Part shown: positions 1 through 64,000 of the stretch, in pieces
How the letters are laid out: every line of letters starts with the position of its first letter
Numbering within the stretch: the stretch's first letter is position 1
NCBI RefSeq assembly: GCF_006345805.1
Contig: NC_043003.1
Coordinates: forward strand, 88,846,001 to 88,910,000
DNA: 64,000 bases
Reading direction: 5' to 3'
From: Octopus sinensis
Lineage: Eukaryota
The notes under the pieces: model-generated
The model's input: the letters and a program-made list of their open reading frames with translations, nothing else
The model's database searches: none
What the model was told of the DNA's origin: nothing
Translations under genes and position numbers: made by a program

Positions 1-277
1 CTGGGGTCTGTGAATCCAGGAGGCTGCACCAGGCTCCAATCTGATCTGGCAGTGTTTCTACAGGTAGATGCCCTTCCTAACGCCAACCACTCCGTGAGTG
101 TAGTGGGTACTTTTTATGTGCCACCGTCACAGGTGCCTGGGGAATCTGGCAGCGGCCATGATCGGTTGGTGCTTTTTATGTTCCACCGGCACGGAAGCCA
201 GTCAAGATGGCGCTGGCATCGGCCACATTCGGATGGTGCTTTTTAAGTACCACTGACACAGAAGCCAGTCAAGTCAA
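1..277 (-). mobile_element. RTE LINE 3' UTR fragment (runs off the window start)
   Basis: Reverse complement of the RTE 3' ends at 12000-12220 and 47750-47974 (gatgcccttcctaacgccaaccactcc motif). Confidence 0.85.
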
Positions 278-279
278 AG

Positions 280-452
280 CAATATATATATATATATATG
301 TGTATATGTATATATATATATATGTATATATGTGTGTATGTATACGTTTATATATATGTGTGTATGTATATATATGTGTGTGTATATACATATATGTGTA
401 TATATATATATATGTGTATATATATATATATATGTGTATATATATATATATG

Positions 453-486
<34 letters not shown>

Positions 487-587
487 TATATATGTATATA
501 TATGTATTATATATATATATATGTGTATATATATATGTATATATTATGTATATATATATAATACATATATATATATAGTAATATTAC

Positions 588-638
<51 letters not shown>

Positions 639-790
639 CATATATACATATATATATATATATAAATCTATATACATATATATACAATATATATATATAA
701 TATATACATATATATACATATATATATATATATTATACATATATATATATACATATATATATACATATTATACATCTATATATATATACA

Positions 791-821
<31 letters not shown>

Positions 822-899
822 CATATATATACATATATATATATATAACATATATATATATATGTATATATATGTATATATATATATACATATATGTAT

Positions 900-939
<40 letters not shown>

Positions 940-964
940 GTATATGTATATATAAATGATGATG

Positions 965-995
<31 letters not shown>

Positions 996-1005
996 TATGT
1001 ATATA
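280..1005. repeat. (TA)n/(TAYA)n microsatellite tract
   Basis: Direct sequence; source of spurious Y/I/M/C-rich ORFs. Confidence 0.97.
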
Positions 1006-1008
1006 TAT

Positions 1009-1241
1009 GATCGTGGCCGTTGCCAGTATCCTCTGGCCCCTGTGCTGGTGACACGTAAAAAGCATCCACTACACTCGTGGAGTGGTTGGCGTTAGGAAGG
1101 GCATCCAGCTGTAGAAACACTGCCAGATCAGACTGGAGCCTGATGCAGCCTCCTGGCTTCCCAGACTCCAGTTGAACCGTCCAACCCATGCTAGCATGGA
1201 AAACGGACGTTAAACGGTGATGATGATGATGATGATGATGA
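1009..1241 (+). mobile_element. 5'-truncated RTE 3' end with (GAT)n tail
   Basis: Matches the 3' ends of the long RTE copies; ends ggacgttaaac(ggt)gatgatgat. Confidence 0.9.
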
Positions 1242-2069
1242 TAAATCTCAGAGCGAGTTATAAACAGTAGCGGTAACACATCGTGACGCTTATTTGCCAT
1301 TTGAATATGGCTAACCCCTAAGGATGGATGCTACTGTAGTTTGTAGCCCCAGGAAGATACCTCCTCCAGCTGGCTATAGACACACTTTCTGTGACCTATC
1401 AGTATTTGTGAAGGGAAGTCATCCTTCCCGTCTTCAACTTATGATACACATGGACTCGAGTTTCAAGGTATTTACCTATCATCGGCGTGTGACAATCATA
1501 GTTGTTGACAAGAATTCAGTTTCCCTCACAAATACATATACTTTTTCCAGTGTCGATTGACACTGATATTGAAAAAGTGAAATCAAACAATGATAAATCT
1601 CAGAGCGAGTTATAAACAGTACCGGTAACACATCGTGACACATATTTGCCAGCTGGAGGAGGTATCTTCCTGGGGCTACAAACTACAGTAGCATCCACCC
1701 TTAGGGGTTATCCATATTTAAATGGCAAATATGCGCCACGATGTGTTACCACTACTGTTTATAACTTGCTCTGAGATTTATCATTGTTTGATTTCACTTT
1801 TTCAATATCAGTGTCAAGTATATGTATTTGTGAGGGAAAGTGAATTCTTGTCGACAACTATGATTGTCATACACCGATGTCATACACTCGAGTCCGTGTG
1901 TATCATAAGTTGAAGACGGGAAGGATGACTTCCCTTCACAAATACTGTTAGGGCACAGAAAGTGTGTCTACAGCCAGCTGGAGGAGGTATCTTCCTGGGG
2001 CTACAAACTACAGTAGCATCCACCCTTAGGGGTTAGCCATATTCAAATGGCAAATATGCGTCACGATGT
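1239..2069. repeat. Unclassified 325-352 bp unit in tandem, followed by an inverted tandem copy
   Basis: tgataaatctcagagcgag at 1239 and 1591; gccagctggaggagg at 1648 and 1973; 1652-2069 is the reverse complement of the left part. Confidence 0.9.
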
Positions 2070-2476
2070 ATGTATATGCATGTATATATATATGTATAAT
2101 ATATATATATGTATGTATATATATATATATGCGTGTGTGTGTATATATATGTATATGTATATATGTATATATATATGTGTGTGTGTGTATATCTATGTGT
2201 ATATGTATATATATATATGTGTGTGTATTTATACGTGTATATTTATCAAAAGAAAAACAGGATGCAAAGGATTTAGCGGTATATATGTTTCTGTCTTTAT
2301 TGGACAGTTTATATCAATGCGTAATTGCTGTAACATGTATGTCAATAGCCATCTTCAGCCGCGCAGAGTTACCACACCAGACACCATAGACATGTATTAC
2401 GTATATATATATATATATGTATATGTATATATATATATAGGTATATATATGTATATGCATATGTATATATATATGT

Positions 2477-2510
<34 letters not shown>

Positions 2511-2563
2511 CATAATATGTATATATGTATATATATGTATATACATAATATGTATATATGAAC

Positions 2564-2600
<37 letters not shown>

Positions 2601-2722
2601 TGTGTGTGTGTATATGCATATATATATGTGTATATGCTTATATATATATGTATATGCATATATATATGTATATGCATATATATATATATGTATATATATG
2701 TATATATGTATATGTATATATA
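2070..2722. repeat. TA-rich microsatellite with a short unique island (about 2240-2395)
   Basis: Direct sequence. Confidence 0.9.
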
Positions 2723-2723
2723 T

Positions 2724-3150
2724 TTACTCTTTTACTTGTTTCAGTCATTTGACTGCGGCCATGGTGGAGCACCGTCTTTAGTCGAGCAAATCGACCCCGG
2801 GACTTATTCTTTGTAAGCCCAGTACTTATTCTATCGGTCTCTTTTGTCGAACCGCTAAGTGACGGGAATATAAACACACCAGCATCGGTTGTCAAGCAAT
2901 GCTAGGGGGACAAACACACATATATATATATATATACATATATACGACGGGCTTCTTTCAGTTTCCGTCTACCAAATCCACTCACAAGGCATTGGTCGGC
3001 CCGGGATTATAGCAGAAGACACTCCTGCATATATATATATGTATGTGCATATATATATATGTATATGCATATATATATAGATGCCACGCAGTGGCACTGA
3101 ACCCGGAACCATGTGGTTGGTTAGCTACTTACCACACAGCCACTCCTGCA
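2724..3150 (-). mobile_element. tRNA-derived composite SINE (tRNA-like head, internal microsatellite, CR1-type tail)
   Basis: Same organisation as 56160-56541; head reads tggctgtgtggtaag ... gggttcagtgcc on the minus strand. Confidence 0.88.
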
Positions 3151-3210
3151 TATATATATATGTATATGCATATATATGTATGTATAGATATATATATATA
3201 TGTATATGCA

Positions 3211-3251
<41 letters not shown>

Positions 3252-3344
3252 ATGCATATATATATGTATTTATATATATATATGTATATGCATATATATA
3301 TGTATATATATGTATATGCATATATATGTATGTGTATGTATATA

Positions 3345-6300
3345 TTTTAATTTATTTTATCTAGTTTCAGCTCACGAGCTGTGGCCATGCTGGGGCACCG
3401 CCATTTGGTGTTGCTACATGGTTTTACTTCACGAATGCTTTTTAGCAACTGCCATTTGGTGCATGAGAGAGTTCGATGCATCTGCCCTCATCTGCACCTC
3501 CTGCCGTGAAGTTGCTTCATCTGGGATACCCGACAAATAGAGATCCAGTTTCATTGTAAAGACATCTGCTTCCACCCCATGCAGGTCTCTTAGGTTCTTC
3601 GGGAGGATATTGAAGAGCTGTAGGCCCAGGCTATCACAGTATCTTGTCCTACATCTTGATGGCAAATTTGGAGTCCTTGGCACCACGCAGTGATGCCCAC
3701 GCAGTGATGCCCAGTTCTGGCATTTGTGTAACTCTTGATGCCAAAGTTTGGGAGAAGCTTATATACTGCACAGAGGCTATCTTCTTCGTGTAGCTACATT
3801 GGATTGCCTCAAGTTCTGTGATCAACTTGACACTGGATGGTGACCATAGCTGAGAGCAATAGTCAAAGTGGCTTAGGACAAGTGTCCTCCAGAGGACCAT
3901 CATGGTTTCTTGTTCTCTTGTTCTAAAGGTTCTAAGAATCCATCCGGCCAGTCGTCTACATTTCATTGCCAATTTAGCAATATGTACACAAAAGGTTGCG
4001 TCATCACTCATGTAAATACTCAGGTCACGCACTGATTGTGCCTCTGGGATTGCAATTCCTCCGGGTCCTGTGTATTCATTGGGTATTGCATTTAGTTTTG
4101 CATGCTGATAGTATAAAGCTTGAAACTATTCAGCATTGAACTGCATGCTATTCTTTTCAGCCCACTTGTATATTTTGTCCAGCTCACATTGCAGGCGTTT
4201 AGTGAAACTTTTGTATCATCTGCATAACTTGTGATCGTGGCTCTCTGCGTGGCTGAGGGCATGTCTGAGAGGGCCATTATGAACAGTAGTGGTCCCAAAA
4301 CAGTGCCCAGCGGAACACCACTCACTATTTGCGTGTTGATGGAAGTGACTTCTATCCTTCAGAAAGTCATGAAGCCATTATCCCAGTTTTCCAACTATGC
4401 TAAGATCACGCTGTTTGTGACATATCATTCCATGATCGACTTTATCAAAGGCCTTTGCAAAGTCGAGATATATCACTTCCACATTTGAGTGGTTGAGCAG
4501 TCATTTCAGCACCCAGTCATAGTGTTGTAGGAGCTGAGTTAAGCAGCTTCTTCCTGGTCGGAAACCATGTTGGGTGTCAGGCAGCAAGTCATTTTCTTCA
4601 AGGAAGGTGATCAGTTTCCTTCTGACTATTCGTTCCATGACCTTGCTGATGTGTGAGGTCAGAGAGATAGGTCTGTAGTTCTTGGCCTCCGCTCTGCTAC
4701 CTCCTTTATGAATAGGGCATATTTTACCTTCTTTCAGTTTTCTTGGAAGTTTGCCAGTTGCAAGGAAGCTCCGAAAGAGGAACTGCAGTGGTCTAGCTAG
4801 GACTCTCTTACATGCTTTTAGGAGGATTGCCGGGAATCCATCGGGGCCAGTAGCTGAGTCTGTTTTCATTTCATCTATAGCCTTTATTACATCGTCTTCC
4901 TTTATATCGATGTAATCTATCGTCGCCGCCTCTGATTTTATATCTGCAGTGGTAAAGAAGTCAGTTGGATTGGTGATTTGGAAATGCCCAAGGGTTGGAG
5001 TGAAAACACTCTTGAATTGCTCATTCAGTATTTCACTTACCCTCATTGGTTTTCCTGTGAGTGTGCCATCCTATTCTACAGTGCACCGTAGCTGTTTCTT
5101 TGGCATACCTGTAGAAAGCTCTGGGGTTAGATTTTATGTTGTCTATAGCCCAGGCTTCTTTGTCTGCTCTTTCCTTTTTATGGGAGAGTTGCAGACATTT
5201 TTCAATTTCCAACAGTTTTATTTTTAGACGGGACTTTTCACTGCTTTCAATCTGTTTGTTTAGGCGATTTGAAATTTTTGTGCGCCGTCTCATTAAAATT
5301 TTCGTCTCTCTGGGGATTTTGTTCTTGTGTACAGTGGCCTTTCTCTCTGGGACACATTTGTAGCATATGGCTTGCATTACAGACATGAATTGTTGAAGTT
5401 TCACGTTGATGTCTGGCGAGGAGAGACATTTAGGCCAGTTTTTTTTGAGGATCTCTTTCTCAATTTGTTTCCAGTTTGCCTTATGGTAGTTCAAGCTGGT
5501 AAGATTCTGAGGGTTTCTTGTAGGCTGCATGTCCGTGCTCTCTTTTGGCCCGTACATGGTCAGCTCTACCATGTTGTGATCCGAGAGTAGTGTCGGTGTC
5601 ACTTTCACATTATGGATGAGATCCATGTCATTTGTGAAGCAGAGATCCAGTGTGTTATCTGCCCTGGTTGGTTGGAGTATTACTTGCTCCATGTACAGGG
5701 TGTTGATGAAGTTCAGGAGGGACCTCGCCTGTCCTCGTTCACATCTTGTCATTCCTGGGAGAGAAAGGCCCTCGGGCCATCTGACATTGGGTAGATTGAA
5801 GTCTCCTATAAGAAGTACACTTATGTGTTGTTCTAATGTGATTAGAACTTCTTCTATTTTTATAAGGCAGTCTTCAAAACTTGCCCACATGGCTTGGGGC
5901 ATCTGGAGGGCGATATGTAGCACACACAACTACATCAAGTTGCCTTATATGTACAATTACTGTGTCACACACCGAGTTTGAGTATGACAAGAGGACCTGG
6001 GGTGTGAGGTCCTCACGGATGTACATAGCAACTCCTCCATGACTCCTTTCTTTTCTGTCGGTCCGTAGTACAACATACTGTGGTATGTGTAACTCCGCAT
6101 CTGCTATGTCCGGTTTCAGGTGCGTTTCCGTAAGTGCTATGCATAAGTCTTGATTGCATGCAACAAAGTCTCTCAAGAACGGGATTTTTGTCCTGTTACT
6201 GAGTGTTTGCAGTCCTCTGATGTTCAGTAGGAGCATCGAGGTGAGGTGTATGTTGTTGCCGGCGGTGTCCATCCTGGGTCTGTTTGCTGTGGTGGTCTTG

Positions 6301-6777
6301 TATATAGTAGGTAGTCCCACCTGCGAGCTTGGGTTTGATGAAGCCAGGTCAGCTGCTGTACAATCTTTTGTGCCATGCACAAAAAAGATTGCTGCCCAGC
6401 AGCTGCCCTTTCAACAACATCATGTTGGCGGTTTGTGGCATGCACCACATCTGCGTACCTCCGTTTTGGGGCAGGTGGTGCGTGGTCCATCCCTTTTCCT
6501 TGTGTTGATGGTTTGTTTATCTGTTTCGTGTCTCTGCGGCAGGGTCCCCGATGTGCAAAGCGGCAGCCTGCACCTTCCTTTCCATGCCAGCAGGTACCTC
6601 TCAGGTAGAACCTACACACCCGTGTGCGCTGTTTGTTTCCATCCTTTGCGGTTCCACTTCTATTCCTGGTTGTTTCACCCTTTGGTCCTGCTTGAGCTTT
6701 TCCTTTAGCTCTTTCAGTCCTTCTTTTAGTTCTTCCTCCCTCTACTTCTTCCCTGGGTTCTCCATCTCCACGGCCAT
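3345..6777 (-). mobile_element. CR1-group non-LTR retrotransposon, near full length, degraded (ORF1 plus APE-RT ORF2)
   Basis: APE motifs LLLNIRGL, ALTETHL, GGVAMYIR, LIGDFNLP; RT motifs YRPISLTSH, QHGFRPGRSC, GVPxGTVLGPLL, YADD; frameshifts. Confidence 0.92.
6224..6619 (-). pseudogene. ORF1 remnant of the CR1-group LINE with a CCCH-type zinc finger
   Basis: CRFYLRGTCWHGKEGAGCRFAH immediately upstream of the APE domain. Confidence 0.7.
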
Positions 6778-6790
6778 ATATATATATATA

Positions 6791-9450
6791 AAAATCCTTA
6801 AAAATGTTTTAGCCCGACGGCTGCGGCCATGCTGGGGCACCACTGCTGAATGTGCTACACTAATATGTGAATCCACCTCTGATACGTGGCACTTGATCAA
6901 CAAGGGAGTTCGATGTTGCTGCCCGCATCTGCGTCTCCTGTCGTAAGGTAGGTTCATCTGGGACTCCCGACAAGAAGAGATCCAGTTTAGTTTTAAAGAA
7001 ACCCACATCCACACCATGTAAGTCTCTCAGGCATTTAGGGAGGACGTTAAAGAGCTGTGGTCCTCTGAAACCCAAGCTGATGCAGTATCTGGACCTGTAT
7101 TTTGATGGTGATGTTGGAATCCTTGGCACCATGTAGTGGCGCCCCGTTCTGCTGTTGGGGTAACTTTGAATGCCAAAGTTTGGGACAAGACCCTCCAGGA
7201 TTTTCCAGATGTATATCACCGCATATCTCTCCCGCCTCCGCTCTAGGGAGAAAGGTTTAATACCTTCAGTCTTTCCCAGTAGCTGATATTTTGCATTGAG
7301 ACGATTTTCTTTGTGTAGCTTCTCTGAATTGCTTCGAGTTCTGCTGTTAGTTTTATATTGTGTGGTGACCATAGTTGGGAGCAGTAGTCCAAGCGGCTGA
7401 GGACGAATGTTTTCCATAGGACCATCAGTGTCTCCTTCTCTCTTGTTCTGAAAGTTCGGAGAATCCATCCAGCTAGCCGTCTGCATTTTATCACCAGATT
7501 AGTAATATGCACTTGGAAAGATGCATCATTGCTTATGTCAATACCCAGGTCATGCACTGATTTTGACTCAGGGATTGCAATTCTTCCTGGGCCAGTGTAT
7601 CCAGTCTTCACGTCGTTTACCTTTGTGTGCCAGTAGCACAGGGCCTGGAACTTACCTTCATTAAACTGCATGTTGTTGTCCTCAGCCCACCTGTATATTG
7701 TGTCGAACTCCTGTTGCAGATGCGCTATATTTTCAGGGTTTTGTATTGTGTGGGAGACTTTTATGTCATCTGCATAGCTAGCAAGTGTGGTCATCGTAGC
7801 AACTGAAGGCATGTCTGAAAGGGCCACTATGAACATCAGTGGCCCCAAGACAGTGCCCTGTGGGACACCGCTTGTTATTTGTGTTTCCGTGGAGGAGGCT
7901 CCATTGCTCACAACTGCCTGTTTTCTGTCTTTTAGGAAGTTGTGCAGCCACTCTCCAAGTTTCCCGCCTATGCCGAGACCACGCAGTTTGTGAAAGATCA
8001 TACCATGGTCGACTTTATCAAAGGCTTTTGCAAAGTCGAGATATATTACATCCACATTTGAGCCATCTAGTAGCTGTTTCAACACCCAGTCATAGTGTTG
8101 CAGGAGCTGTGTTAGGCAGCTTCTACCTGGTCGAAATCCATGCTGGGTGTCAGACAGCAAGTCATTTTCTTCAAGGAACATGATTAGTTTCTTACGGACT
8201 ATTCATTCCATGACTTTGCTGATGTGTGAGGTCAGAGAGATAGGCCAATAATTTTTAGCATCTGCTCTGCTACCTCCCTTATGGATAATTTGACTGGGAG
8301 CTTACCACTTGCAAGAAAGCTCTGAAAAAGAAGCTGTAGCGGTTTTGCAAGGGCTCATTTTCACGATTTGAGAAGGATCGCTGGGAATCCATCAGGTCCA
8401 GCAGCTGAGTTTGTGTCAATCTCATTTATCTTCGATGTTGATGTACTCACTTTTTGCCTCTTTGGCCGCAGGTAAAGTGGCAAAGAATTCTTCTGGGTTG
8501 TTTACTTGCCTGTATCCTAGAGGTGTAGTGAACACACTTTGGAATTGTTCGTTCAGTATTTCACTTATCCTCGTGGGATTTCCTGTGAGAGAGCCATCTT
8601 TTTGGAAGAGAGGTCCTATTCTCTGGTGCACTGTGGCTGTCTCTTTGGCAAACTTAAAGAAAGCTTTAGGGTTTGATTTTATATTTTCTATTACCCAAGC
8701 TTCTTTATCTGCTCTCTCGTTTTCATGGGACTGATGCAGACTTTTCTCAATTTCCATTAGCATTCTCTCGAGCCGAGACTTCTCACCACTTTTGGTGTGC
8801 TTTCTCAGGCGGTTCGCAATCCTTGTCCGTCGTCTTATAAGAATCTTCCTTTCTCTTGGGATCCTGTTTTTGTTTCTGTGTGTGCTGGCCCTTCACACTG
8901 GGATATATTTGTCACATATGGCTTGTATTATGGACATGAAGTGTTTGTGTTTCATGTTCATGTCCGGTGTGGAGAGACATTTAGGCCAATCCTGTTTGAG
9001 GATCTCTTTCTCAATCAACTTCCAGTTTGCTTTATGAAAGTTTAAGTTGGAGAGATGGTGGATGCTTCGTATAGGCTGTGTGTCTACAGGGGCTTTTGTT
9101 CCATACATAGATAGCTCTATTATGTTGTGATCCGAGATCATTGTCGGCATCACATTAACATTATGGATAATATCCATATTGTTTGTGAAGCAGAGATCCA
9201 GTATATTATCTGCCCTTGTTGGTTGCAGAACTATTTGCTCCATGAAAGAGGCATTTGTGAGATGGAGCAGGGACTCTGCCTGTGCCTGCTGATGGTGTGT
9301 CATCCCTGAGCGCATCTGCCCCCCAGGCCATTCCACATTGGGGAAGTTAAAGTCACCCATGAAGAATACACTTGTGTTGTTCAAGGTTTGTGAGGACTTC
9401 TCCTATTTTTGTTAGGCAGTCTTCAAACATGCCTGAGTGATTTGGGACAT
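6791..9450 (-). mobile_element. Second CR1-group LINE, 5'-truncated within the APE domain
   Basis: ORF pieces 8893-9384, 8422-8763, 7243-8181 (YLDFAKAFDKV, GVPQGTVLGP, YADD) and 6860-7486; 3' end homologous to 3345-3410. Confidence 0.92.
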
Positions 9451-9458
9451 TATGTATC

Positions 9459-9491
<33 letters not shown>

Positions 9492-9547
9492 GTGCCGCTG
9501 TTCTTGAGGAGACCTGTTGAGTCAAGTATATACACATATATATACAT

Positions 9548-9600
<53 letters not shown>

Positions 9601-9740
9601 CATATATATACATATATATATGTACATTTGTATATATATATATATATACATACATATATACACATATACACATATACATATATACATATATACATATATA
9701 CACATAGACATTTATATATATATGTATATGTAGTGCAGTA

Positions 9741-12219
9741 AACAAAGCCATTAGTTCAAAGAAACAGGCCTGGTGAGCCTGGAGGTAGCAGGGAACCGTA
9801 CCAAGTAGCCAAAAGGGAGGCCGGGCGGCAGGTATACATAGCCAAAGATATAGCAGAAAAGAAGAAGTTTGCCAATGTCCAGCGACGTGAGGACCAAAGA
9901 ACCGAGGTATTTCGTACTGCTAGACAGTGTTTGAGAGAAAATAGTGATGTTACAGGAGAGAAATGTGTCCGCATGGATAATGGGACACTTGCTTTTAATG
10001 TTGGTTAAAAGAAAGAGGCTTGGAGAAGCCATTATGAAAGACTGCTGAATGTGGAGAATGAATGGGAGGAGGAGAGCCTGCCAAATGTTGACCCAGTAGA
10101 GGGACCAGCTATCCAAATAGAGGACTCCCTTGTAGTTAAGGCAATTAAGGGTATGAAACCAGGTAAAGTCCCCGTCCCATCAGGTATCACTGCTGAGATG
10201 CTTAAAACAGCTGGTTATGTGGGCTATGGCCTAGTCACCTGTATTGTTAACCAGGTAGTTCATAATGGAGTCATACCGAATGACTGGCGTAGCAGCACCA
10301 TAGTGAACTGCTACAAGGGTAAGGGTGATGCTCTAGATAGAAATAACTACAGGGGTATTAAACTGTTGGATCAGGTGATGAAGGTCACAGAGAGGGTCAT
10401 AACCCATCTCATTAGGGAGAGAATTTGCGTAGATGAGATGCAGTTCGGTTTTGTGCCGGGTAGAAGCACCACTGATGCTATATTCCTGGTCCGACAACTG
10501 CAGGAGAAGTACCTAGCTAAAGATAAACCCCTCTACATAGCTTTTGTGAACTTGGAGAAAGCCTTTGACAGGGTTCCCTGATCCCTTATCTGGTGGTCGA
10601 TGCGGAAACTGGAGATTGACGAATGGCTAATAAGGGCTGTACAGAGAAGCTGTCAGCAAGGTTAGGATTGGCAACGAAAATAGTGAAGAATTCCGGGTAG
10701 AAGTAGGTGTACACCAAGGCTCAGCCCTCAGTACCCTTTTATTCATCATAGTCCTCCAGGCAATAACAGAGGAATTCAAAACAGGTTGCCCCTGGGAGCT
10801 CCTCTATGCTGATGACCTGGCTCTCATAGCAGAATCACTACCGGAACTAGAAAAGAAATTTCGGGTTGGAAACAAGGGTTAGAATCAAAGGGCCTTAGAG
10901 TAAATGTAGCGAAGACCAATGTTATAGTAAGCAGAAAGGCGAACTCAGCACACACCCCATCGGGCAGGTGGCCCTGCTCGAGCTGTAGGAAAGGTGTAGG
11001 TAGAAACTCTATAAGATGCACCCAGTGTAAGCTATGGACACATAAGAGGTGCAGCAACATCAAAGGGAAATTAACTGATAAGATAGCTTTCATGTGTGGC
11101 AGATGCACAGGGACAATAGACACCACAAATACTCAGAAAACAGATTCCATCACACTCCAGGGTGAGAAACTAGAAGTAGTTGATAGTTTCCGCTACCTGG
11201 GTGACCAAGTTACTAGTGGAAGTGGATGCTCAGAGAGTGTCACCACTAGAATACGAATAGCCTGGGCAAAGTTTAGAAAGCTCCTACCCCTACTGGCGAC
11301 AAAGGGTCTCTCACTCAGAGTGAAAGGTAGATTGTATGATGCATGTGTGCGAACTACCATGCTTCACGGCAGTGAAACATGGGCCTGTGACTGCAGAGGA
11401 CATGCGTAGACTTGAAAGAAATGAAGCTAGCATGATCTGCTGGATGTGTAATGTCAGTGTGAATGCATGACAGAGTGTAAGCACCCTGAGAGAAATGCTA
11501 GACATAAGAAGCATCAGATGTGGTGTGCAAGAGCAACACTTGCGATGGTATGGTCATGTACTGCAGATGGATGAGGAGAGATGTGTGAAGAAGTGCCACT
11601 CCCGAACAGTTGAAGGAATCAGGGGGAGAGGTAGACCCAGGAAGACATGGGATGAGGTAGTCAAGCATGACCTCAGAGCGTTGGGCCTCACTGAGGCAAT
11701 GGCGAAGGACCGAGATCTCTGGAGATGTGCTGTAACTACAAAGACCCGGGATGCTTCCGGCAGCAGTTCCGCATAGCCCCTGCCCATTCAAAGTACCTTG
11801 GATCCCGGAACATCTCGTTGTGCTTGAGGAGACTTGTTGAGTCAAGTGCATGTACATGAACATCGAAACAAAAATCAATGGAAATAGTAGTTGTGATACC
11901 TGTGCCGGTGGCACATAAAAAGCACCATCCGAACGTGGCCGATGCCAGCGCTGCCTTGGCTGGCTTCCGTGCTGGTGGCACGTTAAAAGCACCAACCCAT
12001 CGTGGCCTATGCCAGACCCCCCTAGCACCTGTGCAGGTGGCATGTAAAAAGCACCCACTACACTCGCAGAGTGGTTGGCGTTAGGAAGGGCATCCAGCTG
12101 TAGAAATACTGCCAGATAAGACTGGAGCCTGGTGCAGCCCCTGGCTTCCCAGACCCCGATCGAACCGTCCAACCCGTGCTAGCGCTGAAAACGGACGTTA
12201 AGCGATGATGATGATGATG

Positions 12220-12220
<1 letters not shown>
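9741..12220 (+). mobile_element. RTE LINE copy 1, 5'-truncated, frameshifted, with 3' UTR and (GAT)n tail
   Basis: RT motifs NYRGIKLL, QFGFVPGRST, DLEKAFDRVP; C-terminal GRPRKTW. Confidence 0.93.
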
Positions 12221-12274
<54 letters not shown>

Positions 12275-12509
12275 GTATATATAAGTATATATATGTATAA
12301 ATATATATATGTATATATATGTATATGTATATATAAGTATATATATGTATAAATATATATATGTATATATATGTATATATACGTATATATATATATATAC
12401 GTATATATGTATATATATATATGTATATGTATATTATGTATATATATATGTATATATATGTATATATATATATATGTATATATATATATGTATATATATA
12501 TATGTATAT

Positions 12510-12543
<34 letters not shown>

Positions 12544-12548
12544 ATGTA
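12221..12548. repeat. (TA)n-rich microsatellite between two tail-to-tail RTE ends
   Basis: Direct sequence. Confidence 0.95.
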
Positions 12549-12955
12549 TCATCATCATCATCATCATCGTTTAACGTTCGCTTTCCATGCTAGCATGGGT
12601 TGGATGGTTCGACCAGGGTCTGGGAAGCCAGAAGGCTGCACCAGGCTCCAGTCTGATCTGGCAGTGTTTCTGCAGCTGGATGCCCTTCCTATCGCCAACA
12701 CTCCGTGAGTGTAGTGGGTACTTTTTATGTGCCACCGGCACAGGCGCCAGACGAGGCTGGCATATGGCCACGATCAGATGGTGCTTCTTCTGTGCCACTG
12801 GCACGGAAACCAGACAAATCTGGCAACGGCCACGGTCAGATGGTGCTTTTTACATGCCACCGACACGGTAGCCAGTCAGGGTGGCGCTGGCTACGACCAC
12901 GTTCGGATGGTTCTCCTATGCGCCACCGGCACTGGTATCGCAGCTATAAATTCTA
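12549..12955 (-). mobile_element. RTE 3' end with (ATC)n tail and several internal repeats of about 58 bp
   Basis: catcatcatcgtttaacgt start; repeated gtgcttttta-gtgccaccggcac units. Confidence 0.88.
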
Positions 12956-13135
12956 CTGATATGTATATATATATATGCTAGCATGGAAAGCGGACGTTAA
13001 ATGACGATGACGATATATATATATATATATATTTATTGATAAAACGGTAAGATAACAAAAGAAAGAAAGAGACCTCAATATTATGTAAATAGAGGAAATT
13101 TATCTATACAATATGTTACATTACTCGGTAGTCAA

Positions 13136-13196
13136 GATAAAACTCTGAGTTTCAGATGCCGAAGTGGAAATCCACAACACCATCTCATCGGTTATC
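13136..13196 (-). ncRNA. Hammerhead-like ribozyme motif, left arm of the PLE palindrome
   Basis: Reverse complement of 14391-14451. Confidence 0.55.
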
Positions 13197-13383
13197 TGGC
13201 TATTTGAAAACGTTATGAAAAAATATACCGTTAAAAATGAAGGGAAATTACTCTGTTATAACTCTGCTTTGCCTGCGTACTTATACATCGCTCGCATTTT
13301 TCGTCATAAAAATTATATAAAAATACATAAAAATATATAAAAATATATAAAATCTTCTTGGGACATAACACAGAAAGCATGTT

Positions 13384-14037
13384 CTATCCGTTTTCTTTAG
13401 GGGACCAAAAACGTAACAGAAATTTAGTCACATGTGGGCATGATCCGAAAAGCTCTGTCCTTGTATTTAGACATGTGGTAGGGTCTAAGCTGCTTTTCCA
13501 GATAAGCCATCTCTCCATGTCGCATAAACCGCACCTTCCGCTGCCGTTAGTATAGGGCTTACATCTGGCCAAAATCTTCCATTGTATGTTATAATCGACA
13601 CCTTTATCTCTTAAAGACCAAATATGATTGGATAATTGTGTCGCTTTTCTTTTGTTCCAGTGCCTAAAGCTCAAAGTGTGGTTATTGAACCTGGCCTTGA
13701 AATTACCCTCTGTCAGGCCCACGTATTTCTTCGTCGAAACGGTGTCTTTAGTGGTTATAGAGTTTACGGTAGCTTCATATATGATGGTCTTGGACATGCA
13801 AGCTCCATTTAGCGGGCACAATTCTTTATTCCTGCATGAACAGCTGTTTTCTTCTTGTGTTTTTTGTATGTTATGATTGATTATGTTTTTAAAATTGGTA
13901 GTTGAACTAAAACTAATTTTTAAATTGTGTCTATTGAAGAGTTTCCTATAAGCATGGTTAACTGGAAAATGTCTATCTATCAGTGCTAGGAAATATTTAC
14001 CTATATTGAAGGCCACCTCGGGTGAGTAGCCCAACAA
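13384..14037 (-). pseudogene. C-terminal part of a PLE ORF: GIY-YIG endonuclease
   Basis: CSCRNKELCPLNGAC...IIYEATV...KYVGLTEGNFKARFNNH...HIWSL...CGLCDMER...LNTRTE; open to TAG at 13384-13386. Confidence 0.88.
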
Positions 14038-14390
14038 TAAGGAAAAGGAATAATAGAAATAGTAAGGTCATCTGGTTTACGCCCCCTTACTCACCCGAGG
14101 TGGCCTTCAATATAGGTAAATATTTCCTAGCACTGATAGATAGACATTTTCCAGTTAACCATGCTTATAGGAAACTCTTCAATAGACACAATTTAAAAAT
14201 TAGAACATGATTTCTGTGTTATGTCCCAAGAAGATTTTATATATTTTTATATATTTTTATGTATTTTTATATAATTTTTATGACGAAAAATGCGAGCGAT
14301 GTATAAGTACGCAGGCAAAGCAGAGTTATAACAGAGTAATTTCCCTTCATTTTTAACGGTATATTTTTTCATAAAGTTTTCAAATAGCCA

Positions 14391-14451
14391 GATAACCGAT
14401 GAGATGGTGTTGTGGATTTCCACTTCGGCATCTGAAACTCAGAGTTTTATC
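14391..14451 (+). ncRNA. Type I hammerhead-like ribozyme motif (U4C core variant, extra U before GAAA)
   Basis: gataa-CCGATGA-gatg...catc-t-GAAAC-tcaga-GTT-ttatc; helix I gataa/ttatc. Confidence 0.55.
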
Positions 14452-14486
14452 TTGACTACCGAGTAATGTAACATATTGTATAGATA

Positions 14487-14580
14487 TATATAGTTACATA
14501 TATATATGTTTGTATATATATATATGTATATATATATATGTATATATATATGTATATATATATGTATATATATATATATG

Positions 14581-14611
<31 letters not shown>

Positions 14612-14814
14612 GTATATATATACATACATATATATGTACATATTTTATATATATACATATACATACGTATATATATATATACATGTAAAAAAAAAAAATA
14701 TATATGTACATATACATATATATACATATACATATATATACATATACATATATATATATATACACATATATATATATATACATATACATATATATACACA
14801 TATATATATATATT

Positions 14815-14851
<37 letters not shown>

Positions 14852-14893
14852 CATATATATATATTTATACATATACATATATATTTATACATA
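14487..14893. repeat. (TA)n-rich microsatellite
   Basis: Direct sequence. Confidence 0.95.
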
Positions 14894-14894
14894 T

Positions 14895-14985
14895 AAGTCC
14901 CGGGGTCAAGTTGCTCGTTAAAGGTGGTGCTCCAGCATGGCCGCAGTCAAATGACTGAAATAAGTAAAAGAGTAAAAGAGAATAC
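14895..14985 (+). mobile_element. 3' stub of the composite SINE
   Basis: ggtggtgctccagcatggccgcagtcaaatgactgaaa plus A-rich tail. Confidence 0.85.
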
Positions 14986-15029
14986 ATATATATTTATACA
15001 TATATACCTATATCTGAGTGTGATTGTGC

Positions 15030-17795
15030 CTGTGTATATATAGGAATGAGCCTTCTTCTCCTCTGAACCCTCTTCGTTGGTGGTACCTGCCTTTATCCAT
15101 GCAATCCCCCTCTACCCACGCATTGCAACATTTTCAGCCGAGACCCTTGTAACCTGACATTGGAGTATCAATTTGCCAATCTGCTACGCTGCATGTATCT
15201 GCATCGCTCATGACACTAACACCAGCTCCTACCTCCGGTGGGGGCAACATCCTTAACATGCTTGAATGTTGTCAGATTGGAAGAGAGGTAGAAAGAAAAA
15301 AGAAAAAGGATTAAGTATGCCAAATAAACAAACACCACCACAACAACCCTCTTCATTTCAGGCGTTGAATAGCATCCCTCTACTCCAAACCTCACCCCAC
15401 ATTTCCTTCCCAGTTTTCAGAGTTGGCACTGTTAATGTTGGCACAATGAAAGGTACGTCTAGTGAGATTGTAGAGATGCTTGAAAGGAGACGGGTTGATG
15501 TATGCTGCATACAAGAGGTAAGATGGAGAGGAGCTTCAGCTAGGGTCCTCACAGGCAAGGCACATAGGTACAAATTCTTCTGGCAAGGTAACATGGATGG
15601 TATAGGAAGTGTAGGCATTCTCATCTCAGAGGAATGGGTGGATAAGTTTATAGAGGTTGTTAGGGTATGTGATAGAGTACTTAAGCTCAGGCTATTAATG
15701 CAGAATAGCACAGTTACTATCATCTCCGTCTACGCCCCACATGCGGGGCTACCAAATGATCAGAAGGACCACTTTTATGACACCCTTCTACAGGCTACCT
15801 CAAAGACGAGTGGCAATGACCTCATCTTTGTGGCTGGAGACTTTAATGGGCATGTTGGGCGGGAATCGGGTATCATCACTGGGGTAAACAGTGGCCATGG
15901 TATTGGCACCCGAAATGATGAGGGGACTAGGCTACTGCAGTTCTGTAATGCATGTAACATTTTAATCTGCAACACTAACTTCAGGTAGCCAGACAGTCGC
16001 CTTATAACCTATCAATCAGGGGACTCTGCTAGCCAGATTGATTTCATCCACACCAGACAGCGGGACGCAGGGTTGCTCTCAAATGCAAAGACCCTCCCGG
16101 GTGAAGAATGTACCCCCCGAGCATAGGCTAGTCATTAGTGACTTTAGACTTGAGGCCAGAAGGATACCAAGAAGCAAACCAATCCAAAAAAGAAGGATTT
16201 GGAAGCTAAAGAACCCTTCACATGGTCAGAGATTGAGGGACATCCTCATCAAGAAATTTGAGGAGAGGGAGGAGGAGCTACAGACAACGGACATAGAAGG
16301 TAGCTGGCAACTCCTATAGGACAGCTTGCTGAGTGCCACAGACCAGGTCTGTGGCTGGTGCAAAGTCCCTTCCAGACCCAGAGTTACGTGGTGGTGGAAT
16401 AGTACAGTAGACAAGGCCATCAGGGCAAAGAAACAAGCCTGGAGGTAGCAGGGAACCGTACCAAGTAGCCAAAAGGGAGGCCGGGCGGCAGGTATACATA
16501 GCCAAAGATATAGCAGAAAAGAAGAAGTTTGCCAATGTCCAGCGACGTGAGGACCAAAGAACCGAGGTATTTCGTACTGCTAGACAGTGTTTGAGAGAAA
16601 ATAGTGATGTTACAGGAGAGAAATGTGTCCGCATGGATGATGGGACACTTGCTTTTAATGTTGGTGAAAAGAAAGAGGCTTGGAGAAGCCATTATGAAAG
16701 ACTGCTGAATGTGGAGAATGAATGGGAGGAGGAGAGCCTGCCAAATGTTGACCCAGTAGAGGGACCAGCTATCCAAATAGAGAGCTCCCTTGTAGTTAAG
16801 GCAATTAAGGGTATGAAACCAGGTAAAGCCCCCGGCCCATCAGGAATCACCACTGAGATGCTTAAAACATCTGGTGGTGTGGGCTACGGCCTAGTCACCT
16901 GCATTGTAAACCAAGTAGTTCAAGATGGAGTCATACCCAATGACTGGCGTAGCAGCACCATAGTCAACTGCTATAAGGGTAAAGGTGATGCTCTAGATAG
17001 AAATAACTACAGGGGTATTAAACTGCTGGATCAGGTAATGATGGTCACAGAGAGGGTCATAGCCCAACTAATTAGGGAGAGAGTTAGCCTTGATGAGATG
17101 CCGGGTAGAAGCACAACTGATGCTATATTTATGGTTCGAGAACTGCAGGAGAAATACCTAGCCAAAGATAAGCCCCTATACTTAGCTTTTGTGGACTTGG
17201 AGAAAGCCTTTGATAGGGTCCCACGATCCCTTATCTGGTGGGCGATGTGGAAACTGGAGATTGACGAATGGTTAATAAGGGCTGTACAAGCTCTCTACAG
17301 AGAGGCTAGCAGTAAGGTTAGGATTGGCAATGAGTACAGTGAAGAATTCAGAGTAGAAGTTGGCGTCCACCAAGGCTCAGCCCTCAGCCCCCTTTTATTC
17401 ATGATAGTCCTCCAGGCAATAACAGAGGAATTTAAGACGGGTTGTCCCTGGGAACTCCTCTATGCCGATGACCTAGGCCTTGTAGCAGAATTGCTACTGG
17501 AACTAGAGAAGAAATTTCGTGTGTGGCAGCTAGGTTTAGAATCAAAAGGCCTTAGAGTCAATGTAGCAAAGACCAAAGTTATAGTAAGTAGGAAGGCAAA
17601 CTCACCACACACCCCTTCAGGTAGGTGGCCCTGCTCGATCTGTAGAAAAGGTGTAGGTAGAAACTCCATAAGATGTACCCAGTGTAAGCTATGGACACAT
17701 AAGAGGTGCAGCAATATCAAAGGAAAATTAACCGAGAAGATAGCTTTCATGTGCGGCAGATACACAGGGGCAATTGGCACCATTGATACTCAGCA
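15030..17795 (+). mobile_element. RTE LINE copy 2: 5' leader, APE and RT, 3'-truncated
   Basis: RVGTVNVGTM, CIQEVRW, AGDFNGHVG; RT 16591-17814 with LYADD; 5' boundary approximate. Confidence 0.92.
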
Positions 17796-17920
17796 AAAGA
17801 AGCTGATAGAATAAGTACTAGGCTTACAAAGAATAAATCCTGGGGTTAATTCGTTTGACTTAAGGTGGTGCTGCAGCATGGCCACTGTCAAATGACTGAA
17901 ATAAAAGAATAAAAGAAATT
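17796..17920 (+). mobile_element. SINE 3' half fused directly to truncated RTE copy 2
   Basis: gatagaataagtact...cagcatggccactgtcaaatgactgaaataaaagaataaaag. Confidence 0.8.
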
Positions 17921-18224
17921 TAAAATGAATGTAAAACTCGTCTTTTGTAATTTCTAAATTTCATTCAATAATAAAGTACAAACTATTCCATCTGCTAGCT
18001 TTAATAGATTACTAATACAGTGAATTCATACAGTATTTATCAAACAGATTGGTTTCCTTTTATGTATTATTTAAACAATGAAGATAATCTTAATTCCATT
18101 CAGTTGTTAATAAAGATGTGTAAAGTTCATAATGTATATGATTTTATACCAATTTCAGCATAAAAATATAATGTAACTGCTGATGTTTTAAAAGGACCAT
18201 AATCTCAAATCTTATTTTTGTGAT

Positions 18225-18697
18225 GCGGATGGATGAGGACAGTTGCATAAAGAAGTGCCAACCTCTTAAAGTAGAAGGAAGTTGTGGAAGAGGGAGACCA
18301 AGAAAGACATGGACAAAGTACTGAAGGCCAATCTCAAAATGCTGAAGAGGACCAAGATAAGAAGACCCATCCACCACTACAAAATTGATGCCCTAAAACC
18401 AAGGTGTTATGTAAAATGCATTGGTGTTGGTGCCTTGTAACATGCACTGATGTTGTAGCCATATAAAATGCACTGATTTTGGTGTCACATTAAAAGCACT
18501 GGTGCTGGTGTCACATTAAAAGCCTTGATGTAAAAAGCACCCAGTACACTCTGTAAAGTGGCTGGCATTAGGAAGGGCATCCAGCTGTAGAAATCATGCC
18601 AATACAGACCGGTGCTGCCCTTGGCCTTGTCAGCTTCTGTCAGGCCATCCAACCCATGCCAGCATGGAAAACAGACATTAAATGATGATGATGATTG
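18225..18697 (+). mobile_element. Old RTE C-terminal and 3' UTR remnants
   Basis: ggatggatgaggac...gggagaccaagaaagacatgg and aggaagggcatccagctgtagaa...gatgatgat. Confidence 0.7.
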
Positions 18698-19284
18698 ACA
18701 TGTTAAAGTCATCATAAGTCAATACCACTTGAAAATACATCTGTTTAGGGCTCAAAAATGGATTTCTTGATAAATTTTACTTTCAAAAACGTGTACCTGC
18801 TTAGCTTTTATTAATAGCTTTTTATTTTCTAGAATATTTAAGTTGATTGTGGATGTCTGTGAAATGGCCCTTTTAGCCCAGAGTGCTACAGAACTGCAAT
18901 AATCAAGAGGGACATTGGGAATTTTAATAAACAGGAGGATTTGGAGAAGTAATAAACAAGAGGAACCTGAAGAACTGTAAGAGGGTTCTGCAGGACTGTA
19001 ACAATAAGAGAGATCTGGAAAACTGTAATAAGCAGGGTGGATCTGGAAAGCTAATATAGAGGAGGGACCTGGAGAATTATATAATAAATGAGAAGAATCT
19101 AAAAGCCTTGTAATAAACTAACTGAAGCTGAATCCCAACAAACAGCTACATGTACACTTAATGAATGTGAGATCTAGTAGCTTGCTCTTTCTGAAGTTGT
19201 CTGACTATAACAACTTCATTGATAATATTCCATTCTGGCTGTCTTATTTGAGCTATTTCTTTATTAACTCTTTCCACCACTTTC

Positions 19285-19700
19285 ATGACGTAGTCCATTT
19301 GGTACATCTGTAGTTACTCCTTTTCACAACTTCCCTATTGCTCATATAAAAGTTGATGGTGGTGCTTTTGCAACCATCATTGTAGTTTACAATTCCCTGT
19401 ACTCCCTGATTGACGACTATATATCCTACTTTGTCAAATATTTTCAGTTTATTGTTACCTTCACTGATCACACTTGCTTTTTTTATATCTCTGCTTCTTG
19501 GCTTTTGTACCTCTGTTTTCTATACTGTTCTTCCACCATGTTACTCTCAGCCTGGTTGGAATCTTGCTTCATCCACAGATCTGGTTGGTAGCTTTCAGCA
19601 AGTTATCTTTTAGAAACAGTTCACTGTCATAGTTATCCATCTCTTTTTTAAACTTAAATATTACAGAAGCCCTTTCAGCTCCCATACCATTTTTGTCCAG
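19285..19700 (-). mobile_element. Highly decayed RTE ORF fragment
   Basis: Minus strand reads LKATNQICG*SKIPTRLRVTWW and IVVNQGVQ...NDGCKSTTINFY, homologous to the RTE ORF elsewhere in the window. Confidence 0.55.
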
Positions 19701-21837
19701 TTTGTGTACTGTCTCTAGATTCATCTAACTCTCATCCTGATATCCTAGTTACCAGTTTATGTAGACAGATTCTCTTTACATTAGGGAAATATTGAATATT
19801 CACTGGTTTCAGTCCCATTTCCTGGTGAGTATAAAGTCTATTTGACTTACATGTTTGTCTGATTTGTAAGCAGGCAGGTAGCTGACCAGCTTTCAGAAAT
19901 TTGTATTACAGTTGTGTTAGGTCAGTTGCATCACAAAACTCTGGAAGTTTCTTTGATCCCTTCTTCATTCTTTATAGCATACTCATACTTTTATGTACAT
20001 ATGGTTACCTAATCTGATGTTGTCCCCAGATGTGATAACAAGATTGCTGTCATCTATTACACTGGGGAACATTTTTGCAAAAATTTTAAGTGGTCTTGCT
20101 TTTTACAAATAGTCCTACCTAATTTGATGGTGCTGGGCTCAGAAATGCCCTTTGAAATTTTCCATCATGTCAAGTTTTTTGTTAAATAGGCATTCATTTT
20201 TTTACCAAAAAATGTCAATTTTGTCATTAAATGTAATACTGAAATAAGAAACTAACAAATATATTGCACAAAATGTTTAATTACACATCTTAGAATAGAT
20301 GTAAATACACATTTACACCCATGTTGCAGCCCAGTGCTTGAAAACCGGTTAACAGGGTCTGCACAAGATCTTCATAATTTGATGGCTTCTTGTTTCCCAG
20401 GAAATCAAATACAACTGCAGCAAAAGCATTCCTTGCTTCTTTTTCAGTGCCAGATATGGTCTCCAAAAATAGCTCATTCTGCAAATATGTGGCCCATCAA
20501 ATATACCAACCTTAATTTTCTCACAAGACAAAACAGGAAACTTTGTGCTTAAGTATTTGAAGCAGCCACTGTCTCAGTGTTTGAACATGCGTTTTGCACC
20601 CTATATGAGGTGCCCAGGCTTCGTCTTGTCACTTCATGCTAAAGTAAGTAAGGAAGTAAGGCAAGCTTTCTTCACAAAATCTGTAATTTTGTTTCACTGC
20701 CTAATCCAGAAATAAGCAGAAGACACTGGAGCTGCTTTTACATTCTCTTCTCTCACAACTGGCCATATTTCTGAAACACAAAACATATTCAGGCTGGTTA
20801 TCTCTTATGATAAAAGGCAGATTTTCTCTGCCTCCCAAACCGTTCGTTATTTATATAATTCTACAATATAGAATTTCTTCAATTGGAATTTACCTATCAT
20901 TTTTCCAAGTAGATTCCATTGGGTCATGGCATGTAAAGTTTTTTCAATTTCACCCCCAATTAAGCAAAAATTCGAGAAAACTCAATATTTTACGATTTCC
21001 CTCTTTCATTTAAAGTGCTTCACTCCTACCATTACCACTACACTTTCTCCTCCTTTCTCTTTGCAAGTGTGCAACAATTAAAGTGAAAGTATTTATATAA
21101 AAGGGACGAGCAATTAATACTGGTCATCCTTTTTGCTAGAAGAAGATCTGCTATGGTCTTATATGCTACACCACTGGTTTTCAATTCATATTAATCAAAT
21201 TAATATTCAATTTTTCACCTTTATTATGTGTGTGTGTATTAGCAATTCGTATAAAATTGCATCAATGACTTGAACTTCAATAAGTGGTTTCACATAAATG
21301 GGGATACATTAAAAAGGTTTGTTGTTATTATTATTACTGTTTGACTATTGTAATCACGTTTGTTGGTTCCTCGTCAGGGAAACGTTGTTGTGTTGCATTT
21401 GTTAAATAATTGCAAACCGTTACCCTCCTCCTTTCGGAGAAGGGGCTTTGGTTATTGTTTTAAAATTGAATTGTGTCCCTGTTTGGGGAAATTGACAATA
21501 TTTTCACCGTCTTTACGGAAGCATTTTTGTTAAAATGCCTTCGATAGAAGAAAGTCCAGAAATGAATTTCGCTGCAGCCGTACACTTCTATACAAGAGGG
21601 AGGACAAGATCCAATTGATCGAAATTGCAAGAGACAGGCCTACAATTCCAGTCTGTTATATATTTTGAGTATTGTTATCACTAGCGATATTAAGATATAA
21701 CTTTGTATTTTGTATTTTATGTGTAGATGTATATATATATAGATGTACATGTAATATGTACACATATATATATACACATATATACATGCATAATATATCT
21801 ACCTATACACACATACGCACACACACACACACATACA

Positions 21838-21975
21838 TAGGAGCAGGTGTGGCTGTGTGGTAACAAACTACGTTCCAAACACATGGTCCTGGGTTCAGTC
21901 CCATTGTGTGGTGACTTGGAATGTGTCTTCTGCTGTAGCTTCAGACCAACAAAAGCCTTCTCAGTGGATTTTGTA
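21838..21975 (+). mobile_element. Diverged tRNA-SINE head
   Basis: ggagcaggtgtggctgtgtggtaa...gggttcagtccca, homologous to the heads of 2724-3150 and 56160-56541. Confidence 0.75.
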
Positions 21976-21984
21976 CATATATAC

Positions 21985-22170
21985 AGGCAACTTTCAAACC
22001 TGCCTTACATTCGAACCGGAATCTCAAAAACATAGTCCCCTTCAGCGCCAAGCTCAACTGCTCTATCCTGACATGGAGGGTATCAGCAATGAATTCTATA
22101 AGAAAACACTCCTAGACATTGAAGACAGAATTGCTAAACTGGGTGGAAATGAATTGTTGACGCAGGAAAC
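21985..22170 (+). pseudogene. Probable Helitron RepHel internal fragment
   Basis: FYKKTLLDIEDRIAKLGGNEL resembles the RepHel linker region (recalled similarity only). Confidence 0.4.
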
Positions 22171-22245
22171 AACAAAAAACACTCAAACACACACACACAC
22201 ACGTGTGTATTTGTTACAGTTGTCAATTGTTGAAAGAAACAAATT

Positions 22246-22719
22246 GTAAGCTAAGAAGGTGTGTGTGTGTGCGTGCGTGTGTGTGTGTGTGTGCGTGTGT
22301 GTGTGTGAGTGTGTGTGTGTATGTGTGTGTGTGTGTGTGTGTAGGAAGTGAAGGATAAAAATATGGACCTTTTATTTCCATACAAACAACATAACACTAT
22401 CAACCTCATACCACTACATAGGGCATCCATTCTCTTTTAACATAGCATGAAGTTTTGTAGCAGCACATCCGCTGCCGTTCGTGGAAAACGAAGAGACCCT
22501 ATTCACCTGCAAACGTTTTACACCGCCTTCCACGACTATCAAATTCTTACAATTATGAGAACAATAACCCCTTTACACGGCTTTCTATACACTTGCAAAT
22601 ACATTCATTCGCTGTAAACTTATATCAATATTTGCTTGAATAATCATCATAATTCAGGGCAATCATTAACAGTACTTTCAAGCAATTCAGCCCCGAGCAT
22701 TGCCGGGCAATTCTGCTAG
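22246..22719 (+). mobile_element. Probable non-autonomous Helitron
   Basis: 3' hairpin cccg-agcattgc-cggg followed by CTAG|T at 22716-22719; 5' limit uncertain. Confidence 0.5.
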
Positions 22720-23845
22720 TCACTTGATAAAAGCATTTTCAGGATAGTCAACAGTTATAAAGTAAGCAAATGCAGATTTGTGATGGCAAAGTTCTATAAA
22801 GAGAATACATACCATGAAGTTGTTTCTACAGTTCTTTGACCATAATTAATGAAAAGTGACCTTCACCCATGTGTCAACACAATTAAAACATTAAGAGCAC
22901 ATTGAAAATACCAATTTTCATAAGAAACAGTTAAAAGTTCAACAAAACATGTCTCATCTAGTTTGCAATGATAATCACACTAAATTAAGCGGAGCGTGGG
23001 CCAATCAGCAGACTAATTCTGCAAATATGAGACATGTAAGGTGTCAAGGCTCCCAAAATATGTTGTTTCTTAACATTTAATTGTATAAAGGACATTTCTG
23101 TCATTATCATGACATTTGAAACTGGTTAAGCTGAAAATAGTGAAAGTTGCTCAAGTTTGATACTTGTTATTTACTCGAGATACTTAAATCATGACTTTTG
23201 TTTTCACTTTTGTAGTTGCATTTACTTTAAATAACTTGAAAAACTATGTTTTCAAAGTTATGTCAAGCTCCATACATGGGCTCACATTTGATGAAGTCAA
23301 ATTAGAAAAGGTGACAATACCAAAAATTTTGAAAAATGGACATCTGAGTTCGTGAAAAGTCTTGACATGATAGATCAAAATGGATTTCATTTTTGAAATC
23401 AGCACCCCAGAATTAGTACGAAATATGTCTATAATATCAGACAACAAAAACCCTGTTCCCCAGTGTTATAGAACCCTAATTTATAATTATTTCTGTTAAC
23501 AATATACTTCACCCACTTAAGAGTTGTTATCTATGCCAAAGAATTTGTATATTGGCTCTTTACCTCTAAGGTGTCTGTTGAGGTACCTCTTGTACATAGC
23601 GCATATATCTACATACCTCTGCTGTAATATCTCTACTCTCCAGATCTTCCTTGCCTCATATGTTGGCATGATGCATGATAGTTCTCTGCTTCATGGGAGT
23701 AGTAAAGGCGGTGGGATGTGGAATGTTCATCTGCATACTGAATGGAAGAAAGTTATGGGGTTTGATGATAAGGAGTGTTTATATCTCAGTACCCCATTAT
23801 TGTGCATAGCACTAACATGGTTAAGTTTTAGTCATGTATATGGAG

Positions 23846-24251
23846 TTCAATTCAATTCAATTTTTATTGGCTCAAAAAGCAAAAGCAAGGTCATGTAGGG
23901 GGACAGGGAGTTATGTACAGGGAGGGTGGTCATACAAAGAATTCAGGCCATTTCTGGTCAAGAGAGACTTTGAACCAAGCGGTCGTCGGCATCTTCACTA
24001 TCTTGTCCGGCAGCTTATTCCACGGATCCGCAACCCAGACAGAGAAAGCCTCTCTCCTTTGATTGAGATGAAATCGTTGTAGATAGAGCTTTTTGGAGTG
24101 ACCCCGCAGCCCACACTCTGGAGCAGGAGCAAAGAACAGCTCTTTCGAGAGGTTACACTTTCCGCTTATGAGTTGTGAGCGAGAATGAGATCACCACGGC
24201 GGCGTCGTTTTCCGAGAGAATAAAGGTTGAGTGTCTTCAGCCTTTCTTCAT
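23846..24251 (-). mobile_element. 3' portion of a CR1-group LINE with an (ATTGA)n tail, split by RTE copy 3
   Basis: EERLKTLNLYSLGKRRRRGDLI; ttcaattcaattcaatt tail. Confidence 0.8.
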
Positions 24252-27200
24252 TATCATGATCATCATCGTTTAATGTCTGCTTTCCATGCTAGCATGGGTT
24301 GGACGATTTTGACTGAGGGCTAGCGAGCCAGATGGCTGCACCATGCTCCAATCTTGATCTGGCAGAGTTTCTACAGCTGGATGCCCTTCATAACACCAAC
24401 CAGTCCGAGAGTGTAGTGGGTGCTTTTTACGTGCCACCGGCACGAGGGCCAGTCAGGCGGTACTGGCAATGATCTCGCTCGAATCCTTTTACACATGCAA
24501 CTGGCACGGGTGCCAGTGAAACGACATTGGTAATGATCACGCTCAAATGGTGCCCTTGTACGTGCCACGGGCTCGGAAGCCAGTCGACTGCTCTGGCAAC
24601 GATCACACTCGGATGGTACTCTTGGCACCCTACTAGCACAGGCATAAGTGCCAGTAAGGTGACGCTGGTAACGATCATACTCGAATAGCCTCTCTGTCAA
24701 CGATCACACTCGTATGGTGCTCTTTGCACCCCGCTAGCACAGATGCCAGTCATTGAATTGATTTTGATTTCACTTGCCTCAACAGGTCTTCGCAAGCAGA
24801 GTTTAGTGACCAAAGAAGGAAAAGGTACGCATAAGCGGGCTGGTTACACTCCTGGCATAGGCCACAGGTTATGGTCTCATTTGGCTTGCCGGGTCTTCTC
24901 AAGCACAGCATATTTCCAAAAGTCTCGGTCGCTAGTCATTTCCTTGGTGAGGCCTAATGTTCGAAGGTCGTGCTTCACCACTTCATCCCAGGTCTTCCTG
25001 GGTCTACCTCTTCCACAGGTTCCCTCAACCGCTAGGGTGTGGCACTTTTTCACACAGGTATCCTCATCCATTCTTGCCACATGACCATACCAGCGCAGTT
25101 GTCTCTCTTGCACACCACATCTAATGCTTCTTAGGTCCAACTTTTCTCTCAAGGTACTTACACTCTGTCGAGTATGCACACTAACATAACACATCCATCG
25201 GATCATACTGGCTTCATTCCTTGCGACCATACGCATGTCCTCAGCAGTCATAGCCCATGTTTCACTGCCATGTAGCATGGCTGTTTGTACACATGCATCA
25301 TACAGTCTACCTTTTACTCTGATTGAGAGGCCCTTTGTCACCAGCAGAGGTAAGAGTTCTCTGAACTTTGCCCAGGCTATTCTTATTCTAGCAGCTACAC
25401 TTTCAGCGCACCCTCCTTTGCTACTGACTTGGTCACCTAGGTAATGGAAGCTATCAACTACTTCTAGTTTTTCTTCCTGGAATGTTGCGTAAGTTGGTCT
25501 CTGCGCATTTCCAGTGTTTATCCCTCCCGAGCATCTGCCACATACAAAAACTATCTTCCCAGTTAGCCTTCCTTTGATATTGCTGCACCTCTTATGTGTC
25601 CATAGCTTACACTGGGTACATCTTATAGAGTTTCTACCTATGCCTCTACTACAGATCGAGCAGGGCCATCTACCTGAAGGGATTTGTGGTTTGCCTGCCT
25701 TCCTACTTATTAGGACTTTGGTTTTAGCTAGGTTGATTTTAAGGCCCTTCGATTCTAAACCTTGTTTTCACACTTGAAACTTCTCCTCTAGTTCTGATAG
25801 TGACTCAGCAATTAGAGCAAGGTCGTCAGCATAGAGGAGCTCCCAGGGGCATCTTGTCTTGAATAAATAGGAGGGGGCTGAGGACTGAACCTTGGTGGAC
25901 CCCTACCTCTACCCTGAATTCTTCAGTGTACTGGTTGCCAACCCTCACCTTACTAGCAGCGTCCCTGTACATGGCTTGCATGGCTCTCACTAACCATTCA
26001 TTTATCCCTAGTTTCCTCATTGACCACCAGATAAGGGATTGGGGGACCCTGTCAAAGGCTTTCTCCATGTCAATGAAAGCGAGGTACAGGGGCTTATCTT
26101 TGCCTAGGTATTTCTCCTGCAGCTGTCTCACCAGAAATATGCACGAACCCAAACTGCATCTCATCCAAGTTGACTCTCTCCCTAATCAGTTGGGCTATGA
26201 CCCTCTCCATAACCTTCATTACCTGATCCAACAGCTTGATACCTCTGTAATTTTTTGTATCTAGGGCGTCACCTTTACCTTTGTAGCAGTTGACTATTAT
26301 GCTGATACACCAGTCGTTGGGTATGACACCTTCGTGTATCATCTGGTTAACTATACAGGTGACTAGGCTATAGCTGACACTACCAGATATTTTGAGCATC
26401 TCTGCAGTAATTCCTGATGGGCCTGGGGCTTTCCCTGTCTTCATGCTTCTAATTGCCTTAACTACCAAGGAACTGTCAACTCGGATAGCTGGTCCCTCAG
26501 TTGGGTTGACATTCGGCAGACTCTCTTTATCCCATTTATTTTCTTTATTCAGCAACCTTTCATAATGGCATCTCCAAACCTCTCTTTTTGCATCCTCATT
26601 TAGCGCAAGTGAACCATCATCCATGCGAACACATTTCTCTCCTACCACATCACGATTCTCTCTCACACACTGTCTTGCAACACGAAATACCTCGAGTCTT
26701 TCATCCTCACGGCTCAGAACATTGGCAAATATTTTCTTATCCGCTTCCCCTCTGGCTAAATATACCTGCCTCCTAGCTTCCATTCTGGCAGTCTGATACA
26801 CTTCCCTGCTACCACCGTTCTTCCAGTCCTTCCAAGCCTGTTCCTTTTGTCTAATAGCCTTGTCAACAACATTGTTCCACCACCATGTTATTTTGGGTTG
26901 AGAGGGGGGTTTGCACCATCCACAGAGCTGGTCGGTGGCACTTAATAGGTTGTCCCGTAGGAACCTCCAGTTGTCTTCTATACCATGTGAAGCTATATCC
27001 CCTTCTATTTCGTCAAAGGCTCCAAGTAATATGTCTCTAAATCTCTGTCCGTTAGCAGGATCTTTAAGTCTCCAGACCTGTCTTCTTCTTGCAGGTCGTC
27101 TTCTGGGCATCCATTTAGCCCTGATCCTGAAGTCACTAACTACCAATCTATGTTGTGGGGTACATTCTTCGCCAGGGAAGGTTTTGGCATTTATAAGCAG

Positions 27201-28704
27201 CCATATTTCCCTTTTTTTGGTGAGGATGTAGTCAATCTGACTAGTGTGTCTGCCAGATCAGTAGGTGACTAGGTGGCTGGCAGGTTTTCTGAAGTTAGTA
27301 TTGCAAACCATAAGATCATTTGCATCACAGAACTCCAGCAGCCTGGTTCCCTTCTCATTGTGAGAGCCAAAACCGTAGCCTCCACGTATGCCATGGAAGC
27401 CCCCGACATGTTGTCCAACATGTCCATTGAAGTCACCAGCCACAAAGAGAAGGTCACTGTCATTCGTCAATGTGGTAGTCTGCAAGAGAGTGTCATAGAA
27501 TTGGTCTTTCTGTCCATCGGGTAGCCCTGGCTGAGGGGCATAGGCCGATATAATGGTTGCTAACCCATGATGGAGCACTAATATAATCTTAAGTATTCTG
27601 TCACTTACTCTGATTACCTCAATTACCTTATTTACCTGCAATTACCTCAATTACCTTATTTACCTGTAAATAAGGTAATTGAGGTAATCAGAGTAAGTGA
27701 CAGAATACTTAAGATTATATTAGTGCTCCATCATGGGTTAGCAACCATTATATCGGCCTATGCCCCTCAGCCAGAAGTATACCCACACCCCCAACGCCGT
27801 CAGTGTTCCCTGCCCCAAAAATCTTGTACCTGTGTTCTTTGCCTGTGAGGAACCTAGCAGAACCTCCTCTCCACCTTACTTCTTGGATGCATCTCATATT
27901 GACACATCTCCGTTCAAGCAACTCAACAATCTCACAGGACCTACCTTTCAATGTGCCGATGTTGAAAGTGCCAACCCTGAGGGTGTGGGAGGTATGGGCC
28001 CTAGAGACCCTGGGACGGCGGGCAGCGGCGTCATGTACCTGAAAAGAGAGCTCGCAGTTGGCAGAATTGGCAGAATTCATAACAACGATAGTTGTAAGTT
28101 TAACCTGCGTACACTACACTATCATATTTTGCACTGTATGATCACTACGTTATATAGTTGGGGTGGGGTTGGCGTAAGGACTTTAGAAGTGTTTATGGGA
28201 GGCAACGAAAGAAGGACCTCCGGTATTGGTGGAGAGGGTGGGAGGGCAGGTGACCCGCGAACGAACAAACATGTGCTAGGAGTTGTAAGAGAGAGATAGA
28301 GAGAGAGAGAGAGACAGGGTGAATGCCAATAGGTAGATAGATAGATGGATGGATGGGCACAAAGTGAGTCAAATGGAGAAATGGTTTCAGGGATTTGGAG
28401 AAAGACAAGTTTGAGACGTGTGATTGTTATCTCAGCCATCAACAAGTAAGAACGAAAATATATAGAGCTGAAATGAAATGCGTGAGCTAAAGTTAAGATG
28501 AATGATAATAATAAGGGTTTACGATGAAAAATACTGACAGAAATACAATGAAATGTAGATTAACAACAAGTTGAATTTAAATCGCTTATCTGGAATCTTT
28601 CATCCTCTGGGATATGTATTTCACAGCCAAGGAATCGAGGTGTAGTAAAGAGGGGCCATGGCAAGCTTTAGTTTATATAGGGTGGTGGGTGGGGAAGTAG
28701 GAAG
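24252..28704 (-). mobile_element. RTE LINE copy 3, full length, degraded, 7-bp TSD
   Basis: TCTTCAT at 24245-24251 and 28705-28711; APE, RT and C-terminal pieces; (ATC)n tail; internal fold-back at 27530-27775. Confidence 0.92.
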
Positions 28705-29520
28705 TCTTCATAAGACAAATGCTTGAGACCAAGAACCATGCAGGTAGCCAGCTTCTGGACTCTTTCGAGATGATGTATGACTTTGAGGAGATAAGGAGAA
28801 GAGGCTTGAATCCTGTGCTCCAATATGGGTCTCACCAGCGGGACATAGAGCGGTAGGAATATGGCTGCTGTGAGCATTCCGAATGACCGTCGAATCAAAA
28901 ACAGAACTCTGCGTGCTTTGTTGGCAGCATGGATGCATTGGGCCTAAAGCGAAAAGGAAGAATCCACCAAGATACCCAGGTCCTTTACTTGGTCGGTCTT
29001 CTCCAGCAGCAGACGACCCGGCTCGAAATCAAGTTGGGTTGCAGGAGAGGAGCCAACAGGCAGATGACAGCACTTTGACACGTTCAGACACAGGTCCCAT
29101 TCGTTTGACCATCTCCAAACTTGGTGGAGGTATCGATGAAGATCCTCTATATCACTGCGAGGAGCAACCAGTTTGACATCGTCGGCACATAGAAGGTTGT
29201 GTTGCGTGAGGTCGTCGGGCAAGTCATTTATGAAGACTAAAAACAATAACGGCCCAAGTACTGAACCTTGAGGCACGCCACTGCTTGCACTGGAGACGTC
29301 GGACAGCAAACCATTAACTTGGACTTGGAAGGAGCGATCTGAGAGGAAGGCACTAACCCATTGTACAATATCCAGATGGAAACGATATGCTTGAAGCTTG
29401 ACAAGTAATAGGCGGTGGTTAACCGAGTCAAAAGCTTTGGCAAAGTTCAATAAAACGATGTCAACAGCATCACCATCATCCAGGATACACGTCACCAATT
29501 CTTCCATTACCAGTTAAAGT
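28705..29520 (-). mobile_element. 5' portion (RT) of the CR1-group LINE interrupted by RTE copy 3
   Basis: LNFAKAFDSV, GVPQGSVLGPLLF, ADD; ends LKHLSYE, continuing in 23846-24251. Confidence 0.85.
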
Positions 29521-29699
29521 TGTGATTGAATTTTTGTGGTTGGATGCCCTTCCTATTACTAATTAACTTATAGCATGGGCTAGATGCATTTTATTATGCC
29601 ACTAGTGCTACTTAGGAAGTCTGTTGGGAGTGAGGTGTTCTCACTGTACTGTACAAGTCTTTATTAATTTCATCCATATGATTAGAGTAGAACCCCTGG

Positions 29700-30010
29700 G
29701 ATTCATCATCATCATTTCGCGTTGGCTTTCCATGCTGGTATGAGTTGGATGGCTAGGCAGAAGACTGCACTTGGCTTCAGTGTCTCTTTTGGCAAAATAT
29801 TTTTATGGATGGATACCCTTCCTAACACCAACCATTCCACAGAGTGAACCGAGTGCTTTTTACATGGCATCAGCACAGGCAAGGTCAGTTTTGGCATGAT
29901 TTTTACAGCTGGATGCCCTTCCACATGCCAACCAATTTACACTGTGGACTTGATGCTTTTTTATGTGGCATCAGCACTGGCAGGATCACTAAGTAACTTG
30001 CAAGACAAAA
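29700..30010 (-). mobile_element. Old RTE 3' UTR copy
   Basis: catcatcatcattt...ccatgctgg...ggatacccttcctaacaccaacca. Confidence 0.7.
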
Positions 30011-33000
30011 ATGTTTTAAGAGGGGAGGGGGCATTGGATGAGGTGATCTTGTGCCAGTTGATGAACGTTTACAGTGTGATAGAGACAGAAACAAATGTCT
30101 TGCTGTAGAGCAGGTACATGGTTACCCAGTGAGAACGAGGACAGAAACAGCTGTGTTGCTGTAGAGGAGATACATGGTTACCTAACCAGAGGGAGAGAGT
30201 GGAAGACTGCAAGAGAGAGGAGGAGAGAGATGTAGGCAACATGCTAGGGCATACTCTCTAGGAATGAGGATAAGAATATAAGTGGGATGGTAGAGTAGAA
30301 CAAGAGAAATGTTGGTGAAGTGCTCAGCTATACCCTCAAGGTACGGGGTCAGAATATAAATGGCAGGACATTGCCAAAGGTGAGTGAGTAGAGAGTAGAG
30401 ATTTCACATGAATGCAAAGAGTGTGGAGGTGAGGAATGCAGTGTTTGGTGAAACCTAGGTATATAGAGGTGTTGAGGACAGGATTGGGGAGCGAGAGATT
30501 AACATAGTGCATGAAAAGAGGAAATGTGAGGAAGAGAAGAGATGTAGTTTGGTTTGTTGGGGTAGGGTGTGTAAAAACTTTTATTGTTATAAATAACAAT
30601 TGCGTACTTGGGTCAACTGAACTGACTCTGACCATCACCATTTGAAGCCTTATATTCTAAATTTGCTTCATTAATCTATTTGATAAAAGATTTTGAAAAA
30701 TAGAATTTTATTTAGATTAGTGTGTTGAAACTGACTGATTGGCCAGTGAAAATGTATATACACTGCTCTTTTCACTTAATTGTTAGTTTTTCTATACATT
30801 TTACTGTATTTAAAAAATAAATTGGCTTCTGATTCTTTGTTCCATAACACAGAATTATGACAGTTGGTTGATGATAGACCTCAAAAACTGTGCAGCAACA
30901 AATTGCCGGTAGGTAGTGCAAGTCTGATGACATGGAAATCTGCTATTTATTAAAAGATGTTCTCTCAACAACTCTCTTCAATCTTTACCTTCGGTATACC
31001 TGCAAAACATGCAGCTTCATAGACAGTTGGCATTAAAGTTACATAATTCCACCATTTCCAATATTATAATGGCACACAATTATAATTCTACATCAACCAC
31101 CTCACTCACTGAATTACCAAATATTCCATTTCCCTCACCAGCATTACTGCAAAGCATAAAATACACCCGACCATTACACTAAGTACTAATATATTATTCA
31201 TTTAGTATGAAAATTCAATACATACAGAAGACTATAATGTTGTGAATTATGTCCAACATTCATATCACATAGCTAAGATGTGACAAACTCCCCAATCCTC
31301 AATGATACCTAAATAAAGTGAGTACTCTCACTGGCCATATTTGGACAGCACAGACTGGGTAACCTCCTCTACAGCAACAGATTAAATATAGATCAGATCT
31401 GCACAAGCCCCCACAACTCATATATCTGCATCACAATTTGCAAACAATAGATTTAATGTAGATTATCTCATCATCACTTTGTACAAGGTCCCCAACTCAT
31501 CCACCACAAATCACAATATGCAAGATAGATTAAATGTTGATTATCAGTTCATCAGTTATGCACAAGGCAACTCCTATTCCATATCTGCACAATTTCACAA
31601 TATATCACCATCTGCAAACAATAGATTAACTATAGATTATCAGTTCTGCACAAGGCCACCCCTAACCTGCCACAAATCACTACAAAATAATACATTTTAC
31701 ATAACAAGCTACACGTGGGTGACATTTATAGTCAGCCTATACCATGAAGTAAATCAAAATCATTGATGAAGGAGCACCATTTGGACATGCAAAAACACAA
31801 TTTGTTTTTACAGTAACCTGCAATCTTCACTATGCTTGCTGCTACTTTTAAGCCTTCCACTCTGGATACCTAGACACATCTTAGAACATTATTGTAACAC
31901 CATCTTAAATTCATGCTCTCTAAATCAAGTTTTGACAAACTGAGAAAACATACACATTAAGTATAACTGAAGAATAGGTAACCCAGGCACTGTTGTGGGA
32001 TGCATTTCATCTGAAATAAATGCCAAACAGCTATTGTTGTGTTCTTACTTCTCACACCTCTGTTCTGACCACAACCAAATCTTATTGACATAGAAAAAAC
32101 TAGACAACACAGGAAATACAACACACTCTACCACCTCAAGTGCTACATAATAACTTACTGCAATGAAAATGTAGTCCTAAATATACTGTATTTAAAATGA
32201 CTAAAGAGCTACAATTTTAGATAAGGATTGGGAGAAGTGCTTAATGCAGGATCTGGGAAGTATGGTTGATTTTGTGTCGACAGTTAATGCAGTTTTGTAG
32301 CTTACAGGAGTAGAAGCAATAAAGTAGATGGAATAGAAATATGTCGTGTTTGTAGTTGAAGTTTGTTGGTGATCAGTTAGACAGCTTTCTGTATATATAT
32401 ATATTAGCTAGAAGTTCATAAATCCGAAAAGAAGCACTTTCTAAACATTTAGAGCAGTAATACTTAAAAAGTTGATGGTTATAGTCAGTCAAAGAGTGAC
32501 CATTGGTTTCACACCTATAAGGTTCTTAGCAGTAGAGACGAGTTTTCAGACTTGATGGCCAGAGGCACTTAACCTCTCTATAACTGGAGATAAGAAAGAG
32601 TCTTTGTCAGTTAAGGTTGTAAACAAAATATTCCAAAACGAAATTCTAGACAATTTTTCTAGGTGAGATGGATTCCAGTTGTGTCTAAGAAGGGTCAGCA
32701 ATAGATGATTACTTTTTGCTAGTCGGCAAGTGGGAAATTCCATGTTTCGAACATGAATTTCCTTTGATGAAGTCACCCACAAAAATTTTTGGGAGTTTAA
32801 GAAGGTCCCTGGGTCAAATAAATCCTTCAGGATCCTTGCTTTCTTAGCCATTATGGTATGGCCTTGGTTGTTCTAGGAGCCTTCATTTAATTATATATGG
32901 TGTAAACACCTCTTTTAAACACCATATGTAGCTGGCAAAGGATGTAATGTTGCACCTGTCTGAAATCCTAAAGGAGAACCTGTGACTATTAAGCTGCTAC

Positions 33001-33935
33001 TTGAAAGGACCCTCTGTCCACCCAATGAATTTTTGTGTCTGTGCACTTGTGCCAGTTGTGCTGCCACTGTTGTTGTTGCTGCCATTGCTGTTGTTACTGC
33101 CAGACACATTGCTGTTATTACCTGACATGATACTGGTGTTGTAGGTGTTTTTGTTGTTGTTACTGTTATTACCAGACATGTTATTGGTGTTGTAGGTATT
33201 TTTGTTGCTGACATTGCTGCTGTTATTTTGTCTATATACGCACTCTCTTTCTCTCTATACATACATATATATTAATTGGTATTATTTAACTCTCTGTCTG
33301 AAGAATTTCGAATAGGAAATTCCTTACACGTCTATTTAACATGTAAAACTCTGTAATTCCTATAACAAATGAAACTTGTGTAATGATGTATAAATAATAC
33401 CAAAAGTTTTTCAACTTCCTCTTTCATTTTATATATTTGTATGTAAATAATTAAATATGCTAGCAGGACCCATGAATATTTTGTAGAATTAATAGTAATC
33501 CTATTTGGTCATTCCTGAAAACTTTATCCAAAAACCTGAAAGCGTAGCTGGTGTTGTGTCTGTATCAAAAGATAGTCGCTCATCTGTTATTCATTGAAAA
33601 GTGAAGGAAATTGGAATACGATGATTACTTAATGCATACTTAATGCACAATTTTATAGACTTGATACACAACACTCATAAAATAAATATTATTTTTCCAT
33701 TTCCCCCATAAACAGAAAAAATTAGATTTTAAAATTTACATGGTCACAATTTCATATCTAAAAAGCAAAAATTTTATAGTAAAAAAATTATTTTATATGT
33801 AAAATATAGGGGTCACAATTTCATGGGGGTAAAAATTTAATGCAACATGGCATACTCTGAAAATCACATTGCTGGTAACTTATAAGTCAAGGCAATGGGT
33901 CAGAGCCAGTACACATTTCAGTTTGCGTACACCTT

Positions 33936-34211
33936 TCAATCCAGTACTTCTTTGCAGACTATGTTCTTCATGTAAGTTCTCCCTCTTTTCTCTTGTTTGT
34001 CAGTGTTGATAACTTTAACTTTCATATCAGATAACTTGTGAGCTCTTGAGAATGTAACATAGAGCTGACTATGGCCGAATACAGGTTCAGGCAGATGCAG
34101 CCCCACTTTATCAAATGTCTGCTCTTGTGATTTATTGATAGTCATTGCATATGGCAGGCAAACAGGAAACTGGTTTCTTTCTAAAGTGAATGGCAAGTTT
34201 GGGATGCACAT
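33936..34211 (-). pseudogene. Helitron Pif1-like helicase C-terminal fragment
   Basis: QFPVCLPYAMTINKSQEQTFDKVGLHLPEPVFGHSQLYVTFSR...KNIVCKEVL (helicase motifs V/VI). Confidence 0.85.
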
Positions 34212-34570
34212 GCGTTAAGTGATAGGTGATATAAAAAACTTAGTTCAATGAAAAAAAAATTACTTTTCACCATGCACTCCCCATCTCCTCCCACCACAAC
34301 CACCACCACCACCGCCATCATCTCTCTCTTTCACCTTTCTCTCACTGCCTTTCTTTAATCTCACCAACAGAACTTCACCCCTCTGCTAAAATTATATTTC
34401 TAGCTCCTGTATATCACTGCCTTCTACCAACTTTCTTAACCATTTAATAAATATCATGTTCCCCCTACCACATGGATGCTTCTCTCTCCCTCTTTTCTCT
34501 CATCATGCGAAAGCGTTACTAATAGGCTGAGTAACATAATGACAAGCAGAATTATTATATGATGCGTGTG

Positions 34571-34625
<55 letters not shown>

Positions 34626-34632
34626 TATATAT

Positions 34633-35165
34633 AGGGGGAGAATTCACAAAAAAACAAAAGACGAAGACAGGTGATGTAGACAACAAACAGATGTATTAGC
34701 TCAATGCTCGGGAAATGAAAAAGTCTTTCAGATTTCGTGCCTACACTCTTCCACAGAAAGGAACACAGAAAGAAACAGGGAGAGAAAATGAAGAATGTGT
34801 AATGGCTAGCGACCTATCATGGTGAATGCCAGACAGAGGGGTCACACAGGAGAGTTAGGAAGAAGGGGAGATAATAAATTAGTGGTGATCACCAAATGAA
34901 GGTGCGTCTGCATGTGTATGAGAGTATGTATGTGCATGTGGAAGAAGGCTGGTGACCTTGACGTGTGCATGTGTAGATGTGTGGGTGCTGGGAAGTGGTC
35001 AGTGCTAGTGTGTGCGTGGTGTGATGTGATGAGGTGTTGTGTGGTGTGGTGGTGTTGGGATGTGGGGAAAGCAAGGGTGGGTTGTGGGTTAGGCTGAGGG
35101 TGGGAATAGAGGTAGGAGTGGGTGTAAGGGATGAGTGGGGTGGGATGGATTAGGAAGGTGGGATA
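34633..35165 (-). mobile_element. Decayed PLE-derived terminal remnant
   Basis: Terminus similar to 37141-37235; degenerate hammerhead-like GGAAGA-GTGtaggCAC-GAAA on the minus strand; purine-rich body. Confidence 0.35.
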
Positions 35166-35197
35166 TATGTGTGTGTGTATATATATATATATTTATA

Positions 35198-35800
35198 CAG
35201 GCTGCGATGGTTAAATTGTTGCTGTTTTATATTTTTAATTTCACACATGTGCATTATTTGTTTTTGATTTTGTCAACTACATAGTATAGTAGGGACAACT
35301 GGGCACCGTCTTTGAGAAAGACAGCACCATGATGCAATCTGCCAGAAACTTGGAAATGACATGCTGTACTGCATGGCATTCATGCTGGAAGCTCCAGTAT
35401 GAATATTTCAGAGTGTTTGGGTGTCAATCTGAGGACATGTACTGAGAGTGATAAAAATCAAACTTCCAGTGAACATCATGGTGTTTGGAGTGATCAGTAG
35501 TGATGGCGATGTTATGCCTCTATTCATTTTGCCACATGGCCTCAGACTCAACATAGAGGCCTACATGAAGTGCTTGGAGGAGGTAGTGCTACCTTGGGTT
35601 AACAGGGTGGTTGTTCGAAGACCCTCTGTCTGGCAATACGACTCTGCACCATGCCACACCAGCAGGAGCACCCAGTCATGGCTGTCAGATACTTTCTGTG
35701 ACCACATCACCTCTAACATCTGGCCACATAACTCCCCAGAGTGCAAGCCCCTTGATTATTATGTGTGGGGCCCAGTTGAGAGAGAGACCAACTAAACTTG
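35198..35800 (+). mobile_element. Tc1/mariner DD37D (maT-type) transposase fragment with a possible left end
   Basis: MVFGVIS...YDSAPCHT...WPHNSPECKPLDYYVW, with 37 residues between the 2nd and 3rd Asp; TA|CAGG start. Confidence 0.85.
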
Positions 35801-36700
35801 CAAATAAGAAGCACAATAGTTGGTGCTAGAAAACTTGACAATTTCTATCAAAGTAGAAAAAATAATATAAGTAATATAAACATGAATAACAATAGCAGCA
35901 ACTATAATAATAATAATAATAATAATAACAGAAATGACAATAATAATAGAAATGCCGCAATCAGTGATAACAACAACAATAATAAAAATAATAATGATAA
36001 CACTATAGGTAATAATAATAACAATAATAATAATAAGAAGAAGATTAGTAAGCAATATAAGTCAAACTAACAGGAAGGATGCTAATAGTAATAATCATAA
36101 TAATATAAGCATTAATATTAGTAGTCAGATGAACAATGACCTAAGAAATAATAATAATAATATTTTGACTATTAGCCCCAATAACATAAACCCTGTACAA
36201 CAACGTAGAAAGTGTAATTGTAGAAAAAGAAAAAATTGTGTATTTAATAATGACTGCATTAGGAAGGAGGTAGTATATCAATGTATAGTAAGTACACAAT
36301 ACAACAGGAATAATAATGTGAAACAAAGATTTAATTATCACAGCTACACCTTTAGAAACAGAAATAGGAGAAATTCTACAGGGTTAAATACACATATATG
36401 GGAACTTAAAGATAAAAAAGTTAATTATAATTTACAATGGAAGATATTAATATCAGCCCCTGTGTACAATAATAAAAAAAAAAATTTTTACTATGCATTA
36501 ACGAAATTTTCTTTCTAATTAGGGCTAAAATCCTGCTTATTAACAATTTTAAGGGATGTAATGTCTCATGTCTTCATAAAATTGAGTATACTTTCTCCAA
36601 ATATAAATAGAACATATTATTAAATTTACCCATACTGAATTATCTGTAATTAGAATGAACAATTATTACTTTAATATATCTTATTAGTTAAATTGTAATA
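35801..36700 (+). mobile_element. Decayed PLE fragment: (AAT)n-rich linker and GIY-YIG remnant
   Basis: CNCRKRKNCVFNNDC...VVYQC...QRFNYH...HIWELK...YNLQWKIL, homologous to 13384-14037. Confidence 0.75.
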
Positions 36701-36707
36701 GTTATGA

Positions 36708-36709
<2 letters not shown>

Positions 36710-36748
<39 letters not shown>

Positions 36749-37375
36749 AATGTTTTTGTGCAGGAAGTTATGTATTATATATGTATGCATGTATATGTGT
36801 AGATGCATGTACATAGGTTTGGATAAGTGTATATGTATGTTTTGGTTCTTATTTTATGTTGATGTATATAAGGTTGTATGTGAATGTGTTGGTATATATA
36901 TATATGCTATGGACTTATGTTGATATATATGTGTATTTATGTATTTATATTTGGATATATAAATGTTTGTGTGTGTATGTGTATATGCATGTATGTATAT
37001 GTGTATATATGTATGTGTGTATTTACATGTGTGTGTATATATATATATGTGTGTAGGTAAGTGTGTATATGTGTGTATATATATATGTATATGTAGGTTC
37101 TTTGTGTGTATGTATGTATATATATATATATATATATATAACGGTAAGGTTTACGAAAATAAACAAAAGACGAAGGCAGGTGGAGTACAAACAATCACTT
37201 GTATTAGTATGGCGCTCAGGAATAGAAATAAAACAATATATATATATATATAGGTCTGAGTGTATGTATGTGTATATATGTATATGTATGTGTTGATGAA
37301 TGTATGGATGAATGTATGTATATATGTGTACATGTAGATATATATGTTTGAGGAATGTGTATGTATATATATATA
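36710..37375. repeat. TA/TG microsatellite with a short PLE-like terminal stub at 37141-37235
   Basis: Direct sequence. Confidence 0.85.
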
Positions 37376-37856
37376 TCATCATCATCATCATCGTTTAACG
37401 TCCGTTCTCCGCGCTAGCACGGGTTGGACGGTTCGACCGGGGTCTGGGGAGCCAGGGGCTGCCCCAGGCTCCAGTCTGGTCTGGCAGTGTTTCTACGGCT
37501 GGATGCCCTTCTTAACGCCAACCACTCCGCAGGTGTAGTGGGTGTTTTTTACGTGCCACCTGCACAGGTGCCAGACGGAGCTGGCGAATGGCCACGAACG
37601 GATGGTGTTTTTCTGTGTCACCGGCACAGGGCCAGGCAATGCTGGCAACGGACACGAACGGACGGTGCTTTTACGTGTCACCGGCACAGGTGCCAGACGA
37701 GGCTGATATCGGACACGAACAGATGGGTCACTTAACCCCTGCTTTCTGATATATGATTTGATTTTGATTGTTCTCACTGGTCTTGCCGGGTCTTCTGACG
37801 CACAGCATACTTCCATAGGTCTCGGTCTCTGGTCATTTCCTTGGTGGGACCTATTG
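37375..37856 (-). mobile_element. RTE 3' end including the ORF C-terminus and three repeats of about 60 bp
   Basis: (ATC)n tail; KTRPV C-terminus on the minus strand. Confidence 0.88.
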
Positions 37857-38400
37857 CATCTCCTGCTCTCTCTGCCATTCCCTGTACATCGGACAAACGG
37901 GACGCCGCTTGGCTGACCGGTTCGCGGAACACCTCCGAGACATTCGCCTTGCCAACGACACACCAGTCTCACGCCATTTCCGCTCCACCGGTCACTCCTT
38001 GCAACACCTGTCTGTGTTCGGATTGTCCTTGCACAGAGGCTATCCGGATTCCCGTTTGTGCCGTGAACAGGGATTAATCTTCTCTCTTCGCTCTTTTACG
38101 CCATTTGGTCTCAACTCTCCCCCCTTTTCATCTACCCCCATTTTTTTTTCATCTAACCTCCCCCCCGACTCCTACCTCTCTTCAGTCCTTCATCTTTTCA
38201 GCCCTACTCTCTTTCCCTCCTTTCCCTTCTTCCCTCTTCTTCTTTCTTCTTCCCTCTTCCCCCTCTCTCTTCCTCTCTGCTCCTTCACTCCCCTTCTCTC
38301 CAGTCTCCTCCTCCCCCTCATCTCCCTCTCCTCTCCTTTCCCCTCCTATTCCTCTCTTCTCCCCTCCGCCCACCCTTCCCCGGATTTCAACAGACAAATA
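37857..38400 (+). mobile_element. PLE GIY-YIG fragment of a second lineage with a pyrimidine-rich tail
   Basis: CISCSLCHSLYIGQTGRRLADRFAEH...HFRSTGH...REQGLI...GLN. Confidence 0.8.
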
Positions 38401-38734
38401 TTACTATAATGGAGAATTAAATGTATTTATTTATAAACTTTAAACTGAACTTCAATTGTTGTATAAACCTAACAGCGTGGTGGTACGTTAATAAACGGCA
38501 TAAATTAATGAAGGTATAAACCTGACGTAAATACACGTAATTGACGTACTTTCACTTCTGACAGCTAACAGCATGACAGTCTGGGTCAACAGTTCGTTTC
38601 CTCGGAGGATATGGAAATTCCTATTACTCGTCAGAGAAATAACTACAGCAGCTCACAACTATTTCAACAAAGACAAGGTTACCTGCTTACCAGTCGAATT
38701 CAGCGTCAACGCTCACGTATGAGAGAGACTCCAA

Positions 38735-39338
38735 CACACACACACACACACATATATACATATATATAGATATATAATGTGTGCATTATGTGGTCGGTCG
38801 GTTCAGCTGAAAATATGCAGACCTATGTTAAAAGATGCTGGCAAGTTTGCATGACAACTATTTTTTTTCATAAAATGAAACGCGTTACTTCTAGGACAAA
38901 ATTCCTCATCTTATAAAATATGGCCCCAGTACACCCGAATCAAATCGGGTTATATTAACCAAAATGTGAAAAGGGGTCTAAATGGGGCTGGAAGGGGATT
39001 AGAATTTAAAGGAGCGAGTGTTTATGAATTCTCTGTTACATCAATGCGTTCATTTATATGTGTGTGTTCTGTATATAAATACATATATATAATACATATA
39101 TATAAATACATATATATAATGTATATATACAAAGTGTATATATCTGTATTTATGTATATTAAACTTTTTAATACTTTTTGATAGTTATATATAATTTTTT
39201 TTTTTAATTTAAATAATTTACATTTTAAAATTTTATATTTTATATATTTTCTATATTATATTTTTATTTTTATGTTTTTGTTTTTGGTTTTTCACTGTTT
39301 AATTTGCCTATTAGTGACATTAACTCTAACTTCATTTA

Positions 39339-39370
<32 letters not shown>

Positions 39371-40001
39371 GTATATGTAATGCGTGCACACACACACACC
39401 ACACACACACACATATATACATATATATAGATATATAATGTGTGCATTATGTGGTCGGTCGGTTCAGCTGAAAATATGCAGACCTATGTTAAAAGATGCT
39501 GGCAAGTTTGCATGACAACTATTTTTTTTCATAAAATGAAACGCGTTACTTCTAGGACAAAATTCCTCATCTTATAAAATATGGCCCCAGTACACCCGAA
39601 TCAAATCGGGTTATATTAACCAAAATGTGAAAAGGGGTCTAAATGGGGCTGGAAGGGGATTAGAATTTAAAGGAGCGAGTGTTTATGAATTCTCTGTTAC
39701 ATCAATGCGTTCATTTATATATGTGTGTGTTCTGTATATAAATACATATATATAAATACATATATATAAATACATATATATAATGTATATATACAAAGTG
39801 TATATATCTGTATTTATGTATATTAAACTTTTTAATACTTTTTGATAGTTATATATAATTTTTTTTTTTAATTTAAATAATTTACATTTTAAAATTTTAT
39901 ATTTTATATATTTTCTATATTATATTTTTATTTTTATGTTTTTGTTTTTGGTTTTTCACTGTTTAATTTGCCTATTAGTGACATTAACTCTAACTTCATT
40001 T

Positions 40002-40036
<35 letters not shown>

Positions 40037-40052
40037 GTATATGTAATGCGTG

Positions 40053-40084
<32 letters not shown>

Positions 40085-40345
40085 CACACACACATATATA
40101 TATAATGTGTGCATTATGTGGTGGGTCGGTTCAGCTGAAAATATGCACACCTATGTTAAAAGTGCTGGCAAGTTTGCATGACAACTATTTTTTTCCTCAA
40201 ATGAAAGGCGTCACCTCTAGGACAAAATTCCTCATCTTATAAATGAAATCGGGTTATATTAACCAAAATGTGAAAAGGGGTCTAAATGGGGCTGGAAGGG
40301 GATTAAAATTTAAATGAGCGAGTGTTTAGGAATTCTCTGTTACAT
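38735..40345 (+). repeat. Tandem repeat of a unit of about 665 bp (2 near-identical copies plus 1 diverged partial copy)
   Basis: aatgtgtgcattatgtgg at 38776, 39437 and 40104. Confidence 0.93.
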
Positions 40346-40895
40346 CAAGCTAAAAAATTTGCACCAGCCTTTTAATCGTCAATGTGTTGCCGTCCATGAT
40401 GAAGAAGTTTTGAATGCTTGCTATGGTGAGTCTACTGTCGTGAGAAAGAATCACTTCAAAACTTGGTGTTTACGAATTTTCTTTTACAACAAGTTCAAAA
40501 TTTTATGCCAGCCGTTAAACTGTCAATATGTTGCTATCCATCGTTAAGAAATGCCAGCCATGGTGACTCTACTATCCTCAGATTCTATCCCTTCAAACTT
40601 TGCTTTCCAATATTTTATTATTTTTATTCAGCTCGCAAGTTCGTCTGTCCCTTTTAAATGTTAGCGTTTTGCTGTCTGCCTTGAAGCAGACCTTTCCGTT
40701 GCCACTGCCTGATATTTATGATTGATCTTTCTAAATATTTTATTTCTCAACTTACTCAAGATCTTTTGTTGTTTATAAATGGGAGAGAGAGAGATAAAGA
40801 TAGAGAGTAAGAGAAAGCGAGGGAGAGTCCGAGAGAAAGAAAAGTAAGAGAGTGGGAAAGTGAGAGAGAAAGGAGAGAGAAACAAAGAGGGAGAA

Positions 40896-41205
40896 TCATC
40901 ATCATCACCATCGTTTAACGTCTGTTTTCCGTGCTAGCACGGGTTGGACAGTTTGACTGGGGTCTGGGAGCCAGGAGGCTGCATCAGGCTCCAGTCTGAT
41001 CTGGCAGTGTTTCTACAGGTAGATGACCTTCCTAACGCCAACCAGTCTGTGAGTGTAGTGGGTGCTTTTTTCCTGCCGCCGGCACAGGTGCCAGGGGGGC
41101 TGGCAGCAGCAACAATCGGTTGGTGCTTTTTACGTGCCACCGGCACAGAAGCCAGTCAAGGCGGCGCTGCAATCGGCCACGTTCGGATGGTGCTTTTTAC
41201 GTGCT
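40896..41205 (-). mobile_element. RTE 3' UTR copy
   Basis: catcatcatcaccatcgtttaacgtc start; standard 3' UTR motifs. Confidence 0.88.
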
Positions 41206-41272
41206 TAAAGGAAGCAACAGAAAGTAACAACCACACTCTTACCCGCGCGTAGAGCGGGTCACCTTCAGCTAG
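41206..41272 (+). mobile_element. Helitron 3' terminus stub
   Basis: Hairpin ACCCGC-gcgtaga-GCGGGT (41241-41259), then CTAG|T at 41269-41272. Confidence 0.65.
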
Positions 41273-41274
41273 TA

Positions 41275-41309
<35 letters not shown>

Positions 41310-41310
41310 T

Positions 41311-41341
<31 letters not shown>

Positions 41342-41373
41342 TTATATATACATATATATAAATTTAGAATGAA

Positions 41374-41697
41374 ACACTGATGGTCCTCTGGAAAACTTTC
41401 ATCCTCAGCAGCGTGGACTACTGCTCCCAACTATGGTCACCAGACAATATGAAACTAATAGCAGAACTCGAAGCAATTCAGAGAAGCTACACAAAGAAGA
41501 TCGTCTCAATGCAACATATCAGCTACTGGGAAAGACTGAAAGTATTAAACCTCTTCTCCCTCGAGCGAAGGCGGGAGAGATATGCGGTGATATACATCTG
41601 GAAAATCCTGGAGGGTCTTGTCCCAAACTTTGGCATTCAAAGTTACCCCAACCACAGAATGGGGCGCCACTGCATGATGCCAAAGATTCCAACATCA

Positions 41698-41700
<3 letters not shown>
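41374..41700 (+). mobile_element. CR1-group LINE C-terminal fragment
   Basis: LVLWKTFILSSVDYCSQLWSP...SLERRRERYAVIY; close to 7140-7440 on the minus strand. Confidence 0.88.
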
Positions 41701-41743
<43 letters not shown>

Positions 41744-42149
41744 GGAGCTTCTACAGGACTAGAACTGTTTCATTCAAGAGAAATCTTCAGGAAGCTAGTT
41801 AACAAGAATTGTATTGGCATTTATACATTTAGGCAGGTTTAAAGGGTTGGTGGTGGGGGACTTTTTGAGGGTAGGCATAGCGCAAAAAAATCATACTTGG
41901 GGGAGTGGTCAAGGTGTCAGTGGTAAATTAGATAGAAGAATAAATAAAAGAATAAAAAAAGGGGAATAAAAAAATATATAGAAGAATAGAGTTTTAGGTA
42001 AATAAGGAAAATCTCACTTATACCTATACACATATGTATACATATATACACACACACACACACACATATACATACTCACATACATACACACACACCCATA
42101 TATATATATATATATATACATACACACATACACATACATACATATATCT

Positions 42150-42189
<40 letters not shown>

Positions 42190-42847
42190 ATATATACATA
42201 CACATATACATGCACATACATATACACACACACATGTATATATACACACACACACGACCACACATACACATACACACAAAAAAATATATACATACACACA
42301 CATACACATACACACATACACATATATCCACATACACACATGCACACACAACACACAAGTCCCTATATACTCATATTATATATATATATATATATACATA
42401 CATATGTGTACCTATTCATACCTACACATACACACATATATACATACAAATACAAACCCATTCCCTAATTTTAATTTTATTATCTTCATTTATTACTTTT
42501 GTTATCTTTGACCGCTGGTCACAAGCATCTTGGCTACGACATCTAGTCCCTTTTATCTTTCTACTTGAGCACAAGCACTCACTCACGCACGCACACTCGT
42601 TAGCACGCACACTCACTCATTCGTACACTCATACACATACATGCACGCGTTATATTCATACATACATACATCTACATACATACACGTATATACACATACG
42701 TACGCGTACCTACAGATTCATGTCTACAATCTTAGAAGACTAGTCTATACATATACACCAATAAATATATATACACACATACATATACACCTACATACAA
42801 ATACATACATACATATATATACACACACATATACATACACATACACA

Positions 42848-42886
<39 letters not shown>

Positions 42887-43031
42887 CATATCCACATACA
42901 TACATACATACATATATACACACATACACACACCCACACGTATACATATACATACATATACGCGCATGCATACACATACAAATACATACACATACACATA
43001 TACATACATACACATATTATATATATATATA

Positions 43032-43357
43032 TTTTTAAAGACTCCGCCGGTTACTACGACGAGGGTCCCAGCTGATACGATCAACGGAACAGCTTGCTCG
43101 TGAAATTAACGTGCAAATGGCTGAGCATTCCACAGACACGTGTACCCTTAACGTAGTTCTCAGGGATAATCAGCGTGACACAGAGAGTGACAAGGCTGAC
43201 CCTTTGAAATACAAGTACAACTCATTCTTGCCAGCTGAGTGGACTGGAGCAACGTGAAATAAAGTGTCTTGCTCAAGGATACAACGCGCCGCCGGGAATC
43301 GAACTCACAACCTTACGATCATGAGCCGAATGCCCTAACCACTAAGCCACGCGCCTT

Positions 43358-43360
<3 letters not shown>
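43032..43360 (-). mobile_element. tRNA-derived SINE, present only in the left arm of the inverted duplication
   Basis: A box tggcttagtgg, B box gttcgattccc, central ccttgagcaagacac...ccagtccactcagctg. Confidence 0.9.
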
Positions 43361-43399
<39 letters not shown>

Positions 43400-43692
43400 T
43401 ATACATACATACATACATATACATATATACACACACACATCCATACATACACATATACACATACACGCACACACACATATACATGCGTACCCATACACAC
43501 ACACACGCGCGCATCCATATATACACATAAGTACACACATGCGTAAAAGTATACATATATCTATGCTTACACATACACACACACACACGCCACTCCTTAT
43601 GTTCATACTTACATGCATACTCAAAAAATAAGTAATAAAATATATATACGTGCAGTTACCTATTATACAGACGGATACATACATATAAACTT

Positions 43693-43759
<67 letters not shown>

Positions 43760-43780
43760 CATGTATATATATATATATAT

Positions 43781-46700
43781 AGGCTACTTTCAAGCCTTCG
43801 CCATAACTTGATTTATCTTTCCTATCTCTCTCTCTACGAAATTTAACCTTAGGCTACCTCAAGCCGTAATCCCATCTTTCCCCATCTTTCCGCCAGCGGC
43901 GGTGCGCCCGCCCCCCCCCCCCCACCCCCACCACCAATACCAATGAACACTGTTCTCACCCCCACCACCAATACCGGTGAACACTGTTCTCACCCCCACC
44001 ACCAATACCGGTGAACACTGTTCTCACCCCCACCACCAATACCAGTATACCCTGTTCTCACCATCTACACCAGATACGCCCTACTCATCTGCACCGGATA
44101 CGCCCTACTCCCTCCTCCTCCCCCCACTACCCCTTCTCCTCATATGCTTTCACTGTGAAAAGACAAGCTGCTAGCGCCATAGCTCATCAACTTACGCTTC
44201 CTCCTGACACTGCCTCAATCCGACCATCCCCTTTTAGTACCCTCCCGCCTCGTAATATCCTACGTTTTTATTTCTTACGAACCTACACCAACCCTTCCTG
44301 CCATCGTTCCCCCTTACCCCAACCTTCCCCACTGGTTGCTCCCCTATATTACCCGCCTCAACTGGACCCCCCCTCCCCAACTCAACTCTAGAATATCTGT
44401 ATTTCTTTCCTCTACCTAATTACGTTACTCAGTGACGATAACGAATGTCCACTGCTAACACCAGCTCCTGCCCACGGCGTGGTCAGGTTGGAAGAGAGAT
44501 CAAAAGAAAAATACCACGAAAACTATCACCACCACAACAACCCTCCTCTTCTCAGGCGCCGAATCCCCCCCCCCCCCCACATCTCCTTCCCAGTTTTCAG
44601 AGTTGGCACTATCAATGTTGGTACATTGACAGGCAAGTCTAGTGAGATTGTAGAGATGCTAGAGAGAAGACAGGTTGATGTATGCTGCATACAAGAGGTA
44701 AGATGGAGAGATGCTTCGGCTAGGGTCCTCACGGGCAAGGCACTTAGGTACAACTCTACTGGCAAGGTAACGCGGAAGGTGTAGGGGGTGTAGGCATTCT
44801 CCTTGCGGAGGAATGGGTGGATAAGGTCATAGAGGTTGTCAGGTTTTGTGATAGTGCTTAAGCTCAGGTTGGTCCTACAGAGTGGCACAGCTATGATTAT
44901 CTCAGCCTATGCCCCACAAGCGGGACTACCAATGATCAGAAGGACAACTTTTATGATACCCTTCTGCAGGCTACTTCAAAGACTAGTAACAAGGACCTCA
45001 TCTTTGTAGGTGGAGATTTTAATGGGCATGTTGGGCGGGAATCGGGTATCTTCACTGGGGTACATGGTGGCTATGGTATTGGCACCAGAAATGATGAGGG
45101 AACTAGACTGCTGGAATTCTGTGATGCATGTAACCTTTCAATCTGCAACACTAACTTCAAGAAGCCAGTCTGCCACCTTATAACTTATCAGTCAGGAGAC
45201 TCCGCTAGCCAAATAGACTTCATCCTCACCAGACAACGGGATGCAGGGTTGCTCTTGAATACAAAGACCCTCCCGGGTGAAGAATGTATCCCTCAGCATA
45301 GACTAATCATCAGTGACTTTAAGCTTGAGGCCAGAAGGACTCCAAGAAACAAACCATCCAGAAAAGAAGGATTTGGAGGCTAAAGAACCCTTCGCATGGT
45401 CAGAAATTTAGGGACATACTCATCAAGAAATTTGATGAGAGGGAGGAGGAGCTTCAGACGTCAGACATAGAAGGTAGCTGGGAATTCCTACGGAACAGCT
45501 TGTTGAGTGCCACAGACCAAGTCTGTGGATGGTGCAAAGTCCCTTCCAGACCTAGAATTACGTGGTGGTGGAATAGTGCAGTAGATAAAGCCATCTGTGA
45601 AAAGAGACGGGCCTGGAAAGCCTGGAAGGATGGGGGCAGCAGGGAACTGTACCAGATTGCCAAAAGGGAGGCTGGGCGGCAGGTATACATTGCCAAAGAT
45701 GTAGCAGAAAAGAAGAAGTTTGCCAATGTCCAGCGTCGCGAGGATCAAAGAGCTGAAGTATTTCGGATTGCCAGACAGTGTGTCAGAGAAAATAGCGATG
45801 TTATAGGAGAGAAATGTGTCCGCATGGATGATGGGGCACTTGCTTTTACTACTAGTGAAAAGAAAGAGGCTTGGAGAAGCCATTATGAAAGACTGCTGAA
45901 TGAGGAGAATGAATGGGAGGAGGAGAGCCTGCCAAATGTTGACCCAGTAGAGGGACCAGCTACCCGAATAGACAGCTACCTTGTAGATAAGGCAATTAAG
46001 GATATGAAACCAGGCAAAGCCCCTGGCCTATCAGGAATCACTGCTGAGATGCTTAAAACAGCTGGCTATGTGGCTATGCCATAGTCACCCGCATTGTAAA
46101 CCAGGTAGTTCACAATGGAGTCATACCAATGACTGGTGCAGCAGCACCATAGTCAACTGCTACAAGGGTAAGGGTGATGCTCTAGATAGAAATAACTACA
46201 GAGGTATCAAACTGTTGGACCAGGTGATGAAGGTCTCAGAGAAGGTCATAACCAATCTCATTAGGGAGAGAATTTGTTTAGATGAAATGCAGTTCGGTTT
46301 TGTACCAGGTAGAAGCACCACTGATGCTATATTCCTGGTCCGACAACTGCAGGAGAAGTACCTAGCTAAAGATAAACCCCTCTACATAGCTTTTGTAGAC
46401 TTGGAGAAAGCCTTTGACAGGGTTCCCCGTTCCCTTATCTGGTGGTCGATGCGGAAACTGGAGATTGAAGAATGGCTAATAAGGGCTGTACAGGCTCTAT
46501 ACAGAGAGGCTGTCAGCAAGGTTAGGATTGGCAACGAATATAGTGAAGAATTCCGGGTAGAAGTAGGTGTGCACCAGGGCTCAGCCCTCAGTCCCCTTTT
46601 ATTCATCATAGTCGTTCAGGCAATAACAGAGGAATTCAAAACGGGATGCCCCTGGGAGCTCCTCTATGCCGATGACCTAGCTCTCATAGCAGAATCACTA

Positions 46701-47974
46701 CCGGAACTAGAAGAGAATTTTCGGTGTGGAAGCAAGGGTTGGAATCAAAGGGCCTTAGAATAAATGTAGCAAAGACCAAAGTATTAGTAAGCAGCAAGAG
46801 GTACTCAGCACACATCCCCTCGGGTAGGTGGCCCTGCTCAACCTGTAGGGAAGGTACAGGTAGAAACTCCATAAGATGCACCCAATGTAAGTTATGGACA
46901 CATAAGGGTGCAGCAACATTAAAGGAAATTAACAGATAAGATAGCTTTCATGTGCGGCAGATGCACAGGGACAATAGACACAACAGACACTCAGAAACAG
47001 ATTCCATCACACTCCAGGGAGAGAAACTAGAAGTAGTTGATAGTTTCCGCTACCTGGGTGACCAAGTTAGTAGCGGAGGTGGATGCACAGAGTATCACCA
47101 CTAGAATACGAATAGCCTGGGCAAAGTTCAGAAAGCTCCTACCCCTACTGGCAACAAAAGGTCTCTCCCTCAGAGCAAAAGGTAGATTGTATGATGCATG
47201 TGTGCGAACTGCCATGCTTCACGGTAATGAAACATGGGCTGTGACTGCAGAAGACATGCGTAGACTTGAAAGAAATGAAGCTAGCATGATCCGCTGGATG
47301 TGTAGTGTCAGTGTGCATGCAAAACAGAGTGTAAGTATCCTGAGAGAAATGCTGGATATAAGAAGCATCAGATGTGGTGTGCAAGAGCGACGCTTGCGAT
47401 GGTATGGTCAGGTGCTGCGGATGGATGAAGAGAGATGTGTGAAGAAGTGCCACTCCCAAACAGTTGAAGGTATCAGGGGGAGAGGTAGACCCAGGAAGAC
47501 ATGGGATGAGGTGGTCAAGCATGACCTCAGAGCATTGGACCTCACTGAGGCAATGGCGAAGGACCGAGATCTCTGGAGATATGCTGTGACTACAAAGACC
47601 CGGGCTGCTTTCTGCAGCAATTCCACATACACCCTACCCATTCTAAGTACCCCGGATCCCCAAAGTACACTGGATCCCCAAAGTACCCCGATCCCCAAAG
47701 TACCCCGGACCTCGTTGCCCCCGTGCCGCTGACACGTTAAAATGCTCGAACCGATCGTGACGATGCCGGACCCTCCGGCCCCTGTGCAGGTGGCACGTAA
47801 AAAGCACCCAATCCACTCACGGAGTGGTTGGCGTTAGGAAGGGCATCCAGCCGTAGAAACTCTGCCAGATTCAGACTGGAGCCTGGAGCGGCCCCTGGCT
47901 TCCCAGACCCGGTCGAACCGTCCAACCCGTGCTAGCGCGGAAAGCGGACGTTAAACGATGATGATGATGATGAT
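43781..47974 (+). mobile_element. RTE LINE copy 4, full length, frameshifted, present only in the left arm
   Basis: 5' leader with 4 x 34-bp repeat (43928-44062), APE, RT and (GAT)n tail; absent from the mirrored TA tract at about 52330-52385. Confidence 0.93.
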
Positions 47975-48256
47975 ATATGTGTACACATACTTACACATAT
48001 GTACATATACATACACACATACATAACTCTACGTACCTACATATACCTAAACACACGAGCGTACACGTATATGTACATATACACATACACATACACACGC
48101 ATATATACATACATACACATACATACACGCACATATACACATATATACATATATATATATATACATATATATACACATATATATATATATATATACATAT
48201 ACACACATACACACATATATACATACATATACATACACACACATACACATACACAC

Positions 48257-48296
<40 letters not shown>

Positions 48297-48461
48297 ACAT
48301 ATATATACATATACACATACATACATACACATACATATACATATACACACATACACACACACACATACACACACACACATACATATATACACACCCACAC
48401 ACATACATATACATACACACATACATACACACATATATATACACACACATACATATATACA

Positions 48462-48524
<63 letters not shown>

Positions 48525-48597
48525 CATGTGTGCAAACATACATACATACTCATACACACTCACACACTTACATATACATATATACACACACTTACAC

Positions 48598-48629
<32 letters not shown>

Positions 48630-48799
48630 ACATACATACATATAAATATATATATATATATTACATATATATACACACATATCTATACACACATACACAT
48701 ATTTACACATACACACACATATTCACATATAATATATATAATATATATATATATATATATTATACACATACCACACATATAATATATATACATATATAC

Positions 48800-48837
<38 letters not shown>

Positions 48838-49028
48838 TATATATACATACACATATATATATACCCACACCTACACATACACACATATATATATACATAT
48901 ATACATACATATACACACATACACACACACACACATATATATGTGTACATACATACACATACATATACATATACACATGCACATACGTATAACTCTACAT
49001 ACCCACATATACATATATATATATACAC

Positions 49029-49059
<31 letters not shown>

Positions 49060-49563
49060 TATATATACATATATATACACGTACATATACACACACATAT
49101 ATATACCCATCTACAATCTGTATATACACACACATACATGCACATACACATAACTCTACATACCTACATATACATCGACATACTCGCGTACACTCATATA
49201 TATATGAGTGTATATATGAGTGTACGCGAGTATGTCGATGTATATGTAGGTATGTAGAGTTATGTGTATGTGCATGTATGTGTGTGTATATACAGATTGT
49301 AGATGGGTATATATATGTGTGTGTATATGTACGTGTATATGTATGTATATATATGTGTGTGTATATGTGTATATATATATATGTATATGTGGGTATGTAG
49401 AGTTATACGTATGTGCATGTGTATATGTATATGTATATGTATATGTATGTGTATGTATGTACACATATATATGTGTGTGTGTGTGTATGTGTGTATATGT
49501 ATGCATATATGTATATATATATGTGTGTATGTATAGGTGGGGGGTATATATAGTATGTGTTTG

Positions 49564-49602
<39 letters not shown>

Positions 49603-49628
49603 GTATATATGTATATACATATATATAT

Positions 49629-49697
<69 letters not shown>

Positions 49698-49751
49698 AAT
49701 ATGTGTGTGTATGTGTAAATATGTGTATGTGTGTATAGATATGTGTGTATA

Positions 49752-49782
<31 letters not shown>

Positions 49783-50080
49783 GTATGTATGATAGTATAT
49801 ATATATATATATATGTGTGTGTGTAAGTGTGTGTATATACGTATATGTAAGTGTGTGAGTGTGTATGAGTATGTATGTATGTTTGCACACATGTATATGT
49901 ATATATATGTATATATATATATGTGTATATATGTATGTGTGTGTATATATATGTGTGTATGTATGTGTGTATGTATATGTATGTGTGTGGGTGTGTATAT
50001 ATGTATGTGTGTGTGTGTATGTGTGTATATGTATATGTATGTGTATGTATGTATGTGTATATGTATATATATGTATATGC

Positions 50081-50120
<40 letters not shown>

Positions 50121-50303
50121 AAATAATAAATATTAGGGAATAAATCCAAAATTTACAGGGAAAAGAAATCAGATTTAGGATTAAATCCAATTTTATAGTA
50201 AAATATTATAAAATATTATTAGAGACAAAACCACTATTTTGCAAAACAAACAAGGAAAGACTTAATCAATACATAAAATTTTAATAAATAGTCAAAAAAA
50301 CCG

Positions 50304-50346
50304 CCACTACAATCGTTTCTTGTCTTGATCGACAATCTTCAGGTGG
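50304..50346 (-). ncRNA. Minimal type I hammerhead ribozyme motif, canonical copy
   Basis: Minus strand ccac-CTGAAGA-ttgtc-gatcaa-gacaa-GAAAC-gatt-GTA-gtgg. Confidence 0.8.
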
Positions 50347-50988
50347 ACTTCCAATCAAATACTGTAATATTGAACATGCTTCTATGGTAACCAGTACTGC
50401 AAATAATGCTCATGTTGTCTTCAGCTAAACTGACATTGGTTATACTCAATGTGCAGATTTTCTCTTGGCAACTAGTTTCTTGATGGCTACCAAAATATTT
50501 AGGAAAATTTTCGTTATTTACTCCACTGTATTTAGCAATAATTGTTCCATTTCCAGTAAACCAAAATCTTGTACCACCACTAACATTGCATTTCAATGTG
50601 AATTTTTTATCCTTTATGGCATTTGGTGTTTCATAACTTGGGTTAAGATTCCCATTGTCATTGAATAATGGTCTTGCATAAAATCTTGTCTTCTCACCAG
50701 AGGTGCTTTCACAAACAATTGTTTGCCCAATATTTTGAAGAAGTGTGATGTTTATGATTCTGACATTGTTAGGAAGCACATTTGCTTCAAAGTTTTCAGT
50801 TTTAGCAGTTCCGCTAATGATGTTCCATCAATTTGCCAGTGTTGGAGGTTTTGCTTTTCAAAAGGACATTCAAAAGTGACTGATTGATTCGCCCTGGGAA
50901 ATTTTGTACCACCCTCAATTATTCCAAGAGAAACACAGAAGCATTGTGCAAGGAACAAGTATTTCAAATATAACGGGTTAAATTCCAT
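50339..50988 (-). pseudogene. Mirror copy of the Ig ORF with a 1-bp deletion frameshift (possible sequencing error)
   Basis: ggaac versus ggaaac (50823-50824 versus 51420-51422); otherwise the same translation. Confidence 0.75.
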
Positions 50989-51255
50989 TATATGCAGGTG
51001 AAGCTTCACATGGGGCTACTTGCTTGGTAAAATCTTCTCCTCCATTAATCAACCTTTTTCTCCGTTAATTAAATTTTAAAACAAAAAACTTTTTCCGTTG
51101 AATTTTTCCAGCGTCTTCCAAAATGGAAGACGCTGGAAAAATTCAACGGAAAAAGTTTTTTGTTTTAAAATTTAATTAACGGAGAAAAAGGTTGATTAAT
51201 GGAGGAGAAGATTTTACCAAGCAAGTAGCCCCATGTGAAGCTTCACCTGCATATA

Positions 51256-51906
51256 ATGGAATTTAACCCGTTATATTTGAAATACTTGTTCCTTGCACAA
51301 TGCTTCTGTGTTTCTCTTGGAATAATTGAGGGTGGTACAAAATTTCCCAGGGCGAATCAATCAGTCACTTTTGAATGTCCTTTTGAAAAGCAAAACCTCC
51401 AACACTGGCAAATTGATGGAAACATCATTAGCGGAACTGCTAAAACTGAAAACTTTGAAGCAAATGTGCTTCCTAACAATGTCAGAATCATAAACATCAC
51501 ACTTCTTCAAAATATTGGGCAAACAATTGTTTGTGAAAGCACCTCTGGTGAGAAGACAAGATTTTATGCAAGACCATTATTCAATGACAATGGGAATCTT
51601 AACCCAAGTTATGAAACACCAAATGCCATAAAGGATAAAAAATTCACATTGAAATGCAATGTTAGTGGTGGTACAAGATTTTGGTTTACTGGAAATGGAA
51701 CAATTATTGCTAAATACAGTGGAGTAAATAACGAAAATTTTCCTAAATATTTTGGTAGCCATCAAGAAACTAGTTGCCAAGAGAAAATCTGCACATTGAG
51801 TATAACCAATGTCAGTTTAGCTGAAGACAACATGAGCATTATTTGCAGTACTGGTTACCATAGAAGCATGTTCAATATTACAGTATTTGATTGGAAGTCC
51901 ACCTGA
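51256..51906 (+). CDS. Intronless secreted-type protein: signal peptide plus two Ig-like domains, 216 aa
   Basis: ATG in context ataATGg (the track's 51235 start is GTG); hydrophobic leader; C-x9-W-x41-C and C-x8-W-x53-C with LSITNVSLAED..IIC; 7 N-x-S/T sequons. Confidence 0.7.
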   Translation: MEFNPLYLKYLFLAQCFCVSLGIIEGGTKFPRANQSVTFECPFEKQNLQHWQIDGNIISGTAKTENFEANVLPNNVRIINITLLQNIGQTIVCESTSGEKTRFYARPLFNDNGNLNPSYETPNAIKDKKFTLKCNVSGGTRFWFTGNGTIIAKYSGVNNENFPKYFGSHQETSCQEKICTLSITNVSLAEDNMSIICSTGYHRSMFNITVFDWKST

Positions 51907-51942
51907 AGATTGTCGATCAAGACAATGAAACGATTGTAGTGG
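51899..51942 (+). ncRNA. Minimal type I hammerhead ribozyme motif overlapping the Ig ORF stop codon (extra U before GAAA)
   Basis: ccac-CTGAAGA-ttgtc-gatcaa-gacaa-t-GAAAC-gatt-GTA-gtgg. Confidence 0.72.
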
Positions 51943-52320
51943 CGGTTTTTTTGACTATTTATTAAAATTTTATGTATTGATTAAGTCTTTCCTTGTTTGT
52001 TTTGCAAAATAGTGGTTTTGTCTCTAATAATATTTTATATATATGTATATATATATATATGTGTGTATGTGTATGTGTGTGTATGTATATGTATGTATAT
52101 ATGTGTGTATGTGTGTATATGTATATATATATATATATATGTGTGTATCTATATGTATATATATATATATATGTATATATGTGTATATGTGCGTGTATAT
52201 ATGTATGTATATATGCGTGTGTATGTGTATATGTACATATACGTGTACGCTCGTGTGTTTAGGTATATGTAGGTACGTAGTTATGTATGTGTGTATGTAT
52301 ATGTACATATGTGTATGTGT

Positions 52321-52385
<65 letters not shown>

Positions 52386-52759
52386 TGTGTGTGTGTAAGT
52401 TTATATGTATGTATCCGTCTGTATAATAGGTAACTGCACGTATATATACTTAATATTTATTATTTATTATTTATTTTTTGAGTATGCATGTATGAATAAC
52501 TGCACGTATATATATTTTATTACTTATTTTTTGAGTATGCATGTAAGTATGAACATAAGGAGTGGCGTGTGTGTGTGTGTATGTGTAAGCATAGATATAT
52601 GTATACTTTTACGCATGTGTGTACTTATGTGTATATATGGATGCGCGTGTGTGTGTGTGTATGGGTACGCATGTATATGTGTATGTGCGTGTATGTGTAT
52701 ATGTGTATGTATGGATGTGTGTGTGTATATATGTATATGTATGTATGTATATGTATGTA

Positions 52760-52820
<61 letters not shown>

Positions 52821-52959
52821 ATGTGTATGTGTATGTATTTGTATGTGTATGCATGCGCGTATATGTATGTATATGTATACGTGTGGGTGTGTGTATGTGT
52901 GTATATATGTATGTATGTATGGGTGTATGTATGTATGTATGTATGCGGATATGTATGTG

Positions 52960-52996
<37 letters not shown>

Positions 52997-53691
52997 ATGT
53001 ATATGTGTGTGTATGTGTATGTATATGTGTGTGTATATATATGTATGTATGTATTTGTATGTAGGTGTATATGTATGTGTGTATATATATTTATTGGTGT
53101 ATATGTATAGACTAGTCTTCTAAGATTGTAGACATGAATCTGTAGGTACGCGTACGTATGTGTATATATGTGTATGTATGTAGATGTATGTATGTATGAA
53201 TATAACGCGTGCGTGCGTGTATGTGTATGAGTGTACGAATGAGTGAGTGTGCGTGCTAACGAGTGTGCGTGCTAAAGAGTGTGCGTGAGTGAGTGCTTGT
53301 GCTCAAGTAGAAAGATAAAAGGGACTAGATGTCGTAGCCAAGATGCTTGTGACCAGCGGTCAAAGATAACAAAAGTAATAAATGAAGATAATAAAATTAA
53401 AATTAGGGAATGGGTTTGTATTTGTATGTATATATGTGTGTATGTGTAGGTATGAATAGGTACACATATGTATGTATATATATATATGTATATATACATA
53501 TATGTGTATAAGTATATATGAGTATATAGGGACTTGTGTGTTGTGTGTGCATGTGTGTATGTGGATATATGTGTGTGTATGTGTGTATGTGTATGTGTGT
53601 GTATGTATATATTTTTTTGTGTGTATGTGTATGTGTGTGTGTGTGTGTATATATACATGTGTGTGTGTATATGTATGTGCATGTATATGTG

Positions 53692-53737
<46 letters not shown>

Positions 53738-53916
53738 GTATATATATATGTATATATATATATAGTGTATATATATGTGTATATATATATGTATATTATA
53801 TATGTATATATATATGTATATATATATGTGTATATATATATGTGTATATATATATGTAATATATATATGTATATATATATGTATATATATATATATATTA
53901 TATATATATATATATT

Positions 53917-54050
53917 ACGGAGATGTACTCGCATAGCAAGTGATTTGATCTGAGATCGTGTGCTGGAACGAAAACAATTGCAGCGTGGAAGGTGTTTGTA
54001 AGCCATTTAAGAAACACATAAAATGGCTTATAAACACCTTCCGCGCTGCA
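53917..54050. repeat. Short unclassified repeat fragment ending in a 30-bp-stem hairpin
   Basis: 53979-54008 versus 54021-54050, 28 of 30 complementary. Confidence 0.8.
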
Positions 54051-54287
54051 TCATCATCATCATCATCGTCGTTTAGCGTCCGTTTTCCATGCTAGCATGG
54101 GTTGGACGGTTCTACTGGGGTCTGTGAAGCCAGAAGGCTTTATCAGGCCCAGTCAAATCTGGCAGTGTTTCTACGGCTGGATGCCCTTCCTAACGCCAAC
54201 CACTCCGTGAGTGTAGTGGGTGCTTTTTTACGTGCCACCCGCACAGGTGCCAGACAGAGCTGGCAAACGGCCACGAACGGATGGTTG
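54049..54287 (-). mobile_element. RTE 3' UTR copy
   Basis: (TCA)n tail; ggatgcccttcctaacgccaaccactcc. Confidence 0.88.
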
Positions 54288-54449
54288 ATATATATATAAA
54301 TATATATATAAATATATGTGTATATATGAACATAAATATATATATATGTGTATATATATATATGTGTATATATATGTATATGTATATATGTATATATATG
54401 TATATTTTTGTATATATATATGTATTTGTATATATGTATATGTATATAT

Positions 54450-54752
54450 GTGGAGGCGCAATGGCCCAGTGGTTAGGGCTACGGACATGCAGTCATAGGA
54501 TCACGGTTTCGATTCCCAGACCGGGAGTTGTGTGAGTTTTTTGAGTGAAAGCACCTAAAAGCTCCACGAGGCTCCGGCAGGGGATGGTGATCCCTGCTGT
54601 ATTCTTTCACCACTCTTTCTCTCTTTCTTCTGTTGACCTGCTCGCTTAGCCAGCAGGGTGGCGTCGTTCAAAGGCTACAACAATGCGAATGCATTGTGAC
54701 CAGCGATATGTAGCAACATCTGATGGTCTGGTCGGTCACGTGCTCACGTGAT
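54450..54752 (+). mobile_element. tRNA-derived SINE (third family)
   Basis: A box tggcccagtgg, B box ggtttcgattccc, flanked by (TA)n. Confidence 0.8.
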
Positions 54753-54784
54753 ATGTGTATATATATATATAGTATATATATAAT

Positions 54785-54848
<64 letters not shown>

Positions 54849-54856
54849 GTACATAT

Positions 54857-54936
<80 letters not shown>

Positions 54937-54961
54937 CTATATATATATATATATATATATA

Positions 54962-55005
<44 letters not shown>

Positions 55006-55023
55006 ATATATACATATATATAT

Positions 55024-55054
<31 letters not shown>

Positions 55055-55081
55055 ATATATATATAATATATATATATATAT

Positions 55082-55142
<61 letters not shown>

Positions 55143-55259
55143 ATATATATAATATATATATATATATAATATATATATATATATATACACATATATATAT
55201 ATATATTATGTATGTGTATATGTAATATATATATATATACACATATATATATATATATA
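54753..55259. repeat. (TA)n microsatellite
   Basis: Direct sequence. Confidence 0.97.
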
Positions 55260-55478
55260 CAAAATCAGAAAATGGAGAAATACATCTAAATCAGTAATCA
55301 ACTACCAGATAATACCCAATCACATACTTTATTGAACCACTACATAAGAACATTATGGTTAAACATAAAAATATATAACAAAACAGCGTACATGAATGAG
55401 TAATACAATACAATAGGTACAATCATTATAAGAGGATATAAATAAATATGAATAGATATAAATATAAATATACACTAT

Positions 55479-55605
55479 ATCTTACAGCTGTTTCGGCCAT
55501 GCAGATAAATATGTCTCATTTGACCTATATTAGCCATGTATAGTATGTCAATATGATGTTAAAAATGAGACATTTACAAAGATATCTTAAGGCCTCTTCG
55601 GAGAT
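55479..55605 (-). ncRNA. Type I hammerhead-like ribozyme, U4C core, 92-nt extension in stem II
   Basis: Minus strand atct-CCGAAGA-GGCC-[92 nt]-GGCC-GAAAC-agct-GTA-agat; stem III ACAGCTGT is palindromic. Confidence 0.65.
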
Positions 55606-56004
55606 TCTAAAGTATAAACCAAAATACATATATACTCGTATAAGTGTGGGTACATACCCATAATAAATCATTTACATATATATATGAGTGCATATACTCA
55701 TACTCTTATACATACACATAAACATATACAAATAATATAAATCAATAAAATATATATATGTTCCATATTCAATGTTTTTCAACTTAATGTTAAGATATTA
55801 TAACGTAGAGAACATAGACATATTCATACTTCAATGCAGATATATAGAGTCAGTATTACCTTACCTTTGCCCATGTAATACAGTAAATGAATTAATTGCA
55901 TCGCAATTCTTTACATTTATGTATTAACTTTGTTGGGTACTTCACTAGCAGTATATTGGATATATGTTATCCCATGGAGTGTTGAATTTGCAACCCCTAT
56001 CTCA

Positions 56005-56048
<44 letters not shown>

Positions 56049-56159
56049 GTATATTTATATATATATGTACATATATATGTATGTGTATATGTATATATAT
56101 ATATCCATACTAGCATGGAGAACGGACGTTAAACGATGATGATGATATATATATATATA

Positions 56160-56541
56160 TTTTTTACTTGTTTCAGTCATTTGACTGCGGCCATGCTGGA
56201 GCACCGCCTTTAGTCGAGCAAATCGACCCGGGGACATATTCTTTTTTGAGCCCAGTACTTATTTTATCAGTCTCTTTTGCTAAACCGCTAAGTGACGGGG
56301 ACGTAAACACACCAGCATCGGTTGTCAAGCAATGCTAGGGGGACAAACAGAGACATACATATATATATACATATATATGACGGGCTTCTTTCAGTTTCCG
56401 TCTACCAAATCCACTCACAAGGCATTGGTCGGCCCAGGGCTATAGCAGAAGACACTTGCCCAAGATGCCACGCAATGGGACTGAACCCGGAAACATGTGG
56501 TTGGTTTGCAAGCTACTTACCACACAGCCACTCCTGCACCT
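56160..56541 (-). mobile_element. tRNA-derived composite SINE, complete copy
   Basis: Same family as 2724-3150. Confidence 0.9.
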
Positions 56542-56645
56542 ATTTTTTGTATATATGTATATGTATATATATATGTATATATATATGTATATATACATAT
56601 ATACCTATATGTATATGTATATATATATGTATATATACATATATA

Positions 56646-59083
56646 CCGATCTTGGATCTGGTATTGACCAAAAACTCTAGCTACATTCACAGTATTTCAG
56701 TTGAAAAAACTCTCCTCTCAGACCACGACATGGTACTCTGCAATTTTAATTCCCGACATATAAAAACCAAACCAGTCAATCCCACTCCATGGCACCCATT
56801 TGACAACATAAACTTCCACAAAGCGGACTGGGGAGCAATCAGAAAGGATCTGTCTTCCATTGACTGGTCTTTTACTCTCAATTCCTCTCATATTGAGACC
56901 GCGTGGCAGCACTTTGAAAACATTGTCACCTATACATGCTCTAAACACGCTCCCACGAAATCTACTAACACAAACAGAAACCGGCTCCCTAAAAAGAAAG
57001 AAACACTCATCAGGCGCATCAAAAGACTCAACAAAAAAAATCAACCAATTAAAATATTCCCACACACAACATCCACATTCAACAACAATGAAAAGACTAG
57101 AGCTGGAAAAACTTCATCTGCAGACCAACATGAAAACCTCCATTGAAAATCAAAGAGCTGTGAAGGAACAGTGGGTAATCAAAAACATCAAACAGAACCC
57201 AAAAGTGTTCTATTCTTATGCAAATAAGCATAGAACCACTGTCTCACCCATTGGGCCATTGATTGGTGATAATGGCATTCCCCAACACGATGCTAAAGAA
57301 ATGGCAGAAATACTGCAGAAACAATACTGCTCTGTCTTTAGTGTTCCCACTGATATTGACGTAAGAGAAACGAACAAAGTTGACTCCCAACATAAAACCT
57401 CAGACATAACCTTCACTGCCACTGACATCGTAGCAGCAATAAATGAGGTCAAATATTACTCTGCTGTAGGCCCTGATAGATTCCCCGCTAGTCTCCTGAA
57501 GGAATGTAGACTCCAACTTGCAGTCCCTCTGACCAACCTATGGAGAAATTCGTTAGACGCAGGTTATATCCTGAAACAGTTTCTATCCCAGTCGGTCATC
57601 CCAGTTTTCAAACAGGGAAACAGATCCCTCGCAGTCAACTATCGCCCAATCTCACTCACCTCCCACATCATTAAAGTGTTTAAAAGAGTGTTAAGATCAA
57701 GGATAGCTGACTTCCTGGAGACCCACAAACTCCTAAATGCAAATCAGCATGGCTTTCGCTGTGGCAGGGACTGTCTAACACAGCTCATACACCACATTGA
57801 AGATGTACTCAAAGCCTTGGGAACAGGTTCGAATCTGACGTCATATATCTTGACTTCAGTAAAGCGTTTGACAGAGTAGACCATAATATCCTACTCTCAA
57901 AATTGGCAAATGTTGGAATCTGTGGAAAAGTTCTACACTGTATTAAGTATTTCCTGGCGAATAGAACATAACATGTTGTAGTTGATGGAGTCCACTCAAG
58001 CCCAGCAAAAGTCACCAGCGGTGTTCCCCAGGGGACTGTTTTGGGTCTGCTATTCTTCATAATTTACATAAACGACCTTTCCAGTGTCGTACATTACTGC
58101 AAAGTGAAAATATTTGCTGATGACACTAGGCTCCAGCAAATCGTCAATGAAGAAGCAGACCGAACTCAACTCCAGTCTGATCTATATGCTGTGAGTCAAT
58201 GGGCAGACAGAAACAAAATGCAACTGAATGAGGGAAAATTTGAGCTGATGCATTTTGGAAGAAAATCCTCACTAAAACAACCATACTCTCTTCCTTCAGG
58301 GGAACCGCTCACAGTCTCTAACAATATCAGAGACCTCGGTGTAATTGTTGATGACAATCTCAGTTGGAGTGCACACATCAACAAGAAGGTCGATATAGCT
58401 CGTAGGATGAGTTCCTGGATCTTAAGAACTTTCCGGTCTAGAGAACAAGGTGTCATCATACCACTTTTCTCCTCCTTTGTATGGCCACACCTTGAATACT
58501 GCTGCCCACTGTGGTCTCCCCATACAAGACAAAACATCTCCAAGATTGAGTCACCCCAGAGGGCACTCACTAAACAAATTGAAGGCATGGCTGCTCTCGA
58601 TTATTGGGATCGCCTTAAAGCCTTGAAACTTTACTCCCTCAGTGTCGCCGTGAGCGGTACATCATTTGTACGATGTGGAGAATATACCGCCAACTTTGCC
58701 CAAACGACCTTAACATTAGCTTCAAGGTTCATCCAAGACTGGGACCACGGGCCATACGTCCCCTGCCCAATTCAAGATCACAACATACATGTACACTGCA
58801 ACATAATTTCTTTTCCTCAACAGGCCCTGCCCTATTTAACATTGTCCCGAGGGAGATCAAAGAGGAAAAGGATCCCATCAACTTTAAACGGAGTCTGGAT
58901 AGATTCCTTCAAAGAATACCAAATAAGCCACCCATAATTGGATACAACTCACCCAACAAGAACTCACTACTTGAACAAAACTTGACTTAAACAGGATTCG
59001 AATAATCCTATCAGGTGGTGCTATTAAGTTAGACATGGCCTGGACCAATCTTTGGTCGAAACATATCTAAGTTATCTAAGTTA
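56646..59083 (+). mobile_element. CR1-group LINE (third family), 5'-truncated, with a (TATCTAAGT)n-like tail
   Basis: YRPISLTSH, QHGFRCGRDC, GVPQGTVLG, FADD, HLEYCCPLWSP; frameshifts. Confidence 0.9.
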
Positions 59084-59084
59084 T

Positions 59085-59491
59085 ATATGTATATATATAT
59101 ATATGTATATGTATATATGTATATGTATATATATATATGTATATGTATATATGTATATGTATATATGTATATGTATATATATATGTATGTATATATATAT
59201 GTATATATATGTATATATATGTATATATATGTGTATATATATGTATATATATGTATATGTATGTATATATATATGTATATATATGTATATGTATGTATAT
59301 ATATGTATATATTTGTATATGTATATATATATATATGTATATGTGTATATAAATATATGTATATATATGTATATGTATATATATATGTATATATATGTGT
59401 ATATATATATATGTGTGTATGTATATATATATGTGTGTGTGTATATATATATATGTATATGTATATATATGTATATATATATATGTATATG

Positions 59492-59540
<49 letters not shown>
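59085..59540. repeat. (TA)n-rich microsatellite
   Basis: Direct sequence. Confidence 0.95.
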
Positions 59541-59544
<4 letters not shown>

Positions 59545-60522
59545 ACGAACCTGCCGTCGCTCAACTCGAACCCGGGCCCCTACTAAGTCGAGCGACGACG
59601 ATGACCAGGCTCAGTCAAACGGAATCCACCACAGAAAACGGTGGTGGGGATGGCAGCGAACTTAAACCACTAACCGGAGATAACAACAACAACAGGAAGA
59701 GAGAGGCACGGCGGAAGGCAGTTGCTTACATTTAACAACAGTTTATACAATTGTTACAACATCAAATAACGTGATACATATCAGATACATTAAAGAAAAT
59801 ACAGAATTAAAAAGAAAAACAACAATCAAAGGCATGCACAATACGCCAAGTCCGAAGACAATCCAAATATTAATGTTCAACGCAATACAGAGTTCGAAAC
59901 AGTTCAACATTAAAGTCTTTCTCTTTCTTTCTTTCTTCAACACAATTCACAATGTTCTTTTCTTCCTCTTTTCCACAGTTCTTTTTTTGATACAATTCTT
60001 TATCTTCTTTTTACAACAGATTACAGTTTATGTCATAATCTCGTTTCTTTTACATTTCACATCAAAAGTCAACCACAAAAACAAACAAACATTACCGCAC
60101 ATTTTCTCATTACAAACTCCTACTACAGCAATCCAGCCTTCTCGCCGTAATCTCCCTTAGTTCTTTAAGCTCGACATGTCCTCAATACTATCTGCCTGTC
60201 CTTCTCGCCTCTTGCCAACTGTCATCTCTGCATCGACCTCACGCCAACTACCCTGTTGCCAACTCAACTCCTCTCGCCAACTGATCAACAAACCCCCAGC
60301 TCACCACATTTTAAAGGGTAGCATTTTTATTTTTTCCTTAAACTTTGCTTGACCGGATAAAAGTCAGAGGTATTTTCCAACCTCATTAATTTCCCCAGAA
60401 AAATGACAGGACAAAAGATTTTCCCAGTCTGTCTGGCGCCAAACCACGAAACTAGGTCACAGCACTTTTTTCTCAACTGACCTCGTATCAAGTTACCCAT
60501 TTGCTAGCTCACACGATTAACA
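59541..60522. mobile_element. Possible solo LTR (about 980 bp)
   Basis: TGTTA...TAACA termini; no matching TSD found and no internal domains. Confidence 0.35.
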
Positions 60523-60544
60523 GAACCTCTTACTAAGTTACGGT

Positions 60545-63500
60545 GCACCCACCCTCTCCACCCTCCCACCCTCCCACCCCCTCCACACATGCTGGAAGTT
60601 CCTATTCTTTGCCATCCCAGGGTTTGCTTCCCATGAAGACTGCAAATGCTCTTTCACCATCCCTACCCCTAGTCTCAACCTATGTAAGGTAATGTTCATA
60701 CAGTGCAAAATATGAAAGGCTAGTGTATGCAGGTTGTACTGAAGGCTACTTTGCTACTTCATTACTTGCAGATGAATTCTGCCAAATGCGAGCTTTCTTT
60801 TCAGGTACACGAAGCTACTGTCCACCATCCCAGGGTCTCTAGAGCCCATGCCTCCCACACCCTCAGGGTTGGCACCCTCGACGTTGGCACACTGAAAGGT
60901 AGGTCTGGTGAGATAGTCGAGATGCTTGAACGGAGATGTGTGGATATATATTGCATGCAAGAAATAAGGTGGAGAGGAGGATCAGCTAGGTTCCTCACAG
61001 GCAAGGAACGCAGGTACAAGATTTTCTGGGCAGGGAACACTGACGGGGTTGGTGGCGTGGGTATACTTATCGCTGAGAAATGGGTAGATAAAGTAATTGA
61101 GGTAATCAGAGTATGTGACAGAATACTTAAGATTAGATTAGTGCTTCATCATAGTTTAGCAACCATTATATCAGCCTATGCTCCTCAGTCGGGGCTACCC
61201 GATGGACAGAAAGACCGATTCTATGACACTCTACTGCAGACTACCTCGTTGACGAACGACAGAGACCTTATCTTTGTGGCTAGTGACTTCAATGGTCACG
61301 TTGGATGACATGCTGGGGGCTTCCATGGCGTACATGGAGGCTATGGCTATGGCTCCCGCAATGAGGAGGGAACCAGGCTGCTGGAGTTCTGCGATGCAAA
61401 TAATCTTATGATTTGCAACACTAACTTCAGGAAACCTACCAGCCACCTAGTCACTTACCGATCGGGCCAACATACCAGCCAAATTGACTACATCCTTGCA
61501 AGGAAAAGGGAGAGATGGCTGCTTATGAATGCCAAAACCTTCCCAGGTGAAGAATGCACCCCACAACATAGACTGGTGGTTAGCGACTTTAGGATCAGGA
61601 CTAGGAGGACAACCAGAAGACGACCAATATGGAGAAGAAGGATCTGGAAGCTTAAAGATCCTGCAAATGGACAGAGATTTAGGGACATATTACTTGAAGC
61701 CTTTGACGAAGTAGAAGGGGATAGAGCATCACAGGGGGTAGAAGACAACTGGACGTTTCTAAGGGACAACCTGCTGAGAGCCACTGACCAGATCTGTGGC
61801 TTGTGCAAAGTCCCCTCTCGACCTAGAATAACGTGGTGGTGGAACAATATTGTAGACAGGGCTATTAAAGAAAAGAGACAGGCTTGGAAGGCCTGGAAAA
61901 ATGGGGGTAGCAGGGAATTGTATCAGACTGCCAAAAGAGAAGCTAGGAGACAGGTTTATTTAGCCAGAGGGGAAGCAGATAAGAAAAAATTTGCCAATGT
62001 TCTGCGCCGTGAGGACCAAAGACTGGAGGTGTTTCGCGTTGCAAGACAGTGTGTGAGAGAAAATCGTGATGTGGTAGGAGAGAAGTATGTTCGCATGGAA
62101 GATAGTTCACTTGCGCTAAATGAGGATGCAAAGAGAGAGGTTTGGAGATGCCACTATGAAAGGTTGCTGAATAAAGAAAATGAATGGGATAAAGAGAGTC
62201 TGCCGAATGTTGACCCAACAGAGGGACCAGCTATCCAAGTTGATAGTTCCGTGGTAGCTAAGCCAATTAGAAGCATGAAGACAGGGAAAGCCCCAGGCCC
62301 ATCAGGAATCACTGCAGAGATGCTCAAAATGTCTGGTAGTGTCGGCTATAGCCTAGTCACCCGTATAGTTAATCAGGTGATACACAAAGAAGTCATACCC
62401 AATGACTGGTGTAGCAGCATAATAGTCAACTGCTACAAAGGTAAAGGTGACGCCCTAGATACAAATAACTACAGAGGTATCAAGCTGTTGGATCAGGTGA
62501 TGAAGGTTACGAAGAGGGTCATAGCCCAACTAATTAAAGAGAGAGTTAGTTTAGATGAGATGCAGTTTGGGTTTGTGCCAGGGAAAAGTACTACTGATGC
62601 TATATTCCTGGTAAGGCAGCTGCAGGAGAAATACCTAGCCAAAGATAAGCCCCTGTACCTGGCTTTCGTTGACATGGAGAAAGCCTTCGACAGGGTCCCC
62701 CGATCCCTTATCTGGTGGTCAATGAGGAAACTAGGGATAGATGAATGGTTAGTGAGAGCTGTGCAGGCCATGTATAGGGACGCTGCTAGTAAGGTGAGGG
62801 TTGGCAATGAGTACAGTGAAGAATTCAGGGTAGAGGTAGGGGTCCACCAAGGCTCAGTCCTCAGCCCCCTCCTATTTATCATAGTCCTCCAGGCAATAAC
62901 GGAGGAATTCAAGACAGGATGCCCTTGGGAGCTCCTGTATGCTGATGACCTTGCTCTAATTGCTGAGTCGCTATCAGGACTGGAGGAGAAGTTTCAGGTG
63001 TGGAAACAAGGATTAGAATCGAAGGGCCTCAGAGTCAATCTAGCTAAAACCAAAGTCGTAATCAGTAGGAAGGTAGACAAATCACAAACGCTTTCAGGTA
63101 GATGGCCCTGCTCGATCTGTAGAAAAGGTGTAGGTAGAAACTCTATAAGATGCACCAAGTATAAGCTATGGACACATAAGAGGTGCAGCAATGTCAAAGG
63201 AAGGCTAACTAGGAAGATGGTTTTTGTATGTGGCAGATGCTCAGGAACAATAAACACTGAAAATGCTATGAGACCAACTTCCGTCACTTTTCAGGGAGAA
63301 AAACTAGAAGTAGTTGATAACTTCCGTTATCTAGGTGACCAAGCCAGTAGTGGGGGTGGGTGCACTGAAAGCGTAACTGCTAGAGTAAGAATAGCCTGGG
63401 CAAAGTTTAGGAAGCTCTTACCTCTGCTGGTGACTAAAGGCCTCTCGCTCAGAGTAAAAGGCAGACTGTATGATGCATGTGTACGAACAGCCATGCTACA

Positions 63501-64000
63501 TGGCAGTGAAACATGGGCCGTGACTGCTGAGGACATGCGTAAGCTCGTGAGGAATGAAGCCAGTATGCTCCGATGGATGTGTAATGTCAGTGTACATACT
63601 CGACAGAGCATTAGTACCTTGAGAGAAATGTTGTACCTAAGAAGCATCAGTTGTGGTGTGCAAGAGAGACGATTGCGCTGGTATGGTCATGTGGCGAGAA
63701 TGGATGAAGATAGGTGTGTGAGAAAGCGCCTATCCCTAGCAGTTGAGGGAGCCCGTGGAAGAGGTAGACCCAGGAAAACCTGGGATGAGGTGGTGAAGCA
63801 CGACCTTCGAACTTTAGGCCTCACTGAGGAAATGACCAGCGACCGAGACCTCTGGAAATATGCTGTACGTGAGAAGACCAGGCAGGACAAGTGAGCCCAG
63901 CCCATTTATGAATGCCTTTCCTCCCTTGGACACAAAGACCTGTTGAGGCAAGCGAAGTCGATATAGAACCTCATCCGACGTCAGGCACCCCTTTGCTTGC
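60545..64000 (+). mobile_element. RTE LINE copy 5, near intact (3' UTR runs off the window)
   Basis: APE-RT reading frame; closely related to copy 3. Confidence 0.95.
60727..63894 (+). pseudogene. RTE APE-RT polyprotein (about 1055 codons) with one in-frame stop
   Basis: Track ORFs 60727-61308 and 61408-63894 are in the same frame; a single TGA at 61306-61308 interrupts GHVG*HAGG. Confidence 0.92.

Follow-up and report, generated by a model that had tools for sequence, protein, structure and literature searches.

Within the window, the whole 64,000-nucleotide stretch of Octopus sinensis DNA analyzed here, a 1915-bp palindromic insert (50121–52035) lies in a TA/TG microsatellite and joins exons of a host immunoglobulin superfamily (IgSF) gene, stripped of their introns, to a 3′ module of the type seen in Penelope-like elements (PLEs). 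We consider it probable that the insert is a very young chimeric host/PLE retrocopy, made from an mRNA that arose by exon trapping and was retroposed in trans by a PLE enzyme.

Architecture of the palindromic insert and its target site

Alignment of the two arms of the insert, together with inspection of its flanks and of the older palindrome that surrounds it, resolves the following parts:

50207–51120, minus strand: left arm, a complete chimeric unit with a canonical hammerhead and an ORF broken by a 1-nt deletion near 50824
51121–51123: apex loop AAA, separating the 5′ ends of both arms
51124 to ~52035, plus strand: right arm, matching the reverse complement of the left arm and starting with the same base
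50121–50206, minus strand: 86-nt tail, present on the left arm only, a long alternative 3′ end with the terminus ...CCCTAATATTTATTATTT
51890–52035, plus strand: PLE-type 3′ module of the right arm, with the short alternative 3′ end ...GTCTCTAATAATATTT
50108–50120: left copy of the target-site duplication (TSD), TATATATATGTAT
52036–52048: right copy of the TSD, TATATATATGTAT
48253–48281: empty-site counterpart on the mirrored side of the older outer palindrome, a single (TA)n-TG-(TA)n site with no insert

The arms, which lie head-to-head and measure 913 and 915 bp, differ by zero substitutions and just two 1-nt indels: an extra A in the right arm at ~51420 (GGAAAC versus GGAAC in the left arm) and an extra T in the right arm at 51926 (ACAATGAAAC versus ACAAGAAAC). 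This combination fits either independent cDNA syntheses or a very recent event. The three nucleotides at the apex are probably non-templated or derived from template switching. The TSD is 13 bp long and brackets the entire palindrome. Neither arm carries a poly(A) 3′ tail, the arm ends instead reading ...AATATTT and ...TTATTATTT; no direct repeat of the module, as expected of a partially tandem pseudo-LTR (pLTR), is found inside the insert or adjoining it; and tandem hammerhead units are absent, there being one hammerhead per arm, on opposite strands.

The insert sits within one side of an older inverted duplication with 1.2-kb arms and an axis at ~49206 (47973–49206 versus 49207–52330 minus the insert). 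Positions 49113–50118 are 88% identical to the reverse complement of 49300–48253, and positions 52036–52330 are 91% identical to the reverse complement of 48281–47973; because other registers of the microsatellite reach only ~70–75% identity, the outer duplication is real and goes beyond mere low complexity. A preliminary description of this DNA had proposed a 1915-bp palindrome with a 3-nt loop at 51121–51123 and an 86-bp terminus on the left only, flanked on both sides by a site that occurs once, free of insert, in the mirrored arm (48266–48279). The arm alignment and the outer duplication bear out both proposals.

Exon-derived cargo

The plus-strand arm can be divided, from its 5′ end to the start of the 3′ module, into segments that correspond to successive exons of octopus IgSF genes:

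51124–51252, plus strand: segment derived from 5′UTR exon(s); homology to the O. bimaculoides gene begins only at the next exon
51253–51309, plus strand: signal-peptide exon segment, 81% identical to L003 4039–4095, which is bounded by ag/ and /gtaagt
51310–51583, plus strand: Ig1 exon segment, corresponding to the L003 exon at ~20893–21176, which is bounded by cag/ and /gtaagt
51584–51889, plus strand: Ig2 exon segment of 306 nt; all genomic counterparts are bounded by ttag/ and by /gtaagt or /gtatgt
51256–51906, plus strand: intact ORF of 216 aa, running from an ATG at 51256 to a TGA stop and comprising a signal peptide, two Ig-like domains and then DWKST

In the O. bimaculoides locus L003, the signal-peptide, Ig1 and Ig2 exons (4039–4095, ~20893–21176 and 24903–25214) are 17 kb and 3.7 kb apart, whereas in the window they are contiguous and collinear; in L003 an AG acceptor also stands before the signal-peptide exon. 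Four genomic paralogues align at the DNA level over precisely the 306 nt of the Ig2 exon, from ...ttag/ up to /gtaagt, with identities of 93.5% (L004 10652–10957), 93.1% (L002), 90.5% (L001) and 86.5% (L003). The closest Ig2 match found is O. sinensis LOC115212246 (93.5% at the nucleotide level), and the closest match found over the signal peptide and Ig1 is the protein of O. sinensis LOC118761327 (P0009; 85% amino-acid identity). Across the paralogues, the Ig2 exon seems to carry more non-synonymous change than expected. The loss of at least three introns, exactly at exon boundaries, indicates an RNA-mediated origin. On the strength of these alignments, the ORF is a processed copy of exons from a multi-exon Octopus IgSF family, covering the 5′UTR, signal peptide, Ig1 and Ig2. 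A viral source for the ORF can be set aside because its homologues are multi-exon octopus genes.

Each arm had been thought to hold both an intronless two-Ig ORF and a hammerhead. Closer comparison qualifies this picture: the ORF is intact in the right arm only, its left-arm copy being frameshifted near 50824, and the hammerhead is canonical in the left arm only. The stop codon of the ORF is the UGA of the hammerhead CUGA box. Judged by its predicted translation, the right arm may still give rise to a secreted protein with two Ig domains; the insert brought no promoter with it.

We provisionally assign the ORF to the Ig superfamily because its paralogues are IgSF proteins. Pfam recognizes no Ig domain in the translated ORF, and an AlphaFold2 model of it reaches a pLDDT of 34 (from a 4-sequence alignment, too poor for a fold search), with domain 2 all-beta. 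Among the paralogues, Ig_3, I-set and C2-set_2 score above cut-offs in downstream domains, and Ig_3/V-set stretches extend over the Ig2-equivalent domain of P0006 (127–195) and P0004 (194–267), each as a weak match below cut-off; P0006 bears the UniProt name 'Ig-like domain-containing protein'. A PDB profile search with the family alignment returned nothing meaningful, and one with P0003 alone gave weak matches to CEACAM5, neurotrimin and DSCAM by way of downstream domains.

The hammerhead-like motif and its 3′ module

Immediately beyond the Ig2 segment lies the module that contains the ribozyme-like motif. Its copies, in the insert and in the comparison loci, are as follows:

50304–50346, minus strand: canonical minimal type-I hammerhead motif, CCAC-CUGAAGA-UUGUC(GAUCAA)GACAA-GAAA-C(GAUU)G-UA/GUGG
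51899–51942, plus strand: hammerhead copy of the right arm, with a 1-nt U inserted at 51926, before G12, so that the core fails
L001 19784–20215: family-A copy with the same hammerhead core and tail body; its inverted 134-nt arm ends at the short end
L002 ~15913–16116: family-A copy with the short 3′ end, in (TA)n; a single arm without inverted partner
L001 45239–45880: second hammerhead family (family B), with the same head-to-head layout

The left-arm motif has every core position (C3 U4 G5 A6 N7 G8 A9, G12 A13 A14, A15.1-U16.1 and H17), with helices I, II and III of 4, 5 and 2 bp, respectively. The helix III/loop 3 sequence, ACGAUUGU, is quasi-palindromic and self-complementary with G.U pairs, giving a self-duplex of -5.8 kcal/mol. 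A hammerhead descriptor matched twice in 341 kb of octopus DNA, versus 0.1 matches expected in shuffles. By this sequence pattern, the insert carries a minimal type-I hammerhead-like motif. No Rfam hammerhead (RF00163, RF00008, RF02275-7) was found at the gathering threshold across the whole window, nor at E<=10 on 2.6 kb, on 81 nt or on the family-B motif. Minimum free-energy folding of the region favors an alternative hairpin, an outcome that is usual for hammerheads and is uninformative. Separately, the many miRNA-like Rfam matches in the window merely reflect the palindrome apex and the microsatellite.

The module begins exactly at the Ig2 exon end with ATTGGAAGTCCACC, 9 nt upstream of hammerhead helix I. 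Introns of O. sinensis contain further copies of the motif and a ~200-nt tail; these lie in (TA)n and show both of the alternative 3′ ends, and the architecture of the insert is repeated at two or three other octopus loci. In a family-A comparison comprising three copies only, the short 3′ end is common to all of them (the window right arm, the inverted arm of L001, and L002), and the L001 copy has a homologous extra tail of ~80 nt on one side only (20136–20215). A search of the paralogous contig L002 for a syntenic empty site of the L001 copy found none, the flanks being high-copy repeats. A metagenome scan with a conserved 19-mer from the tail returned 14 contigs, all of them chance matches of 19–27 nt.

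The preliminary description had also raised the prospect of finding this terminus downstream of a PLE ORF elsewhere. No RT/GIY-YIG ORF joined to the hammerhead and tail is present in the window or in loci L001–L004 (341 kb of octopus DNA). A single PLE endonuclease remnant was seen in these sequences, at L001 20650–21710; its 3′ end is unrelated, and a protein search for a PLE partner with this GIY-YIG remnant gave no match. No second Ig-carrying copy is known, and there is no evidence for a multicopy element over a one-off chimeric retrocopy.

Origin of the insert and relation to known elements

PLEs insert as inverted copies placed head-to-head, bear a tail at one end only, favor (TA)n or AT-rich targets and contain hammerheads within their pLTRs (PMC8557442). 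A purified PLE enzyme cuts and extends both strands and initiates reverse transcription from two neighboring internal positions, which mark the limits of the tail (PMC11167929). In the rotifer Adineta vaga, pLTRs suffice for trans-mobilization of host genes (PMC3846280), and in Penelope of Drosophila virilis hammerhead helix I has an intron acceptor at its 5′ end (PMC4209133). The insert displays the corresponding features of PLE insertion, namely an inverted copy adjoining the 5′ end, a one-sided tail, and an AT-rich/(TA)n target with a TSD. Its ORF is IgSF only, with no RT/GIY-YIG, and the insert is therefore at most a non-autonomous or trans-mobilized unit. The earlier proposal of a non-autonomous PLE that captured a host or viral Ig mRNA and was mobilized in trans thus stands in part: the RNA origin, the host cargo, the PLE architecture and the hammerhead-like motif support it; a viral cargo is rejected, no PLE ORF joined to the terminus occurs in 341 kb of octopus DNA, and Rfam does not recognize the hammerhead.

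The sequence of events that we favor begins with a multi-exon Octopus IgSF transcript which, as its exon joins indicate, was spliced normally through the 5′UTR, signal-peptide, Ig1 and Ig2 exons. The Ig2 donor would then have been joined, by exon trapping, to an acceptor just 5′ of the hammerhead of a non-autonomous PLE 3′ module, which probably lay in a downstream intron, by analogy with human SVA exon trapping. The resulting chimeric mRNA, bearing the PLE cis-acting 3′ end (the hammerhead plus ~110–200 nt with two alternative reverse-transcription start sites), could have served as a trans template for a PLE RT/GIY-YIG enzyme. The architecture suggests that a (TA)n-TG-(TA)n site was cut with a stagger of ~13 nt and cDNA primed from both strands: the start of one cDNA at the long site yielded the 86-nt tail, the second cDNA began at the short site, and both reached the RNA 5′ end. 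Joining of the two cDNA ends with 3 extra nucleotides would give a full-length head-to-head palindrome and a 13-bp TSD. As the sequence now stands, each arm has a single 1-nt indel of its own, which disrupts the ORF in the left arm and the hammerhead in the right arm.

A LINE could have supplied the machinery instead, with the module exploiting an APE-type LINE in the manner of a SINE and the inversion arising by twin priming or template switching. Copies of APE+RT LINEs are abundant in the window and in the comparison loci, including an intact 828-aa RT ORF (61408–63894), a PLE partner was not found in 341 kb of octopus DNA, and LINE twin priming is known to produce inversions. However, twin priming normally leads to a 5′-truncated inversion, whereas both arms here reach the same RNA 5′ end; the tail is common to no LINE copy in the 341 kb; and the arm ends have neither poly(A) nor a LINE-type 3′ microsatellite. 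Moreover, the insert unites the features of the published PLE signature: two alternative 3′ ends, full-length arms set head-to-head, a tail on one side and a hammerhead. We regard mobilization by a LINE as unlikely.

Enclosure of the whole palindrome, not of a single arm, by the TSD argues against a history in which a single-copy retrocopy came first and was duplicated in inverted orientation later, through rearrangement of the DNA itself within the unstable TA/TG microsatellite, for example by replication template switching or hairpin repair. Although the older outer palindrome marks the locus as prone to fold-back rearrangement, the shorter arm ends at the short 3′ end of the family (as in L001 and L002) rather than randomly, the apex is the processed RNA 5′ end in both arms, and the layout recurs at other loci, all of which make this order of events improbable. 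It is quite improbable, too, that the palindrome is an assembly or sequencing artefact, in which only one arm exists and its mirror image stems from a missed adapter or from a chimeric long read that folded back on itself. The arms are near-identical, one of their differences is a homopolymer length (AAA versus AA) of the type made by long-read errors, and PLE inverted structures are known to trouble assemblies (PMC8557442); yet the flanks are not mirrored and are contiguous with each other in the mirrored empty site, the 86-nt tail, present on the left only, makes the arms asymmetric, the second indel falls outside a homopolymer, and similar structures occur elsewhere in O. sinensis GCA_006345805.1. 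Finally, whole-length inverted arms, TA-rich target sites and a TSD would also fit a DNA transposon of the foldback or TIR type that by chance has a retrogene inside its very long inverted repeats, but we give this reading almost no weight because the ends are asymmetric (one short, one long), the L002 copy is a single arm without inverted partner, no transposase is present, and the content is a spliced mRNA with its 5′ end at the apex.

Returning to the chimeric host/PLE retrocopy, the locus is a variant of a known process, as PLE-mediated host-gene copying has already been described in rotifers (PMC3846280), and the hint in the preliminary description that an Ig-carrying PLE might be unprecedented overstated the case. 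If the PLE attribution holds, the insert is an unusually clean natural record of Penelope-like integration, in which two full-length arms abut at the RNA 5′ end, the two alternative start sites are used by one arm each, and both the TSD and an internal empty site are kept. Its layout would then be the one predicted in vivo from the two-strand cleavage and extension and the dual reverse-transcription start of the Anolis PLE in vitro, and would suggest that a short 3′ module is enough to mobilize a foreign mRNA. On the same premise, PLE host-gene copying would extend from rotifers, where it is intron-retaining and takes place between pLTRs, to cephalopods, by a different route, in which exon trapping acts on a spliced mRNA. 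In annotating PLE-rich invertebrate genomes, an intronless gene copy would then not have to be a LINE product, and a palindromic gene pair within a TA microsatellite would not have to be an assembly error. There is only a slim chance that the Ig unit is a founding or active member of a family of PLE-mobilized IgSF cassettes, with octopus PLEs repeatedly trapping and dispersing N-terminal fast-evolving Ig exons; this would add to the expansion and diversification of a recognition-receptor family, yield secreted decoy forms, and show naturally, in vivo, that a hammerhead-plus-tail module of ~235 nt is enough for symmetric two-strand TPRT of any spliced mRNA.

Comparison with canonical EN+ PLEs (Penelope/Poseidon, Neptune and Nematis) reveals a shared head-to-head inverted copy with an optional tail at one end, a terminal minimal type-I hammerhead, an AT-rich/(TA)n target and a TSD of variable length (PMC8557442, PMC11167929, PMC4209133). 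The tail is 80–86 nt in the octopus copies, as opposed to the 30–40 nt published for PLEs (PMC8557442, PMC11167929), and the hammerhead of the insert has neither the G10.1-C11.1 pair nor the 9/10.1 bulge that minimal hammerheads of PLEs are reported typically to have (PMC4209133). Unlike these elements, the insert has no RT/GIY-YIG ORF and no direct pLTR, and both of its arms are full length, whereas the inverted copy of canonical EN+ PLEs is usually 5′-truncated.

In human SVA (for example MAST2-SVA/SVA_F1) and LINE-1 chimeric retrogenes, a host exon is spliced to a retroelement acceptor and the product is retroposed in trans. The proposed origin of the insert resembles human SVA exon trapping in that an upstream host exon would have been joined to an acceptor inside a non-autonomous retroelement before trans retroposition, but the SVA/LINE-1 chimeras involve L1 ORF2p, poly(A) and simple TPRT and have no hammerhead, two-ended palindrome or tail. 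Metazoan non-LTR retrozymes, which are hammerhead-bearing, non-autonomous relatives of PLE pLTRs thought to be PLE-mobilized (PMC7229834; bioRxiv 10.64898/2026.07.22.740005), are short AT-rich non-coding type-I hammerhead units, and the short family-A copies of L001 and L002 resemble dispersed monomers. Retrozymes, however, form tandem arrays of 170–400-nt hammerhead units that are processed to circRNAs, whereas the insert has one hammerhead per arm, no tandem repeat and a coding cargo. As in the host-gene copying by PLEs of A. vaga, a member of a host multigene family has been copied elsewhere, together with PLE-type terminal sequences and a TSD (PMC3846280). The rotifer cargo keeps all of its introns and lies between two direct pLTRs plus one inverted pLTR (PMC3846280); that of the octopus is fully spliced, stops after the second Ig exon and is fused at a splice junction to a 3′ module alone, in a unit that is palindromic as a whole.

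A palindromic insertion in a duplicated microsatellite

Self-comparison of the sequence reveals a near-perfect palindrome at 50121-52035 of the window, in which the left arm (51120-50208, minus strand), once reverse-complemented, matches the right arm (51124-52035/38, plus strand) around an AAA apex (51121-51123); 86 additional bases are present on the left arm only (50121-50206). The arms show no substitutions and two single-base indels, each an extra base in the right arm (A at about 51420, T at 51926), bearing out a palindromic insert with a one-sided left terminus. An Rfam E-value scan returned miRNA-precursor-like matches at the apex (51067-51177; MIR7504, mir-616 and others) and mir-297/466-like matches in the microsatellite, all below gathering thresholds and explained by the perfect hairpin and the TG/TA repeats.

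The 13-mer TATATATATGTAT directly abuts the insert on both sides (50108-50120 and 52036-52048), and the TA/TG microsatellite around it is in turn an inverted duplication of older date, with its axis at about 49206:

47973-49206 against 49207-50120 plus 52036-52330: older TA/TG palindrome whose arms are about 1.2 kb long and 88-91% identical

Within it, 49113-50118 and 49300-48253 pair at 88%, as do 52036-52330 and 48281-47973 at 91%, against a baseline of only about 70-75% for off-register microsatellite matches. This pairing confirms the earlier reading of a flanking repeat with a single uninterrupted site in the mirrored duplication: the mirrored arm carries the (TA)n-TG-(TA)n site once and unbroken, and the filled arm has the TG interruption and TA flanks on each side of the insert. 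The empty site, together with the duplicated TG site, indicates that the 1915 bp are a genuine insertion with a target-site duplication of 13-14 bp. The older palindrome is immediately preceded by a LINE 3' end carrying a (GAT)n tail (47960-47975). LINE copies with APE and RT lie in the window at 60700-63894, 16591-17814, 5033-8181, 15266-15988 and 46068-47975; in the first, an 828-aa RT ORF is intact (61408-63894) and the upstream endonuclease region is broken by a stop.

Spliced origin of the Ig-like cargo

The preliminary description placed a two-Ig ORF in each arm. The right-arm ORF (51256-51906) is intact, encoding 216 aa that comprise a signal peptide, two Ig-like domains (Ig1 and Ig2) and five residues from the 3' module, but its left-arm counterpart is frameshifted. 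A word-indexed search matched the ORF to O. sinensis LOC118761523, LOC115230044 and LOC115212246 and to O. bimaculoides LOC128247864, and an exhaustive HMMER search yielded 16 relatives of 107-1299 aa; every relative with a named source (five of the six HMMER relatives looked up, plus the four word-indexed matches) is from Octopus. Among the HMMER relatives is O. sinensis LOC118761327, whose signal peptide is the same as that of the window ORF and which is 85% identical to it across signal peptide and Ig1. Full-length paralogues are clearly multi-domain IgSF proteins, with Ig_3, I-set and C2-set_2 exceeding Pfam cut-offs in downstream domains and the Ig2-equivalent domain covered by Ig_3/V-set stretches that are each weak taken singly. 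The window ORF itself has no Pfam Ig match and its AlphaFold model is too poor for use, so that the label "Ig-like" rests on family membership.

In the O. bimaculoides comparison locus, the corresponding exons are separate:

4039-4095: signal-peptide exon
about 20893-21176: Ig1 exon
24903-25214: Ig2 exon

These exons, 17 kb and 3.7 kb apart, are contiguous in the window. Four genomic paralogues match the window DNA (93.5, 93.1, 90.5 and 86.5%) across exactly the 306-nt Ig2 exon, the similarity opening one base past ...ttttag and closing one base before gtaagt or gtatgt. The joining of separated exons, with similarity bounded by splice sites, demonstrates an RNA intermediate. Because an acceptor also precedes the signal-peptide exon in O. 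bimaculoides, window 51124-51252 is derived from at least one 5'UTR exon lying further upstream. Of the host or viral mRNA originally envisaged, the cargo is a host mRNA with its introns removed at splice boundaries, not a viral gene.

Among octopus paralogues, the Ig2 exon (51584-51889, compared with 10652-10957 of locus L004 and 56767-57072 of locus L002) shows a strong non-synonymous excess, with 18-21 non-synonymous against 0.2-2.5 synonymous differences (a crude dN/dS of at least 2, from small numbers and no codon model). This pattern suggests diversifying selection in the octopus IgSF family.

The hammerhead module and its family

Directly after the final Ig2 exon base (51889) comes ATTGGAAGT, followed by the motif CCAC-CUGAAGA-UUGUC(GAUCAA)GACAA-GAAA-C(GAUU)G-UA|GUGG, whose CUGA box supplies the UGA stop of the ORF. 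In the left arm all conserved hammerhead core positions are satisfied, with helices I, II and III of 4, 5 and 2 bp; the right-arm copy is interrupted by an extra U before G12, and the hammerhead claimed for each arm is therefore complete only on the left. The helix III segment ACGAUUGU is self-complementary, a trait of dimer-acting metazoan and Penelope-like element (PLE) hammerheads (PMC4209133). A purpose-written descriptor finds two such motifs in the 341 kb of octopus DNA scanned, where shuffled sequence gives 0.1; Rfam hammerhead models gave no match at any threshold tried, and the G10.1-C11.1 pair typical of minimal PLE hammerheads is absent from the octopus motif. The element is a hammerhead by motif rather than by curated model, and a putative ribozyme.

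The hammerhead and tail (51890-52035 in the right arm) define a repeat family, family A, with further copies in the comparison loci L001 and L002; L001 also holds a second hammerhead family:

L001 19784-20215: family-A copy, in an intron of LOC115230044
L002 about 15913-16116: family-A copy, ending at the short 3' end, then (TA)n
L001 45239-45880: second family, head-to-head arms as in the window insert, more diverged

The first copy has the window core (CCACCUGAUGA...GAAACGAUUGUAGUG) with a longer, unrelated helix II, a body of about 110 nt as in the window, a tail of about 80 nt homologous to the 86-nt tail, and an inverted 134-nt arm (96%) ending where the window's shorter arm ends. The short end common to the window, L001 and L002 copies, together with the long tails, indicates two alternative 3' ends in family A. 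A similar YCYCTAAT plus AT-rich motif lies before each of these ends (CTCTAATAATATTT / CCCTAATATTTATT; window 50121-50135 and 52020-52035, L001 20115-20135 and 20195-20215); it may be a recognition or annealing site for the two RT starts and may be a reason for (TA)n target bias. In the second family (GCAC-CUGAAGA-AUAUGU...ACAUAU-GAAA-CUAUUAG-UU-GUGC), a polypyrimidine tract with an AG precedes helix I by 3 nt, and there is a possible one-sided extension of about 70 nt.

Two other repeats lie nearby in L001. An approximately 340-bp palindromic MITE-like repeat (20241-20582, 88% self-complementary; L004 has related copies) immediately adjoins the family-A element, and a 5'-truncated PLE remnant (20650-21710) with a GIY-YIG motif (NVIYCISCSLCPSLYIGQTGR) and an in-frame stop sits between TA microsatellites, its 3' end unrelated to family A.

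Insertion mechanism and comparison with Penelope-like elements

A fragment of spliced IgSF mRNA has been joined to the module at an exon end, and the fusion was inserted with a target-site duplication. One IgSF paralogue carries a sense-oriented family-A copy in an intron, and the Ig2 donor would have been spliced to an acceptor just 5' of the hammerhead in such a copy. A PLE RT/EN acting in trans then probably primed synthesis from each strand at a staggered cut, with one cDNA starting from the long site and the other from the short; each would have reached the RNA 5' end before their ends were linked through three extra bases. This two-strand model accounts for the equal 5' ends of the arms, their unequal yet family-specific 3' ends, the target-site duplication around the entire palindrome, and one private indel per arm with no substitutions.

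A close variant, in which a single cDNA snaps back on itself, is a poorer fit to the family-specific short end. Four further explanations each account less well for a tail on one side only, a short end common to several copies and the layout's reappearance elsewhere: LINE-mediated retroposition is unlikely, and a later inverted duplication at the DNA level is distinctly more so. An assembly artefact is marginally less probable again, and the assembled left and right flanks, which are not mirror images, count against a simple fold-back read. A foldback DNA transposon is highly improbable.

No promoter was carried along with the insert, and a read-through transcript would form a long hairpin. 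The insert is best regarded as a very young retrocopy that is probably neutral; a secreted truncated IgSF protein from the right arm is possible but unsupported.

PLE hallmarks in the literature are an inverted copy adjoining the 5' end, a one-sided tail, terminal-repeat hammerheads and a (TA)n or AT-rich target bias (PMC8557442). The proposal of a non-autonomous PLE agrees with four published architectural features, but the window element lacks the direct partial tandem repeat (pseudo-LTR, pLTR) and an RT/EN ORF (none in cis, none found in trans in 341 kb of octopus DNA), and it has a tail roughly double the usual length. An Anolis PLE assayed in vitro cuts both DNA strands and extends each of them, with reverse transcription initiated from two neighbouring internal sites that bound the tail (PMC11167929); in D. 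virilis Penelope, an intron has its acceptor at the 5' end of hammerhead helix I (PMC4209133). The novelty first proposed for an Ig-cargo PLE narrows: within the literature searched, no cephalopod case is described of spliced, exon-trapped cargo inserted as a full-length palindrome, but host-gene retroposition by PLE machinery is already known, and in A. vaga pLTRs are enough to mobilise host genes in trans (PMC3846280).
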